Positions 1 through 64,000 of a stretch of DNA of 64,000 bases are shown one piece after another. The position numbers were made by a program, and so were the translations under genes. Each line of letters starts with the position of its first letter. Position 1 is the stretch's first letter. Below the pieces are notes generated by a model. The model was not told the origin of the DNA. It made no database searches and saw only the letters and a list, made by a program, of their open reading frames with translations. The stretch is from an uncultured Anaerolineales bacterium. GTDB taxonomy: Bacteria; Chloroflexota; Anaerolineae; B4-G1; SLSP01. The DNA lies in the NCBI GenBank assembly GCA_964530185.1, contig CAZHBB010000003.1, positions 13,563 to 77,562 on the forward strand, in the 5' to 3' direction.

Positions 1-253
1 AGTCAACCTGGCCCTGGGCGTCGCAGGGATGCAGCCACTTCTCGACCTGCGTGGATTGCAGGATCGTCACGGCTACCGGCTGCGTACGACAAGAGTCGCC
101 CGCGCCGATGAACTGGCCGCTGCCGCCGGCTTACTGAGTGGGCAAGCCGCCGAAGGACTGCCGGTCGTCCTGATCCGCGGCGTGGCGTACCAGCCTGGCA
201 ACGGAAGAGCCGTCGACATGCAGCGATCCATTGAGAAGGATCTCTTCCGCTGA
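1..253 (+). CDS. C-terminal fragment of a likely coenzyme F420-0:L-glutamate ligase (CofE/FbiB-like); the 5' end lies outside the window
   Basis: The open frame enters from the window edge. Its translated end contains [11 protein letters not shown]...GLPVVLIRG, which resembles the conserved C-terminal region of CofE. It sits immediately upstream of a luciferase-like F420-type oxidoreductase. Confidence 0.4.
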
Positions 254-296
254 TGACTGTAACATATTTGTCGAGCGATGGTTTAAGGAGGTAGCG

Positions 297-1304
297 ATGG
301 CTCAGAATGAAATCCCACGAGTGGCGCTTTACCTGCAGGATGCCCACCCCATCCGCGATGGTATGGAATACGCGAAATACGCGGAGGCCAGAGGCTTCGA
401 GGCAGTATGGCAGGCGGAGAGCCGTCTGGTACGCGACGCGATCGTCCCTATGGCTGCCTACGCGGCGGTGACTGAGCGCATCAAGGTGGGAAGCGGCGTG
501 ATCAACAACTGGACCCGCAACATCGGTTTATTGGCGGCCACGTTCCTGACTTTGGACGACCTGGCACCCGATCGCATCATCTGCGGTATCGGTGCGTGGT
601 GGGATCCCCTGGCACGCAACGTGGGCATTCAGCGACGCAAGCCCCTCAAGGCCATGCGCGAAACCGTCTACGTGTTGCGCAAATTGCTGGCGATGGAGCG
701 CGTTACATTCCATGGTGAGTTTCACCATGTCACCGACATCGAACTTGACGTTGTCCACGGACGCCGCGAGCCCCGCAATGTGGCCATCATGATCGGAGCC
801 ACGGGCCCTCGAATGCTTGAACTGACGGGCGAGATTGCGGACGGGGTTGTGCTCAACTACTGCGTACCCCCCGAATACAATGATGTCGCACTCGAACACC
901 TGGCGAGAGGGGCCCGGAAAGCCGGACGAACTCTGGATGACCTTGACAGGCCGCAACTGGTTGTGTGCTCTGTCCATGAGGACCGCGCCGAGGCGATTCG
1001 CGGTGCCAAGATGCTTCTCACCCAGTACCTCGCTCAGCAGCCACACATTGCCAAGGCAAGCGGAGTCAAACCGGAGGTTGTCCAGAAGATCCAAGCGATC
1101 CTTGGCTGGCCAGCCACGAAAGAGCAGATTGAAAGGGCGATGGTCTACGTGCCTGATGAGCTAGTCTTGCGCATCACTGCAACTGGCACCCCGGAGGAGG
1201 TACGGGCCAAGGTCAAACGATACCTGGACCATGGTGCGACCTGTCCCATCCTCTATCCCCTGGGCGACCCTCGACTGATGATCGACACGTTCGCCACTCA
1301 ATAG
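297..1304 (+). CDS. Luciferase-like monooxygenase (LLM) family oxidoreductase, probably F420-dependent
   Basis: The length is about 335 aa and the sequence has LLM-family TIM-barrel character. The preferred start is at [13 protein letters not shown], preceded by an AAGGAGG RBS; the ORF-track start at 231 is less likely. The adjacent cofE-like gene supports F420 dependence. Confidence 0.7.
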
Positions 1305-1311
1305 CCCAGTC

Positions 1312-2136
1312 TCATCCGCCGCGCACCAGGGGAAGCACCAGACAGCTTGGGCCACCGGTGCTTCCCACAAAGGCCGAGAGGTCCAGAGCAGTTACCTGTC
1401 GCCCGTGCGCCTCCAGGGCAGCAATAGCTGCCCGGTTGCGGGCCTCGGCAATCACATGCACACTGTCCACGACGATCACATTGCCACTGATGAAACTGAG
1501 TTGCGGCACGTCGATCGTCTCAAGCCCTGCCAGAGCATCTGACGGCAACACACTTGAGCAGGCGAGAACTGATCGAGGGCCGATCGCAGTGACCACACCC
1601 CCCAGATGTAACGAGGGAGAGGGCACCGAGACCTGACGTACTTCGTACCCCTGTGAGGACAGGATAGATGCTAACTGTCGAACGCCCTCATCGTTGGTAC
1701 GTCGTGATCGCCCCACTAATGCAATGCCATCAAGTAACACGACGTCCCCACCCTCAGCCGTGCCTGGCTGAAGGATCCGCCTCAGCTCGTCTAGTCCCTG
1801 GTCCTGTAAGAGCCCTGCCAGCCAGGCCGGCTCACCTCTTCGAGTTGGCAATCCCATGCACATGCGGACGAAGTATCGGCCAACGACCACTGCCGGGTCT
1901 TGCACAAAGACGCTGTTTGGGTGCCCAGGCATCTCGGGGCGTAACACAACCTCAACGCCCAAATTCACCAATGTCTCGCATAGAGCGCCATGTTGATACT
2001 GTGCCAACGCCAGATCCGGCGGCTGACGAAAGTTGTGAGCAGCGAGGTCAGTGACACCACCAAACGCTGGCCCTGGAGATATCAACAAAGCCCGGCGAAG
2101 CGAAGTTGCATCATGCCACATGACGCACAGGCTCAC
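1312..2136 (-). CDS. Amidinotransferase-superfamily protein (dimethylarginine dimethylaminohydrolase/arginine deiminase-like)
   Basis: 274 aa with a C-terminal GGPSC motif consistent with the catalytic Cys of the DDAH-like fold. It overlaps the upstream M20 hydrolase gene, suggesting co-transcription. The start is uncertain: GTG at 2136 or ATG at 2121. Confidence 0.5.
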   Translation of the reverse strand: MSLCVMWHDATSLRRALLISPGPAFGGVTDLAAHNFRQPPDLALAQYQHGALCETLVNLGVEVVLRPEMPGHPNSVFVQDPAVVVGRYFVRMCMGLPTRRGEPAWLAGLLQDQGLDELRRILQPGTAEGGDVVLLDGIALVGRSRRTNDEGVRQLASILSSQGYEVRQVSVPSPSLHLGGVVTAIGPRSVLACSSVLPSDALAGLETIDVPQLSFISGNVIVVDSVHVIAEARNRAAIAALEAHGRQVTALDLSAFVGSTGGPSCLVLPLVRGG

Positions 2137-3442
2137 GCAGTAGTTCGATGACCAGCGCTCCCAGCAACCTCACGCCCAACGGCAAGGCGCGCTCGTCGAA
2201 GTCAAAGACCTCCGTGTGATGCCCCCATCCACCGAGGTCAGCCCCCAATCCGATATTGACAGCCGATCCACCCCGCTCCTGCACACGGCGCATCATATAG
2301 GTGAAGTCTTCACTACCGCCGCTCGCGCAGGACTGACGGTACTCATAGCCTCCAAGTCGCTCCGCGACGGACCAGACCCGCTCTGCCAGCCGCGCGTCAC
2401 TCTCAGCCGATTCCGCGCTGCCTCTGGGTATAATGGTCAGCTCGCACTGATACATTGCAGCGGCTGCTTCCAGCACCCGGAGCGCTGAAGCGTACATATA
2501 TTCATTCAATGCCGAAGTAGCGCCGCGCGTCTCGACCACCAACTGCGCCTCCGGAGGGATCACGTTGCGCCCTTGACCGGCAATCAATGTCCCCACGTTG
2601 ATCCGGGTGGCTCCTGCTCGGTGTCTTGGGATGGCATGAAGATTGAGTACGGCCGTAGCTGCGGCCAGAAGAGCATTCTTTCCCCCCTCAGGATGTCCAC
2701 CAGCGTGGGCCGGGGCGCCCTGGAACCGAACATCGAACTTCGTTGTAGCGAAGAACCCACTTCGCCCAGGTGCTAGGTGCCCCAGCGGCCAACCGCTGTA
2801 TAGGTGCAGGCCTAGCATCACATCGACATCGTCGACAACGCCTGCCTCGACCATTGCCCTGGCACCACGCACCCCCTCCTCAGCGGGCTGAAAGACCAGC
2901 TTGACAGTCCCAGACGGTACCTCACCGAGCTGCGTAAGCAGCTCTGCCACGCCCAACCCGATGGCTGCGTGTCCATCGTGACCACACGCATGAGTTGCGC
3001 CTTCATTGATTGAGGCAAAACCCTCGGCCGCCGGGCGATGAGAAGGGGCTTTGCTTTCCACCAGATCCAGTGCATCGATGTCGAAGCGGAGCCCTACCAC
3101 AGGGCCTGGCCCACGGTGGAGGATACCAACCACACCCGTAAAACCACCACGCATCCTGCCCAGAAACTCAGGGTCCCCACCTTGCGCTGATGCTCGATGC
3201 CACTGAGCCTCCAGCTCCCCGGGAGAGGGCAGTCCCATTCGCGCACCTGGCTCGAGCACCTCTGGCCCCACTCTGACCTCAAATCCAAGCTCACAGAGCC
3301 GGCGTGCAATAAGGGAGGCGGTACGAAACTCTGTCCACCCAGTCTCCGCGAAGCGATGGAAGTCGCGACGGTCAGCTACCAGCCTGGGGGCCAAGCGGGC
3401 CACACAGTGTTCGAGGGTCTCAAGCTCAGATTGTGACAGCAT
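2111..3442 (-). CDS. M20 family metallo-amidohydrolase (aminoacylase / hippurate hydrolase-like)
   Basis: 443 aa with an ACGHDGH metal-binding motif and M20/ArgE/DapE-like organisation. Confidence 0.8.
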   Translation of the reverse strand: MLSQSELETLEHCVARLAPRLVADRRDFHRFAETGWTEFRTASLIARRLCELGFEVRVGPEVLEPGARMGLPSPGELEAQWHRASAQGGDPEFLGRMRGGFTGVVGILHRGPGPVVGLRFDIDALDLVESKAPSHRPAAEGFASINEGATHACGHDGHAAIGLGVAELLTQLGEVPSGTVKLVFQPAEEGVRGARAMVEAGVVDDVDVMLGLHLYSGWPLGHLAPGRSGFFATTKFDVRFQGAPAHAGGHPEGGKNALLAAATAVLNLHAIPRHRAGATRINVGTLIAGQGRNVIPPEAQLVVETRGATSALNEYMYASALRVLEAAAAMYQCELTIIPRGSAESAESDARLAERVWSVAERLGGYEYRQSCASGGSEDFTYMMRRVQERGGSAVNIGLGADLGGWGHHTEVFDFDERALPLGVRLLGALVIELLREPVRHVA

Positions 3443-3455
3443 GGATAAGCTCTAG

Positions 3456-4250
3456 TCAATGGGGGTCAGGTAGGCGAAGCTCATCGCAGCTCTCGGCAAG
3501 CGAACACCCGCCGCATGTCGCACAGCCAGTAGGCATTGTCGAAGCCAAGTCTATCTCGTGAGTATGCGCAGCCGGAGGCGGCGCGAACAGGATGATCTGC
3601 CGGAGAACCTCCACCGCTTCAAGAGCATCCTCGCAATAATAGACCCCACCCCAGTAAGGCTCGCCCCCTCCAGGTGTAGCGACCCAACGGGCGAACGCTT
3701 CATCGACTGCAGGGCCACCCAGAAGCACAGGAGTACGCAGGCGGCGCCGCTGCAGCAATGAGACAAAAGTCTGAACGTGGGAGCGAGCAAGTCGGCTGTC
3801 CAGATAAAGCCCAAAAGCGTCCACATTCAGCGCCGAGCCCCGAGCTACGGCGATCGCCGGGGGACGTCGTCCGAGATCGTGCACGGTCAGACCGTGTCGT
3901 CTCAGGACAGCGTGCCACAGATAGCGCCCCACATCATGCCTGTCCCCCGCCATCGTCACCAGCGCGATCGAGCCTTCCAGGGACTCAACATCCTCCTGCG
4001 GGGCGTCCTCACAGCCACGAATCAAGGTCACGGCCACTCCTCGCAGGGCATCGGCCACCAGCCGTGCCTCATGGGGGTCAAATTGCGCCAATGACCGCTC
4101 ACCCTCTACCAGCACCACTTCCAGCACTTCGGTGTCGAAACTCGCATCACAGCAGGCCTCAAGGGCCGCCACCACGCCGGTGGCATCTCCCTGGCGTAAC
4201 GCTGTTCGGAGACGCAGAGGGCTTCCCTCTTGCTCTATATCTTTGGACAT
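3456..4250 (-). CDS. Cobalamin (B12)-binding domain protein with an N-terminal helical cap and a C-terminal Cys cluster
   Basis: Contains the canonical DxHxxG motif (MAGDRHDVG) followed by LLGG, typical of a B12-binding Rossmann domain. The preceding roughly 95 aa are helical (B12-binding_2-like). The C-terminus has CATCGGCSLAESC. There is no HTH domain. Confidence 0.6.
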   Translation of the reverse strand: MSKDIEQEGSPLRLRTALRQGDATGVVAALEACCDASFDTEVLEVVLVEGERSLAQFDPHEARLVADALRGVAVTLIRGCEDAPQEDVESLEGSIALVTMAGDRHDVGRYLWHAVLRRHGLTVHDLGRRPPAIAVARGSALNVDAFGLYLDSRLARSHVQTFVSLLQRRRLRTPVLLGGPAVDEAFARWVATPGGGEPYWGGVYYCEDALEAVEVLRQIILFAPPPAAHTHEIDLASTMPTGCATCGGCSLAESCDELRLPDPH

Positions 4251-4526
4251 AGGTTTACCTCCCCCACAATCATAACACCAATCACGCCTCAGACTACGTC
4301 CACCTATCAGGGGACAACGGGAGCAGTGATCTCAAAAAGGGAATGAGTCTGATGAATTGGCCCGCCTCTCCAGCACTGGAAGCTATCGCAACCTATGGTA
4401 TGATGGATCATACCCTTTGGAAAGCAACAAAGCGTGAGTGCATACCCGGCCCCGGCCGAGAGGCCGCATCGGATACCCGTAAAGCGTAATGTCCGATCCC
4501 AAGCATCTAGGAGGAGCGACACAGCA

Positions 4527-5873
4527 ATGAAGAACATCGCTTTAATTGGTGTTGGCTACGTTGGGCTCGTCAGTGGAGCCTGCTTCGCAGACCTTGGCAA
4601 CAAGGTCACATGTGTGGATATCGACGAGCGCCGCATTGCCAATTTGAACAAAGGCGTAATGCCCATCTTCGAGCCTGGTCTCGAGGAGCTTGTCCGTCGC
4701 AACACAAAGGCTGGACGCCTCTTCTTCACCACATCCTACGAAGAAGCGCTAAAGGACGCCAACTTTGCCTTCATCGCCGTCGGCACACCATCGGACGTCG
4801 ACGGTCAGGCCGATCTGCGCTATGTCCGAATGGCTGCAGAGTCCATAGCTGATGTCATTGACCACTATCTGATCATCGTCAACAAATCGACTGTGCCTGT
4901 GGGAACTGGCGACTGGGTCGCAGACATCATCCGAATGCGACGGCCCGATGTGCCAGACTTCGATGTTGTGTCCTGTCCCGAATTTCTCCGCGAGGGATCA
5001 GCCATCAGCGATTTCATGAACCCAGACCGGGTGATCCTAGGCTCCACAAACCGTGACGCAGCCGAAAAGGTCGCTCAGCTCCATCTGCCCCTGCGTACAA
5101 CCATCATGATCACTGACCTGCGTACCGCCGAGATGATCAAATACGCGTCCAACGCCTTTCTCGCCGCCAAGATCTCATTCATCAACGAGATCGCCAACAT
5201 CTGCGAGGCGCTGGGGGCTGATGTCAAAGAAGTCGCTTACGGCATGGGGCTGGATGACCGCATCGGCCATGCGTTCCTGGACGCTGGGTTGGGATGGGGC
5301 GGATCCTGCTTCCCCAAAGACGTCAAAGCCCTGGCTTCCATGGCCGAGATTGAGGGACGCCATCCCCATCTTCTCCATGCAGTCATGGATATCAATCGGG
5401 ACCAACGCTATGCGCCGCTCCGCAAGGCAGAACGTCTCCTGGGCCATGACCTTCGGGGCAAGGTCATTGGTATTCTGGGACTGGCATTCAAGCCCAACAC
5501 CGATGACATGCGGGATGCTCCCTCTATCGACATTATTCGCAACTTCCAGCGCCGCGGTGCGCTGGTCCGCGCTTATGACCCCGTCGCCATGGATAATGCG
5601 GCCCAAATCCTGGACGGCGTCGAGATGATGGAAAGCGCCTATGCGGTAGCGGAGGGCGCAGACGCGTTGGTACTGGTCACAGAATGGAACGAGTTCAAGA
5701 ACCTGGACCTGGAACGCGTTCGTGACCTGATGCGCCAACCTGTGCTCATCGACGGGCGTAACATTTACGACCCGACCCAAGCCCGCGAAGCAGGGTTCCG
5801 TTATTCGGGCATTGGACGCGGTTTTGAAGGACGCGGGGTCCGGGATCCCTGGCAGGCCGACGAGGCCTCTTGA
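4527..5873 (+). CDS. ugd: UDP-glucose 6-dehydrogenase
   Basis: The N-terminus [25 protein letters not shown] is a Rossmann fold, and a catalytic Cys region (GGSCFPKD) is present, giving UDP-glucose/GDP-mannose dehydrogenase family architecture. An AGGAGG RBS lies upstream of the ATG at 4527; the ORF-track start at 4434 lacks an RBS. Confidence 0.85.
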
Positions 5874-5920
5874 CACGCCATGCTGGGCCAGTGACGGCCA
5901 CCTCCGAGAAGGTTGCGATA

Positions 5921-7198
5921 GTGATTCTGCGACAAGAGATCCTGGACAATGGACTCAAGGTGCTGATCAGAGAGGTCCACACAGCTCCAGTGGTCAGTGT
6001 GCGCGTCTGGTACCGCGTGGGAGCACGATACGAGAAGCTGGGGATCACAGGTGCCTCCCACTGGGTGGAACATGTGCTCTTCCGAGGCACCCCGCGTTGG
6101 CCCTCTGGAGAAGCAGACCGAGCTATCTCGCGCCAGGGGGGTGTTTACAATGGCGTGACGTCTCACGACTTCACTGTCTTCTACGAAACACTACCCGCCT
6201 CAAGCCTGGCGCTGGCGATTGACATCGAGGCCGATCGTATGGCCTATGTCACTCTCGATCCCAGCGCTATTGAGAAGGAACGGGCCATCATTATCGCCGA
6301 ACGCCAGGGCAATGAGAACTCCCCTATGTTCCGCCTGACAGAGGAGATCTCCGCTACCGCCTACAGAGTTCATCCTTACGGCCACATGACCATCGGCCAT
6401 CTCTGTGACCTGGAATCCATGACTACGGCAGAGGTACAACATCATCACGCGACCTATTACGGCCCCAACAACGCAATCGTGACCATTGCTGGCGACGTGG
6501 ACGCAGAGCGAGCCCTGGCGCAGGTCGCACAGGTATTTGCTCCCATCCCCCGCGGCCCGGATCCAAGGGAAGTGAAAGCTGTTGAACCGCCTCAGCGAGG
6601 TGAGCGCCAGGTTGTCGTTCGCGGAGCAGGGAGTACCAACTACCTGGAAATCGCCTATCACGCCCCACCAGCCAGCGATCCAGATTTCCAGGCCCTGACC
6701 GTTTTGAATGCGATCCTGAGTGGTGGCTCCGGCTTTGTGATTGGAGGCGGGCACACCACAAATGTCACCAGCCGGCTATACCGGGCGCTGGTTGACACGC
6801 GGATGGTCGTCGATGTAGGCGGGTACCTCACACCCACCATCGATCCCGGCCTCCTGCGCTTTAGCGCCACGCTTGCTCAAGACCAGCAGACTGAGTCAGT
6901 GGTCGCCCGTTTCGAAGAGGAAATCGCGCGCCTCCGGAGTGATCCAGTACACCAAAGCGAGCTTGAAAAAGCTCAACGCCAGGCTCAGGCGCTCTTTGCC
7001 TACGCCAGTGAGAGCATTTCGAGCCAGGCCTTTTGGCTGGGGTTTGCGGAGATCGTGGCCGACCAAACGTGGTTCGAGAACTATCTACAGGACATCGCAT
7101 CCATCACAGCCGACGATATTCAGCGGGTGGCCCAGCAATACCTGACACCGTGCAATCGCACTGTGGGACTCTACCTGACAGACAAAGGAGAGTGTTGA
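5921..7198 (+). CDS. M16 family zinc peptidase (pitrilysin/insulinase-like), active subunit
   Basis: The inverted zinc-binding motif HWVEHVLFRGT (HxxEH) is present. The probable GTG start at 5921 is preceded by GAGAAGG and gives the typical N-terminus MILRQEILDNGLKV. The ORF-track start at 5870 overlaps the ugd stop. Confidence 0.75.
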   Translation: MILRQEILDNGLKVLIREVHTAPVVSVRVWYRVGARYEKLGITGASHWVEHVLFRGTPRWPSGEADRAISRQGGVYNGVTSHDFTVFYETLPASSLALAIDIEADRMAYVTLDPSAIEKERAIIIAERQGNENSPMFRLTEEISATAYRVHPYGHMTIGHLCDLESMTTAEVQHHHATYYGPNNAIVTIAGDVDAERALAQVAQVFAPIPRGPDPREVKAVEPPQRGERQVVVRGAGSTNYLEIAYHAPPASDPDFQALTVLNAILSGGSGFVIGGGHTTNVTSRLYRALVDTRMVVDVGGYLTPTIDPGLLRFSATLAQDQQTESVVARFEEEIARLRSDPVHQSELEKAQRQAQALFAYASESISSQAFWLGFAEIVADQTWFENYLQDIASITADDIQRVAQQYLTPCNRTVGLYLTDKGEC

Positions 7199-7199
7199 G

Positions 7200-8513
7200 A
7201 TGGCAGCGCGCCAATCCCCAGTCACCCTATCCCCTCATGCCCTCCCTGGTCCCAGTAACACCCTGCGCGAGACGCTGCCCAACGGTCTCACCGTGCTGAT
7301 CCGCGAGAACCCTACGAGTCCGAGCGTGGTCATCAGCGGTTACGTTCTGGCAGGAGCTGAGGATGAACCCAGGGATAAGTCCGGCCTGGCGAGCTTCACT
7401 GCCGATGTCATGGAGCGCGGCACCCGTCGACGTCCCTTCTCCGTGCTCTACGAGGAGATCGAATCCATTGGAGCGTCTTTCGGTGTCACAGGAAGCACCC
7501 ACCTGACGCTCTTCGGAGCCAAAGGACTTAGCGAACATCTCCCTCTCCTGCTCGATATCCTGGCCGACGTGCTCCAACACCCGGCGTTTGAGACGCAGGA
7601 GGTCGAGAAGGTACGCGAGGAGATCCTGATTACCCTGCAAGAACGCGCCAACGATACCCGCCAGACCACGCGGCTTCGCCTCAGGCAATTGGCATACCCA
7701 CCAGAGCATCCGTACCATTGGAGTCTATTAGGAGATCCCAAGACCGTGCGCGCACTTTCACGGGAGGATCTACTCGCATTTCACTCTACTTACATTGCCC
7801 CACAAGGGGGCGTGCTAGTCATCGTTGGTGACGTACAACCACAGATTGCACTGGAGGCAGTCCACAGAGCGTTCGGAGCGTGGCAAAAGACCCGACCGCC
7901 TCGCCAGATGCCTCCTCCCGTTCCCAACATCCGCCAGCGGCGCCGAGACCACGTGACGCTGGCTGATAAATCCCAGATCAGCTTTCGCTTGGGATGGATT
8001 GGCCCCAGCCGCTATCACCCCGACTACCTATCTTGTCACGTCGCCAACACCATTCTGGGCGTGTTCGGCATGTATGGCCGTCTGGGAAAGCGCCTCAGAG
8101 AACAACATGGCCTCGCTTATTATGTCTCCAGCCATGTCAACAGCAGCCCTTACCCTGGCCTTTGGTCGATCTCCGCGGGCTTGGATCCGGACGCGGTCCA
8201 ACGGGCGAGGGCGATCATCCTCCAAGAGGTACAGGAACTCCAGGATCGACCTGTCAGCCTACAGGAGTTAGAGGACGTCCAGGCCTATTTAGTGGGCGGG
8301 CTTCCTCTGGCACTAGAGACCAATGAGGGTGTTGCCAGTGGCCTGGTAGGCATCGAGCGTTACGGGTTGGGCCTGGATTATTTCCACCGGTACAGTGATA
8401 TGATTTACGCAATCAGCCCCCAGGACGTGCAGCGTGTGGCTCGGTCATGGCTCGACAGCGATCACTACATCCTGGTAACTGCTGGACCTCGATTACCCTG
8501 TTTTACGGAGTGA
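7200..8513 (+). CDS. M16 family peptidase-like protein (probable non-catalytic partner subunit)
   Basis: It is a paralogue of the upstream M16 gene with the same domain order but no HxxEH motif. The RBS is AAAGGAGAG. This is the usual two-gene M16 arrangement. Confidence 0.75.
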   Translation: MAARQSPVTLSPHALPGPSNTLRETLPNGLTVLIRENPTSPSVVISGYVLAGAEDEPRDKSGLASFTADVMERGTRRRPFSVLYEEIESIGASFGVTGSTHLTLFGAKGLSEHLPLLLDILADVLQHPAFETQEVEKVREEILITLQERANDTRQTTRLRLRQLAYPPEHPYHWSLLGDPKTVRALSREDLLAFHSTYIAPQGGVLVIVGDVQPQIALEAVHRAFGAWQKTRPPRQMPPPVPNIRQRRRDHVTLADKSQISFRLGWIGPSRYHPDYLSCHVANTILGVFGMYGRLGKRLREQHGLAYYVSSHVNSSPYPGLWSISAGLDPDAVQRARAIILQEVQELQDRPVSLQELEDVQAYLVGGLPLALETNEGVASGLVGIERYGLGLDYFHRYSDMIYAISPQDVQRVARSWLDSDHYILVTAGPRLPCFTE

Positions 8514-8520
8514 GAGGGAC

Positions 8521-8970
8521 ATGTTGATCTGTACAACAGGCGTTGACTTGGTAGAGATATCACGGGTAGGGCGTATCCTGGCCCACTATGGAGACAGATT
8601 CCTGAAGCGCATCTACACGCCTGCGGAGTTGCTCTGCAGCAAAGGGCAAGCCACCGAGTTGGCAGCCCGCTTTGCCGCCAAAGAAGCCGTCTCCAAGGCG
8701 CTCGGCGTTGGCGTCAGGCTGCTTTCCCCCTCTGGCATCGGGTGGCTTGACGTCGAGACGCTTAATGACCCTCGGGGCAAGCCCTATCTGGTCCTTCATC
8801 GTAGAGCCAGGGCCCTTGCTGCAGCCCAGGGGCTGACAACCTGGTCCATTAGCCTGAGCCATGATGGAGGCATGGCCATCGCCTTCGTGCTGGCACTTGG
8901 CCTGTCCGAGACGCCAGAAGCTGGCCTAAAGCCCACGCTAACAGCGATCCTACCAGAACGCAAGGAGTAA
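8521..8970 (+). CDS. acpS: Holo-[acyl-carrier-protein] synthase (4'-phosphopantetheinyl transferase)
   Basis: 149 aa, with the [10 protein letters not shown] motif of the AcpS family near the N-terminus. Confidence 0.85.
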
Positions 8971-8977
8971 CGAAATA

Positions 8978-9436
8978 ATGCGAGCAGTCATCCAACGTGT
9001 CACACGTGCTAGCGTCACTGTCGATGGTCACCAGGTCAGCGCCATCGGGCCCGGTCTTCTGGTGCTGCTGGGGATCGCCAAAGGCGACACAGAAGCCGAA
9101 GCCCAATGGCTCGCCCACAAAATCGCCAACCTGCGCATCTTCCCCGATGAGGATGGGCGCATGAATCGTTCAGTTAAAGAGACAGGAGGACAGGTGCTGA
9201 TCGTGTCTCAGTTCACGCTCTGTGCCAATACCCGCAAGGGGTTCCGTCCCTCGTTTGTCTCAGCGGCACCACCGGATATCGCCAATAGACTCGTCGAGTC
9301 CGTTATCGGCTACGTGGCAGCCGAACGAGTCCCTGTGCAGAGCGGAGTGTTTGGTGCCCACATGGAATTGGCCCTCATCAACGACGGACCTGTCACCATA
9401 GTGCTTGATAAGACCCCGCCCCCGGAAGGAAATTAG
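8978..9436 (+). CDS. dtd: D-aminoacyl-tRNA deacylase
   Basis: 152 aa, starting MRAVIQRV and containing the SQFTL motif and a C-terminal NDGPVT motif typical of Dtd. Confidence 0.85.
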
Positions 9437-10420
9437 ATGGCCGACAACCCAGATCTGTGGGCCTGGTTCGTCTTCAAGAGCGGTCTGTCACCGATCCGCG
9501 CAAAGGAGCTTTTGGTCGCCTGGGAGAGGCGTGGATTGACTCTGAGTGAGGCCCTGAGGCAATTACCTCAGGCCGCAGCAGAACTTGGCCTGACACCAGA
9601 CGAGACACATGGCCTGCGGAGGCCGGATCATCTGACCTCGATGAGAGCACTGACCTGGCACCATGAACTCTACCCCGCTGGGTTGCGTCATTTACCCTTG
9701 AGACTACGTCCGGCTCTTCTCTTTTACCGGGGAGAGGTCTCGTTGCTGAGCCGCCCCCTTGTCCTCCTGGGGCCCACGCAGCCTACACAACAGACGCCGA
9801 TAGATCTTCTGGAGGAGACACTGGATCTGATCCTCGGTGAGGCCTGGGCCATTGGAGCCTTTGACCATACACCTCAGGCCACATTGTTGCTGAATGCGTT
9901 GAGCCACACCGAAGGCGAGGCTGTTCTCTTCTTACGCAGCGGACTGGAAGCCAGGCAGTGGTGTGACAAGGAGCTGACCTTCCTTAAGACACAGCGCTTG
10001 GTCGCCCTCTCGCCGTTGCCGCCCCAGACACCTGAAGCGCCTGCGTGGGTCCCGTTGCTTGAACACGTAGCTATAGCAGCCGCCAGCCGTATCATCACAG
10101 CGGGATCTCAAGAAGTCATCACTCAGTTCGCTCAGCGGTGTTTCGACAAACCTCTTCTCGGCCTCACGGAGCATATCCCTGCAAACACAAAGAAGGCAGG
10201 CTATTTCGCGATCACCGACCAACCAACGGATATCCTCATATGGCTGACCGACGAGAGCGCATTGACAAATAGGGACCTACGCGAGACTGACACCCAGCCG
10301 CCGATGGAGCAGCCGAAGCCTGAGTTATCGCCCGGTGAGATTTTGGCCATCTTGGAGAGCGGCGGCAAGATCCCATCAGCCTTGCGAAAACGGCTGACCT
10401 CACACAATCAGGGAGAATAG
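9437..10420 (+). CDS. Hypothetical protein with a degenerate DprA/Smf-like fold
   Basis: The start codon abuts the dtd stop. The region ...LYPAGLRHLPLRLRPALLFYRGEVSLLSRPLVLLGPTQ... resembles the DprA YP..L..I.dPP.vLfvrG....l..p.vAiVGsR block, but the GSR and SGxAxGiD motifs are not conserved. There is a C-terminal extension of about 100 aa. Confidence 0.35.
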   Translation: MADNPDLWAWFVFKSGLSPIRAKELLVAWERRGLTLSEALRQLPQAAAELGLTPDETHGLRRPDHLTSMRALTWHHELYPAGLRHLPLRLRPALLFYRGEVSLLSRPLVLLGPTQPTQQTPIDLLEETLDLILGEAWAIGAFDHTPQATLLLNALSHTEGEAVLFLRSGLEARQWCDKELTFLKTQRLVALSPLPPQTPEAPAWVPLLEHVAIAAASRIITAGSQEVITQFAQRCFDKPLLGLTEHIPANTKKAGYFAITDQPTDILIWLTDESALTNRDLRETDTQPPMEQPKPELSPGEILAILESGGKIPSALRKRLTSHNQGE

Positions 10421-10423
10421 CAA

Positions 10424-10981
10424 TCACTCCCAAGGCGCACCCACAAGGGCAACGGCGTCGATCTGATTCCACCATCCCGTTCGCGATTCATCCAGGTCAA
10501 CCCTCACAACGGCAACAGGATGGTCAGGCGGCAGGAAGCGCGCAACCAGCACGCCCGGGCAGGGCTCGTGAGTATCCTCACCCTCCCAGACAACCGTTGC
10601 AGTCCCCAGCGCATCAATGAGAGTGATGCGAGAGACCGCACCACGCCCATAGCTCTGGACGACTCGCACCTCAAAAGCTTGCACAGGGACAGCATAGCGA
10701 AGCTCCAGCCACTCCACTCCGTTACCTCGCGCCGAGGCCCAGGCCCGCGCGTCATCCTGGCAAGCCGCAATCTCAGGCGCCCCTGTGGCGCGACGCGCGC
10801 TCCAGTCTGGTATCCCATACTGTGAACTTGCTGTTGCTGCAATCGCCCATTGGGTAACCATCGCTGGCGTTGGCGTCGCGTCTGATCCTCGCTCCGAAGC
10901 TTGCAGGAGCACGCAGCCACTCAACAGCGCTGTCAATAGGAGAACACTCACGGGCAGAATTTGCAGTTTCACACCTGTCAT
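10424..10981 (-). CDS. Predicted lipoprotein, possibly with a discoidin/galactose-binding-like domain
   Basis: A signal peptide with lipobox LLSGC is present. The mature region has a W/aromatic pattern reminiscent of F5/8-type-C domains; this is a weak call. Confidence 0.4.
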   Translation of the reverse strand: MTGVKLQILPVSVLLLTALLSGCVLLQASERGSDATPTPAMVTQWAIAATASSQYGIPDWSARRATGAPEIAACQDDARAWASARGNGVEWLELRYAVPVQAFEVRVVQSYGRGAVSRITLIDALGTATVVWEGEDTHEPCPGVLVARFLPPDHPVAVVRVDLDESRTGWWNQIDAVALVGAPWE

Positions 10982-11120
10982 CCGTATCTATTCTAAGACG
11001 GAAGGGCCGATTGCCAAACCTGTGGATCTACACCTCATGAGCTGCGAGACGTGAATTGACTCTAACATTCTTGACAGTCGAAGGTGGTCCCTTGTCGGAC
11101 ACTCTCTTTTGCGGAAAGTG

Positions 11121-11149
11121 TTGACATATGGGCTTTTGCGTGTTAGAAT
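11121..11149 (+). promoter_or_regulatory. Sigma-70-type promoter upstream of the first RpiR regulator (TTGACA-17-TAGAAT)
   Basis: Consensus -35 and near-consensus -10 hexamers with a 17-nt spacer, about 40 nt upstream of the CDS. Confidence 0.5.
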
Positions 11150-11190
11150 GGAATTGAAACAAAAAAATCATCAAGAGACTGGTATACACC

Positions 11191-12135
11191 ATGAGCGCTA
11201 GACGACGATTTGACCCCTTTGCAATGAGACCCGAGGAAGTAGGGCTGTTTAAGGAGCGCATCCGCGAGAACTACGACCGCTTGACCCCAGGTTTCCGCCG
11301 GCTGGCCGATTTCATCATGAACAACACGCTGGACGTCGCCTTTTTCACCGCCACCGAGCTGGCCCGCTATGTGGGAGTGGATGCAGCCACAGTGGTCCGG
11401 TTCTCTCAGGAGATCGGCTATTCGGGCTACAGGGAACTGTCGCGCGAGATCAAACGCTATGTGCGTAATCGGTTGGTCTCCGCACGAGGCGAGGCTGCCA
11501 AGGCAGAGACCACAGAGGGCAAGTTGAGGATTGTCGCCGACTACGCAGCCGAGACCTTGCGAGAGTTCTCCGCTACGGAGCTGGAGAGAGTTGCCAGAGC
11601 GGTGGATCTCCTGACTCAGGCCCGCCACATCTGGCTGGCTGGCGAGTACAGTGAATATTACCTCGCTGAGTTCCTGGCCAAGCGGCTACAATCGATGGGG
11701 ATTGAAGCTACCTCGTTTATGCCCTCTATGGCTGAGGCCAGCACAATCCTGACCCAGATGGAAACCGGAGATGTATTGGTCGCCATTATCGGGCTGGACC
11801 CTGGTGTCGAAGTGGGTCATGCCATCCAGTTGGCCAAGGCCGCAGGTGTGAAAACCATCGCGGTCACCACGTCTGGCCTTGCGTTAGGCGCACGCCACGC
11901 TGATGTGACCCTGCTGGTCCCGGACGATAGCCCCGCAGAAGTGTCAGCGTTTGGCCCGCTGATGCAAGTGTTGAGCCTGATCTGGGAGACCATGATGATG
12001 CAGCAGCCGGAGAGGGTTGCGGAGCACCATCGTGTCCTACCAGAGTTGATGCGCCGCCTCGTGGAACTGCGGGCAACAACCCCAGAACATGAAGTGGGGG
12101 CACCTCAGAGCATCTGGCGGGAGAACATTGGTTAG
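11191..12135 (+). CDS. MurR/RpiR family transcriptional regulator (HTH_6 + SIS domain)
   Basis: An N-terminal RpiR-type HTH (FFTATELARYVGVDAATVVRFSQEIGYSGYRELSREIKRYVR) is followed by a SIS domain. The start could be 11191 or the ATG at 11224. Confidence 0.75.
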   Translation: MSARRRFDPFAMRPEEVGLFKERIRENYDRLTPGFRRLADFIMNNTLDVAFFTATELARYVGVDAATVVRFSQEIGYSGYRELSREIKRYVRNRLVSARGEAAKAETTEGKLRIVADYAAETLREFSATELERVARAVDLLTQARHIWLAGEYSEYYLAEFLAKRLQSMGIEATSFMPSMAEASTILTQMETGDVLVAIIGLDPGVEVGHAIQLAKAAGVKTIAVTTSGLALGARHADVTLLVPDDSPAEVSAFGPLMQVLSLIWETMMMQQPERVAEHHRVLPELMRRLVELRATTPEHEVGAPQSIWRENIG

Positions 12136-12264
12136 GCAGCGACTGCGCCCGACCAAGGGGATAGGCGACCATAAGCACTGACGTGGTTTTAGACCAGCGA
12201 TCGGTCCCAAAGAACAAATATGAAGGCCTGAGGCATGGCCAGATAATTATCATGGAGGTGAAAA

Positions 12265-13140
12265 GTGTTCAAGGAACGCATTCGTGAGTACTACGACGAC
12301 TTGACCCCAGGGTTCAGAAAACTTGCTGACTTCTTGGTCCTCAACACGATGGACGCTGCATTCTTGACAGCCAGTGAGTTGGCGAGACAGGTGGGAGTAG
12401 ACCCCGCTACGGTGGTGCGATTCTCTCAAGAGATCGGCTATTCAGGTTACAGGGAACTCTCCCGTGAAATCAAGCGCTATGTACGGGATCAGGTCACTGC
12501 CACCTACCGGGAGGCCAAGGAAGCCAAGACCGAAGAAGATGTCCTCAATGTGATCCTCGACAACACAGAACAGCAGTTACAGCATTTCCGCGCCACCGAG
12601 ATCCCCTCGCTTGCCAAGGCCATTGAAGTTCTGAAGCAGGCCAGCCGGATATGGATCACAGGTGAATTCACGTCATTCGATCTGGCTGCCTACTTGGCCA
12701 AGGCACTGAGTCCCACCGTCGGCGTGCCAACCAAGTATTTCCACCCCAGCATCTCCGAAACCGCAGCCGCCGTGGCTCAGATGAAGAAAGGTGATGCTCT
12801 GCTTGCACTGGCAATCGGCATCCCTGGCCTGGACACCGGCTATGCAGTCCACCTGGCAAAGGAGAAGGGGCTCCAAACCATCTGTGTGACAAACTCAGGA
12901 ACCGTGCTCCCTGCCCGCGAAGCCGATATTACCCTTGTAATACCGACACGCAGCCCGCTTGCCGTGGCCAGCTACAATCTATCTCTGCTGATCCTTGGTG
13001 TGATATGGGAAGCTCTGGTGGCAAGTCGCGTTGAGAAAGCCGCCGAGGCGTTCACGGCAGTCCACAGCAACATGAGTGAGATCCTTGAGCTACGCGGACA
13101 GACAAAGCCTTTCGAGGTGAGCACATTGGAAACCGAGTGA
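12265..13140 (+). CDS. MurR/RpiR family transcriptional regulator (paralogue of the upstream gene)
   Basis: GTG start with a GGAGGTG RBS. It has the same HTH_6 + SIS architecture as the upstream gene and is near-identical to it in the HTH region. Confidence 0.8.
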   Translation: MFKERIREYYDDLTPGFRKLADFLVLNTMDAAFLTASELARQVGVDPATVVRFSQEIGYSGYRELSREIKRYVRDQVTATYREAKEAKTEEDVLNVILDNTEQQLQHFRATEIPSLAKAIEVLKQASRIWITGEFTSFDLAAYLAKALSPTVGVPTKYFHPSISETAAAVAQMKKGDALLALAIGIPGLDTGYAVHLAKEKGLQTICVTNSGTVLPAREADITLVIPTRSPLAVASYNLSLLILGVIWEALVASRVEKAAEAFTAVHSNMSEILELRGQTKPFEVSTLETE

Positions 13141-13163
13141 TTCTCAGACTGACCTACAGCTTT

Positions 13164-13207
13164 GAGACCCGCTACACCTGGCTCCAAAAGCCTGCGTAGC
13201 GGGTCTC
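13164..13207. repeat. 12-bp perfect inverted repeat with a 20-nt spacer between convergent genes
   Basis: GAGACCCGCTAC-(20 nt)-GTAGCGGGTCTC. There are no T-runs on either side. Confidence 0.35.
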
Positions 13208-13226
13208 TGTCACTAGACTGCCTGAA

Positions 13227-13643
13227 TCAGAACCACCGACTAAACAGGATCCGAACGAGCCAACTGACAGCCCGCACCAAGAGGAAGAAAGCGCCGAACA
13301 AGAAGGCCATACCTAACAACGCTGCTAAGATGTTGAGACCACGCGCATCTTTCCGGGTTAATCGCTTTCCAGCCACGGCTAAAGCATCAGCCCCCCCGAT
13401 CAGACCTCCCACGACCCCACCCCAAAGGACATATTGCATCAAACTTCCACTGATCAGCCCTGCCCCACGCGCGAGCGAGGCCGCCACCAATGCTAGCAGC
13501 CCACCGACAACAGCCCCAAACATCTGGCGGCCCCAACTGTCCGTAGCCTGGGTGGCTGTCTCGTGCCCATCGGTGGCGCTCTCATGTTGCTCTTCATTAA
13601 CTGGCTCAGGTTCTGCCATGTGACCCTCAATTCTGTGTGACAT
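13227..13643 (-). CDS. Small membrane protein with glycine-zipper-like transmembrane segments (hypothetical)
   Basis: 138 aa: an acidic N-terminus followed by three predicted TM helices rich in GxxxG. The alternative start at 13619 has a weak RBS. Confidence 0.4.
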   Translation of the reverse strand: MSHRIEGHMAEPEPVNEEQHESATDGHETATQATDSWGRQMFGAVVGGLLALVAASLARGAGLISGSLMQYVLWGGVVGGLIGGADALAVAGKRLTRKDARGLNILAALLGMAFLFGAFFLLVRAVSWLVRILFSRWF

Positions 13644-13785
13644 CTCAGATACGATTACAGTCTACACGGTGTGGCGAGTGGCGCAAATCGAATCCGTAGG
13701 CAACGTCGTCTCGCCGAAGTTCTTTGCCCGGGGACCACTATGGAAAACATGGGCGCTGCGTCCAGCTGTGCTATACTATTGCACT

Positions 13786-16071
13786 ATGTCCGGATGGCAC
13801 GGTCAACAGTCCACCAGGCGTACACCATCAGCACGACGCGCTCTCAGAGATCGCAGTCTGTGGCTCATCATCATTGCCTTCTGGACCCTCGCGACGGCCT
13901 GGAACTTCATCGTCCCACCTTACGAGAACCTGGATGAACTGGAGCACGCTGAGGTTGTGCGCCATATCGTCATCACGGGGAAATTGCCCATCCATGGTAC
14001 TGCGGAGGCCGCAGGGTATCGCGTACGCCAGGAAGCATCTCAGCCCCCGCTTTATCATATACTTGCAGCTTTGTGGTCGCGGGCCCTGGGACTTCCTACT
14101 GACCCCCATGCCCCCGAGCCCACACCCCCCACTGTCGTGGCATGTGGGCTCACTGGCACTCTGTACAACAAAGCTACATGGATACACAATCCAGCGGAGG
14201 AGGCACTCCCCTGGCACGGTGCGATCCTGACACTCCATGCACTCCGGATCTTCTCAATGCTACTTCAGACCTTCACGCTCCTGGGGACATGGGTGCTGGT
14301 CAGACGGGTGTTTCCCGCGGGACCAACTGCGTGGCTGGCCACCAGCCTGGTCGCCTTCAACCCCCAATTCCTCCTCATGACCGCCGATGTCAACAACGAC
14401 AACGCCGTGGTACCGCTGGCGACATGGGGGCTAGTCCTCGCGTACGATCTCTGGCGCCACGGCCATCAAGGATGGCGAGCCTGGGTTTTGGGCCTCGTCA
14501 GCGGACTGGCCGCACTGAGCAAATTGAGTGGTCTGGGCGTCGCCGGACTGGGGCTTCTCGCGCTCATAGCCCGCTGGGCCCAGCGACGGGAATCCTTCAC
14601 TCGAACCGTATTGCACAGCGCGGCGATCATGCTGCCCGCGGCCCTGTTATTGGTCCCCTGGATCTGGCGCAACCTCCAGCTCTACAGTGACCCTACGGCG
14701 CTCGCGCCTATGTTGGAGAAAGTCGGGTACCGGACCAGCTCCCCAGGATGGGGGGATTTCTGGATGACGTGGGCTTCATTTTGGGGACAACTTCCGTGTG
14801 CTTTCTATCCCCGTGTTTTCTATCTTCCCTATGGCATCGTCACACTGGGCGGGTTAATCGGCCTGGCCCTTCAGTGGCGGCGGCTCTCACCCTCAGTGCG
14901 GGCCTTATCTCTCCTGTCCATCATCTGGTATCTGGTGATCACCGGAGCATGGTGGCGATGGAACACCATCACACCCGCTCCTGGTGGACGGCTCCTCTTC
15001 CCGGCGATAGCCGCAGGTGCCTTCATCCTCGCCACCGGGTGGCGGGTCGCGGGGAAACGTGCCAGCATGATCTGGAGCATTCTCCTCCCAATGTGGGTGG
15101 TGCTCACACTGCGCATAGGGCCAGTGGAGGCTTTTGCCTACCCACGTGTCCTGCCTGCTGCCAAATTCGCTAAGGGAATGTCGGTTGCGCAAGCTGGTGA
15201 CGCCATCAAACTCCTACACTACACGGCGCGTATCATCCCCCATGACCCAGCATGCGTCTTCGTCTCCCATGCGTATTGCCAGCCGACACTCGATCTGACG
15301 TTGACATGGCAGGCAGAGCGCTCCATAGAGCAAAACCTCACCATGGTGGTCCAATTCGTCTCCCTGGCTCCCGGCGACACCACTCTGCGTCTCAACTACA
15401 ACCACTGGCCCGGCCGAGGCAACCTACCCACTCGTCTCTGGCCCGTGGGCCAGCCCCTCCGCGACCATTACCGGATACCCTTGCCCCGATCGCCCTACGA
15501 GACCCAAGCCTGGCGTCTGACCGTGGCATGGGTAGATCCTGTCGACAGCTCCAGACTCCCGACATACAACGCCGCTGGGGAGCCAACGGGTAACGTGATA
15601 GACCTGGGGCTCTGCCGCGTGCCTGGCGTCGCCCCGCCTGAACCGGGCTGGCATCACCCTGCCACCCCCGTCGACTTTCGACTCTCTGGAGCCAGCCCGT
15701 GGGGCCTCCGGTTGAGTGACGCTCGTGTGACGCCCGGCTCACAAGGCGATCCATGGCAGGTCGCTCTCGTCTGGGAGAGCTTAGCGCCAATCGATAGCGA
15801 CCTGACAGTCTTCGTACACGCCTACGACTCGTCTGGGACCCTGTTGACAGGAGGTGACGGCCCACCGCGCGGGGGAACATTTCCGACGCACCTCTGGTTG
15901 CCGGGGGATCGGATCGTGGATAGCCACACCCTGGCGATCACGGAGGACATGGATGTGGAAGCCATCGCAGTAGGCCTCTACGACGCAACAACAGGCGCGC
16001 GCGCCGAGGCCTTGCAACAGGGACAGTTATTACCAGACGGTGCGGTCATCCTCTGGCGCGCCAAGCCATGA
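13786..16071 (+). CDS. GT-C-fold membrane glycosyltransferase (ArnT/PMT-like) with a repeated C-terminal extracytoplasmic domain
   Basis: Multi-TM N-terminal half with a YENLDELEH acidic motif in the first loop, consistent with the DE motif of GT-C enzymes. The C-terminal roughly 300 aa contain repeats of a domain with the pattern VFVH..D..G.L...D..P..G.YPT..W.PG..I.D.H.L. The start is ambiguous: the ORF track gives 13669, and 13786 is the first ATG downstream of a TATACT -10. Confidence 0.6.
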   Translation: MSGWHGQQSTRRTPSARRALRDRSLWLIIIAFWTLATAWNFIVPPYENLDELEHAEVVRHIVITGKLPIHGTAEAAGYRVRQEASQPPLYHILAALWSRALGLPTDPHAPEPTPPTVVACGLTGTLYNKATWIHNPAEEALPWHGAILTLHALRIFSMLLQTFTLLGTWVLVRRVFPAGPTAWLATSLVAFNPQFLLMTADVNNDNAVVPLATWGLVLAYDLWRHGHQGWRAWVLGLVSGLAALSKLSGLGVAGLGLLALIARWAQRRESFTRTVLHSAAIMLPAALLLVPWIWRNLQLYSDPTALAPMLEKVGYRTSSPGWGDFWMTWASFWGQLPCAFYPRVFYLPYGIVTLGGLIGLALQWRRLSPSVRALSLLSIIWYLVITGAWWRWNTITPAPGGRLLFPAIAAGAFILATGWRVAGKRASMIWSILLPMWVVLTLRIGPVEAFAYPRVLPAAKFAKGMSVAQAGDAIKLLHYTARIIPHDPACVFVSHAYCQPTLDLTLTWQAERSIEQNLTMVVQFVSLAPGDTTLRLNYNHWPGRGNLPTRLWPVGQPLRDHYRIPLPRSPYETQAWRLTVAWVDPVDSSRLPTYNAAGEPTGNVIDLGLCRVPGVAPPEPGWHHPATPVDFRLSGASPWGLRLSDARVTPGSQGDPWQVALVWESLAPIDSDLTVFVHAYDSSGTLLTGGDGPPRGGTFPTHLWLPGDRIVDSHTLAITEDMDVEAIAVGLYDATTGARAEALQQGQLLPDGAVILWRAKP

Positions 16072-18392
16072 ATACGATGGACAGAGTAGTTCGCTGGCCG
16101 GGGATTGCACGTGACCTATTGCTGATCCTGGTGGCCTTCACTATCCTGACCGCACTCTACAACCTATTTACTCCTATCTTTGAGGCCCCAGATGAAGTCT
16201 GGCACTACGCCCATCTCCGGTGGTTGGCTGAGGGACATGGATTGCCTTCTCTGATCGACGACCGCAGCGGCGCCTATCAGGAAGCCGCCCAACCCCCACT
16301 CTACTATGCCTCAGCCGCGCTTCTCAGCTACACCATTCCCGATGATGACCTTCCCTCCTTGATGTGGCACAATCCCGGTTTCGGGTTCCAGGCACCAGGG
16401 ACAGTCGCCGACAACAAGAACATGCTTATCCACACGACACGCGAGAGATGGCCCTGGCGAGGGGCGGTCCTGGCTGTCCACGTCGCCCGCCTCACCTCCT
16501 GGCTCTACGGGCTGATAGCCGTTTCCGCAGCCTGGGGCTTAGGAATGGAGACCTTCGGTGACCGCCACGGTGCTCGTCTCACCGCCGCATGGCTCGCCTT
16601 CCACCCACAGTTCGTTTTTATCTCCAGCGTGATCAACAATGACGCCGCCGCCACCGCCCTAGCCACGGTGGTGCTTTGGCGTTGTGCCCGGGCTTTGCGC
16701 CGCGGCATCCAACGATACGACAGCCTGCTATTGGGCATGGCAGTGGGGTTGGCCACCCTGGCTAAGACCAGTCTGCTGGCACTGATCCCCATCGGATTAG
16801 GGGCGATTGCCCTCGCACACGTGCTGCATCGAGGCAAGCACACGTCGTTCACCAACCGGTTCTCTCTCTCTTCTCTGGCCAGCTATCTGCTGGGCGTTGC
16901 CATCATAGGTGGATGGTGGTACGCACGCAACTGGATGCTCTACCAGGACCCACTTGGCCTTAGCACACACCTCAGAACCCCCTGGGGACGTCCAGCAACG
17001 CTTTCCCTGCCAGATCTCATCCCAGAGATCCCCCTGGTCTTGCGCTCATTCTGGGCAGCTTACGGGTGGGGACATGTGACATGGCCTCCAATCTACTACA
17101 TACTGCTCTGGACATTGGCGCTTTGCCTCATCGCCGCAGCCCTTTGGACACTGGGGCGCAACTGGTACACATGGCTTAAACGCCCTCAAGAGAAACGAGG
17201 GACAGGATTCTCCCTTCCAGAGCCATCGGTCCTGATAGCTACGCTCTCTCTCTTCTGGGCAGCCGCGATAGTCGCCGCGCTCGTCCACTGGATGCAACAG
17301 GTGGAGGCCCCTCATGGTCGCCTCCTCTTCCCGGCGTTAGGAAGCTGGGGGATTGTCCTCACATGGGGTGCGTTGGAGTTGCGGCATCGCTCACCCCGGC
17401 TCGGGATCCTCATCACGCGGGGCCTCCTGGGCCTCATGGCGACTTTAAGCATCCTGGCCCCAGGAGCCCGTATCGCCAGCACCTTCAGCATGCCGCGGCT
17501 CCTCTCGCCCTCAGAGATCACGACCCGGTGTGAGACACCGGTCAACCTGCATTACGACGAGCTCGCCCAGCTCTCATGCTTGAAGATCGAGCCACAGCGA
17601 GTCAGGGTAGGAGAAAAGGTCGCCGTAAGCGCCTGCTGGATCGCCCTGGCTCCTATCGAGCGAGACTACACCGTCTTCGTGCACATCCTGGGTCCAGATA
17701 TGATGCGCGTTGGAGAGCGTCATACATATCCAGGGCTGGGCAGGTATCCTACGACACTGTGGTCACCCGGATTGGGGTTCTGTGAGACCTATCGTGTGCA
17801 GATCTCCACCTGGGCTGAGGCCCCCCTGCGCTATCAGGTGGAAATTGGCCTATTCGAGCCCGAGACCGGCGCACGACTGCCCGTCACTGATGCCCTGGGC
17901 CACTCTATGGCTCCCCCGGTGGCAGGGCACCTGGTGATCACGCCACTTGAACCCTTCGAGCCAAGACCCAGCCGCTTACTCGCTGCCCACCTAGGTGAAG
18001 GGATTGAATTACTCGGTGCAGATATTCCCTCAGGCGCTCAAATCGGCGACCGCGTCCCCATCACCCTCTATTGGAAGGCCAAACACACTCTCGCCCACGA
18101 CTATGTCGCTTTCGTCCACCTGTGGCGACCTGGGGACAACGCACCTCTCGCACAACACGACAGTCAGCCCCGCGCAGGTTGGTATCCAGTATCCGCGTGG
18201 GGCCCCAACGACGTCATATCGGACACACACATCCTGGAGATTCCCTCGGCGATGACACCTGGCACGTACCCCTTATGGGCCGGGCTGTACGATCCCGTGG
18301 ATGGGACGCGGCTTGCAGCCTATGGCCCGGACGGGCGTTACACGGACGACTTAGTCCCCCTCGGCACAATCGAAGTGCAATCACCGCCCTAA
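16068..18392 (+). CDS. GT-C-fold membrane glycosyltransferase (paralogue of the upstream gene)
   Basis: The ATGA overlap with the upstream stop indicates translational coupling. An FEAPDEVWH motif is present, with the same multi-TM core and three copies of the C-terminal repeat domain (YTVFVHILGPD..., YVAFVHLWRPGD..., ...). Confidence 0.65.
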   Translation: MNTMDRVVRWPGIARDLLLILVAFTILTALYNLFTPIFEAPDEVWHYAHLRWLAEGHGLPSLIDDRSGAYQEAAQPPLYYASAALLSYTIPDDDLPSLMWHNPGFGFQAPGTVADNKNMLIHTTRERWPWRGAVLAVHVARLTSWLYGLIAVSAAWGLGMETFGDRHGARLTAAWLAFHPQFVFISSVINNDAAATALATVVLWRCARALRRGIQRYDSLLLGMAVGLATLAKTSLLALIPIGLGAIALAHVLHRGKHTSFTNRFSLSSLASYLLGVAIIGGWWYARNWMLYQDPLGLSTHLRTPWGRPATLSLPDLIPEIPLVLRSFWAAYGWGHVTWPPIYYILLWTLALCLIAAALWTLGRNWYTWLKRPQEKRGTGFSLPEPSVLIATLSLFWAAAIVAALVHWMQQVEAPHGRLLFPALGSWGIVLTWGALELRHRSPRLGILITRGLLGLMATLSILAPGARIASTFSMPRLLSPSEITTRCETPVNLHYDELAQLSCLKIEPQRVRVGEKVAVSACWIALAPIERDYTVFVHILGPDMMRVGERHTYPGLGRYPTTLWSPGLGFCETYRVQISTWAEAPLRYQVEIGLFEPETGARLPVTDALGHSMAPPVAGHLVITPLEPFEPRPSRLLAAHLGEGIELLGADIPSGAQIGDRVPITLYWKAKHTLAHDYVAFVHLWRPGDNAPLAQHDSQPRAGWYPVSAWGPNDVISDTHILEIPSAMTPGTYPLWAGLYDPVDGTRLAAYGPDGRYTDDLVPLGTIEVQSPP

Positions 18393-18427
18393 ATCCGGGG
18401 CGCAGAGACAGGCGGATAGTCCCTGCC

Positions 18428-19480
18428 TCACGAACCCACGGTCTGCCTTGAAACAGGTCTGCGTGCCATTGCCCGCAAACTCGACCAACCAGGACCAGCG
18501 CTGAAAAGCGCACTCAGAGCCATACAGATCGCAGAAGTGAGACACCAGGCGCAGGTTGCGCCGATGACAAAAGGCTCCAAGAACGTAAGGTAGATAGAAA
18601 AAGTCAACCCGAAAAGCGACATGAGCAGTCTGAGCGCAGAAGCGTACGTCTTGACAGTAGCCTGCCCCCATGCCACCAACGCTGTTGTCCCCAAGAGAGC
18701 CACATAACCCAACACCCCCAGGACAGCGACCGGCACCACACCAAAGAGCATTGCATACTGGCTCTGCTGTACAGCATTGCAATCGCCGACCGGACCACAG
18801 ACCGCCGTGCTCCCTGTTGTCTCGACGTAAGCCAAGTACGAGGCGGCACCGAGCCCGACTAGAAGTACCAAGAATAGCCCGCCAGCGCCGACGCGCTTCG
18901 CCAACGCTTCCTGCCAACCCCGTGGCTTGATCACCAGAATCAGGACAACGGTTAGCCCCACCAGCACCAACGTGGACAAAGTGTTCCCGACCGGGTCCTG
19001 CAGGAACCGGGCCCGCCAATCTCGATTTACCACCCCATTATCCCCTTCCAAACTGCGTACAGCTTCGACCATCCCAGGCAGGTCTGGCCAATCTGTCCCC
19101 CCCTGTTGCAGGGCATCATCGATAAGCCCCGGTAACTCAGTTGGAATATCCCGCGAGCCCACCAGGATATGCTCTCCAATGATCGCTGTCGGGACACCTA
19201 CCAACGAGGGGTGGTACTTGTCTACCACTGCATGGAATAACCTCTGACCATCAGGAGTGCTGATGTCGATCAGAGCAACGCGCAATTGATCCCCGTAATG
19301 GGACTGTAACGGCGGGAGTACCTCAGTCATCACCAGATGGCAATGTGGACAACTGGGATGATAGAAAAGCACAACGCGTACGATGGCTTGGTCAGCACTT
19401 GCGGTAACCGGCACGCTGAGCACCAGTAGACCTACAAGAACGCACACAAGAGCTCTGGAGCACCATGTCAACGGATTCAT
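18428..19480 (-). CDS. Thioredoxin-like domain fused to a vitamin K epoxide reductase (VKOR) domain
   Basis: Signal/TM segment, then a DsbA/Trx-like domain with CPHC, then a multi-TM VKOR-like domain with a loop Cys pair (CGPVGDC) and a CAWC active site. The likely start is at MNPLTW; the ORF-track start at 19543 adds 21 aa without an RBS. Confidence 0.6.
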   Translation of the reverse strand: MNPLTWCSRALVCVLVGLLVLSVPVTASADQAIVRVVLFYHPSCPHCHLVMTEVLPPLQSHYGDQLRVALIDISTPDGQRLFHAVVDKYHPSLVGVPTAIIGEHILVGSRDIPTELPGLIDDALQQGGTDWPDLPGMVEAVRSLEGDNGVVNRDWRARFLQDPVGNTLSTLVLVGLTVVLILVIKPRGWQEALAKRVGAGGLFLVLLVGLGAASYLAYVETTGSTAVCGPVGDCNAVQQSQYAMLFGVVPVAVLGVLGYVALLGTTALVAWGQATVKTYASALRLLMSLFGLTFSIYLTFLEPFVIGATCAWCLTSAICMALSALFSAGPGWSSLRAMARRPVSRQTVGS

Positions 19481-19692
19481 CAAGTTCCCTCCAAAGACCT
19501 GCAACGAGCTTGAGCCTGAACCGTGTCGACGCAATACACTCAATCATAACCGACACTGCGCAATGGGCAATGCCCCTCAGCACAGACTTCACCAAGCCGT
19601 GTCTCGTGCCACAGACGTCATGTCGCTCACTCAGCCCACTAACTCTCAGGCAGGAGCACGCCCCCAGAGGGCATGCCAGCCTCGAAATTGTG

Positions 19693-19721
19693 TTGACATT
19701 TCTGCGTCCGGAGTCTAAGAT
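19693..19721 (+). promoter_or_regulatory. Sigma-70-type promoter upstream of rubrerythrin (TTGACA-17-TAAGAT)
   Basis: Consensus -35, a 17-nt spacer and an acceptable -10, about 50 nt upstream of the rbr ATG. Confidence 0.45.
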
Positions 19722-19771
19722 ACTGACCACTGATCTATAAGTGTGAATATCCAATAGCATGGGGGGCATAG

Positions 19772-20275
19772 ATGAAGACGATCGACGATCTCAAAGCTGC
19801 GTTCGCTGGTGAGTCACAGGCTAACCGCAAGTATCTGGCATGGGCCAGGCAGGCAGAGCGTGAGGGACACCCCGGTGTGGCCCGTCTCTTCCGGGCCGTG
19901 GCAGCGGCTGAGACCGTGCACGCGCATAATCACTTCCGTACGTTGGGTGAGATCAAGACCACCACCGAGAACCTCAGGGCCGCCATTGAGGGCGAGAACT
20001 ACGAGGTCGTGACGATGTACCCTGATTTCTTAGCTGACGCGCGGGAGGAAGGACACAAAAGGGCGGCCCGCTCGTTTGAATGGGCCTGGGAAGTGGAGAA
20101 GATCCACGAAAAACTCTACGCCGCGGCCTTGGAAAAGCTCTCCGAAGGAGAGGAACCAGAGGAGACCACGTATTGGGTCTGCGGCACCTGTGGACACACG
20201 TTTGTGGGCGATGAGCCACCCGAGCGTTGCCCCATCTGCGGTGCCAAGCGGACTGGCTATATGCGCATCGAGTGA
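19772..20275 (+). CDS. rbr: Rubrerythrin
   Basis: 167 aa: a ferritin-like diiron domain (E..H pairs) plus a C-terminal rubredoxin-like domain (CGTCGH...CPICG). Confidence 0.85.
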   Translation: MKTIDDLKAAFAGESQANRKYLAWARQAEREGHPGVARLFRAVAAAETVHAHNHFRTLGEIKTTTENLRAAIEGENYEVVTMYPDFLADAREEGHKRAARSFEWAWEVEKIHEKLYAAALEKLSEGEEPEETTYWVCGTCGHTFVGDEPPERCPICGAKRTGYMRIE

Positions 20276-20312
20276 CGGATACACGACCAAAGCACATATG
20301 GCGTGAATACCT

Positions 20313-20342
20313 CCGGGGCACCGGAGTGCCCCGGTTGGTGCT
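20313..20342 (+). terminator. Probable intrinsic terminator downstream of rubrerythrin
   Basis: A GC-rich hairpin (CCGGGGCAC-CGGA-GTGCCCCGG) is followed by TTGGTGCTT. Confidence 0.45.
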
Positions 20343-20530
20343 TCTCCTGATGAATGTGGAGAGCCTGCCACCAAAGCCAATACAACGTCTACAGTGCACG
20401 ATCTCCCAGTCTGTCCTGCCACTTCGAAGGGTTAAGCCCAGCTCACACAGCTCATTGCAACGTTTACCAGGTAGGTTTCGTATTTAAGACATATCGAAAC
20501 TGAACCATTACCAAGCAATCAGGAGGACCT

Positions 20531-20758
20531 ATGTCAGCGAATGAGAAACATCAAACGCCGTGGGTTCTGCTCCCATTCCTGACGGTTTGGAACCTGGCAA
20601 CCTGGGCCCTGAGGATAGCTGGCCGTCTCGTCATCGCTCTCTCGGGTATCATCGCCATGGCCCTGGGCATCAGTCTTACTTTGACAGTCATTGGCGCAGT
20701 CGTAGGTGTCCCCTTGATCGTCTTTGGATTCCTCCTAATGTTGCGCAGTATCTTCTAG
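20531..20758 (+). CDS. Small two-TM membrane protein (hypothetical)
   Basis: 75 aa with an AGGAGG RBS and two hydrophobic helices. It lies immediately upstream of the ABC-2 transporter genes. Confidence 0.4.
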   Translation: MSANEKHQTPWVLLPFLTVWNLATWALRIAGRLVIALSGIIAMALGISLTLTVIGAVVGVPLIVFGFLLMLRSIF

Positions 20759-20783
20759 TCGGTTCCCATCATCTCCAATCACC

Positions 20784-21758
20784 ATGGACGTGCAGCATAT
20801 AGCCATCGAGATACAGGGACTGACGCGGCGCTTTGGGGAAACCCTCGCGGTTGATCACCTGGACCTAAATATCCTGGCCGGCGAAATCTTTGGCCTGCTG
20901 GGCCACAATGGCGCTGGCAAGACGACAACCGTGCGGTTACTCAATGGGGTCTTGACACCTACTGCGGGCCATGTGCGAGTTTTGGGCCTCGATCCCATCA
21001 CCCAAGGTACCATCCTGCGTGGGCAGACGGGGGTATTGACCGAGACGGCAGCCGTTGACGAACGACTGACAGGCCGCGAGATCCTCACATGCTTTGCCAA
21101 CCTCTATAGGCTGCCTAAGGACATGATTGAGCACCGTATCGCTGACCTTCTTGACGAGTTTGGCCTGGCGGAATGTGCCGATGATCTCGCAGGCACCTAC
21201 AGTAAAGGGATGCGACAACGACTGCTTCTGGCACGCACCCTGCTCCACAGCCCACGTATCCTTTTCCTTGATGAACCAACCACAGGATTGGACCCTGCAG
21301 GACGTCGTGTCGTCCATGAACTCATTTTACAACAAAGCCATCACGACGATCGGACTGTCGTTCTCTGCACCCATGACCTAGTCGAAGCCCAACGGCTGTG
21401 TGACCGGGTCGCGGTTTTGGAGCACGGACGAATCGTGGCGGTGGGCTCTCCAGCAGCACTCGCCAAGCGACTCCAACAGGGTGTCTGCCTGCGCATTGAG
21501 TTGAGTGAGATCACATCGGCCATCCAAAAAGCAGTCGAGGACTTCAATGACACCCAAGAGGTCGACTGGGACAGAACACACTGCGTGTTGAGCTTGCGAG
21601 TGCCCGTCCGCGAGATGATTCCCCCACTGCTTACCGCCCTGGTAGAAGCAGGAGCTCAGATCTTCAGCGTGGTGCCTCAAGAACCCACGTTGGAGGATGT
21701 CTATTTCGCGCTCCATACAGAGATAAGACCCCACGCGAGCATCGGAGACGAACAATGA
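20784..21758 (+). CDS. ABC transporter ATP-binding protein (ABC-2 type)
   Basis: Walker A (GHNGAGKTT), signature, Walker B and H-loop motifs are present, along with a C-terminal accessory domain. Confidence 0.85.
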   Translation: MDVQHIAIEIQGLTRRFGETLAVDHLDLNILAGEIFGLLGHNGAGKTTTVRLLNGVLTPTAGHVRVLGLDPITQGTILRGQTGVLTETAAVDERLTGREILTCFANLYRLPKDMIEHRIADLLDEFGLAECADDLAGTYSKGMRQRLLLARTLLHSPRILFLDEPTTGLDPAGRRVVHELILQQSHHDDRTVVLCTHDLVEAQRLCDRVAVLEHGRIVAVGSPAALAKRLQQGVCLRIELSEITSAIQKAVEDFNDTQEVDWDRTHCVLSLRVPVREMIPPLLTALVEAGAQIFSVVPQEPTLEDVYFALHTEIRPHASIGDEQ

Positions 21759-22588
21759 AGCCCCTTCAGAAACCAGACTGGCGTTCTGTGTATGCCCTCA
21801 TGGCCCGAGACCTGCTGGTCGTCCGGCGGAGCAAGAGCGTGATACTTCCCATCATCCTTGTCCCTCTGCTTCTCTTGGTCCTCTTACCCGCCGGCATCAG
21901 CATCGCCATGCCTATGATGGACACCGCAGATACATACCAGGACCTGAAGCAGCTTATGGCCATGATACCCCCAGAGATGCAAGCGGATTTTGCCTACGAC
22001 ACTCCCCAGCAGACTCTCCTGGCCTTGATCCTGGTTCACATGTTCGCACCGCTTTTTCTGATCCTTCCCATGATGGTCGCCAGTACCATCGCCGCTGGCA
22101 GTTTTGCCGGCGAGAAGGAACGCAAGACCCTGGAGGCCCTCCTCTACACCCCCCTTTCCGATCTGGAACTGATCCTGGGGAAGCTCATGAGTGCATGGTT
22201 GCCAGCCCTCGGGGTGACTATGGGCGGCTTCCTATTGTATAGCATTGTCGTCAATGTAGCCGGTTGGCCCACCATGGGCCGCGTGTTTTTCCCGAACGCT
22301 CTGTGGGTCGCTTTGGTGATATGGGTCGCGCCGGCAGCCGCCGGCCTAGGGCTGAGCGCCGTCGTCCTCATCTCATCAAAGGTGAGCACGTTCCAGGATG
22401 CTTACCAGCTCAGTGGGATGGTCGTCTTGCCAGTGGTTTTACTGATGCTAGGCCAGGTTGGGGGCGTCATCTATCTGAGCCTGCCATTCGTTTTGCTCAT
22501 TGGCATGCTTCTATGGCTAATCGATGCGGGCCTGCTCTGGCTTGGTGTGCGCACGTTCCGGCGCACAGAGATCATTGCCCGCCTCTGA
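21755..22588 (+). CDS. ABC-2 family transporter permease
   Basis: The ATGA overlap with the ATPase gene indicates translational coupling. The protein is 277 aa with about six predicted TM helices. Confidence 0.7.
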   Translation: MKPLQKPDWRSVYALMARDLLVVRRSKSVILPIILVPLLLLVLLPAGISIAMPMMDTADTYQDLKQLMAMIPPEMQADFAYDTPQQTLLALILVHMFAPLFLILPMMVASTIAAGSFAGEKERKTLEALLYTPLSDLELILGKLMSAWLPALGVTMGGFLLYSIVVNVAGWPTMGRVFFPNALWVALVIWVAPAAAGLGLSAVVLISSKVSTFQDAYQLSGMVVLPVVLLMLGQVGGVIYLSLPFVLLIGMLLWLIDAGLLWLGVRTFRRTEIIARL

Positions 22589-22859
22589 CCCGCAGCAACC
22601 CCAACTGGTTACAACCATTCCTGTTGGGGTGAGGCATATGGGATAATGCCGAAAGATCTGTGAGTAGCAGCCGCCGCAGCCGTCTCATTGGACTTCTGAG
22701 CGCCTTACGATAGAATTTAGTTAATTACTTCACCTACATCCCTGACATCCATTGTCGTCGTAACCTCAGCCCATTGAGGGCAACCAGACTTCACAGGCAG
22801 CCCGACGCCGAAGCATGGCCGTGGCTCGCTTGCTGACCTTACGAGTAGGGAGGTACTGA

Positions 22860-23966
22860 ATGAAGTCTTCCACGATTCCGATTACAGTTATCGGCGCTGG
22901 CAACGGTGGCAAATCCATGGCCGCTGATCTGGCAGTGAGAGGATTTCGGGTCACCCTTTATAACCGAACGGCAGCCAACATCGAGGCGATCAAGCTCCGC
23001 GGTGGCATCGAGCTGATCGATGAAGAGGGACGGCGCCGGTTTGGGCCCTTGGCATGCGTCACGAGCAGCATGGAGGAAGCGTTGGCCGAGGCCTCCCTGG
23101 TGATGGTGGTCATCCCGGCCAGCGGACACCGCGATGTGGCCCGGTTGGCGGCGCCTCACCTCCATGATGACCAAATCATTGTCCTAAACCCTGGTCGCAC
23201 CGGTGGGGCACTGGAGTTCTATGGCACCCTCATGCAGATGGCGTGTCCTGCCCGTCCCATTGTCTGCGAGGCAGAGACTTTCCTTTTTGCCGCCCGCAGC
23301 ACTGGTCCGGCGGAGGCCCACATCTTTCGCACCAAGTTCTCTGTACCAGTGGCCGCGATGCCCACGCGACGCACAGAAGAGGCCCTCTCTCTAATCCGCC
23401 AGGCCTACCCTCAGTTCATCCCAGCGCCCAGTGTGCTCCACACCAGCCTGAACAACATGGGAGCGATCTTCCACCCGGCACTGACGCTCCTAAACGCCGG
23501 ATGGATCGAGAGTACGCGAGGCAACTTTGAATTTTACATGGATGGTGTCACACCTTCGACTGCTCGCGTGCTAGAGGTGTTAGATCGCGAACGGGTCACG
23601 GTGGCGGCCGCCCTCGGCATCCGTGCACAGACAGCTCAAGAATGGCTGCGCCGTGCGTACAACGCTCAGGGGAGGACTCTCTACGACGCCATGCATGCCA
23701 ACTCAGGATACGCAGGGATCAAAGCGCCGCCTATCCTGGATCATCGTTACATCTTTGAGGAGATACCCTGCAGTCTGATCCCCATCACTGAACTGGGCCA
23801 CCAATACGGCGTCGATACCCCTACCATGCAGGCCATGATCCATCTGGCCAATATCATCCACGGCAAGGACTACTGGCGTGAAGGCCGCACCCTGGACAGG
23901 CTGGGAGTGCGCGGCATGTCGGTGCAAGAACTACATCAGTATGTCGCCACTGGCGAACGTCCTTGA
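22860..23966 (+). CDS. NAD/NADP octopine/nopaline dehydrogenase family oxidoreductase
   Basis: An N-terminal Rossmann motif (ITVIGAGNGGKSMAADLAVRGF) and a C-terminal opine-dehydrogenase-like domain in a 368-aa protein. Confidence 0.55.
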   Translation: MKSSTIPITVIGAGNGGKSMAADLAVRGFRVTLYNRTAANIEAIKLRGGIELIDEEGRRRFGPLACVTSSMEEALAEASLVMVVIPASGHRDVARLAAPHLHDDQIIVLNPGRTGGALEFYGTLMQMACPARPIVCEAETFLFAARSTGPAEAHIFRTKFSVPVAAMPTRRTEEALSLIRQAYPQFIPAPSVLHTSLNNMGAIFHPALTLLNAGWIESTRGNFEFYMDGVTPSTARVLEVLDRERVTVAAALGIRAQTAQEWLRRAYNAQGRTLYDAMHANSGYAGIKAPPILDHRYIFEEIPCSLIPITELGHQYGVDTPTMQAMIHLANIIHGKDYWREGRTLDRLGVRGMSVQELHQYVATGERP

Positions 23967-25633
23967 CCACTGTAGGGAAAGGAGATAAGTCCATGCGGAT
24001 CCTCGCAGGAGCTTTGGGAGACTGTGTCCACGTCGCTGGCGTCTTACACTTTCTCACTCTTGCCGAAGGTATGGGGCACGAGGTGCGCTTTACTGGCCCA
24101 GCCACAGATCCAGAGACCTGGGCAGAGCTTGCACGCGAATTTCAGCCCGACCTCATTGGTGTCAGTTATCGTCTGACCCCCGAGACTGCTCGGCGGGCAC
24201 TGCAGGAATTTTGGGAGGTGATGCGGGCGGCAGGCCTCAGCGACCGCACCTTCGTGTTTGGCGGCACCCCTCCGGTGGCTGCGGTTGCGCGTGAGCTCGG
24301 GTTCTTCGACGCCGTATTCGACGGCAGCGAGCCAGCCACTACCATCATCCAGTATCTACAGCAAAAGCCAGGGAAAATGGAAACCCAGGCCACGCCGCCC
24401 CAAGACGTGATAAGTCGTATCCAATGGAAGGCTCCCTACCCGCTATTACGCCACCACTACGGCATTCCGGCTGAGACGATCGAACCCACAGTAGAAGGCA
24501 TCATGCGCATAGCCGAAGCCCAGGCCCTTGATGTGATTTCGTTGGGGGCCGATCAAGAAGCACAGGAGCATTTCTTCCGTCCAGACCTTCAGAATCCCCG
24601 TAGCAGAGGGGCTGGTGGTGTGCCCTTCCGCACCGAGGAGGATCTGCACCGCCTGTACCAAGCCAGCCGCCGTGGCAATTTTCCCCTGATGCGATCCTAC
24701 TCGGGGACTGCTGACCTGCTCCGTTACGCTGACATGCTGGTTCGAACCATTCACAACGCCTGGTGTGCGACCTCACTCTTTTGGTTCAACGCCATGGATG
24801 GACGGGGACCGATGGATCTGGAGACCTCCATCCGTGAGCACCAGGCTCTGATGGCCTGGCACGGGGAGAGGGGCATCCCGGTGGAGGGCAATGAACCCTA
24901 TCACTGGGCCATGCGTGACGCGCCTGACGTCATCTCAGTGGCCGTTTCCTATCTTTACGCACACAATGCCAAGCTGGCTGGCGTGCGGGACTATATCACG
25001 ACCTACATGTTCGAAAGCCCTCCACAACTCTCGAACGCTATGGACCTGGCTAAAGCGTTGGCTCAGATCCGGGTCGCTGAGTCATTTGCTGATCAGGGAT
25101 TCCGAGTTTGGCGCCAAACCCGCACCGGCCTGCTCAGCTATCCGGTGGACCAGGCAAAAGCCCGCGCGCATCTGGCTGAGTCGATTTACCTCCAGATGGC
25201 CCTTCACCCTTCGATTGTGCACGTCGTCGGTTACTGCGAGGCCGATCACGCAGCCACCGCCGATGAAGTGATCGAGTCCTCGGCCATGGCCCAACAGGTC
25301 ATCGAGACAGCCCTCAGGGGACAGCCTGATCCCACCTGTGACCCCAAAGTCCAGGGACGGGCCGAGGAACTGGTGAGCGAGGCCATGACCCTCGTCGAGG
25401 CTATCCGACGCCTGGGTGAGGGAAAGAGCGAGGATCCCTTGAGTGACTCAGCCAACTTGGCACACGCAGTGCGCGTCGGGCTGCTGGATTGTCCCCAGCT
25501 CAAGGCCAATCCTTTCGCTCGAGGCGCAATCCGTACCCGAGCGATTGAAGGTGCTATCGTCGCGGTCGATGAATCGGGGCATCCCCTGTCCGAACGTGAG
25601 AGGATCCGCACCTTGGGACTCGGCCTGGCGTGA
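23963..25633 (+). CDS. Protein with an N-terminal B12-binding-like Rossmann domain and a large C-terminal domain of unknown function
   Basis: ATGA coupling with the upstream opine-DH-family gene. The N-terminal roughly 130 aa follow the B12-binding-domain pattern (ILAGALGDCVHVAG ... DLIGVSY ... FVFGG) but with a non-canonical DxxHxxG. The remaining roughly 420 aa show no motif I can assign. Confidence 0.35.
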   Translation: MTTVGKGDKSMRILAGALGDCVHVAGVLHFLTLAEGMGHEVRFTGPATDPETWAELAREFQPDLIGVSYRLTPETARRALQEFWEVMRAAGLSDRTFVFGGTPPVAAVARELGFFDAVFDGSEPATTIIQYLQQKPGKMETQATPPQDVISRIQWKAPYPLLRHHYGIPAETIEPTVEGIMRIAEAQALDVISLGADQEAQEHFFRPDLQNPRSRGAGGVPFRTEEDLHRLYQASRRGNFPLMRSYSGTADLLRYADMLVRTIHNAWCATSLFWFNAMDGRGPMDLETSIREHQALMAWHGERGIPVEGNEPYHWAMRDAPDVISVAVSYLYAHNAKLAGVRDYITTYMFESPPQLSNAMDLAKALAQIRVAESFADQGFRVWRQTRTGLLSYPVDQAKARAHLAESIYLQMALHPSIVHVVGYCEADHAATADEVIESSAMAQQVIETALRGQPDPTCDPKVQGRAEELVSEAMTLVEAIRRLGEGKSEDPLSDSANLAHAVRVGLLDCPQLKANPFARGAIRTRAIEGAIVAVDESGHPLSERERIRTLGLGLA

Positions 25634-25685
25634 TGACACGGGCAGATCATCCACAATCCCCGCCGGTGCGACGATCACGCCATAC

Positions 25686-25716
25686 AACAAAAAGGGACCC
25701 GTTTGTAACGGGTCCC
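25686..25716 (-). terminator. Intrinsic terminator downstream of clpB
   Basis: The hairpin GGGACCCGTT-TGT-AACGGGTCCC is followed on the minus strand by TTTTTG. Confidence 0.55.
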
Positions 25717-25733
25717 CTCGTGAGTTTCGGAGA

Positions 25734-28337
25734 TCAGACGATGGCTTCTACCTCCGGCTCCAGAGCCTTGGAGAAGCTCAGACCCTCCTGACCTTCGGCA
25801 TAGTCCACGTAGATCGTATCTCCTGGCCCAAACCGACCTTCCAACACGGCCAACGCCAGCGGATCCTGCAATTCACGCTGAAGCGCTCGCTTCAGCGGCC
25901 GCGCACCAAACACCGGATCATAGCCCTTGTCGGCCAGGTACACTTTGGCACCCTCTGAGAGCACGATATCCATCTGTTGCTGCTTCAGCAGCCTCCTCAG
26001 ACGCTCCACCTGGATATCGACGATGGCCAACAGATCCTCCTTCGTCAGGCTGCTGAACAGGATAACCTCATCGATCCGGTTCAGGAACTCCGGCCTGAAC
26101 GCACGATCAAGCTCCTGCATAACCTGACTGCGGGCAGCCTCCGGCCCCATCTCCTTGATCCAGCGGCTGCCGATGTTGCTGGTCATGATGATGATCGTGT
26201 TGGTGAAATTCACCGTTCGGCCATGTCCATCCGTCAGTCGGCCTTCATCTAACAACTGAAGTAACACATTGAAGACCTCGCTATGCGCCTTTTCAATCTC
26301 ATCCAACAGAATGACGCTGTATGGACGACGGCGCACAGCCTCTGTAAGCTGACCACCTTCCTCATAGCCCACATATCCAGGCGGCGCGCCGATTAAGCGT
26401 GACACCGTATGGCGCTCCTGATACTCGCTCATGTCAATGCGGACCATCGCCTCCTCAGTGTCGAAGAGGAATTCGGCCAACGCACGTGCAAGCTCCGTCT
26501 TCCCGACGCCGGTCGGCCCCAGGAACAGGAAGGTTCCGATAGGTCGATTGGGGTCTTGTAACCCGGCGCGTGCCCGACGCACCGCATTGGAGACTGCCGC
26601 CACCGCCTCGTCCTGGCCGACCACCCGCTTGTGCAGTTCCTCCTCCATTCTCAGGAGCTTCTCACGCTCGCTCTCCATCAAGCGCGATACAGGGATGCCC
26701 GTCCAGCTAGAGACAACCCGCGCGATCTCCTCTGGCCCAACCTCGTAGTTGAGCAATGGATGGTCCCCCTGGACCCTGCGCAGGGCCTCTTCAGCTTTAG
26801 CGAACTCCTCCTGAAGCTCATGGGCACGCCCATAGCGCAGCCGCGCAGCCTCCTCGAAGTCCTGGGCCCGCTCAGCGCGCTCGATATCCTGCTGAAGTTG
26901 CTCCATCTCCTTCTGCAGGGCCTGGATTCTCTCAATGTGTTCCTTCTCCTGCATCCATTGCGCTGTCAAGGCCTGGCTTCTCTCGCGTAACTCGGCGAGT
27001 TCACGCTCGAGCTCCTGCAACCGTTTCCGGCTCGCTTCATCCTTCTCCTTGCGCAACGCTGTCCGCTCGATCTCCAACCGCATCAGCCGCCGGTCGATCT
27101 CATCCAGTTCCGTCGGCTTGGAGTCAATTTCCAATCGCAACCGAGCCGCAGCCTCATCGATAAGATCAATTGCCTTGTCGGGCATGTTACGGTCTGTAAT
27201 GTACCGCTCAGCCAGTGTGGCAGCCGCGACCAATGCTGCATCCTGGATGCGCACACCGTGATGTGTTTCGTAGCGCTCCTTCAAACCGCGCAGGATGCTG
27301 ATCGTCTCTATCACGTCCGGCTCATCCACGAAGACGGGCTGGAAGCGCCGCTCCAAGGCCGCGTCCTTCTCGATGTACTGCCGGTACTCATCGAGGGTTG
27401 TTGCGCCGATGGTATGCAGTTCACCTCGCGCCAACATGGGCTTGAGGATGTTGCCGGCATCCATGGCACCCTCTGCACGCCCTGCTCCAACAACCGTGTG
27501 AAGCTCATCGATAAAGAGAATGATCTTTCCCTCCGATTGAGCTATGGCGTTGAGCACAGCCTTTAGGCGCTCCTCAAATTCACCACGGTACTTTGCCCCA
27601 GCGATGAGCGCTCCCATATCAAGCTGGAAGATCTCCTTATCACGCAGACTCTGAGGGACGTCCCCGCGCACGATGCGTTGGGCCAGGCCCTCAACAATGG
27701 CTGTCTTACCTACCCCGGCATCTCCCACCAACACAGGATTGTTCTTGGTTCGCCGGGAGAGAATCTGCATGACCCGTCGGATCTCCTCGTCTCGCCCGAT
27801 GACCGGATCGAGCTTCCCCTGATGAGCCAACTGCGTCAGATTCCGTCCATATTTCTGCAGGGCATCATAGGTCGCTTCCGGCGTAGGTGTCGTCACGCGC
27901 TGAGACCCGCGAATGCCGCTCAAAGCACGTAACACACCCTCACGGTCAATCCCCTGTGCAGCGAGGAACCGCGCGATCTCTCCCGCGCTTGAATCGGCCA
28001 TCGCCATCAGGACATGCTCTGTACTGACATACTCATCGCGCAATGACTGCGCCTCCCGTTCTGCCATCTGCAGAATACGCGAAACCGCTGGCGACACCCC
28101 GACCTGTCCGCCTCGCGCTTGTGGTTTGCGGTCGATCATCTGCTCGAGATCGCTCCGCAAGCGTTGTGGGTCGGCTCCCAGCGCGAGTACAATGCGGGGC
28201 ACGACACCATCAGTCTGCTCAAGCAATGCCAACAGCAGATGCTCTGGGTCGATCTGCGGGTTACCCCGCTCCGTCGCCAACCCCTGAGCTCGTAGCAATG
28301 CCTGTTGTGTCTTCTCTGTATACCGATTAGGATCCAT
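25734..28337 (-). CDS. clpB: ATP-dependent chaperone ClpB
   Basis: A Clp_N domain ([14 protein letters not shown]...), two AAA+ modules with Walker A/B motifs, and a long coiled-coil M-domain. The start at MDPN is preceded by GGAGGTG; the ORF-track start at 28388 is 17 codons upstream. Confidence 0.9.
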
Positions 28338-28597
28338 CCTACACCTCCAACTACCGCCAACGTGGTGTCCCATAAGATGACGCAACATGGCACCACATCA
28401 ACGTTAGCCTTGTTCTTCTCCTACAGTTAGTAGCGGGGATGAGACACGGAGAACTCCCTCTATCCATCCTGATAGAGCAAGATTCCGTACTTCTCCCTCG
28501 CCGTAACCATGGTACGGGTTCAACGTTAGAATAGGATAAACAAAGTATCAGAATCACATTGGAAGCCTATACTCAGCTTGCCAGCCCCAAAAGATCA

Positions 28598-28625
28598 TTG
28601 ACACACTCAAAGGCAAGCCTATAAT
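28598..28625 (+). promoter_or_regulatory. Sigma-70-type promoter (TTGACA-16-TATAAT) upstream of the acyltransferase-like gene
   Basis: Both hexamers are consensus. It sits in the divergent region shared with clpB. Confidence 0.5.
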
Positions 28626-28691
28626 TGATCGCATTATTCTATCCCTGACCGCCACTCATCAGACGGTAGCAGGAGAGAGGGGAGAGTTCAA

Positions 28692-29849
28692 ATGACAGGG
28701 AAGTTGGCAATTATTCCGGCAGAATCGGCCGCGGAGAAAGACGAGTTGATCAAGTTCCAGTGGCAAGTCTACAAAGGAGACCCTTATTGGGTCCCACCGC
28801 TTATGTCTGAGCGACGCACATTGCTCGATCCCGAGCGTCACCCTTTTCACGAACATGCAAAGGTTCGGTACTTCACTGCACGGCGTGATGGCCGCATTGT
28901 GGGCACCATCGCAGGCATCATCAACCACCGGCACAACGAGTACTGGAATGACCACACAGGGTTCTTCGGGCTGTTCGAGGTCCTTCCTGGTGAAGAGGAA
29001 GCCGCCCATGCACTGTTACGCACGGCTGAGGCCTTCTGCCGCGATGAGGGCATGGACGCTATCCGGGGTCCCATGAACTTCTCCCAGAACGAGGAATGCG
29101 GCCTCCTGGTCGACGGCTGGAATGGGCCGCCTGTCATCCTGATGCCGTACAACCCTCGCTACTACGTAGACATGATCGAAAGCGCCGGCTATAGCAAAGC
29201 TCAGGATCTGCTTGCCTACCTGACCGATCTACGGCAGATCCAGCCGGACGGAACAGGGGTCAATCCCAAACTCCTGCGTGTGGCCGACCATGTTCGGCGC
29301 CGGGGTGACATCACCATTCGCACTCTGGACATGAGGCACTTCCAACGGGATGCCGCGCTTTTCAAAGAGATCTACAACAAGGCCTGGTCCAAGAACTGGG
29401 GGTTCGTTCCCCTCACCGAGGGGGAGCTGGAAAATGAGATCATGGAACTGAAGCCCATCGTCGATCCCGAGATTACCTTCTTCGTCTACAAAGGCGATCA
29501 GCCGGTGGCGGCTGGTCTCCCGCTCCCCGATCTCAATCAAGCCCTGCATCGAGCCTATCCAAGGCCTGATGTCCCTGAGTGGTGGACCATGGCCAAATTG
29601 CTCTACTACTGGAAGGTCCGCAAAGTCATCACCACTGTGCGGGCATTCGCGGGCGGCGTCATCGAGGACTACCGCGGCCAGGGTCTCCATGCACTGATGA
29701 TTGTCGAAGGTTTGAAGCGCTGCGTCAAACGCTACCAACAACTGGAGGTCTCCTGGGTGCTCGAGAGCAACATCCCCATGCGGCAGACAGCCGCCCACAT
29801 GGGCGCGAAGCTCTATCGCACGTACCGCATCTACCAGAAACCTCTGTAG
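28692..29849 (+). CDS. GNAT-fold acyltransferase-like protein (FemAB/BioF2-like), function unknown
   Basis: 385 aa. The two-lobed acyl-CoA N-acyltransferase-like pattern is a weak family-level call only. Confidence 0.3.
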   Translation: MTGKLAIIPAESAAEKDELIKFQWQVYKGDPYWVPPLMSERRTLLDPERHPFHEHAKVRYFTARRDGRIVGTIAGIINHRHNEYWNDHTGFFGLFEVLPGEEEAAHALLRTAEAFCRDEGMDAIRGPMNFSQNEECGLLVDGWNGPPVILMPYNPRYYVDMIESAGYSKAQDLLAYLTDLRQIQPDGTGVNPKLLRVADHVRRRGDITIRTLDMRHFQRDAALFKEIYNKAWSKNWGFVPLTEGELENEIMELKPIVDPEITFFVYKGDQPVAAGLPLPDLNQALHRAYPRPDVPEWWTMAKLLYYWKVRKVITTVRAFAGGVIEDYRGQGLHALMIVEGLKRCVKRYQQLEVSWVLESNIPMRQTAAHMGAKLYRTYRIYQKPL

Positions 29850-29980
29850 AGTCCTCTTCGCGCTTGTGACACAGACACAAAGCGCCCATGGGTCTTGTCT
29901 TGAGACCCATGGGCGCTTCTGACATGCCCTCTGAGTTAGTTGGTGCGCACCACCACCACGATTATTGACACGGATGTCCT

Positions 29981-30799
29981 TTAGTATTTCCTCACAATGG
30001 GGCGATAGGCCGCAGGCTGCCGGGCCAATACGATCTGAGACTCTTCACGCCGATGACGGACATCGTCCAGGTCAAGGCGTACAATCACATAGCCTTCCTC
30101 CGGCTCCTCCAGTGCCGCCAACACTTCACCACCAGGCGAGAGAACCGCACTCTGACCAGCAAATAAATAGGACGGCTCCTCTCCAATGCGATTAGCAGCA
30201 GCGATAAAGATGTCGTTCTCGTAGGCCCGAGCCACCAACAAAGTCCGCCAGATGTCAGCGTCCTCCATTTGCCAGGCTGCTGGCAACAGAATGATCTCAG
30301 CACCGCTCAGCATCAGGCTGCGGGCAACCTCAGGAAACGCCAAGTCCCATCCGATCATCACGCCGATGATCCCGACTTCAGTCTCGAAGGGCTTGATCTG
30401 GTAGCCTGGACGGAAGACCAGACGTTCCTCAGCCGGCAGGTGCACCTTGCGATATTCACCTGCGACCTCCCCGTCTGGGCCGATCAAGACAGCCCCATTA
30501 TACAGCACCGTTTCCACACTCTCCTTGACCGCCATGCCCACGAGCACATAGACCCCAAACTCGCTGGCGTGCTGTCCCAGGATATTTGTCACGGCACCTG
30601 GCACCCGTTGGGCCATCTGTGCGAAACGCGCTCCACCCTCATAGCCAGTCACTGCAAGCTCAGGAAACACGATGATGTCCACCGGCTGGTCAGTGGCAAT
30701 ACGAGTAATCATGTCGGCCATCTTGCCGACGTTATCTTCCATCTTGGCAAGCTGAGGCGCCATTTGGACGACAGCAACATTGAGCTCACGCATACCCAC
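29981..30799 (-). CDS. Carbon-nitrogen hydrolase (nitrilase superfamily) homologue lacking the catalytic cysteine
   Basis: The conserved catalytic Glu (FPELAVTGY) and Lys (YRKVHLP) are present, but the nucleophile position reads MIGWDLAFPE where the family has G.GICYD.RFPE. I checked the codon on the DNA: it is GGA. Confidence 0.7.
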   Translation of the reverse strand: MGMRELNVAVVQMAPQLAKMEDNVGKMADMITRIATDQPVDIIVFPELAVTGYEGGARFAQMAQRVPGAVTNILGQHASEFGVYVLVGMAVKESVETVLYNGAVLIGPDGEVAGEYRKVHLPAEERLVFRPGYQIKPFETEVGIIGVMIGWDLAFPEVARSLMLSGAEIILLPAAWQMEDADIWRTLLVARAYENDIFIAAANRIGEEPSYLFAGQSAVLSPGGEVLAALEEPEEGYVIVRLDLDDVRHRREESQIVLARQPAAYRPIVRKY

Positions 30800-30868
30800 T
30801 CCTTTTCATTATGAAGATCAGGCCCTTACAAGTCCGCCCGCGCGGGTTCTCGGTGGTCGCCCACCGAG

Positions 30869-31855
30869 TCACAGCCCCGTCTTGGGACGTCGCATGTAAG
30901 TCAAGATAGAGGCAAGTTCCGGCGGCAGAGGCGACACCAACTGTACCTTCTCACCCGTCAACGGATGTTGCAGCAATGCGCTGCTCAGATGTAGAAAGAG
31001 CCGATCTGGAAGCATCGACTGATACCTATGACCATAGATGCGATCTCCAACAACGGGAAAGCCATACCAGGAGAGATGCACACGGATCTGATGCAAACGC
31101 GCGCGCTCCGGTTGCACCTCCAGCAGGGTATAATACCTGCCCCGGTCCCGGTAATGTTCGTGGCTTCGGACCCTCGTTCGCACTGGACGCCCTGTCCGGG
31201 TGACAGCCAGGCGCCGACGCGTATGGCTCAGGTTGCCGATAGGCTCATCGATCAGATGTTCACCCTGCAGCTTACCTTCGACTAGCACCGAATAGGTATA
31301 GACGACACGACCGTGTTTCAGCGCCCGCCGCAGTTCGCGGTAGACCGCTTCATCCTTGGCAATCACGACCAATCCTGAGGCGTCACGATCTATCCTGGTG
31401 ATCACACCCGCACGTTCAACGCCTCCCACATGCGCAATGGCCGGATAATGGCGGGCCACCCTCTCTGCCACCGACAGAGGCTCTACACCTTGCCGTCGAC
31501 CGACAGCCACACCGGCGGGCTTATCTACGACGAGAAGGGCTGCATCCTCGTAGAGGACCGGGAGTGGTGCGCTTTCCTCATCGGGGATGTTCAACGATGG
31601 CGCCCTTAGGACCCGGTTCACGAGGTTCACTGTCACACCGTCGCCGGCCTGCAGATGCATTCCAAGACTGCGAGGCGCTTTGCCATTCACCAGGATCCTG
31701 CCCTCGGCGAGCAGCGACCGAATATCCTCCTCCCGAAGATCCGGTCGCCATAGCGCCAACAACTGGTCGAGCCGCAGAGGCTCCTCAGCCACCAGCGAGA
31801 CGATATCGGACCGCTGTCGTTCCCCCTCCTCAGTCAAGACCACCGGATCCTTCAA
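30869..31855 (-). CDS. rluD: RluA-family 23S rRNA pseudouridine synthase (RluD-like)
   Basis: An N-terminal S4 domain and a catalytic region (LYEDAALLVVDKPAGVAV ... RIDRDASGLVVIAKD). It overlaps the lspA end, the usual lspA-rluD arrangement. Confidence 0.8.
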   Translation of the reverse strand: MKDPVVLTEEGERQRSDIVSLVAEEPLRLDQLLALWRPDLREEDIRSLLAEGRILVNGKAPRSLGMHLQAGDGVTVNLVNRVLRAPSLNIPDEESAPLPVLYEDAALLVVDKPAGVAVGRRQGVEPLSVAERVARHYPAIAHVGGVERAGVITRIDRDASGLVVIAKDEAVYRELRRALKHGRVVYTYSVLVEGKLQGEHLIDEPIGNLSHTRRRLAVTRTGRPVRTRVRSHEHYRDRGRYYTLLEVQPERARLHQIRVHLSWYGFPVVGDRIYGHRYQSMLPDRLFLHLSSALLQHPLTGEKVQLVSPLPPELASILTYMRRPKTGL

Positions 31856-32399
31856 CCTCCGCCGCGGACAGACGCCGGGGCTCCAACAATATGGAATCCA
31901 GAAGCAGCAGACCCACCCCCACCACTACTGAGGCATCGGCCAAGTTAAACACAGGCCAGGTGCGAAAGGGCCAGAAGTTGACATCCAGAAAATCGACCAC
32001 GTAGCCTCGCAGCAGCCGATCGATGATGTTGCCCAACGCGCCACCCACCACGAGGCCCAATGCGAGGTGACTCCACCATTCAGGTCCCACCACCTTCGTC
32101 CTGAAAATCACCGCACCCAACGCAACGAGAATCGAAAAGACCAGGAAGAGGTGCCCCCATCCCGGGAACAATCCAAAGGCAATCCCCGTATTGTGCACAA
32201 AGGTAAAAGAGAAGACAGGTGCCATCCATGAGATCAGATCGACCGGTTCCATTAGAGGAAGATTGGCCGCCACCAGTGCCTTGGTGATTTGATCCAACAC
32301 CACAACGGCCATAACCGAGCCATAGAATAGGCCCGTCATCCGGCCCGGCTTTGCCACAACGCGCTCATGCGATAAGGACATCGGCCCTATGACGCCCAT
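31830..32399 (-). CDS. lspA: Lipoprotein signal peptidase (signal peptidase II)
   Basis: Four TM helices, with the VHNTGIAFGLF and FNLADASVVVG motifs of LspA. Confidence 0.85.
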   Translation of the reverse strand: MGVIGPMSLSHERVVAKPGRMTGLFYGSVMAVVVLDQITKALVAANLPLMEPVDLISWMAPVFSFTFVHNTGIAFGLFPGWGHLFLVFSILVALGAVIFRTKVVGPEWWSHLALGLVVGGALGNIIDRLLRGYVVDFLDVNFWPFRTWPVFNLADASVVVGVGLLLLDSILLEPRRLSAAEVEGSGGLD

Positions 32400-32406
32400 A
32401 GAGACC

Positions 32407-32754
32407 TCACCGCTGCTGCTCGAGGCGCACCTGACAACTCATACAGTACCGGGCCTCCGGCACCACTTCCAGCCGCGGGAGGTCAATCCGTGTACCGCAC
32501 GACTCACAGATCCCGTACGTACCATCCTCGAATTTCGCGAGTGCGTGTTGTACGTCACGATAGCTCTGCTGCAGGCGCTGAGCCAGGCCGAAATCGCGCT
32601 CCTGCTCGAAGACCTCAGTCGCTGCATCCGCCATGTGGTTGCTGTATCCCACCCCATCCTCACGGACCTCGCGGTGGATGTCCTCCAACTGCGATCGCAG
32701 CGCCACGAGTTTCTCCTCAAGCAATTGACGCAGTTCTGCATAAGATGCTGGCAT
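32407..32754 (-). CDS. DksA/TraR family C4-type zinc-finger protein
   Basis: A C-terminal CESCG...CMSCQ zinc finger and a coiled-coil N-terminus. The start at MPASYAEL is preceded by GGGGAG. Confidence 0.7.
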   Translation of the reverse strand: MPASYAELRQLLEEKLVALRSQLEDIHREVREDGVGYSNHMADAATEVFEQERDFGLAQRLQQSYRDVQHALAKFEDGTYGICESCGTRIDLPRLEVVPEARYCMSCQVRLEQQR

Positions 32755-33025
32755 ACCATCTCCCCTAACCGTTCGATGCCCCAAATTCTACTCGAGTTCA
32801 CATGGAAGACAAGACGTAATCGTTCACAGTCCCTTCGCTGCGATGATCTGTTACGACGGAACTTGGGAGGAAAGGGGGCGTTCTTCACCCTTCCGTAATC
32901 CCTTTGTAACAACAAACCTGCCCCCCTGCTGTACAATGAATGTAGCATGTAAGTGCAGTTTTGTGAGTTTGGTGTAGGATTCTGGAAGAATTATACGTTT
33001 CTTAGCTTATGCGAGGAGGATCGAG

Positions 33026-34036
33026 ATGATCAAGAGGCGCTGGTTACCGCTCGTGGTGGTTCTTACTATTCTTGTCGGTCTATTGCCTCAGATGGTAGCG
33101 GCCCAAAGTCCAAACTATTACACGTCCGTTATCCTGAGCGACATTACATCCGGCGCACCAGTGGTCGGTGGTACATTCACGACTGATCTGAGCCTGTCAA
33201 TTGTGAATAATGCCACCCCACAACTCGGGGTGATGGGCGCAGATGTCTGGATCCGCTTTGATCCCACGATCTTAGCCGTGGATGATGCAGACGACAATCC
33301 CGCCAACGGCATTCAAGTTAGCATTTCGACCGAGTTCTTCGGCGGCTCCGTATTTGTCGCCGCCAACGAGGTCACCACCTGCCCCAGCGGTGGAACCTGC
33401 GTCCATCTGGCATTGAGTCACTCGGGCGCCCCTATCACCAACCGCACCGGAAAAATCGCTACGATCACATGGGCTGGACTGGCAGCGGGAGACGGGGGAC
33501 TTGAGGTCGCACTTCCGGAGACGGTGCTTGCTGACGTGAACGGGGCAGACGTCCCGATCAACAGCACCACCGTACCCGCTATCGCCGTAGTGGAGCCGGG
33601 GACCATCTCGGGTAAGGTTCTGCGTCAGGGGACACGGACCGATCACGCCAATACTGAGGTCGTGGCCTACAACACAGGTGGTGGCGTTGTTGGCACTGCC
33701 ACAACCCTGGCTGATGGTAGCTTCGAGCTGATTGTGCCGATCGGGGGATCCTACCTGGTCCAGGCATCTTACAACGGCTACCTTAAGGCACAGAAGAGCA
33801 GCGTCTATGTGGTGGGAGCTGCTGTTGATCTAGGGACCACCACCATCCTGGGCGGCGATGTCAACGGCGACAACAACGTCAACATCCTCGATATCGTGAC
33901 GATCATCAGCCGCTACGGGACCACAGGCTGGGCCCCAACTGAGCCCGCCGACATCAATGATGACGGCGAAGTGAACATCTTCGATCTGACAATCGCAGCA
34001 GGCAACTTTGGCCGCTACGGCCCGCTGGGATGGTAA
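33026..34036 (+). CDS. Secreted cohesin-like domain / carboxypeptidase-regulatory-like domain / dockerin protein
   Basis: Signal peptide and a GAGGAGG RBS. A cohesin-like beta-sandwich lies at the N-terminus, followed by a CarboxypepD_reg-like domain (GTISGKVL...DGSFEL...GSYLVQASYNGY). The C-terminus has two dockerin calcium-binding repeats (DVNGDNNVNILD, DINDDGEVNIFD). Confidence 0.65.
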   Translation: MIKRRWLPLVVVLTILVGLLPQMVAAQSPNYYTSVILSDITSGAPVVGGTFTTDLSLSIVNNATPQLGVMGADVWIRFDPTILAVDDADDNPANGIQVSISTEFFGGSVFVAANEVTTCPSGGTCVHLALSHSGAPITNRTGKIATITWAGLAAGDGGLEVALPETVLADVNGADVPINSTTVPAIAVVEPGTISGKVLRQGTRTDHANTEVVAYNTGGGVVGTATTLADGSFELIVPIGGSYLVQASYNGYLKAQKSSVYVVGAAVDLGTTTILGGDVNGDNNVNILDIVTIISRYGTTGWAPTEPADINDDGEVNIFDLTIAAGNFGRYGPLGW

Positions 34037-34068
34037 ACGGCCAATCGACCAAGTAGGGGGATAAAGTC

Positions 34069-35088
34069 ATGAAGTCCAATCGAGTGTTACGTTTGCTAAG
34101 CGCATGGCTCCTGCTCGCACTTGCTCTGTTGAGCACGCCAACGCCCCAGGCTCTGGCGGCCGATCCGGTCGTCAAGATCGTGCCCGCCACCAGCACCATC
34201 CAGGTAGGAGAGACCGTCGTGGTGAGCGTGACGGTGGAAAACGTCAGCAACCTCTTTGGAGCCGAATTCCATCTCTCCTTCGACGCCAGTATCCTCGAGG
34301 TCGTTGACGCCGACGCAGGCACCGGAGGCATCCAGATCAGCATGGGGGACTTCCTTGCTCCGGATTTCGTGGCCCAGAACCTGGCTGACAACGCCACTGG
34401 GACCATCGACTTCGCCATCTCTCAAATGGCCCCCCACGCTGCAGTGAGCGGCAGCGGCACACTGGCCACGATCACCTTCAAGGGCAAGGCGGCCGGGACA
34501 GCCAGCGTGAGCTTCACCAGCGTTTTGCTGGCGGACGCGGGCGGAGGACAGATTCCCTCCTCCTCACAGAACGCCACTGTCACTGTGACCAGCGGCGCAA
34601 CGGCAACTCCCTCACCCACCACACCGGCGCCTACGACACCGGCTCCGACCGCTTCGCCGACAACCCCACCTGCGACGACCACCCCACCCTCTTCATCATG
34701 CACTATCCAGGGGTACCACACGGTACGAGCAGGGGAGACGCTCTACTCCATCGGACGCGCCTATGCCACAGATCCCAACGCCATCGCCGCCTGCAACGGC
34801 ATTGTCAATCCCAGCCTTCTTTATGTGGGCACCCGATTGGGAATCCCAGTGGCTCCCTGGTCACCGATCCCACCCGGCCCTGTCGCAGTACGTCAGTTTA
34901 CCCCAGGTGGCAGCACGCCTGCCCCCTCGCCATCGACCGGCTGCCGTTATTACCACACAGTCCAATGGGGAGATACCCTGACCGCCATCGCACTTCGTTA
35001 TGGCTCTGACATCTGGAGCATTGGTCGCGCCAACTCCATCTACAACCTGAACCTCATCTACGCTGGACAGGTGTTGTGCATCCCATAA
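34069..35088 (+). CDS. Secreted cohesin domain protein with a Pro/Thr-rich linker and two LysM domains
   Basis: Signal peptide, then a cohesin domain (VVKIVPATSTIQVGETVVVSVTVENVSNLFGAEFHLSFDASILEV...GTLATITFKGKAAG), a PT-rich linker and two LysM repeats (YHTVRAGETLYSIGRAY..., YHTVQWGDTLTAIALRY...). Confidence 0.7.
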   Translation: MKSNRVLRLLSAWLLLALALLSTPTPQALAADPVVKIVPATSTIQVGETVVVSVTVENVSNLFGAEFHLSFDASILEVVDADAGTGGIQISMGDFLAPDFVAQNLADNATGTIDFAISQMAPHAAVSGSGTLATITFKGKAAGTASVSFTSVLLADAGGGQIPSSSQNATVTVTSGATATPSPTTPAPTTPAPTASPTTPPATTTPPSSSCTIQGYHTVRAGETLYSIGRAYATDPNAIAACNGIVNPSLLYVGTRLGIPVAPWSPIPPGPVAVRQFTPGGSTPAPSPSTGCRYYHTVQWGDTLTAIALRYGSDIWSIGRANSIYNLNLIYAGQVLCIP

Positions 35089-35115
35089 AGACTACACCAG
35101 ACTCAGCCGGTCACA

Positions 35116-35150
35116 CAGTCGCGTCGCGGCGAGCTGCCGCGACGCGACTG
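35116..35150. repeat. 15-bp perfect GC-rich inverted repeat between convergent genes (bidirectional terminator-like hairpin)
   Basis: CAGTCGCGTCGCGGC-GAGCT-GCCGCGACGCGACTG. There is no flanking T-run. Confidence 0.4.
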
Positions 35151-35169
35151 CATCTACCGGGTTACAAGC

Positions 35170-36678
35170 TCAGTGGAACGCACAACGGTACAGGAACAGC
35201 GACACTCCAGTGAAGTAGTAAGCCTCGTCGGTGCGACACGTGGTATCCAACCATGCCTTCACCAACTCACGCGCGTCCCACAGAGCGACTTCAGAGTAAA
35301 CAAGCCATACACGTTGGGTATCCCCTACGATGCGCGCCATCTCCTGGGTGACGTAACTCTCGCCTACCTGATAGCGGCCATCCGGCAACTGCCAGTTCGT
35401 GTATGGGGCTTCCGCCCATCTCCCCAGATCGCCATCTGCATAGAACGCATACACATAATGATTGTAAGGAATCTGAAACAACAGAAGATCGTCCTGTCCA
35501 CGTCGGGCGGTAACGACTTCCACCACGCGCTCGAACTGTGGTTTGATAGGATGAGCCATCTGCATCAACAAGCCATGGAGGTTGACGATCATCAACAGGG
35601 CCAGCAGGACAGCGGCCAGCGAGGGCCATCGGCGCCTCAAGGCATCTAAGCCAACCCCACCTAAGATATAGAAAGCTGGTGCGCTCCAGATCAAATACCG
35701 ATCGGTGAAGATCGGACTGCGCAAGGAGACAAGCCACACGGCCAGTAAGGGGAGAATGAGCCAGACCCCCAACTGAACCAGCCGCACCCTCCGGCTCAAC
35801 GCCAGCCGTACGAGCCCAGCCCATACCAACAGTGCAAAAGCTGTGACGATGACCCATAGTCCCGCTTCCCCACCCCAGCTTCCCTGATAGATGCCAGCGC
35901 TCCACCCCGTCAGCAGCATCTGTGCCATCTGCTCCAGCGAATAGCGGGGAAAACCTGTCTCCCGCTGTTGCAGGAGGAGGGGAAGTTGCCACTGCAGAAG
36001 TGGAAGATAGGGCAACACGAGCCCGGCAAGCACCAGCACGCCCCCAACTAGAGCCCGGGGGTGGCGGTCCCTGCAGAGCAGGAACCAGAGTACCAACACC
36101 GGAACCAAAAGGGCTGTCAGAATGTGGCTGTAGAATGCCAAACTCGCTGCCACCAACACCATTCCCCACCATACCAGGCGAGATGTTTGACAAGCTCTAT
36201 CCAAGGCATAGCACGCCAGGAGTACCAGAAAGGGCACCCAGGTGTACATCTTGATCTCCTGGGCATACCAGACCATGTATGGTGACAGAGCCGTCAACAG
36301 TGCGGCAATCATCGCGCCTCTCTTTCCACAGAGCCGCGTTGACAACCTGAAGAGCAAAGGGACGCTCAGCACTCCCCACAGCGTCGAGAGGAACCGCATG
36401 GCATAAGGGGTATCCCCCGCAAGCTCTATCCACGCCCGTAATAACATCGAATAGAGTGGACCATTCCATCCAGGCCGTGTCAGATTTGCCAGCAGTTCAC
36501 GCCAACCGAAGAATGCAAAGCGCCATTGGTCCACCTCATCCCGCCAGAGCCCCTGGCTTTGGATACCCATGAGGCGGACCAGATACGCCAGCAGGACTAA
36601 AGCGACGAGCACCAGCGTCATCTGGACAGGATGCTGCCTATGCCTACCTTGAACACGTCGCTTGGTCAATTGGTCCAC
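35170..36678 (-). CDS. GT-C-fold glycosyltransferase, ArnT/PMT (GT39/GT83)-like
   Basis: About 12 TM helices, with a WRDEVDQ acidic motif in the first extracytoplasmic loop. The 502-aa length is typical of 4-amino-arabinose/mannosyl transferases. Confidence 0.65.
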   Translation of the reverse strand: MDQLTKRRVQGRHRQHPVQMTLVLVALVLLAYLVRLMGIQSQGLWRDEVDQWRFAFFGWRELLANLTRPGWNGPLYSMLLRAWIELAGDTPYAMRFLSTLWGVLSVPLLFRLSTRLCGKRGAMIAALLTALSPYMVWYAQEIKMYTWVPFLVLLACYALDRACQTSRLVWWGMVLVAASLAFYSHILTALLVPVLVLWFLLCRDRHPRALVGGVLVLAGLVLPYLPLLQWQLPLLLQQRETGFPRYSLEQMAQMLLTGWSAGIYQGSWGGEAGLWVIVTAFALLVWAGLVRLALSRRVRLVQLGVWLILPLLAVWLVSLRSPIFTDRYLIWSAPAFYILGGVGLDALRRRWPSLAAVLLALLMIVNLHGLLMQMAHPIKPQFERVVEVVTARRGQDDLLLFQIPYNHYVYAFYADGDLGRWAEAPYTNWQLPDGRYQVGESYVTQEMARIVGDTQRVWLVYSEVALWDARELVKAWLDTTCRTDEAYYFTGVSLFLYRCAFH

Positions 36679-36807
36679 CCCATCTATAATCGGGAGCGTC
36701 TTCTCCCCGATGGGAGGCTCCCATCCTCATCCTGGACATTGGGGTAAGGGGAGAGTAGGTTGACATCGCATGAGTAGGGAAGTATCAGCACCAAGGAGGT
36801 AAATGCC

Positions 36808-37299
36808 GTGACGTGGCTCGGTACCGCGTTCCGTTTTGTCATCCTGCTCAGCTTGCTCGCCTCCTGGATTGGTATGTTGATTCCAGCATTCCCAGCCCCC
36901 ACCGTGATGTGGGCGTTGACGCTTCTATACGGCTTGAGTGCCGGCTTTGGCACTCTCGGTGCGGTCTGCTTTGGGGTGATCACCGTGCTGACCATCTTCT
37001 CGTGGTTTGTGGACAACATTCTTGGTCTGGCCGGGGCACGCAAAGGAGGAGCTCAAGGGTGGTCATTGCTGATTGCACCGGCAGTTGGGCTGGTGACAAG
37101 CATCCTGCTAACACCCATCGTGGGAATCTTGCTCACCGGACTTAGTCTCTTCCTTCTTGAGTGGCACCTCAAGAAGGATTGGCGCCTGGCATGGCATGCC
37201 ACCCGGGCCATGTTGATCGGCTGGGGCTCAGCCGTAGCCGTACGTCTGGTGATCGGCGCCCTAATTATCGCCCTATGGGCCATCTGGGGGTGGCACTAG
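36808..37299 (+). CDS. DUF456-like small membrane protein (hypothetical)
   Basis: 163 aa with four predicted TM helices. GTG start with an AAGGAGG RBS. Confidence 0.45.
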   Translation: MTWLGTAFRFVILLSLLASWIGMLIPAFPAPTVMWALTLLYGLSAGFGTLGAVCFGVITVLTIFSWFVDNILGLAGARKGGAQGWSLLIAPAVGLVTSILLTPIVGILLTGLSLFLLEWHLKKDWRLAWHATRAMLIGWGSAVAVRLVIGALIIALWAIWGWH

Positions 37300-37306
37300 G
37301 CCGTCC

Positions 37307-37342
37307 CGGCCCATCCGCGTCAGGCTGATGGGCCGACCTTTT
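37307..37342 (+). terminator. Probable intrinsic terminator downstream of the DUF456-like gene
   Basis: The hairpin CGGCCCATC-(11 nt)-GATGGGCCG is followed by ACCTTTTG. Confidence 0.45.
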
Positions 37343-37388
37343 GAGCACGCCCAATCTGACCAAATCAGCACTACACCGGAGACGGTGC

Positions 37389-37616
37389 TCAGTCCCCTTT
37401 CTTGCCAAGCATGCCTGACAGCGCACCCATGCCCTTGTCAGGGAGATCCTCCGCAGCGTCCATCGCTTGCTCACTAGCAAGCAGCCCGTCTAGCTGTTTG
37501 GCAATGGGGTCAGGGAGTTTCTTCTTCAGGAAGCCAACAACGGCGTTCACAGCCTGAGTGGCCTGCTCTTTGCTTAGTCCCACTTTCTTCTGCACAAGCT
37601 CCACCAGTTCGTCCAT
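37389..37616 (-). CDS. Small hypothetical protein (75 aa)
   Basis: The internal start MDELVELVQKK is preceded by GGAGGAGG. The longer ORF-track form (to 37877) has no RBS and overlaps the divergent YibE/F gene. Confidence 0.35.
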   Translation of the reverse strand: MDELVELVQKKVGLSKEQATQAVNAVVGFLKKKLPDPIAKQLDGLLASEQAMDAAEDLPDKGMGALSGMLGKKGD

Positions 37617-37880
37617 CTTGCTTGCCTCCTCCTCGCAATAGAGTGTGCATAGGTTATACCATACCTTGCCACCTACAAGTGAGTCATCACCGTGCAACCA
37701 GGAACCGACGACCTCTCCCACATCGATCCTGACAGTGTATGACTGCTCGATGTTCAATAGGGGAATCCCCGACGTCTCCCCAGATACAGTTGTCATACCC
37801 AAAGGGCTGTGAGCCCTGCGCTCAACGTCAGCGCTGGCGCCCCAGCAACATGCGGTATAATGCGCTATCGAGACCAACTC

Positions 37881-39131
37881 ATGAACACATTAGGCCGATC
37901 CCGTACTATATGCTATGTTTTGGAAGGCGTGGGAGTTCTGACGCTGGCCATACTCGTAGTTGCCACCCTGGCCTTGCACCTGACACAACCACCGATCCCG
38001 TACGCACAACAGCACACTGCACTGGGAATCACTGTCCAGGCCCGGGTAGAGGAGATCCTTGACGAGCATCAAGAGGTCAACTCAGAAGGCCAAGTCACCG
38101 TTGCACAGCGGATGCGAGTGCGGATCCTGACAAAGGGACCACACTACGGCGAAGTCGTAACGGTAACTTACAATGGCACGGGATCGATCCTCAGCGCTGT
38201 GCGCTTTCGACCTGGGGCCCGTGCCCTGATCATGATCTCTGAGCTCCCCAATAACCCACAGGCGCCCTCAGATTCTGGCAGCCGAACTGTCTATCAGGTC
38301 GCCGATCATGTCCGACTTCTGCCGCTGGCGCTCATCGCAGCCAGTTTTGCCCTTCTCACGATCGTCATTGGACGATGGCAGGGAGTCCGCGCGCTCATTG
38401 GGCTGGCCTTCAGTGGCCTGCTGATAGGGGCCTTTATCCTGCCACAGATCCTCGCCCACCGCGATCCAGTCATGGTAACCCTGGTTGGCACAGCTCTGTT
38501 GCTGGCAGTCACCCTCTACTTGATTCAGGGGTGGAACCCTCCCAGCCACGCAGCGCTACTAGGTATGGTGGGTAGTCTGGCACTGACCGGATTCCTCGCC
38601 ATCGTCTGGACGGACATGACCCGCCTGACAGGCTTTGGGTCAGAGGAAACCATGTTCTTGCAGGCTACGGGTGTCACCATTCCCATGCGGGGTCTTCTAT
38701 TGGCCGGAATGATCTTAGGAACCGCTGGCGTCCTCGACGATGTCGTTCTGGCCCAGACAATCACGGTCTTTGAGCTCGCCAACGCGGATCCCACACAGCG
38801 GCCACGTGTGCTCTATACCCGCGGCATGCGAGTCGGTGTCGCCCATCTGGCCTCCATGATCAACACCCTGGTCCTGGCCTACGCCAGCACAGCCCTCCCT
38901 CTCCTGATTCTCTTCTATCTCTACCCAGAGCCATGGTATTTAACGATCAACCGTGAGTTGATCGCCGAGGAGATTCTTCGCGCAATTGTGGGCAGTGTGG
39001 GCTTGATGTTAGCCGTGCCGCTCACTACAGCAGTCGCAGCTTGGGTCGCATTTCACACCCAGGGGAGCAGGGGAACATCACAGCCCGTCCCCAACCCCAG
39101 CACTCAGTCTATCCGCCAAGAACCGCAATAG
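37881..39131 (+). CDS. YibE/F family membrane protein
   Basis: A periplasmic-like N-terminal domain after one TM helix, then a polytopic C-terminal half. This matches the YibE/F-like pattern. The start is at the in-frame ATG of MNTLGRSRT. Confidence 0.55.
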
Positions 39132-40152
39132 CCTCTCGGACAGCGTCCAGCACATAAGCCACGTCCTCGTCGCGGATCCAATAGTGGGTCACCACGCGGA
39201 AGCTTCGGGGTCCGCGATTGGGCAACAGCACGCCCCGAACTCTGAGGGCCTCAGCCAGTTGAGCCCCATCGAACGGGCAGGCCTCGCTGAGTGACATATA
39301 GAAGATGTTGGTGTGCACTGGGCCCACTTGAAAGTAGGGGAAGCTGGCCAGACCTTCTGCCAACGCCCGCGCATGGGCATGGTCTTCAGCAAGGCGTTCG
39401 ATCATCGTCTCCAACGCCACAATCCCAGCCGCGGCGATAATCCCTGCTTGCCGCATGCCGCCACCTAAGACCTTCCGCGCCCGGTGGGCACGGGCGATAA
39501 ACTCAACCCTGCCACAGATGAGCGACCCCACGGGAGCACACAGCCCCTTGGACAGACAGAAAGTCACAGAGTCCACATCGCGCACCAGGGCCTTTACGTC
39601 GACCCCCAGAGCGACAGCCGCATTGAAGATGCGGGCCCCATCCACATGCACTTGTAGCCCCCGCGCGTGCGCCAGTTCGGCCACACTTGCCACGTACTCT
39701 GGCGTCAGAGGCGAGCCATTGCAGGCGTTGTGCGTGTTCTCCAGGCAGATCAGCCGTGAACGTGGGTAATGAGGATTGTCTTCACGAATGGCAGCTTCGA
39801 TGTCCTGCAGCCGCATCGTGCCATCTGGCTGATTGGGCACTGTGTGCGGGACGATGCCACCTAACGCGGCCATGCCCCCCTGCTCATAGAGGAACGTGTG
39901 GCTTCGATCCCCGACGATTGCCTCATCTCCCCGACCACAGTGCGCCAACAGCGAGGCCAGATTGCCCATGGTCCCGCTGGGAACGAACAACGCGGCCTCC
40001 ATTCCCAGACGCTCTGCCGCCATCTCCTGCAGTCGGTTGACAGTTGGGTCCTCGCCGTACACGTCATCCCCCACGGGGGCACGGGCCATCGCCTCACGCA
40101 TTTCCGGCGTAGGCCGGGTCACAGTGTCGCTCCGCAGGTCAACCACGTTCAT
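39109..40152 (-). CDS. ltaE: Low-specificity L-threonine aldolase
   Basis: The N-terminus [15 protein letters not shown] and the PLP-fold motifs of the threonine aldolase family are present. The start is preceded by GGAGGTG; the ORF-track start at 40278 is 42 codons upstream. Confidence 0.8.
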
Positions 40153-40302
40153 CTTCACCCACCTCCACCCCCGATATTCAACAACACGGCTCGAATTATA
40201 GCCCACACCGCAGCAGAACAAGCCGCAAGTCGGCTTGGCAGCGTGGCGACGAAAACGGCCGTAAGCGTCCCATAGCATCGCCGCAGGACTGGTTACCGCG
40301 AT

Positions 40303-40348
40303 TTGACACTGTACCGCGGCATGGTATTATTGCGACTCGTCGCAATAA
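40303..40348 (+). promoter_or_regulatory. Putative cbiMQO promoter (TTGACA-16-TATTAT) overlapped by the inverted repeat TTATTGCGAC-TC-GTCGCAATAA (candidate operator)
   Basis: The 10-bp perfect arms of the inverted repeat cover the -10 and +1 region, about 25 nt upstream of the cbiM RBS. Confidence 0.45.
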
Positions 40349-40373
40349 CTTCGCCAGGAAAAGGAGGTGTCCC

Positions 40374-41348
40374 TTGCTTGCTTCACGAGTCGCGATGCAC
40401 ATCCCAGATGGGTTCCTGTCAGTGTGGCTCTGTTTGGCTCTATGGGTGAGTGCCGTCGTCATACTGGGCTACGCACTGAGACGGACCAACCGTGCTCTTG
40501 GCGAGCGCCATGTACCGCTCATGGGAGTTCTGTCGGCTGCCATCTTCGCTGGCCAGATGCTTAACTTCAGCGTGACCGGTGGCACGTCAGGCCATTTGAT
40601 AGGAGCCGCCCTGGCGACTGCTCTTCTTGGGCCATGGGCAAGCATCATTGTCATGAGCTGTGTCGTGGTGGTACAGGCTCTGGTCTTTCAAGACGGTGGA
40701 CTCCTGGCCCTGGGAGCCAACCTGGTCAACATGGCAGTCATCGGGGTGGCCGTTGCCCACTTTGCTTACACAACAAGCCAACGCCTGTTTCAGCGCAAAT
40801 CCTGGATGTTGACGGCCTCTGCGTTTGTCGCAGGGTGGCTCTCAGTCTTCGTGGCTTCCCTGGCTTGCGCCCTGGAACTGGCCCTCTCTGGCACGTCACC
40901 AGCCAACATCGCCGTGCCAGCCATGGCCAGCGTCCACGCACTGATCGGCATTGGCGAAGGCCTGATCACCGCTGGAGCTCTTCTCTTCGTGCAGGCTGTG
41001 CGCCCTGACTTGGTCCAGAGACGCGCAAGCATATCGTCCACTGGCAATAGGACACGGGCCGTTTGGGTTGGCGGACTGGCCATCGCTGTGATCCTGACGC
41101 TGATCGCACCGTGGGCCTCCAGCCATCCGGACGGACTGGAATGGGTGGCCGAGCAACATGGCTTTCTGGGTAACGCGCGTGGTCCCCTCTATCAGATCAT
41201 ACCCGACTATCTGGTGCCAGGGATTGCCGATGAACGCGTCGCCACCATTCTCGCGGGAATCATTGGGGTGATAATCGTGTCGGTCACTGCGTTCAGCGTA
41301 GGATCCTCCCGTCGAAGACGCAATACCACCGGAGACGCAACGGCGTGA
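40374..41348 (+). CDS. cbiM: ECF transporter substrate-capture component CbiM/NikM with a C-terminal PDGLE domain
   Basis: The hallmark MHIPDGFL N-terminus and CbiM TM core are present. The C-terminal roughly 100 aa contain a PDGLE motif (SSHPDGLEWVAEQ) plus a TM helix, resembling a fused CbiN/NikL-like element. TTG start 4 nt after AAGGAGGTG. Confidence 0.75.
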   Translation: MLASRVAMHIPDGFLSVWLCLALWVSAVVILGYALRRTNRALGERHVPLMGVLSAAIFAGQMLNFSVTGGTSGHLIGAALATALLGPWASIIVMSCVVVVQALVFQDGGLLALGANLVNMAVIGVAVAHFAYTTSQRLFQRKSWMLTASAFVAGWLSVFVASLACALELALSGTSPANIAVPAMASVHALIGIGEGLITAGALLFVQAVRPDLVQRRASISSTGNRTRAVWVGGLAIAVILTLIAPWASSHPDGLEWVAEQHGFLGNARGPLYQIIPDYLVPGIADERVATILAGIIGVIIVSVTAFSVGSSRRRRNTTGDATA

Positions 41349-42154
41349 CGCCGTTTGTTTTAGAACGCCACGTCAGGGGATCGAGCCTGATTCATAGGCT
41401 CGATCCCCGCGCGAAAGTGGGACTCGCGTTAGCCTTTATCCTCTCCGTGGCGTTTCTGCCTGCGGGTGCATGGCCTGCGTACCTCCTCCTCGGCGCGCTA
41501 TGGCTGGCCATTGTGCTGACGGCAGAGCTCCCAGCGCGGCTCATCGTTGCGCGGCTGGCGCTGACAACACCATTCCTCCTAAGTGCAGTTCCTCTTCTTG
41601 TAACCACACCAGGCACTGCACGTTGGACGCTCCCATGGGGATGGGTTATCACTGACGAAGGGGTGACACGGACGACCAGTATCCTGTTGCGCTCCATCCT
41701 CTCCGTTGGGATGGCAATTGTACTCACTGCTACCACACCAACTCTTCAGCTCTTTTCATCCCTTCAGGCGCTCGGTCTCCCTCGTAGCATGGTCGCCATC
41801 TTTAACCTGATGTGGCGCTACTTATTCGTGCTGGTGTCTGAAGCCCAGAGGCTTCTTCGGGCACGGGCAGCCCGCAGTGGTGTACTAAGGTCGACCAAGA
41901 CCAATAAAGGGCGAGTCAGCGGCGGGACACTGGCTTGGCGCGCCAGGGTCACTGGCCATCTGGCCGGCAGCCTCCTCATCCGAAGCTTGGAGCGTGCAGA
42001 GCGCACATACGATGCCATGTGTGCCCGCGGATACGATGGCACAGTGCGCACCCTCCCCCTTCCGCCACTCTCATGGAGGCAGAGGCTCCTCGCCGTGGGC
42101 ACGGCCCTGGGACTTATGCTGATCCCTTGGCTCGCCACGATCTTATGGAAATGA
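41345..42154 (+). CDS. cbiQ: ECF transporter transmembrane (T) component CbiQ
   Basis: Overlaps the cbiM stop. Matches the CbiQ family pattern (RLDPRAKVGLALAFIL...). Confidence 0.75.
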   Translation: MTPFVLERHVRGSSLIHRLDPRAKVGLALAFILSVAFLPAGAWPAYLLLGALWLAIVLTAELPARLIVARLALTTPFLLSAVPLLVTTPGTARWTLPWGWVITDEGVTRTTSILLRSILSVGMAIVLTATTPTLQLFSSLQALGLPRSMVAIFNLMWRYLFVLVSEAQRLLRARAARSGVLRSTKTNKGRVSGGTLAWRARVTGHLAGSLLIRSLERAERTYDAMCARGYDGTVRTLPLPPLSWRQRLLAVGTALGLMLIPWLATILWK

Positions 42155-42166
42155 TACAAGACCGAC

Positions 42167-42877
42167 ATGCATCATAACACGGTTAAAATTAAGCACCTCT
42201 CCTACCGCTACCCCGACGGACGATTGGCGCTGAACAAGGTCTCCCTTCGCATTGAAGCGGGCGAGAAAGTGGCGCTTATTGGGCCCAATGGCGCTGGGAA
42301 GTCCACGCTCCTTCTGCACCTCAATGGCCTTCTACTGCCTCAGACTGGCTCAGTGCACGTTTGCGACATCAAAGTGACTAAAGAGAACGTGGCCCACGTC
42401 CGTTCTGCGGTAGGATTGGTCTTCCAAGATCCTAACGACCAACTTTTCTCCCCTACTGTGTTTGAAGACATCGCCTATGGTCTCATTTACCGCGGTCTGC
42501 CGGAGCCTGAGATCAGAAAGCGTGTGCACTGGGCTCTCGAAGCAGTAGGAATGGGCTCTTATGCTGAGCGGGTAACTTACCACCTTAGTCTTGGAGAAAA
42601 GAAACGCATTGCCATCGCAACAGTGCTCCCGCTTGATCCCGATATCTTGGTCCTCGATGAACCAACCGCAGGCCTTGATCCTCGCGCGCGTCGCGAGCTT
42701 GTCGCGCTTTTGGAAAGCCTGCCCATAACCCAGCTCATCGCCACCCATGACCTGGCCCTGGCCTCCACTTTGTGCTCACGGACGGTGGTCATGGATGAGG
42801 GAGAGGTCGTCGCTGACGGCCCTTCAGAGGTAGTCCTGGCCGACAGCGACTTGCTGCTCGCCCATGGTCTGGCCTGA
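42167..42877 (+). CDS. cbiO: ECF transporter ATPase CbiO
   Basis: Walker A (GPNGAGKST), signature and Walker B motifs in a 236-aa protein. Confidence 0.85.
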   Translation: MHHNTVKIKHLSYRYPDGRLALNKVSLRIEAGEKVALIGPNGAGKSTLLLHLNGLLLPQTGSVHVCDIKVTKENVAHVRSAVGLVFQDPNDQLFSPTVFEDIAYGLIYRGLPEPEIRKRVHWALEAVGMGSYAERVTYHLSLGEKKRIAIATVLPLDPDILVLDEPTAGLDPRARRELVALLESLPITQLIATHDLALASTLCSRTVVMDEGEVVADGPSEVVLADSDLLLAHGLA

Positions 42878-43147
42878 CCTCGCATCCGGATGGCTCCCAT
42901 AGGCACGCAGCGGTTCATCGTTGGTCCTCTGTCAAGTCGGATGGATGATGTCACCTATCCCGAGGGCGAACGGTTACCGCACGGAACACCTTTGACACCT
43001 TGACTCATTGGATTCGCGATGCTATTAAGGACTCTTCGATGCGAGCACCCCGTCTATAGCTCATGAAGCGGTCCAGCAGGAGATACAGGAACTGCGTCTC
43101 CGAGGGGTAGGTTAGCTGTTTCTGGGGCCTGCAGTATACTTTGTCGC

Positions 43148-43608
43148 ATGGGAACGTGTCTATTCGACTTCCACGAGTGCGTCGTCATGATCACAGGTGC
43201 AAGCGGCTACCTGGGGCAAGAGGTCACCCACGCTTTTGCCCGGGCTGGTGCCCAACTCGCGCTCCTGGGGCACCGAGCCGAGAAAGTTCACTCCGTGCTG
43301 GCCGACCCGGTAGATTTACCTGGAACGTGGATCGCTCCCTCTACGGACCTGCTCGACCCTTCAGCGGTATCCCGCGCTGTTAGCCTGGCCCTTGAGCGAT
43401 TCGGGAGGCTTGATGTCCTTGTTAACACAGTAGGGGGGTATCGTGCAGGGACCCCCGTAGCCAACACGCCACCAGAGACGTAGGATGCCATGATGGCCAT
43501 GAACGCTCGCTCTGCTTTTCTGAGGTCGCTGCGGTGGTGCTGTTCCTGGCCTCAGACGCTGCCAATGTCATCAACGGGGCGGCGATCCCAACCTACGGTG
43601 GCACCTAG
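43148..43608 (+). pseudogene. Disrupted short-chain dehydrogenase/reductase (SDR) gene
   Basis: An N-terminal SDR Rossmann region (ITGASGYLGQ ... NTVGG) runs into an in-frame TAG exactly where the family has a conserved Trp (E-T-[stop]-DAMMAMNARSAFL). The C-terminal SDR tail (AVVLFLASDAANVINGAAIPTYGGT) is in another frame. The catalytic Ser/YxxxK middle region is missing. Confidence 0.5.
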
Positions 43609-43650
43609 AGACCCGCTGCGCGTGGTCTGAGTGCTGGTAAGCGCTCGAAT

Positions 43651-45219
43651 ATGGACGATTATATCCTGGCGCTCGACAATGGGACACAGAGTGTGCGAGC
43701 CCTGCTGTTCGACCCGCAGGGCAACCTGGTCGCACGCAGCCGTATCCCCATCACGCCCTATGTCTCCCCCAAACCCGGATGGGCTGAACAGGATCCTGAG
43801 TATTACTGGCACAGTCTGTGCCAGGCCTGTCACGCTCTGTGGCAACAGACCGACGTGCCGCGCGAAGCCATCGCTGGTGTGGCATTGACCACGCAGCGTG
43901 CCACCATGGTCAATGTGGATGCCACGGGACGCCCTCTACGCCCTGCTATCGTGTGGCTCGACCAGCGGCGCACAGAGGGCCTGAAACCAGTGGGCGGGAT
44001 ATGGGGGCTGCTTTTCCGACTGGCAGGGATGAGCGAGACAGTGGCCTACCTCCAGGCGGAGGCCGAGGCCAACTGGATCCGCACTCACCAGCCGGACATC
44101 TGGCGCAGGACACACAAGTACCTACTCTTATCCGGCTACCTGACGCACCGCCTCACCGGTCGCTTTGTGGACTCGGTAGGCTGTCAGGTAGGGTATCTGC
44201 CCTTTGACTACAAGAAACGCACTTGGGCGCCCGCCTGGGACTGGAAATGGCGCGCTGTCCCTATGGATCCCAGCCTTCTGCCTGAGCTCGTGCCGCCGGC
44301 AACCCCCCTGGGGTCCATCACAGGCCCTGCCTCCGAGGCCACAGGGATTCCCGAGGGCCTACCCCTTATCGCAGCCGCTGCAGACAAGGCATGTGAGGTC
44401 ATTGGCGCGGGCGGGCTCTATCCTCACATCGGCTGCTTGAGCTACGGCACAACCGCTACCATCAATACCACCCATCGGCGCTACATCGAGGTCATCCCGC
44501 TGATTCCCCCCTACCCCTCAGCGGTGCCGGATCACTACAGCCTTGAGATTCAGATCTATCGCGGCTTCTGGATGGTGAGCTGGTTCAAAGAGGAATTTGG
44601 ACACCTGGAACGTTGGTTGGCCAACGAGCGTGGCGTCGAGCCCGAGACCCTTTTCGACGAATTGGTCAACCAGGCACCTCCTGGCTCGATGGGCCTCATC
44701 CTGCAGCCATACTGGTCACCCGGCCTGAAGATACCCGGGCCGGAGGCCAAAGGCGCGGTGATCGGCTTTGGAGACGTCCATACGCGTGCGCACTTTTACC
44801 GCGCTATCCTGGAGGGGCTGGCCTATGCCCTGCGTGAAGCCAAAGAACGCATGGAGCGACGAAGCCATGTGTCGATCACAGAGCTGCGAGTATCGGGCGG
44901 AGGCTCGCAGAGCGACGCGGCCATGCAACTCACAGCCGACATCTTCGGCATGCCTACGGCCCGTCCGCACACCCACGAGACCTCAGGGCTAGGCGCGGCC
45001 ATCGACGCCGCAGTCGGGCTGGGCATCCACCCAGATTTCGCAACAGCCACCCAGGAGATGACTCGTATTGGGCGCGTTTTCGAACCCACGCCCCAGAACC
45101 GCGATCTTTACGAGGAACTGTACCAGCGCGTCTACCGCCGCATGTACCGACGTCTCAAGCCGCTCTACGAGGAGATCCGCAAAATCACAGGATACCCAAG
45201 CTATCCAGGCGAGCGCTAG
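43651..45219 (+). CDS. FGGY family carbohydrate kinase (xylulokinase/glycerol kinase-like)
   Basis: The N-terminal [17 protein letters not shown] motif and both FGGY_N and FGGY_C domains are present in a 522-aa protein. Confidence 0.8.
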
Positions 45220-45230
45220 CCCTCGGCAGG

Positions 45231-48200
45231 TCAAGGCAGAGCATAGGCGATCACAATGCCCTGGTGAGGGTCTGTGACGACTAATGCATCTCCAGCGACG
45301 ACGATCGCCTGTGGGAAGCTCAATCCCGCGCCAGCTCTCGCACTCAGTGACCAAAGGAACGCGCCCTGATCGTCGAAAGCCAGGACCCGGCTCATCAACG
45401 GATCGGTCACCAGCAGTTGGTCACCCGCCCAACTCAAAAAAGGTTTGAGATCCGGGTTGGTGACATCCCAGCCTGGAATGCGCCACTGTCGCACGGCGAT
45501 CCCCTCAGAGGTGAAGATCTGGACCCTCTGGTTCCAGGTGTCGGCCACGGCTATCATCCCATCTTCACGCACAGCGATGCCCACTGGTTCATCCAGCTTC
45601 CCCCCAGCCTGCCCCCATCCCCCGAACTCTCGCAGGAAACGGCCACTTTGGTCGAAGATCTGGATCCGTTTGTTCCCGGTGTCCGCCACCAGAAGTCCCC
45701 CCTCTGGAGTCAGAGCAACGCCCCGCGGGCCATAGAACAGGCCCTCCGTGCCGGGCACCCCAAGCTGCACAACCTGCACGGCTCCGCCCCAGACTGCCAG
45801 GACGTTGCCCTCTGAATCAAGATGTTGGATCCGATGGTTCCACGTGTCCGCAACAAAGAGGGTGCCGTCAGCAGCGACCGCAACGTCCCAGGGTTCACTG
45901 AACTGCCCAGGCTCGGTCCCGAATCCACCGAACCCGCCAAGAACGCCCGATGGGTCCAGATGCCAGATCCGATGATTGGCCGTATCGGCTACATAGAACG
46001 TTCCATCGGGCGCTACGTCCAGCCCCCGCAGGGCTGCCCCAGGCAGTGTAACCGACCAGAGGCGCGGCAGAGCACGATCGCTCAGTCCGTAGGGATCAGG
46101 CGGGGGTGTCTCCTCAACGCGCTCGGGCGGCGCGACGCTTTGCTGCGGCCAGTCGAAAGGCCAGGCCTGGGCTGCCACATCGCGCCGCACATAGAGACGA
46201 AACTCCTTTCGATAGGGCCAGGTGTGCAATGTGAAAGGATCCACCGGATTCTTGAGCTGCGCGTAGCGGTGATAATCACGACGCCACACGATATCCCACA
46301 GTGCCCGTCTCATGGCCGGATCGGTCAACGCACGATGGACTCGCTCCCATGTGAGTCCAAAGTAGTCCTGAATGGGCCACCACAGGTAAAGATAATCGTA
46401 GTGGACGTAATCCTGTCCCAGGATGTTCTCCACCACCGTATATTGTGCGCTCCCGGCAATCACCACCGGGCATTTCTGAAGCTGCTCAGGATCAGGGGTA
46501 GTGCCGTAGAAATAGTTGTTGGGAAACTCGACCATATACCAGGTGAATGGCCATGATCCATCTTCGCCATAAGCAACCCGTACCTCATTGGCCGTGCCCG
46601 TCATCTGCCACGAGACATCACGGACCTGCTGTAGGGCAACTTTGATATCGGGCGTTGCGTGAGCGTAGACCAGGAACTCCGTAGCCAGATCATCATTGAT
46701 GAAAGAGAGCATCACCATCGTGCGCACGGTGAGGACGCTCATCAAGAGAAGGATCAAGGTGCCAAGGACCCGCAGGCTCCGGCTTCCGCCTAGACGCCGC
46801 CCACTCCAGTACAAGGCTACCACCGCTCCCACCACCCCGAGGATCCCGCCCAGCATCCGACCTAGGGAACGAAGCGTGACCAGTGCCGGTCCCGCGGGGC
46901 TCATCCCTCCCTCCAGAGCAACACGCAGATCCTGCACACTGTCTCCGACGACGAAAAAGGCTACCAAACCTAGGACCAAGCCTCCGGCCAGGGTCCAGGG
47001 CGTTCCATCCATCCAGGGCACACCAGCAAGGCCTTTGAAGAACCTCCCCAGGAGCCAACCTGCCAGGAAGATACTGGGCAACGCGATATGAACCAGCAGC
47101 CAGGGCATCTTTTCGCCGGCCCAGGTGTACGCCCCCCACGACAGACAGGTCCAACCCGCCAGGAAGAGAGGAAACAACCCGCTGGCCAACTCTTGCGCGT
47201 TCTTATCCCGCCAGCGTTCGGCGATAGCCTGCTTCAAAGCGACGAAGACCCCCACCGACGCCAGGGCCAATGAGAGGTACTCGTACAGTCCCCCGATCAG
47301 CAGGTAATAGTAAGAGGGCTGGTTGCCACGCTTGACGCCTTGCTGAGCAAGCCAGTAGGCCAGGCCGCCTACCAGGCCCGAAAGGGCACCAAAGCCCCAT
47401 GTGAAGACCGTAGTGTACAGAGTGAGGAAGATGGCATAGTGGATGGCGGCAATTCTGAGCCATTGCACGCGGTCCCACCACAGACCCACGGCGATGGAGA
47501 GTACCAACGTCCCTAGGACAACCGCCGCACTGACCCACACAGCCTCACCTGGGATGACCCCAAAGTTTCCAGTGCGCACAGCGTCGTAGACCAGGGACAT
47601 ATCCACACCGGTGCCGAATTTGATCAGAATGGCCGATCCCAACGGCAGCGTCAGCGTACCCAGGACAACCAAGAGGCTGAAAAGGCGGTTCTGACGGAGC
47701 CGAGACTCACCCATCCCTCTCACCAGGGCGATGACCGCCCCCATTGCCAGGATGGCAGCGAGGCCCGCGCTGAGTCGTGCCCATTGCGGCACAAGGACAT
47801 CCGCCAACCGACCATCACCGCTCTCGCTCAGAGGAATCTCTTGCACGGCAGCCTGCTGTAACCCCAGCCCAAAGGCCATGAGCAGGATCATCGATGTCCC
47901 CAGCAGCAAGAGCATCACGGTGCGCAATTCGGAACGCTGCCAGGGCCCGTCCCATATCCAAATCAAGAGAGGGATTGCCAGCAGACCACCGAAGATAGCG
48001 ACATAGATGTACGAGGCCTCCTTAGTGGCATGCATGATGGAAAAGAACGCTGCCATCCACGCCAGCCAGTGTCTCTTGCCCGATGACAGGAAACTGAAGA
48101 TCGTCCAGAGTAGGCAGACAGCCGCCAGCATCAGAAGCACATCGTGGCGGGCATAGCGGGCGTAGTACGTCATTGACGGCGAAATCAACAGCAGCATCGA

Positions 48201-48539
48201 GGTCGTCAGCGCACCAGCCGGCGAGAGCCAGCGACGGAACAGGATCGGTGCCATAACCAGCAGGACCCCGGCCAGCGCCGGCACAACGCGCGAAGTGAAG
48301 TCATTTGGGCCCAACAGATGATATGTCAACGCCGTAAGCTCGAAGAGCAGAGGGCCGTGCATCATGGGATTGTGTTGAAAGCCCAGACCTGAGTAGAGAT
48401 TCCAGGAGAACTTAGTGTGAATACTCTCGTCGTGACTGATTGCCCGCTCGCCCAACGCATAGAAACGCGTGAAGAGGGCAAGCACCAACAGGACCAGGTA
48501 CAGAACACGCTCCCAACGGCTTAGTGGATGCTCCGTCAT
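45231..48539 (-). CDS. GT-C-fold membrane glycosyltransferase-like protein fused to a C-terminal NHL-repeat beta-propeller
   Basis: The N-terminal polytopic region has an HDESIH motif in loop 1, as in the TIGR03663 / PMT-like GT-C family. The C-terminal roughly 300 aa contain at least five NHL repeats (ADTANHRIWHLD, ADTWNHRIQHLD, ADTGNKRIQIFD, ADTWNQRVQIFT ...). The start at MTEHPL is preceded by GGGAGA. Confidence 0.6.
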   Translation of the reverse strand: MTEHPLSRWERVLYLVLLVLALFTRFYALGERAISHDESIHTKFSWNLYSGLGFQHNPMMHGPLLFELTALTYHLLGPNDFTSRVVPALAGVLLVMAPILFRRWLSPAGALTTSMLLLISPSMTYYARYARHDVLLMLAAVCLLWTIFSFLSSGKRHWLAWMAAFFSIMHATKEASYIYVAIFGGLLAIPLLIWIWDGPWQRSELRTVMLLLLGTSMILLMAFGLGLQQAAVQEIPLSESGDGRLADVLVPQWARLSAGLAAILAMGAVIALVRGMGESRLRQNRLFSLLVVLGTLTLPLGSAILIKFGTGVDMSLVYDAVRTGNFGVIPGEAVWVSAAVVLGTLVLSIAVGLWWDRVQWLRIAAIHYAIFLTLYTTVFTWGFGALSGLVGGLAYWLAQQGVKRGNQPSYYYLLIGGLYEYLSLALASVGVFVALKQAIAERWRDKNAQELASGLFPLFLAGWTCLSWGAYTWAGEKMPWLLVHIALPSIFLAGWLLGRFFKGLAGVPWMDGTPWTLAGGLVLGLVAFFVVGDSVQDLRVALEGGMSPAGPALVTLRSLGRMLGGILGVVGAVVALYWSGRRLGGSRSLRVLGTLILLLMSVLTVRTMVMLSFINDDLATEFLVYAHATPDIKVALQQVRDVSWQMTGTANEVRVAYGEDGSWPFTWYMVEFPNNYFYGTTPDPEQLQKCPVVIAGSAQYTVVENILGQDYVHYDYLYLWWPIQDYFGLTWERVHRALTDPAMRRALWDIVWRRDYHRYAQLKNPVDPFTLHTWPYRKEFRLYVRRDVAAQAWPFDWPQQSVAPPERVEETPPPDPYGLSDRALPRLWSVTLPGAALRGLDVAPDGTFYVADTANHRIWHLDPSGVLGGFGGFGTEPGQFSEPWDVAVAADGTLFVADTWNHRIQHLDSEGNVLAVWGGAVQVVQLGVPGTEGLFYGPRGVALTPEGGLLVADTGNKRIQIFDQSGRFLREFGGWGQAGGKLDEPVGIAVREDGMIAVADTWNQRVQIFTSEGIAVRQWRIPGWDVTNPDLKPFLSWAGDQLLVTDPLMSRVLAFDDQGAFLWSLSARAGAGLSFPQAIVVAGDALVVTDPHQGIVIAYALP

Positions 48540-48608
48540 GCATATCTCCCGAAATGATGTGGCCACCCAATGATAGCAGAGCCACCGAAAACCCCAACCA
48601 CGGCTGTG

Positions 48609-51341
48609 TTATGGGCTTTGTACTCTCAGCTCGAGCGGCAGATCCAACGCGTCACTTCCCGTCTCCCAGGGGATCCGGGCACCGCTGTCACCATGGTAGA
48701 GTCCTACCCTCAGGCGCACCGGCCCCTCAGACAAGGGTTGCAGCCATGTGAGTGGATGTACATCCTCGATGATCTCACCAGGGACCCAGCCTGTTGTAGG
48801 GCGGTGCCACAGAGCGGGCTCGGCATCGTGCTGCGCGACCAACGTGCCCGCTTCTGTCACCAGATGTACAAACACCTTCAAGCGCTGTGTCGCGGCTTGT
48901 GGTCCAGCCTCCCAGATCAGCGTCACCGTACACGGCGCCCCTGCCGTGAGAACCGGCTCAGGCGTGACCTCGTAGCCGCGTAACACCGCCACATCGTCCA
49001 TTCGCACGTTCAGGGCATGCGTCATGGGGGGCAGCTCAAACCGGTGCTCACCCTCCAGGATCCGAATCTGATCCAACTCCCAACTTCCACCTTCCATCTC
49101 CACCAGCAGTTGGGCCGGGCCCTCTTTTGCACTCGAGGGAACTGTCAATCGTACATGCTCCAACAGCGGCCTCCCAGGCGGTGTGCCGGAGGCAAGGGCA
49201 GGCAATGGCGTGGCAGTCAGGCGTTGCTCACCTTGCCACAGGGCCAATGTGGCCCCAGTGCATGGACAAGCCCCTTCCTCACGCCGCCACAACAACGTAA
49301 CGACCAGATCACCACCGGGCGCGAGCTCATACTCACTCAATCGGTGGCCCTCCAATTGAAGTCCCGGAAGCAGTTGACGTACTTCACCCTGCCAGGACTC
49401 TTCCGGAAGATACAGCGACGGCTCCTGCCATGGGGTCACCCGTGGTCTGACGGAACCCACGACGACAGCCGGTTGTGGCCCTGACTGAGAAACCAGATCG
49501 ACGGGGGTGATAGTCTGGTTGCCTTCGTACAACCCCGCCTCCAACCTGTGCACCAGCGGCGCGAGCCCCACTGGCAGCGGGACCAGGTGATAAGTGGAAA
49601 TGGGCTTTCCATCCCAGTGATCGGTCCCCCGCAATGTGACGTCCACCAACAGGTCATCCTCTGCAGCCACCAACACACCTTCAGAGTCGTATAGACGAAG
49701 AGCCACACTGAGGCGGGTGGGGGCTGGTTCACCATCCCAACACAGACGCATCGGTAGTGCAGCCCCGCTGATGGGGCGCTCCTGGAAAGCAACACCCACA
49801 AGGCATGGTCCTCCTCCCTCAGCACACCACGCAGGCAGCGGCCGGCAGGGCGGCATGGCTGCCATCCCTTCCATCAGGTACTCCTCCAGGAACACACCCT
49901 GGAACTGCTGTCGGGCAACCAGCCTGCCATGCCACGTCAGTGCGGCCCGGACGCTGCCATAAGCATCCAGCGCGCCACGCTCGTAGTCCAGCGCAAACAC
50001 CCGTCGTGCCCCCTGGTCCTCCAGGAGCACAGCTCCGGCATCATCCGCCCCAAACGCCTCAGGGACCATCATGGGGTGCACAAGCCCGATGTCATACTGC
50101 ACCAGAGACCAATCCGTGTGGGGGATCAGGACCACATCACCTGCTTCGCCCTCCTGGCGGAGGAAGGCCGCAACGGCCCGCACATCGGTGCGGGCATAGC
50201 GTGGATCGACTAGGTAAGCCCGTATGCCCAGCACAGAGCTCACCAGCACCGCAGCCAGCAATCCCATGCGCAGGCCGGGGTTCAGGCGAGACAGCGTTGT
50301 AAGCAGAGCGATCAGCATCCATCCACCAGGGATCAGGGCATACAGGTAGCGAGGGTGAGACTGAGGGCTCAACCACCAGATGCCCATAGAACCCAACAGA
50401 GGAATCAACCAGAGGTACACCCAGGGCTCCAGGCGAGATCTCGTGAGCCTATGCCGCACACCCTCCAACACGGCAACCCCCAACCACGCCCCCACCAGCG
50501 CCGTTGCCCGCATCAGCAGAGGGTCTGCCAGTGCCTGCGGCATCCCCATGATTTGGAAGGCCATGATCAAGCGCAACACATAGAACCACGGGGCCGGTTC
50601 ATCCAACACATTGCCCAGTCCAGCCTGAGACTGCAGAGCCATTGTCCCGACGCGCAGCACGAAGACCGCCCATGGGACCAACAGAACCCATGCTACCCCA
50701 CAAGCCGTCAACCACAGGCGCACCAGATTGCGTCCGACCTCCTGGGCAGTATCCTCCATACCTCCGAGAGGCCGCCATATTCCCAGCAGCCGCGCGGTGA
50801 CCGCCAGCAGAGCACCGCCAAGGGCGATCACGCCCCCGTAATGCGTCAGGAGCAGAGCAGCGATGGCAATACCCAGAAGCACACCCCGACCCCGCCAGTG
50901 GCGCATGTCGGCTCGCAGTGAGGGCCAGGCATGAGCCCACAACACCAGGGAGAATAGGGGTAAGAAAATATAGGCCCGTACCTCTTGACCATACACCACG
51001 ACCGGGGGTGCAAGGGCGATCAAGAGCCCTGCGACATGTCCCGCCCGAGCGCTGACCCGTCCCCGCAGGAAAGCTTGCACCACTGCGGGTAAAAGGGTGG
51101 CCGCGAGCACAGAGAGATAACGCCCGGTGAATGGCGTGCGGCCAGCGGCCATGGCCCACACCTTCAAGGCCACGAAATAGAGGGGGGGGTGAATATTGGA
51201 GGCGCGATCCAAAAGCAGGTCTCGCCAGGGTAGTCCAGCAAGGTGAAGGCTGATCCCCTCATCCCACCAGATAGATTGCATCCTCAACGTGAGCGTGAGG
51301 AGTACGAACAACAGCAAAGTAGGCAGGAGCCTTCGCGTCAC
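48609..51341 (-). CDS. GT-C-fold membrane glycosyltransferase (ArnT/PMT-like) with a large repeated C-terminal domain
   Basis: GTG start. A WWDEGISLH motif is in the first loop and the polytopic core spans about 450 aa. The C-terminal roughly 450 aa carry the same repeat-domain type as the paralogues at 13786 and 16068 (LHLVTEAGTLVAQHDAEPALWHRPTTGWVPGEIIEDVHPL). Confidence 0.6.
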   Translation of the reverse strand: MTRRLLPTLLLFVLLTLTLRMQSIWWDEGISLHLAGLPWRDLLLDRASNIHPPLYFVALKVWAMAAGRTPFTGRYLSVLAATLLPAVVQAFLRGRVSARAGHVAGLLIALAPPVVVYGQEVRAYIFLPLFSLVLWAHAWPSLRADMRHWRGRGVLLGIAIAALLLTHYGGVIALGGALLAVTARLLGIWRPLGGMEDTAQEVGRNLVRLWLTACGVAWVLLVPWAVFVLRVGTMALQSQAGLGNVLDEPAPWFYVLRLIMAFQIMGMPQALADPLLMRATALVGAWLGVAVLEGVRHRLTRSRLEPWVYLWLIPLLGSMGIWWLSPQSHPRYLYALIPGGWMLIALLTTLSRLNPGLRMGLLAAVLVSSVLGIRAYLVDPRYARTDVRAVAAFLRQEGEAGDVVLIPHTDWSLVQYDIGLVHPMMVPEAFGADDAGAVLLEDQGARRVFALDYERGALDAYGSVRAALTWHGRLVARQQFQGVFLEEYLMEGMAAMPPCRPLPAWCAEGGGPCLVGVAFQERPISGAALPMRLCWDGEPAPTRLSVALRLYDSEGVLVAAEDDLLVDVTLRGTDHWDGKPISTYHLVPLPVGLAPLVHRLEAGLYEGNQTITPVDLVSQSGPQPAVVVGSVRPRVTPWQEPSLYLPEESWQGEVRQLLPGLQLEGHRLSEYELAPGGDLVVTLLWRREEGACPCTGATLALWQGEQRLTATPLPALASGTPPGRPLLEHVRLTVPSSAKEGPAQLLVEMEGGSWELDQIRILEGEHRFELPPMTHALNVRMDDVAVLRGYEVTPEPVLTAGAPCTVTLIWEAGPQAATQRLKVFVHLVTEAGTLVAQHDAEPALWHRPTTGWVPGEIIEDVHPLTWLQPLSEGPVRLRVGLYHGDSGARIPWETGSDALDLPLELRVQSP

Positions 51342-51446
51342 CGAATCTTTCCTCGGTCACCTCATGGCATCTGATCAGAGAACCGGACGGCTGGCCAGCA
51401 GCTATGTCAGCCGCCCGCAGGACACCGCAGATCTATATTACGTCGA

Positions 51447-53219
51447 CTAACTCTCCAGGCGAGCCATTTCCTCTTCGATGACACTCTCATCCAGCTTCTT
51501 GAAGAGCGGGCGGGGCTTGGTGAGGATCCAGCCCGCGGGTAGCGTTTCAAAAGCCCAGCGGCCAGAGGCGGCCGAGGCATCATAACGCAGCACCTCGTGG
51601 CCACCATGAGTGTCGTCGACCGAGGCGATCGTTTGCTCTCCAAACAGTGGTGTCTCATAACCCAGGAGGCGATGCAACTTCTCAGATGAGAAAGGCAGGA
51701 ACGGCGCCAACAACGTCTTGAGGGCATTGATGACCTGCAGGGCCACGTAGAGAGTGGTTCCTGCTGACGCACGGTCAGTCTTAATCTCAGACCAGGGGGA
51801 CTTTACCTCGAGATAGCGGTTGGCCTCACGTGCCAGACCCATCGCCTCCGACAATGCAGCCCGGAACCGACGACCCGCCAGATGCCCGCCCACCAGGTCA
51901 AAAGCAGTCTGTGCTTTTGCCAGCATCGCCTCATCGACCTCACTGAGCGGCCCAGGGGTCGGTACCTCACGGAAGTGCCGATAGGTGAACGACAGGACAC
52001 GATGGGCCAGGTTGCCCCAAATACCTACCAATTCACCATTGTTGCGCTGAACGAAGTCGTCCCAGTAGAAGTCGCTGTCGCTCGTCTCAGGCATCACAAC
52101 CGTGATGTAATACCGGATTGCATCTGCATCGTACCGACTCAACACATCCGGCAGCGTGATCATATGCCCCCGGCTCTTCGAAAATTGCGTGCCCGACAGA
52201 TTCATGAACTCATTCGCCGGCACATCAGTGGGAAGGTTAAACCGCTTACCCGGATCTTCCTCATACAGCCGTTCAGCCCCGATGAGCTCGGCGGGCCAGA
52301 TCACAGTGTGGAAGACTGTGTTATCCTTGCCGATGAAGTAATAGGTCTCTGCCTGAGGGTCGTACCACCACTCTTTCCATGCCTCGGGGGTCCCTCTCAG
52401 TCTCATGGCCTCGATGCTCGCGGACAGATATCCGATCACCGCCTCGAACCACACGTAAAGGCGCTTTGTCTCATATCCCTCAATCGGCACGGGGATTCCC
52501 CAATCGATATCTCGGGTGATAGGACGTCCTCTGAGACCGCTCTTCACATAGTTGCGAGAGAAGTTGAGCACGCTGGGGCGCCAGTCCTCCTTGTCCTCCT
52601 CCAAATAGGCCAACACAGCCGGCTCGAGTTTGGGCAAATCCAGAAAGAAATGTTCTGTCTCACGGATCACCGGAATCGATCCATCGATCTTGCATCGTGG
52701 GTTACCCAGTTCGAGCGCATCCAGGATCTTCCCACAGTTATCACATTGGTCACCGCGGGCCTCCTCATAGCCACAGTAAGGGCACACACCCTCCACATAC
52801 CGATCCGGCAAGAAGCGCCCTAGAGTCTCCGAATAGAACTGGCGCTGTGTCTCGATGTAGAGATAGCCATTACGCAGCAACGCCAGGAACATGTCCTGTG
52901 CGACACGGTGGTGATTCGGGGTATCCGTGTGGGTGAACAGATCATAGGAAATGCCGATCTCCTGCTGGGTCTCCAGGAAACGACGATGAAAACGTTCGAA
53001 GACCTCCCGTGAAGTCACCCCCTCCTGCTCGGCACGCAGCGCCACGGGCGTGCCGTGTGAGTCCGAGCCCGACACCATCAGCACATCGTTGCCCGCCAGA
53101 CGATGATAGCGAGCGAAAATATCCGCCGGTAAATATGCCCCGGCCAGATGCCCAATGTGGAGATCCCCATTTGCATAGGGCCAGGCGACAGCAACCAGGA
53201 TCTTCCTTTGTCCGTTCAT
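51447..53219 (-). CDS. metG: Methionine--tRNA ligase
   Basis: HIGH motif ([15 protein letters not shown]), KMSKS region, and the zinc knuckle CPYCG...CDNCG. The start at MNGQRKIL is preceded by GAAGGAGGAG. Confidence 0.9.
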
Positions 53220-53291
53220 CCACTCTCCTCCTTCATCCATACATGCCTAGTATACCAGAGGTCGTTGAAACGCTAAGAAGACCTCACCCAA

Positions 53292-53320
53292 CAAAAAAGC
53301 CGCCAGCGAGGCTGGCGGCC
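53292..53320 (-). terminator. Intrinsic terminator downstream of sigA
   Basis: The hairpin GCCGCCAGC-GAG-GCTGGCGGC is followed on the minus strand by TTTTTTG, separating sigA from metG. Confidence 0.6.
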
Positions 53321-53420
53321 TTCCCATGTCCATGACCCTACAGGGCCTGAGATCCGCCACACCTCCGGAAGGCTGGCAGGCACATCATGCCCATGACTCC
53401 CATCCAGCACCCACTAAACA

Positions 53421-54605
53421 TCATCTGAGATAGTCCTTTAGATCCCGGCTTCGACTGGGATGACGCAGACGACGCAACGCCTGCCCCTCAATCTGGCGAA
53501 TGCGCTCCCGGGTAAGTCCGAACTTCTGCCCCACCTCTTCGAGTGTGTAAGTCCGCCCATTGTGCAGGCCAAATCGCATCCGCAGGATCCGCACCTCCCG
53601 TGGGTTGAGCGTTGAGAGTGCCTCCTCGATACGGTCTCGCAGCATCGCCTGATAGGCAGTGTCGGGTGGTGTCGGTGTCTGATCATCCTCGATGAAGTTG
53701 CTCAGCTCGCTGTCCTCATCCTCACCCACTGGCTTCTCAAGGCTCAGGGGGCGCCATGACACGCGCATCATCCACTGAACCTTCTTGGGTTCCATTCCCA
53801 TCTCCTCAGCCAATTCCTCGGGGGTCGGCCGTGTGCCACGTTCCTGTTCGATCTCCTGAGCCCGCCGGTAGAGCCGACGGATACGGTCGCTCATGTGGAC
53901 GGGAACCCGAATGGTGCGACCTTGATCCGCAATCGCGCGTGTGATCGTCTGCCGAATCCACCAAGTCGCATAGGTGCTAAAGCGATAGCCACGCTGGTAT
54001 TCGAACTTCTCCACAGCCTTCATCAGGCCCAGGTTGCCCTCCTGGATCAGGTCCAAGAAGGGCACGTTACGGCCGATGTATTTCTTGGCAATACTGACAA
54101 CCAACCTGGTGTTGGCGCGGATGAGATGGTCACGCGCCGCCAGACCCTCTGACACGATCTGCTCCAGACAGGCTCGCTCCTCAGCCGACCTCACGCCTTC
54201 CTGCAGCAGGCGTTGCGCTTCCCGCCCCTGCTCGATCTTCTTGGCCAGAGCCACCTCTTCCTCACTGGTGAGCAGGGGCACCCGAGCCATCTCTCGGAGA
54301 TACAGAGCCACCGTGTCGTCGACGCTGATGCCATCCAGACTGTAGATGTCCTCCTCTGTTACATCCTCCGCGGCCTCATCCTCATTCCACGGCTCCCCGA
54401 AGGCCGCTCCGTCTTCCGGACCTCGGAGCCCATCTCCACCTTCCTCCCCGCTGACCTCGATGTCGATGCCCGCCTTTCGTAGCTTCGCCATCACACTTTC
54501 AAGAGAAACTTCTCCGTCCAGGGACGCCAATGCCTCAATCACATCATCGGCAGATAGAAACCCTTGCGACTCCGCCTTCTCGAGCAGATCTGCAATAACG
54601 TCCAT
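53421..54605 (-). CDS. sigA: RNA polymerase sigma-70 family principal sigma factor
   Basis: An acidic region 1.1 is followed by regions 2-4, including the C-terminal [29 protein letters not shown] motif. Confidence 0.85.
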
Positions 54606-54657
54606 AGGCCTCCTCGGATCAAACGACCACGAATCTGCACTTCAGCGAAGCTGAAGT

Positions 54658-55164
54658 CTACGGCGAGACACTGTCTTTTAGCTCTTTCAGGACACTCCAG
54701 CGTGGATCTATAGAAGGTTCTGTGTCACAATGACACTCTCCCAGGTTCCTATTCCCACCGCACACTGGACACAGCCCCTGGCAGTCAGGGGAACAGACAG
54801 GATTCAAGGGTAGATTGACCCAGGCGTATTGACGGATCAAGGGAGAAAGGTCAACCCAACCATCCTCATGCACTCGCACAGGTTGCTCTGAAGTCAACTC
54901 CGAACCTGGCAGGCTGATCACATCTTCAAGCTCAATTTGAATCGGTGAAAAGAAAGGGGTAAGGCATCGAATACACTCGGTTTTGACTGCCGAATCAAGA
55001 ATGCCCTGCACCAAAATACCGTTGTCGACACGCGTAAACTCAAGTGTACCCCGAAGGAAGGCTAACTCGATATCACTGACAACCACATGACCGAGGTCGA
55101 GTACAGTAGACGACCGTGTCCCTACCTTTGCATGGGTCAACGCGGAAAGGTTCACTTTGATCAT
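54658..55164 (-). CDS. yceD: YceD/DUF177 family protein
   Basis: Paired CxxC...CPVCG motifs and acidic regions typical of YceD. The start at MIKVNL is preceded by GAGGAGGT. Confidence 0.6.
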   Translation of the reverse strand: MIKVNLSALTHAKVGTRSSTVLDLGHVVVSDIELAFLRGTLEFTRVDNGILVQGILDSAVKTECIRCLTPFFSPIQIELEDVISLPGSELTSEQPVRVHEDGWVDLSPLIRQYAWVNLPLNPVCSPDCQGLCPVCGGNRNLGECHCDTEPSIDPRWSVLKELKDSVSP

Positions 55165-55418
55165 TGCACGGACGACCTCCTCGTCCTGCCAACATTGCAA
55201 TTATAACATACAAAAGGGCACGCGTCAAGCTTTTGCGAGACGTCGCTCTCGTTTTTTGCGGATCAACATCATGATGGTAACGCTACCAGATCAGAGCCTT
55301 CCCCATTACGTCCCTAACCCTCTCCGCTCAACATAGCCTCACAGAGGCATAAAGAAAACGGCACGAACCATGTGAACGCCATGTCCGTGCCGAGGTCGAT
55401 CGTGTACAGCCGACCAGC

Positions 55419-55667
55419 CTATGTCCCCCCCTGCATCTTCTCAGAGATGAACTTTACCGCTCCTTCTACTGTCGTGATGCTACGGGCATCATCGTCGGAT
55501 ATCTGGCTGCCAAACTCATCCTCAAACGCCATGATCAACTCGACAAGATCCAGGGAATCCGCCCCAAGATCCTCACGGAAACGCGCCTCAGGTGTAATCT
55601 GACCCTCCTCGACAGCCAAAGTATCAATGATAATGGCTTTCACCTTTTCGTAGACTTCCTGGTTCAT
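55419..55667 (-). CDS. acpP: Acyl carrier protein
   Basis: 82 aa with the [11 protein letters not shown] phosphopantetheine-attachment motif. A GAGGAGG RBS precedes the internal ATG; the ORF-track 5' extension of 32 codons is unlikely. Confidence 0.85.
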
Positions 55668-56073
55668 CACGTCCTCCTCATGCACGAAGACCGCGGGCCG
55701 CGCCGCAGTATTTCCATGGTAACAAACTATTGCCATTCTATACGCCGCCTGATGAATTGTCAAGCGCTTGGCCTTACTAACAATTCACCTCCGGGATAAG
55801 GGGGGCGATGATAGAACACCTCAATGGGGTGGAAGACCGCCGGCCGAGGCTCCGCACGTGTGGCATAGACGCGGTGCTGGATGCGCTCGCGCTTTAAGGT
55901 GGCAGCGGGCCAGAGAAATGAAAGCCCTACACTGCCCGACGCAGTGTCATCAATGCGTTGAAAGGACTGCGAACAAGTACATTATCAGCAGACAGGGCTC
56001 CCAATACATCCTCGCCGAGGGAGGATACTTGCCCACCGGTCAACGGAGGTTATAGTCAAATACTAGGGAGATC

Positions 56074-57105
56074 ATGATGACACCAAAGACCACCAGCGTT
56101 CGTAAGGACGAGCACCTTCGCATTAACCTTGAGGAGGACGTTTCATTTGTCGACCTCTCGACTGGGCTGGAACGGTATCACCTGGTACACCAGGCACTAC
56201 CCGAGGTCAATCTTGAGGACGTCGACACGACTACGGTTTTCCTGGGACATCACCTTTCTATGCCGCTTCTCATCTCTTCCATGACTGGGGGCACAGAGGA
56301 AGCGGGACGCCTCAACCGGACTCTAGCAGAGGTCGCCCAAGAGGCTGGCATCGGCATGGGACTGGGCTCAACCCGCGCCATGATCGAGCATCCCGAGACA
56401 ACCAAGACGTTCAAGGTCAGATCTTTTGCCCCAGATATCCTCCTACTGGCCAATCTAGGGGCAGTTCAATTGCAGTATGGCTACGGCCTCGAGATCTGCC
56501 AACGCCTGGTGGCAGAGACCGAAGCGGATGGTCTCTACCTGCACCTCAATCCACTCCAGGAGGCCTTGCAGCCCGAGGGAAACACACGCTTCGCTGGCCT
56601 GCTGCGTAAAATTGAGATGTTGTGTAAGAGCCTGGAGGTACCGGTGATCGTCAAAGAGGTCGGCTGGGGTCTATCGGCTCACGTCGCGCGCCAACTGATC
56701 GATGCAGGTGTGGCCGCGCTCGATGTCGCGGGCGCAGGGGGCACATCATGGAGCCAGGTGGAATTCCACCGATTGCCGTCGGGCGACGATCGAGAGATCG
56801 CGGCCAGTTTCCGCAACTGGGGCATCCCCACCGCGCTTTCGATCCAGATGGTGCGCCAGGTAGATCGGGACATCCCGCTCGTCGCTAGTGGCGGCTTGCG
56901 TACAGGACTGGACATCGCCAAGTGCCTGGCGCTGGGTGCCGACTTAGCGGCGATGGCAGGCGTTCTCCTGCGCGCGGCCGCGGAATCGAAGGAGACACTC
57001 TCCAGACGGCTCCAGATCATACGCCGTCAGCTCAGGATCGTGATGTTCGTGACCGGAAGCCGGGACATCCCCGCGCTCCAACAGGCCCAGGTGATTAAGG
57101 ACTGA
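56074..57105 (+). CDS. fni: Type 2 isopentenyl-diphosphate delta-isomerase (FMN-dependent)
   Basis: A TIM-barrel FMN-oxidoreductase-like fold with the N-terminal RKDEHL motif characteristic of IDI-2. Confidence 0.8.
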   Translation: MMTPKTTSVRKDEHLRINLEEDVSFVDLSTGLERYHLVHQALPEVNLEDVDTTTVFLGHHLSMPLLISSMTGGTEEAGRLNRTLAEVAQEAGIGMGLGSTRAMIEHPETTKTFKVRSFAPDILLLANLGAVQLQYGYGLEICQRLVAETEADGLYLHLNPLQEALQPEGNTRFAGLLRKIEMLCKSLEVPVIVKEVGWGLSAHVARQLIDAGVAALDVAGAGGTSWSQVEFHRLPSGDDREIAASFRNWGIPTALSIQMVRQVDRDIPLVASGGLRTGLDIAKCLALGADLAAMAGVLLRAAAESKETLSRRLQIIRRQLRIVMFVTGSRDIPALQQAQVIKD

Positions 57106-57118
57106 GCGGAGACTACCC

Positions 57119-58129
57119 ATGGATCCCTTCGAACGCTATCTGCCGACCTTGGAACACGAAATGAAACAACTGGTGACAGCCACTGAGGATGGCCCCCAGA
57201 TGCTCTACGGAATGGTTCGCTACCACCTGGGATGGGTCGACGAGAGCTTCCAACCAGTCAAGGTCGAGCGTGGAAAACGTCTGCGGCCGATCATCTGCCT
57301 GCTGGCAACCGAGGCTCAAGGCGGTGACTGGCACCTGGCACTTCCTGCCGCTACGGCCATTGAACTGCTGCACAATTTCACCTTGATCCACGACGACATT
57401 GAGGATAACGACCGGACACGCCGTGGACGGCCCACGCTATGGGCCGTCTGGGGTGTGCCACAGGCCGTCAACGCCGGGGATACTCTGTTTGCCCTTTCAT
57501 ACAGAGGAATGCTGGCGCTCGCGCAGGTTGGCTTGGCAGCCGATCTCATGCTCCAGGCAATCGCAAAGTACACAGAGACAGTGATCCAGATTACCGAGGG
57601 TCAGTGCCGAGATCTGGCATTTGAGACGCAGCCAGATATCACCGAGGCGAGCTACTTGGAGATGATCACCGATAAAACCGCCGCGCTCATCGCCCTGGCG
57701 GCTGAGATGGGAGGCATGATCGCTGGTGCCCCCCAGGAGAACTGCGAGGCCTTGCATAAATATGGCATTGCCCTGGGGCGGGCATTCCAGATGCAGGACG
57801 ACCTCCTGGGTCTCTGGGGGGACCCGGCCAAAACGGGCAAGCCCGTTGGCTCTGACCTGATCAAACGCAAAAAAACTCTGCCCATCCTTCATGCACTGCG
57901 CAGCAGTCCGGTCTTGAGACAGGCTTTCGAACGCGAGACGATCGACGTGGCGACGGTGCCGGCCTTGCTGTCGGAGATAGAACGGGTGGGAAGCCGCGCT
58001 TACACAGAGACCCTGGCTGACAGATACCTGAACGAGGCCCTGGATGCGTTAAGCGCTTCCGGGGGCCAGGGCTGGCCTCAAGAGACACTCCGCGAGCTTA
58101 CGCTGCGACTCGCGAAACGGTGGAAATAG
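57119..58129 (+). CDS. Polyprenyl diphosphate synthase (trans-isoprenyl diphosphate synthase family)
   Basis: Two Asp-rich motifs are present: the first (LIHDDIEDNDRTRRGRP) and the second (FQMQDDLLGLWGD). Confidence 0.8.
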   Translation: MDPFERYLPTLEHEMKQLVTATEDGPQMLYGMVRYHLGWVDESFQPVKVERGKRLRPIICLLATEAQGGDWHLALPAATAIELLHNFTLIHDDIEDNDRTRRGRPTLWAVWGVPQAVNAGDTLFALSYRGMLALAQVGLAADLMLQAIAKYTETVIQITEGQCRDLAFETQPDITEASYLEMITDKTAALIALAAEMGGMIAGAPQENCEALHKYGIALGRAFQMQDDLLGLWGDPAKTGKPVGSDLIKRKKTLPILHALRSSPVLRQAFERETIDVATVPALLSEIERVGSRAYTETLADRYLNEALDALSASGGQGWPQETLRELTLRLAKRWK

Positions 58130-58136
58130 ATCGGGC

Positions 58137-59108
58137 TTAGTCCATAACGTCCGAGAGCTCTAGCAGGCCCAGGTCCAGCGGCCTCAACTGCGCCACGGCA
58201 TCGGCCAGGGGAAAGGGCTCCAGTTGATTGCCCCGCAAGGCCACCATAGCCCCGCTTTCCCCACTTAGCAGACGTTGGGCCGCCATGGCCCCCATGCGCG
58301 TCGCCAGAAGCCTGTCGAAGACTGAGGGACGCCCACCTCGCTGCACATGCCCCAACACGGTCACCCGCACATCGAAGCCCAGATCTTCTCGGTGAGCTTT
58401 CAGGTAGTCGGCAACCGCTCGAGTGCCCGGTTTCCACCCCTCCGCGATGACGATCAAACAGTGATGTTTACCCCGCACGTAGGCATCCACAACGACTTCG
58501 GCGATCTTGTCCATAGGAGGTCCCTCAGCCTCCGGCACAAGGATCAACTCCGCTCCCCCCGCTAGGCCACTCGCCAACGCCAAGTAACCGCAGTTGCGGC
58601 CCATGACCTCGATAAGGAAAGCACGTTGGTGGGAGGTAGCTGTATCCTTGATACGATCGATGGCCTCCAGGATGGTGTTGAGCGCTGTGTCCACGCCTAC
58701 AGACATATCGGTGCCAAAAACGTCATTGTCAATAGAGGCTGGCACGCCGTAGACTGGATAACCCATATCATGCAGAGCCAACGCCCCCGTCAATGACCCG
58801 TTACCACCGATAACCACCAGCCCCTCAATACCGTGCTGATTCAGGTTGCGAATCGCCGTCCGACGCACCTTGATATCCCGGAACTCAGGACAGCGTGCCG
58901 TGCCCAAGATGGTGCCGCCACGGTTCATAATCCCACCGACATCACGGCTGCTGAGCTGCCTAATGTCACCATTGATGAGCCCACGATAACCCCAGGAGAC
59001 ACCATAGACGTCAGCCCCTAACTTGAGCGCCTGTCGGGTCACGGCGCGGATACAGGCATTCAAACCCGGGCCATCCCCCCCGCTCGTCAACATTGCAATT
59101 GCTCTCAT
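58137..59108 (-). CDS. pfkA: ATP-dependent 6-phosphofructokinase
   Basis: The N-terminus MRAIAMLTSGGDGPGLNACIRAV and the PFK-family fold are present. A GGAGGA RBS precedes this ATG; the ORF-track N-terminal extension of 131 codons has no support. Confidence 0.85.
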   Translation of the reverse strand: MRAIAMLTSGGDGPGLNACIRAVTRQALKLGADVYGVSWGYRGLINGDIRQLSSRDVGGIMNRGGTILGTARCPEFRDIKVRRTAIRNLNQHGIEGLVVIGGNGSLTGALALHDMGYPVYGVPASIDNDVFGTDMSVGVDTALNTILEAIDRIKDTATSHQRAFLIEVMGRNCGYLALASGLAGGAELILVPEAEGPPMDKIAEVVVDAYVRGKHHCLIVIAEGWKPGTRAVADYLKAHREDLGFDVRVTVLGHVQRGGRPSVFDRLLATRMGAMAAQRLLSGESGAMVALRGNQLEPFPLADAVAQLRPLDLGLLELSDVMD

Positions 59109-59446
59109 CTCAGCAGGTCCTCCACGGGCCTCAAATCGGACTCCGGCTGCGCATACCAGCCAGGTCCTCCCTAATGACGACATCCATTGTAGCCTGCCCA
59201 CAAGGCGTGGCAAGTGGAAGCGCTCCCGTAACAGCTCCCCATCAGGGAGTGATTGGGAGATGGACCGGGGGAATGACGGTTTCGCAAGACTAGCCGCGGG
59301 AGGCCCATTGCTCTGGGGGGATGAGGAACACTTATGTGACCCCCCTCCACTACGATGATCATATTGCGGCAGACATTGACAGATGCCCACGGATGTTATA
59401 ATCAATCGGCACACAACGGTAATCTCCGTTCTCCAAGGAGTGCAGA

Positions 59447-60436
59447 ATGAATCAGCCCAGGACACCCATAGCTGCACGTATCCCGGAGGCAAAGACACCA
59501 ACAGAGGAACTAAGGGCTATCCTCTCTCGCCTCGAGGCGCAGATCGGCAAGCTGGGAGTCACTCACCTTGATCATCCGGAGGAGATTCTGTTGCTCCTGG
59601 ATCAGGCGCGGGCACGCTTCACGGACCTCCGAGAGCGCGATGCGCAACTCATCCCAGAGCATACGCGCATGACCTCGATCGAGGAGCAACTCCACGGCAA
59701 GCGCCGACAGCTTCTGCGGGCCCTCGGCGGTGCCAGAACCCTCCAGGAACTCCGCGAGGCCCATCAACCACCCGAGGAGCACTGGTGGTGGTTCATTGAT
59801 GTTGCCCTGGCTCATGAACGACGTACCCGCCTGCGTCAAACAGCTCGGGGTGCCATCGTTGGCATCCTGATCTTGGGTGTCCTCACCGCAGCCTACCAGC
59901 TCTTCCTGGCACCTGACAAAGCCACACAGCAGCGGATGACCCATGAATTAGCCGCTGAGGAAGCACTGGGCGCGCAGGACTTCACAACAGCTCTTGAAGA
60001 GGTTGATATGGCCCTGACGCTGGCCCCGGGAGACAGCGACCTCCTCACGCTCAAAGGTGTTGCCCTGGCCCTGTCGGGGCAGGAGGTCGAGAGCGAAGGT
60101 GTCTTTGAGCAGGCCATACAGGCGGCAGGCGACCTGGAGATGTTTCACATCGCGCGGGCACGGTATTTCCTCATAGCCCACCGGCCCGAGCTCGCGTTGG
60201 AGGATGCCCGGTTGGCTATCAAGGCCAACCCGAAATCAGCAATGGCCTACTTCCAGATGGGAAATGCCTACGCAGAGCTGGGAAGGGTCCCCGAGGCCGC
60301 TGAAAGCTATGAGAGAGCCGCGGCACTGGCGCAGGAAGCCGGCGAGACTCAGCTAGAGGCCATGGCCCGTGTTCAGCTAGCTTATCTCTCGATGGTCCCC
60401 AGCTTACCCACAGGCACATCATCCCCCACTCCATAG
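59447..60436 (+). CDS. TPR-repeat protein with one transmembrane segment (hypothetical)
   Basis: One hydrophobic helix (GAIVGILILGVLTAAYQLFL) is followed by TPR-like repeats. Confidence 0.45.
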   Translation: MNQPRTPIAARIPEAKTPTEELRAILSRLEAQIGKLGVTHLDHPEEILLLLDQARARFTDLRERDAQLIPEHTRMTSIEEQLHGKRRQLLRALGGARTLQELREAHQPPEEHWWWFIDVALAHERRTRLRQTARGAIVGILILGVLTAAYQLFLAPDKATQQRMTHELAAEEALGAQDFTTALEEVDMALTLAPGDSDLLTLKGVALALSGQEVESEGVFEQAIQAAGDLEMFHIARARYFLIAHRPELALEDARLAIKANPKSAMAYFQMGNAYAELGRVPEAAESYERAAALAQEAGETQLEAMARVQLAYLSMVPSLPTGTSSPTP

Positions 60437-60641
60437 ACACTTGGGACCGTCCCAGGTGATCTAGTATCGTCTATCGTCGAGGCCGTTGGACGTTTCTCTT
60501 CCTCTCTCCAACAACACACCACAGCTCATCAGACAGCCGCCAACCGGCAGGCCGAGGCAGAGTCCATGTCACACCCGCCGCGAACTGCGGATAATGGCTT
60601 CATCGTCAGGGGGCCTGGGCAGGCCGAGCGTCCCTCCCCGC

Positions 60642-61412
60642 TTACCGCGCCATCCACCCCCCGTCCACCACCACGATCTCCCCGTGTACGTAACGTGAGG
60701 CCTCAGAGGCCAGAAAGACCGCCACACCCTTGAAATCCTCAGGCTTCCCCCAGTATCCAGCCGGGATCCGCTCCAGAATTTGCCGGCTACGGACTGGGTC
60801 ATGGCGCAGTGCCTCGGTGAGCTCGGTCGCAATATAGCCAGGAGCAATGGCGTTGACATTCACACCCTTGGCTGCCCATTCGTTGGCCAACGCCTTGGTC
60901 AACTGGCCGATCCCCCCCTTGCTGGCAGCATAGCCGGGCACCGTGATACCACCCTGGAAGGTAAGTAGCGAAGCAATGAATATGATCTTGCCCTGACCTC
61001 GCTTCACCATCTCGCGCCCGAACTCCCGTGCGAGGATGAACGGCGCATCCAGGTTGACGCTAGTGACGAGGTCCCAATCCTCATCGGAATGCTCGATGAC
61101 CGGCGCACGCCGAATCGTGCCCGCATTGTTGACCAGAATGTCGATCACGGGCACGTCCTGTTTGACCTGCCGGATGAAGGCATACAGTGCCTCCCGGTCA
61201 GCGAAATCACACTGGTAAGCGTAGAAGCGACGCCCTAACGCCGTAACCTGCTCCCCCACCTGGCTACCCGAGAGCGCCAAAGAGCGGCTCACTCCGACGA
61301 TATCTGCACCAGCCTCCGCCAGGCCAACCGCGATAGCCGCGCCAATACCCTGACGACACCCTGTCACCAATGCGATCTTGCCGTCGAGTCTGAAGGTCTC
61401 CAGAATCCCCAT
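60642..61412 (-). CDS. SDR family oxidoreductase (KduD/FabG-like)
   Basis: The TGxxxGIG Rossmann motif (LVTGCRQGIGAAIA), NNAG, and the catalytic S...YxxxK pattern are present in a 256-aa protein. Confidence 0.75.
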   Translation of the reverse strand: MGILETFRLDGKIALVTGCRQGIGAAIAVGLAEAGADIVGVSRSLALSGSQVGEQVTALGRRFYAYQCDFADREALYAFIRQVKQDVPVIDILVNNAGTIRRAPVIEHSDEDWDLVTSVNLDAPFILAREFGREMVKRGQGKIIFIASLLTFQGGITVPGYAASKGGIGQLTKALANEWAAKGVNVNAIAPGYIATELTEALRHDPVRSRQILERIPAGYWGKPEDFKGVAVFLASEASRYVHGEIVVVDGGWMAR

Positions 61413-61415
61413 GAC

Positions 61416-62447
61416 TCACCTCTCCTGTGCTCCAACGTCAATCAAGATCTTCATCACATCACCACCAGATTCCAACAGGCGAAACCCCTCAGCGATTCTG
61501 TCCAGAGGATAGACCGCCGAGATTAGCTGATCAAGCGGGAGATCCTCGCTGGCGGTCAGTTCAATTGCGCGCTCGAAGTCCTGGCGCTCATAGACCCGCG
61601 CACCACGCATCCTGAGCTCCCGCCACACGATTCGCATCAGATCCACCGGCGGAGGGTCTGATGCCAACCCCACGATAACTATGCGCCCACGGGTACGCGG
61701 CAACTGAGTCATGACCGCAGCGCCCGCTTTGGAGGCTGACACCTCGAACACCACATCCGCCCCCGCGCTCCCTGTACGCTCCTCAACCAGGGTTACGAGG
61801 TCCACCTCGAGGGGGTTGACCGCTTCCAAGCCCAGCGTGTGGGCAATCGCGACGCGACTCGGGTTAATCTCCGACACCAATACTCGGGCGCCATCGTGCT
61901 GCGCCACCAGCCCGATAAGGGTGCCGATAGGGCCACCCCCGATCACGACGACTGACTCACCTGCTGCGACCTCCCCGAGCCGGACGTCGTGGCATGCCAC
62001 GGCCAGCGGCTCGATCAAAGCAGCCCGCTTCAAGGAGATCTCTTCAGGCAACGGAAGGACAGCGTACTCTGGCACGACCCAGGCGCTTTGAAAAGCCCCC
62101 GGCGTGTCGATCCCTATGAACTTGAGGTTCATACAGATATGGCTGTGGCCTGCACGGCATGCAGGGCAGGTCCCGCATGGCTTCAAAGGCATAACCGTCA
62201 CCCTCTGCCCTACCCAGACACTCTCCACTCCTTCACCAACGGCACTGACCACGCCTGATGCCTCATGCCCCATAATCTGAGAGGGAGCAACACGCCAATC
62301 CATCCTGCCATGGTAGATGTGCAGGTCGGTCCCACAGATGCCCGCATAAGCCACCTGTATCTGCACCTCGCCTGGACCTGGCGGTTGCACCTCTGCCTTC
62401 CCCACCCGAATCACTCTGTTGCGTTCGTAGTATGCTGCTCTTGCCAT
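61416..62447 (-). CDS. Zinc-dependent medium-chain alcohol/polyol dehydrogenase (threonine/sorbitol dehydrogenase-like)
   Basis: GHEASGVV, a structural zinc Cys cluster (CGTCPACRAGHSHIC), and a GxGxxG Rossmann motif. Confidence 0.75.
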   Translation of the reverse strand: MARAAYYERNRVIRVGKAEVQPPGPGEVQIQVAYAGICGTDLHIYHGRMDWRVAPSQIMGHEASGVVSAVGEGVESVWVGQRVTVMPLKPCGTCPACRAGHSHICMNLKFIGIDTPGAFQSAWVVPEYAVLPLPEEISLKRAALIEPLAVACHDVRLGEVAAGESVVVIGGGPIGTLIGLVAQHDGARVLVSEINPSRVAIAHTLGLEAVNPLEVDLVTLVEERTGSAGADVVFEVSASKAGAAVMTQLPRTRGRIVIVGLASDPPPVDLMRIVWRELRMRGARVYERQDFERAIELTASEDLPLDQLISAVYPLDRIAEGFRLLESGGDVMKILIDVGAQER

Positions 62448-62750
62448 GGTCCTCGCTCCTTGTTCGTGGACGGAGTGCCTGCCACCAAGTCAAACAACCT
62501 CCGAGATATCGAAGACGTTGGGGTCTTCTGCCGAGACCAACCGCGTCCCGATCGACTCCCTGAAGGTTTGCCGCGACGACTTGGGATGGGGCCAGTCTAC
62601 AGCCGTTGCCCATCACCGTCAATAGAAAGTGGCAGACTCCAACCGTGGTTCATCGAAGGAGGATCAGAGGTCAGCGCGCCGCCGACTGCACCCTACTCGT
62701 TGCAGCGTCGGCCGAGGACGCTCATGCCAAGGCCTCTATCACAATGGAAC

Positions 62751-62793
62751 TTGACAATACCAAGAAGGGATGTTATAGTATTACATGTAATAC
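62751..62793 (+). promoter_or_regulatory. Consensus promoter (TTGACA-17-TATAGT) followed by the perfect 16-bp palindrome GTATTACATGTAATAC (candidate RHH operator)
   Basis: The palindrome overlaps the -10/+1 region, immediately upstream of the RBS of the first RHH gene. Confidence 0.5.
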
Positions 62794-62818
62794 ACTTACG
62801 GAAGGAGCTGTTACCATT

Positions 62819-63295
62819 ATGCCGGAGCACGAAGAGGTCCAGGTAGAGATCGAAGAGTCTGAGGAGGGCACAACCGCCCAGGTGGAGGTGGAGGTCACCC
62901 CTGCTGGCGACGCTGCGGATCAGTCAGAGGATAAGTCTGTGCGGGGTCGCACCACCAAGCAACTGAGGGAGGCCTTACGGCAAGCGGAGTCCTTCGCACA
63001 GGCGCTCAGTGAGGCGCTCCAGGGTCGGGGCAACGTCGTCATGGTCAGGGTCAACGATGAGGCATTGGTCCACCTTGATATGTTGGTTGAGGCGGAGATC
63101 ACCAAGAGCCGTTCCGAGAGCGCAGCTTTCCTGATCAGCGAAGGCATCAAAGCGAACCAGGCTCTGTTCGATAAGATCCGAGCTATCACTGAACAGATCA
63201 TGGAACTGCGCGAACAGCTTCGACGGGAAGTCGCCCTGACATCCGCCGAGGACGAGGCTGACGACGAAGAAAATACCCCATCACCGGTCGACTGA
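62819..63295 (+). CDS. Arc/MetJ-type ribbon-helix-helix (RHH) domain protein with an acidic N-terminal region (hypothetical regulator)
   Basis: The internal ATG is preceded by AAGGAG and sits downstream of a consensus promoter. The central VMVRVNDEALVHLDMLVEAEITKSRSESAAFLISEGIKA block resembles the Arc-type RHH (beta strand-helix-helix with a conserved RS). The ORF-track start at 62606 is unsupported. Confidence 0.45.
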   Translation: MPEHEEVQVEIEESEEGTTAQVEVEVTPAGDAADQSEDKSVRGRTTKQLREALRQAESFAQALSEALQGRGNVVMVRVNDEALVHLDMLVEAEITKSRSESAAFLISEGIKANQALFDKIRAITEQIMELREQLRREVALTSAEDEADDEENTPSPVD

Positions 63296-63327
63296 GAAAT
63301 ATGAGACTGCTCTGAGGAGAGTGAGGC

Positions 63328-63693
63328 ATGGTAGCGAAAGAGACACCACCAGAGGTTGTGGTCAACGATGGAAGAACCCACAAGGCCATTGAAATCGCGG
63401 CCGATATGGCCGACCGAGGGCTGAACGTGATCAAAGGGTTGGGTAACATGCTGCTGGACGCAGCCGAGGATGCATCGGGCTTGATGCTCCTGAGGGTGGA
63501 CCGCGATCTGCGATCAGCTCTTGATGTCTTAGTTGAGACAGGGGCCGCCGACAACCGTCGCGTGGCCGCGCGAGCACTGCTCAAGAAGGGGATAGAGGCT
63601 GAAAGCACCCTGTTCGAACGTATCCATCGGACCCACGCACAGATCGCCGATCTCAGACGGCAGATGCGAGATCTGGTCAAAGTTCAGGCCTGA
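63328..63693 (+). CDS. RHH-domain protein, paralogue of the upstream gene (hypothetical regulator)
   Basis: GAGGAG RBS. The block LMLLRVDRDLRSALDVLVETGAADNRRVAARALLKKGIEA aligns with the RHH block of the upstream protein, followed by a similar C-terminal helix. Confidence 0.45.
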   Translation: MVAKETPPEVVVNDGRTHKAIEIAADMADRGLNVIKGLGNMLLDAAEDASGLMLLRVDRDLRSALDVLVETGAADNRRVAARALLKKGIEAESTLFERIHRTHAQIADLRRQMRDLVKVQA

Positions 63694-63723
63694 CAGCAAT
63701 CACTGCTGGCAATACTCATACAG

Positions 63724-63770
63724 CCACACTGCACATAGACTCAATGTCTACGTGCAGTGTGGTGTTTTTC
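63724..63770 (+). terminator. Intrinsic terminator downstream of the second RHH gene
   Basis: A 17-bp stem (CCACACTGCACATAGAC / GTCTACGTGCAGTGTGG, one mismatch) is followed by TGTTTTTC. Confidence 0.55.
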
Positions 63771-63953
63771 CCAGGTGCCCCAAGAGAACCACGATGTAGC
63801 CATATTCTTTAAGCGACTATCCCTTAAATTTGACAAAACTAAAGATGTATGGGTAATTATTGAGGGAATTACCCAAAACCATTTCGTGCATAGACGAGCT
63901 GCGCGGCGCATGCGGGAACCGCCAGGAGACCTTCTAGTCGCGAAGGAGCCACC

Positions 63954-64000
63954 ATGTCCCCCAAAAAAGACCGTCCCACTGGATTCACTGCTTTCATCGT
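63954..64000 (+). CDS. 5' end of an unidentified CDS (continues beyond the window)
   Basis: A GAAGGAG RBS is followed by ATG (MSPKKDRPTGFTAFI...). Only 15 codons are visible. Confidence 0.2.
   Translation, partial: MSPKKDRPTGFTAFI

Follow-up and report, generated by a model that had tools for sequence, protein, structure and literature searches.

Gene B, in a window of 64,000 nucleotides of DNA from an uncultured Anaerolineales bacterium, encodes an Agl23/TIGR03663-family GT-C membrane protein that continues without interruption through a conserved α/β domain and a linker into a six-bladed NHL β-propeller. At least 598 Chloroflexota genomes at species level carry a fusion of this type, and cultivated Anaerolineae such as Bellilinea, Leptolinea and Pelolinea encode B. 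We consider it probable that B and its upstream neighbour A are two separate GT-C membrane glycosyltransferases, which would use lipid-phosphate-linked sugars on the outer side of the membrane and bind the acceptor through accessory domains. Most likely B is a core envelope gene throughout the Anaerolineae, and A a lineage-restricted insertion between metG and B. The features of the locus are as follows.

45231..48539, minus strand: gene B, Agl23/TIGR03663-family GT-C membrane protein, 1102 residues (open reading frame, HMM, AlphaFold2)
45234..46064, minus strand: B, six-bladed NHL β-propeller, residues 826-1102
46065..46154, minus strand: B, flexible Pro-rich linker, residues 796-825 (low pLDDT)
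46155..46703, minus strand: B, highly conserved α/β domain, residues 613-795, predicted extracytoplasmic (AlphaFold2 secondary structure)
46704..48539, minus strand: B, membrane domain of GT-C fold, residues 1-612, about 17 transmembrane helices, predicted N-in/C-out
48417..48437, minus strand: B, SHDESIH motif (S35-H41) where the first predicted extracytoplasmic loop begins, with presumed catalytic D37/E38 (translation)
48540..48608, minus strand: 69-bp spacer between A and B, carrying the Shine-Dalgarno sequence of B, without a terminator-like site
48609..51341, minus strand: gene A, GT-C (PMT_2/GT39-like) membrane protein with C-terminal β-sandwich modules, 910 residues
48612..49856, minus strand: A, three β-sandwich modules without a Pfam model, at about residues 500-631, 655-761 and 775-908 (AlphaFold2)
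49857..50207, minus strand: A, predicted extracytoplasmic α/β domain, about residues 379-495 (AlphaFold2 secondary structure)
50208..51341, minus strand: A, membrane domain, residues 1-378, about 11 transmembrane helices
51249..51269, minus strand: A, WWDEGIS motif (D27/E28) (translation)
51342..51446, minus strand: metG-A spacer of 105 bp, in which a GAGGA Shine-Dalgarno sequence precedes the GTG start of A
51447..53240, minus strand: metG, methionyl-tRNA synthetase (Pfam tRNA-synt_1g, E = 6.6e-143), co-directional upstream neighbour, given as context and outside the system

Both A and B are real genes rather than chance reading frames, with more than 100 clusters of conserved homologues for each. 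The longest reading frame of B (45231..48566, minus strand, stop codon at 45231-45233) would give 1111 residues from the first GTG at 48566, and the ATG at 48539 has a GGGAG Shine-Dalgarno sequence 6 nt upstream. The resulting 1102-residue form is identical to an NCBI entry, and the same start is found in the homologues P0001 and P0002. A reading of the DNA made from its sequence alone had placed both genes directly downstream of metG, and this is correct. Its length of 1102 residues for B also stands with the ATG, its 42-bp gap between the genes does not: 42 bp belongs with the GTG start, so the two figures were inconsistent, a trivial point. The possibility that the NHL region is a separate or split gene was rejected: the reading frame runs from the GT-C into the NHL domain without a stop or frameshift, and 80 non-identical, full-length orthologues of 33-61% identity have the same architecture. 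No terminator is predicted in the run metG-A-B; scans of the locus for promoters and terminators gave counts at the level of shuffled controls, and Rfam and tRNA scans gave no matches.

The membrane domain of B is assigned both by profile and by fold. Its score against TIGR03663 (225 bits) is well above the curated cutoff of 126.25, and Pfam gives matches to PMT_2 (34 bits) and NHL (113 bits). Pfam gave no match to the PMT core (PF02366), MIR, TPR or PMT_4TMC for either protein. A profile search of PDB sequences returned NHL matches only for B and nothing for A; a comparison of folds was thus needed for the membrane domains. In that comparison the N-terminal polytopic modules superpose on solved GT-C enzymes, with ArnT, AftA, AftB, AftD and EmbA among the top matches (the AlphaFold2 model of B has a pLDDT of 85.3). 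Eight short loops rich in Lys and Arg alternate with Lys/Arg-poor ones, giving 17 transmembrane helices, and the positive-inside rule, together with GT-C precedent, suggests that the N-terminus is inside and the C-terminal 490 residues outside. The HDESIH loop motif already noticed in the sequence is present as SHDESIH; it does not vary among 52 homologues, and its conservation is 97% or higher in 81 sequences of 33-61% identity. Other conserved residues predicted to face outwards are R128/R131 and H61-G62-P63.

Beyond the membrane, the α/β domain of B has no match in Pfam or NCBIfam, and is without an identified structural relative, since a Foldseek search of the PDB with B returned propellers only. 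It is nevertheless highly conserved, with E621, Y625, A626, H627, W667, Y668, W721, P722, Y726 and W774 each at 97% or more. The linker that follows has a pLDDT below 50 at residues 796-812 and the lowest mean column conservation of any segment (0.19). The propeller, which scores above the Pfam NHL gathering threshold, comprises four canonical blades (ADTxNxRIQ) and two degenerate ones.

For A the assignment takes a different route. The protein has no Pfam match and scores only 16.2 bits (E = 0.004) against TIGR03663, far below the cutoff, and it is therefore not filed under that family. Its predicted GT-C status draws on the structural model, on the annotation of its homologues (PMT_2 or 'glycosyltransferase family 39 protein' at NCBI) and on profile-profile alignment, in which the core of A matches the B family with an hhalign probability of 93.9% and WWDEGIS is aligned with SHDESIH. 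A BLASTP comparison also links A with the PMT_2 region of gene 35170 in the window (E = 4e-12). The acidic pairs D27/E28 of A and D37/E38 of B are invariant, each in the predicted first extracytoplasmic loop, and the motifs of A, including H51-P52-P53, E120/R122 and H329-P-R-Y, are kept in 55 A sequences with identities as low as 28%. The repeated C-terminal domain ascribed to A corresponds to the three β-sandwiches of the model, the last two of which align with the C-termini of genes 13669 and 16068. It takes the model or hhalign to reveal these repeats; a self-BLAST of the C-terminus for internal repeats found nothing at E ≤ 10. Modules of this type recur C-terminally in GT-C enzymes from several Pfam families.

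The window had been credited with five GT-C enzymes. Three are firmly supported, including gene 35170 with a PMT_2 score of 63 bits. Neither of the others has a family assignment above threshold: gene 16068 scores 26.6 bits for DUF2142, short of the 30.1-bit cutoff, and the sole link for gene 13669, which has no family match, is its paralogy with 16068 at 26% identity. Alignment of the A family with both is limited to the C-terminal modules, so they are no more than candidate GT-C enzymes. No DUF2298 protein was found among the large open reading frames tested in the window.

Are A and B a conserved unit? The shared strand, short gaps and lack of a terminator fit the description of an operon-like pair, and the two genes may be co-transcribed here. 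Conservation of the pair, on the other hand, was not borne out by synteny, and we do not regard it as obligate. A adjoins B in only 4 of 86 B loci (L001, L002, L007 and L010), all from close relatives; it is reduced to a 150-residue remnant in L008 and missing from the other 81, and the copies in L001 and L007 are split by frameshifts. The order rpoD-metG-(A)-B is kept in L001, L007, L008, L012, L015, L019 and L026, with B straight after metG in L015 and L026. Other lineages have a different GT-C gene ahead of B, or none. B is conserved throughout the class, and its links with rpoD-metG, with sucCD or with other GT-C paralogues are commoner than that with A. About 15 loci have a 600-residue TIGR03663-like paralogue next to B. 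In 12 of the 86 a DUF2298/TIGR03662 gene (545 bits) is near B, and the TIGRFAM description also gives a co-occurrence of TIGR03663 with such genes. Most neighbours of B are housekeeping genes (sucCD, a pseudouridine synthase, RlmN, rpoD-metG), and the idea of a conserved glycosylation operon around B was set aside on this ground. No gene for donor synthesis, such as a GT2 polyprenyl-phosphate glycosyltransferase, was found beside the pair, either at this locus or in those neighbourhoods that are conserved.

These data suggest a mechanism in which each enzyme would take a sugar from a polyprenyl-phosphate-linked donor in the outer leaflet of the cytoplasmic membrane. Catalysis would fall to the invariant Asp-Glu pair found where the first extracytoplasmic loop begins, with the lipid phosphate held by the outward-facing Arg and His residues (R128/R131 and H61-G62-P63 in B; H51-P52-P53, E120/R122 and H329-P-R-Y in A). 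The sugar would then pass to an envelope acceptor gripped by the C-terminal extracytoplasmic domains: in B the α/β domain and the propeller, the latter on a flexible 30-residue tether, and in A the α/β domain and three β-sandwiches like carbohydrate-binding modules. NHL propellers elsewhere bind proteins, RNA or small molecules, so the binding of an acceptor by the propeller is proposed only by analogy; the earlier suggestion that it recognises substrate proteins is plausible on the same footing.

A two-enzyme unit, in which A and B would either join as a heterodimer in the manner of Pmt1-Pmt2 or EmbA-EmbB or carry out successive steps on one acceptor, would suit the arrangement of genes seen here. 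It would also suit the four loci in which A and B adjoin, the further adjacencies that shared contig sizes imply for P0002/P0123, P0009/P0141, P0051/P0158, P0058/P0150, P0059/P0149 and P0054/P0164, and the frequent presence elsewhere of another GT-C gene before B. We nevertheless think such a unit unlikely, given the many loci that lack A, its decay in several others and the direct succession of metG and B in two. The acceptor itself could be a glycan or glycolipid rather than a protein, for example a secondary cell-wall polysaccharide, a lipoglycan or a sheath, as for the Emb/Aft enzymes or ArnT, with the propeller and β-sandwiches of B, A or both serving as glycan- or wall-binding modules. 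The modules of A do resemble GH2 sugar-binding domains, the Wzt O-antigen-binding domain and carbohydrate-binding modules; the propeller of B has several invariant Trp residues (W884, W900, W1002, W1019 and W1024); the top fold matches include ArnT, AftA, AftB, AftD and EmbA; and a class-wide gene in housekeeping surroundings fits a basic envelope polymer. This is a real possibility, which we rate below that of the broader proposal of two acceptor-binding transferases. For the propeller to be instead a sensor, like that of PknD, or an enzyme in its own right of the lyase or lactonase type seems very improbable. Its conserved positions are those of the structural NHL signature D-T-x-N-x-R, its best matches by far are the non-enzymatic TRIM-NHL domains, and those of its residues that are conserved at 97% or more in the 81 sequences include no His or metal-ligand set, the absence of which led us to reject a PAL-like catalytic propeller.

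Does B transfer a sugar, or does it move one across the membrane? As an Agl23-like translocator or scramblase it would handle polyprenyl-phosphate-hexose or a lipid-linked oligosaccharide, its extracytoplasmic domains passing the lipid-linked sugar to other enzymes such as A. The curated name of TIGR03663, to which B scores so strongly, is 'flippase activity-associated protein Agl23', and B is often found beside another GT-C gene, whether A, the 600-residue paralogue or TIGR03662/DUF2298. The Haloarcula hispanica protein HhAgl23, the only experimentally studied member of the family, is reported to flip lipid-linked sugars rather than transfer them; when purified it moves M5GN2-PP-Dol in proteoliposomes, and it suppresses yeast rft1-Δ (PMC11182771). 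We judge this explanation distinctly unlikely for B. The fold and the invariant acidic motif of loop 1 are those of catalytic GT-C enzymes, and a conserved extracytoplasmic part of 490 residues is hard to explain if B were no more than a scramblase. Genetic work on Agl23 (Lu, 2020) reportedly speaks of 'utilisation' of hexose-P-dolichol, which a transferase would explain equally well.

B can also be set beside known systems. It has the N-terminal DE dipeptide, HGP tripeptide and conserved Arg of the Agl23 family; it differs in being bacterial, in its longer membrane domain (612 residues against a 435-position model), and in the added α/β domain and propeller; Agl23 itself is reported to flip dolichol-linked sugars (PMC11182771). 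PMT1, PMT2 and PMT4 are GT39 enzymes with a MIR domain, TMTC1-4 carry TPRs and TMEM260 a TPR-like domain; in B the accessory domain is instead a C-terminal NHL propeller on a tether, and no PMT, MIR or TPR domain is found. There is no detectable sequence-family membership with ArnT (GT83) or the mycobacterial Emb/Aft enzymes, whose acceptors (lipid A; arabinogalactan/LAM) are not expected in Anaerolineae. In the extracellular NHL sensor of Mycobacterium tuberculosis PknD and in eukaryotic TRIM-NHL proteins the propeller goes with a kinase or an E3 ligase, whereas here its membrane partner is a GT-C enzyme. A literature search found no paper that joins GT-C, NHL and propeller, and TIGR03663 turned up in one unrelated paper. 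The architecture is uncharacterised but already catalogued, its proteins being named in public annotation; neither A nor B departs from known GT-C logic, and the pair is a local arrangement.

Most cell envelopes are built or decorated by GT-C enzymes, whose choice of acceptor is usually set by an accessory domain. More speculatively, and we think this unlikely, the B family could be the catalytic core of an undescribed, Anaerolineae-wide system of envelope O-glycosylation, or could couple translocation and transfer in one polypeptide. In the former case the tethered propeller would pick out surface proteins that have already folded, or sheath or S-layer components still being made, for modification by an Agl23-type GT-C protein; bacteria would then have their own equivalent of PMT, TMTC and TMEM260, one that recognises its acceptor through a new kind of module. 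The latter would bear on the dispute over whether Agl23-type proteins are flippases or transferases, archaeal Agl23 being reported as a lipid-linked-oligosaccharide flippase and yet having the fold and motifs of a transferase; the bacterial orthologue, whose soluble domains are large, might lend itself more readily to structural work and assays. For a poorly studied class of filamentous bacteria, a GT-C enzyme bearing a tethered NHL propeller is a candidate for a class-wide modification of the envelope.

The product of gene B is an uncharacterised architecture of a known enzyme kind, comprising a GT-C domain, an alpha/beta domain and an NHL propeller. It scores 225 bits against NCBIfam TIGR03663 ('flippase activity-associated protein Agl23'; cutoff 126.25), and Pfam matches PMT_2 at residues 70-226 (34 bits) and NHL over four stretches (113 bits), so that profile searches back the GT-C assignment made in the sequence-only reading. 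An AlphaFold2 model from 52 homologues (pLDDT 85.3) divides the chain as follows.

Residues 1-612: helical membrane domain
Residues about 630-792: alpha/beta domain
Residues 796-825: proline-rich linker, low confidence
Residues 826-1100: propeller of 24 strands, making six four-stranded blades, the first strand closing the ring

The DSSP string together with hydropathy gave an assignment of seventeen hydrophobic helices, under which K/R-rich and K/R-poor short loops alternate. The N-terminus would lie inside; the loop with SHDESIH and the C-terminal 490 residues would face outward.

A word-indexed protein search with B yielded over 120 clusters (45-94% identity), made up of full-length proteins with about 1100 residues; those with names are called 'TIGR03663 family protein' or 'flippase activity-associated protein Agl23' and come from Anaerolineae metagenome-assembled genomes. 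When one genome per species was scanned, at least 598 genomes gave matches; the best 80 of these are all Chloroflexota (Anaerolineales, Thermoflexales, Bellilinea, Leptolinea, Pelolinea), and the closest B among the matches listed has 61% identity. Across 81 non-identical full-length sequences (33-61% identity), the residues conserved at 97% or above begin with a block comprising R25, R32, S35-H36-D37-E38 and H41, and continue with H61-G62-P63, R84, R128-Y129, R131, R404-G405, Q407-P408, Y412, A474-G475-E476, M478-P479-W480-L481 and H484; the alpha/beta domain contributes E621, Y625-A626-H627, W667-Y668, W721-P722 and Y726, and blades 2-4 the NHL signature D-T-x-N-x-R. Conservation is lowest in the linker. 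This conservation across distribution, domains and motifs implies that the fusion is ancient and has been selected as a whole. The GT-C/NHL fusion is thus upheld as a single gene, not two genes split by an undetected stop or frameshift, and the conserved full-length homologues also rule out an assembly artefact as its source.

Residues 404-412 of B (window about 47304..47330, minus strand) lie in a loop predicted to face outward and form an R-G-x-Q-P-x-Y-Y-Y motif, invariant in a 52-sequence alignment. It resembles 'YYYxG', the motif that gave the sister family TIGR03662 (Chlor_Arch_YYY) its name, a likeness that hints at an element common to both families.

B is the last of four co-directional minus-strand genes.

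53421..54605, minus strand: rpoD-like sigma-70 gene
51447..53240, minus strand: metG
48609..51341, minus strand: gene A, 910 residues, GTG start preceded by GAGGA
45231..48566, minus strand: gene B, longest ORF
43651..45219, plus strand: FGGY sugar kinase gene, convergent, next after B

The ATG of B at 48539, preceded at 6 nt by the Shine-Dalgarno sequence GGGAG, gives a product of 1102 residues; NCBI contains this exact sequence, and the nearest homologues are equally long. The length first proposed for B therefore agrees with this start and a 69-bp gap between A and B, the 42-bp gap quoted with it fitting an alternative GTG start instead. A lies downstream of co-directional metG, as described earlier, across a 105-bp spacer. 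Neither spacer contains a terminator-like hairpin, the full scan for promoters and terminators being at background level, and Rfam and tRNA scans of the locus gave no matches. Long antisense ORFs lie inside B, at 45417..46556 (plus strand) and similar positions, for example 45822..46556 (plus strand, 244 residues), and one of about 280 residues recurs opposite B in 55 related loci; most likely these are no genes, simply the shadow of a conserved high-GC coding frame.

Do A and B form an operon-like pair? The common strand, the 69-bp gap and the missing hairpin favour this proposal, which does not extend beyond close relatives. Among the B-carrying loci of related genomes (L numbers), A adjoins B only in L001 (B 59% by tblastn), L002 (51%), L007 (60%) and L010 (54%), with several further adjacencies suggested among metagenomic clusters by contigs of equal length. 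The A orthologue is two overlapping ORFs in L001 (6911..9878) and L007 (5015..7817), and in L008 a 150-residue remnant (2176..2625) remains between metG and B. These split or reduced forms could reflect gene decay or frameshifts from metagenome assembly, and A looks unstable in some close relatives. B directly follows metG in L026 and L015, and in L003, L014, L016 and L018 it is preceded by overlapping genes for two other large membrane proteins, both with the A-type C-terminal module. In about 15 Anaerolineae loci (L023, L025, L027, L029, L030, L032, L036, L039, L040, L043, L046, L047, L060, L063, L064) a TIGR03663-like paralogue of about 600 residues, lacking the propeller, lies immediately upstream; its 100-105 bits against TIGR03663 fall short of the cutoff, and it carries a DE motif of its own ('STDEAM' loop). 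A TIGR03662/DUF2298 'Chlor_Arch_YYY' gene (545 bits) is near B in 12 loci. Housekeeping genes are the commonest conserved neighbours of B: about 20 loci have sucC and sucD on its downstream side, and on the upstream side the gene is one for a pseudouridine synthase or for RlmN. Since adjacency is limited to close relatives, B is the conserved element and the A-B arrangement is lineage-specific; a second GT-C protein beside B is suggestively recurrent, not universal.

Gene A has no Pfam match and meets TIGR03663 only at E = 0.004. Its homologues (28-99% identity, about 900 residues) often contain PF13231 and are called 'glycosyltransferase family 39 protein' by NCBI, and its N-terminus aligns with the part of window gene 35170 that matches PMT_2 (E = 4e-12). 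The A and B family profiles align across TM1-TM4 (probability 93.9%), placing WWDEGIS on SHDESIH and IHPPLYF on MHGPLLF, and D27/E28, H51-F56, E120/R122 and H329-P-R-Y are invariant in 55 A sequences. Together these place A in the GT-C superfamily. Its last beta-sandwich (residues 770-910; window 48612..49034, minus strand) belongs to a module of about 110-130 residues with the motif ...TVFxHL..dG..vAQHDg.P..G.RPT..W..GE.i.D.H.L...GLYD..TG.R. This copy alone finds 11,657 representatives (50% clustering) among 1.84 billion proteins, 3,692 of them at E <= 1e-10. The module usually occurs as 2-4 C-terminal tandem copies in proteins of 700-1100 residues; nine that we examined have N-terminal GT-C domains of various Pfam families (PMT_2, TMEM260-like, PTPS_related, YfhO, PMT), and in these nine no Pfam-A model covers the module. 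A is a further PMT_2-type GT-C enzyme, and its accessory module is an abundant one that lacks a Pfam model.

The last two sandwiches of A also align to the C-termini of two other window genes (hhalign 98.7-98.8%).

13669..16071, plus strand: membrane protein, 800 residues
16068..18392, plus strand: membrane protein, 774 residues

These overlap by 4 bp, both end in A-type tandem modules, and their products are paralogues (26% identity over 789 residues). Five GT-C enzymes had been counted in the window; A, B and 35170, a clear PMT_2 protein (63 bits), stand, whereas 16068 matches only DUF2142 below cutoff (26.6 bits against 30.1) and 13669 has no Pfam or NCBIfam match. As both carry modules found elsewhere on GT-C enzymes, a total of five is plausible from sequence. 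Two RpiR-family regulator genes (11191..13140) precede this pair, and just downstream and convergent lies a gene (18428..19543, minus strand) for a 371-residue protein with a long, unassigned N-terminal extension and a C-terminal VKOR (vitamin K epoxide reductase) domain. Directly beside 35170..36678 are two adjacent genes, for a dockerin type I and CarboxypepD_reg protein (33026..34036, plus strand) and a cohesin and two-LysM protein (34069..35088, plus strand), possibly a cohesin-dockerin pair anchored to peptidoglycan, here in a Chloroflexota genome.

The evidence best supports a reading of A and B as lipid-phosphate-sugar-dependent GT-C transferases that work at the outward side of the membrane. 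The invariant Asp-Glu pair of loop 1 would be the catalytic element in both, conserved outward-facing basic residues would hold the donor phosphate, and placing the acceptor would fall to the extracytoplasmic domains. ArnT, PMT and PglB share this arrangement of acidic loop-1 catalysis with basic residues at the donor phosphate. The tethered propeller of B would fit capture of a macromolecular acceptor, protein and glycan alike; for A, with its sugar-binding-like sandwiches, we lean towards a glycan or wall-associated candidate.

The main rival is that B is a flippase like H. hispanica Agl23, not a transferase. Agl23, the only studied member of TIGR03663, is reported to be a translocator: it rescues yeast rft1-delta and, when purified, translocates M5GN2-PP-dolichol in proteoliposomes (PMC11182771). 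It shares the motifs of B, so that the sequence evidence fits either a flippase or a transferase.

The original observation is confirmed and its interpretation partly supported. Public annotation already lists the architecture of B, which is widespread in one bacterial class; we consider it rather unlikely that B represents a class-wide system for glycosylating the envelope, with a new module to recognise the acceptor, or that it couples flippase and transferase activities.
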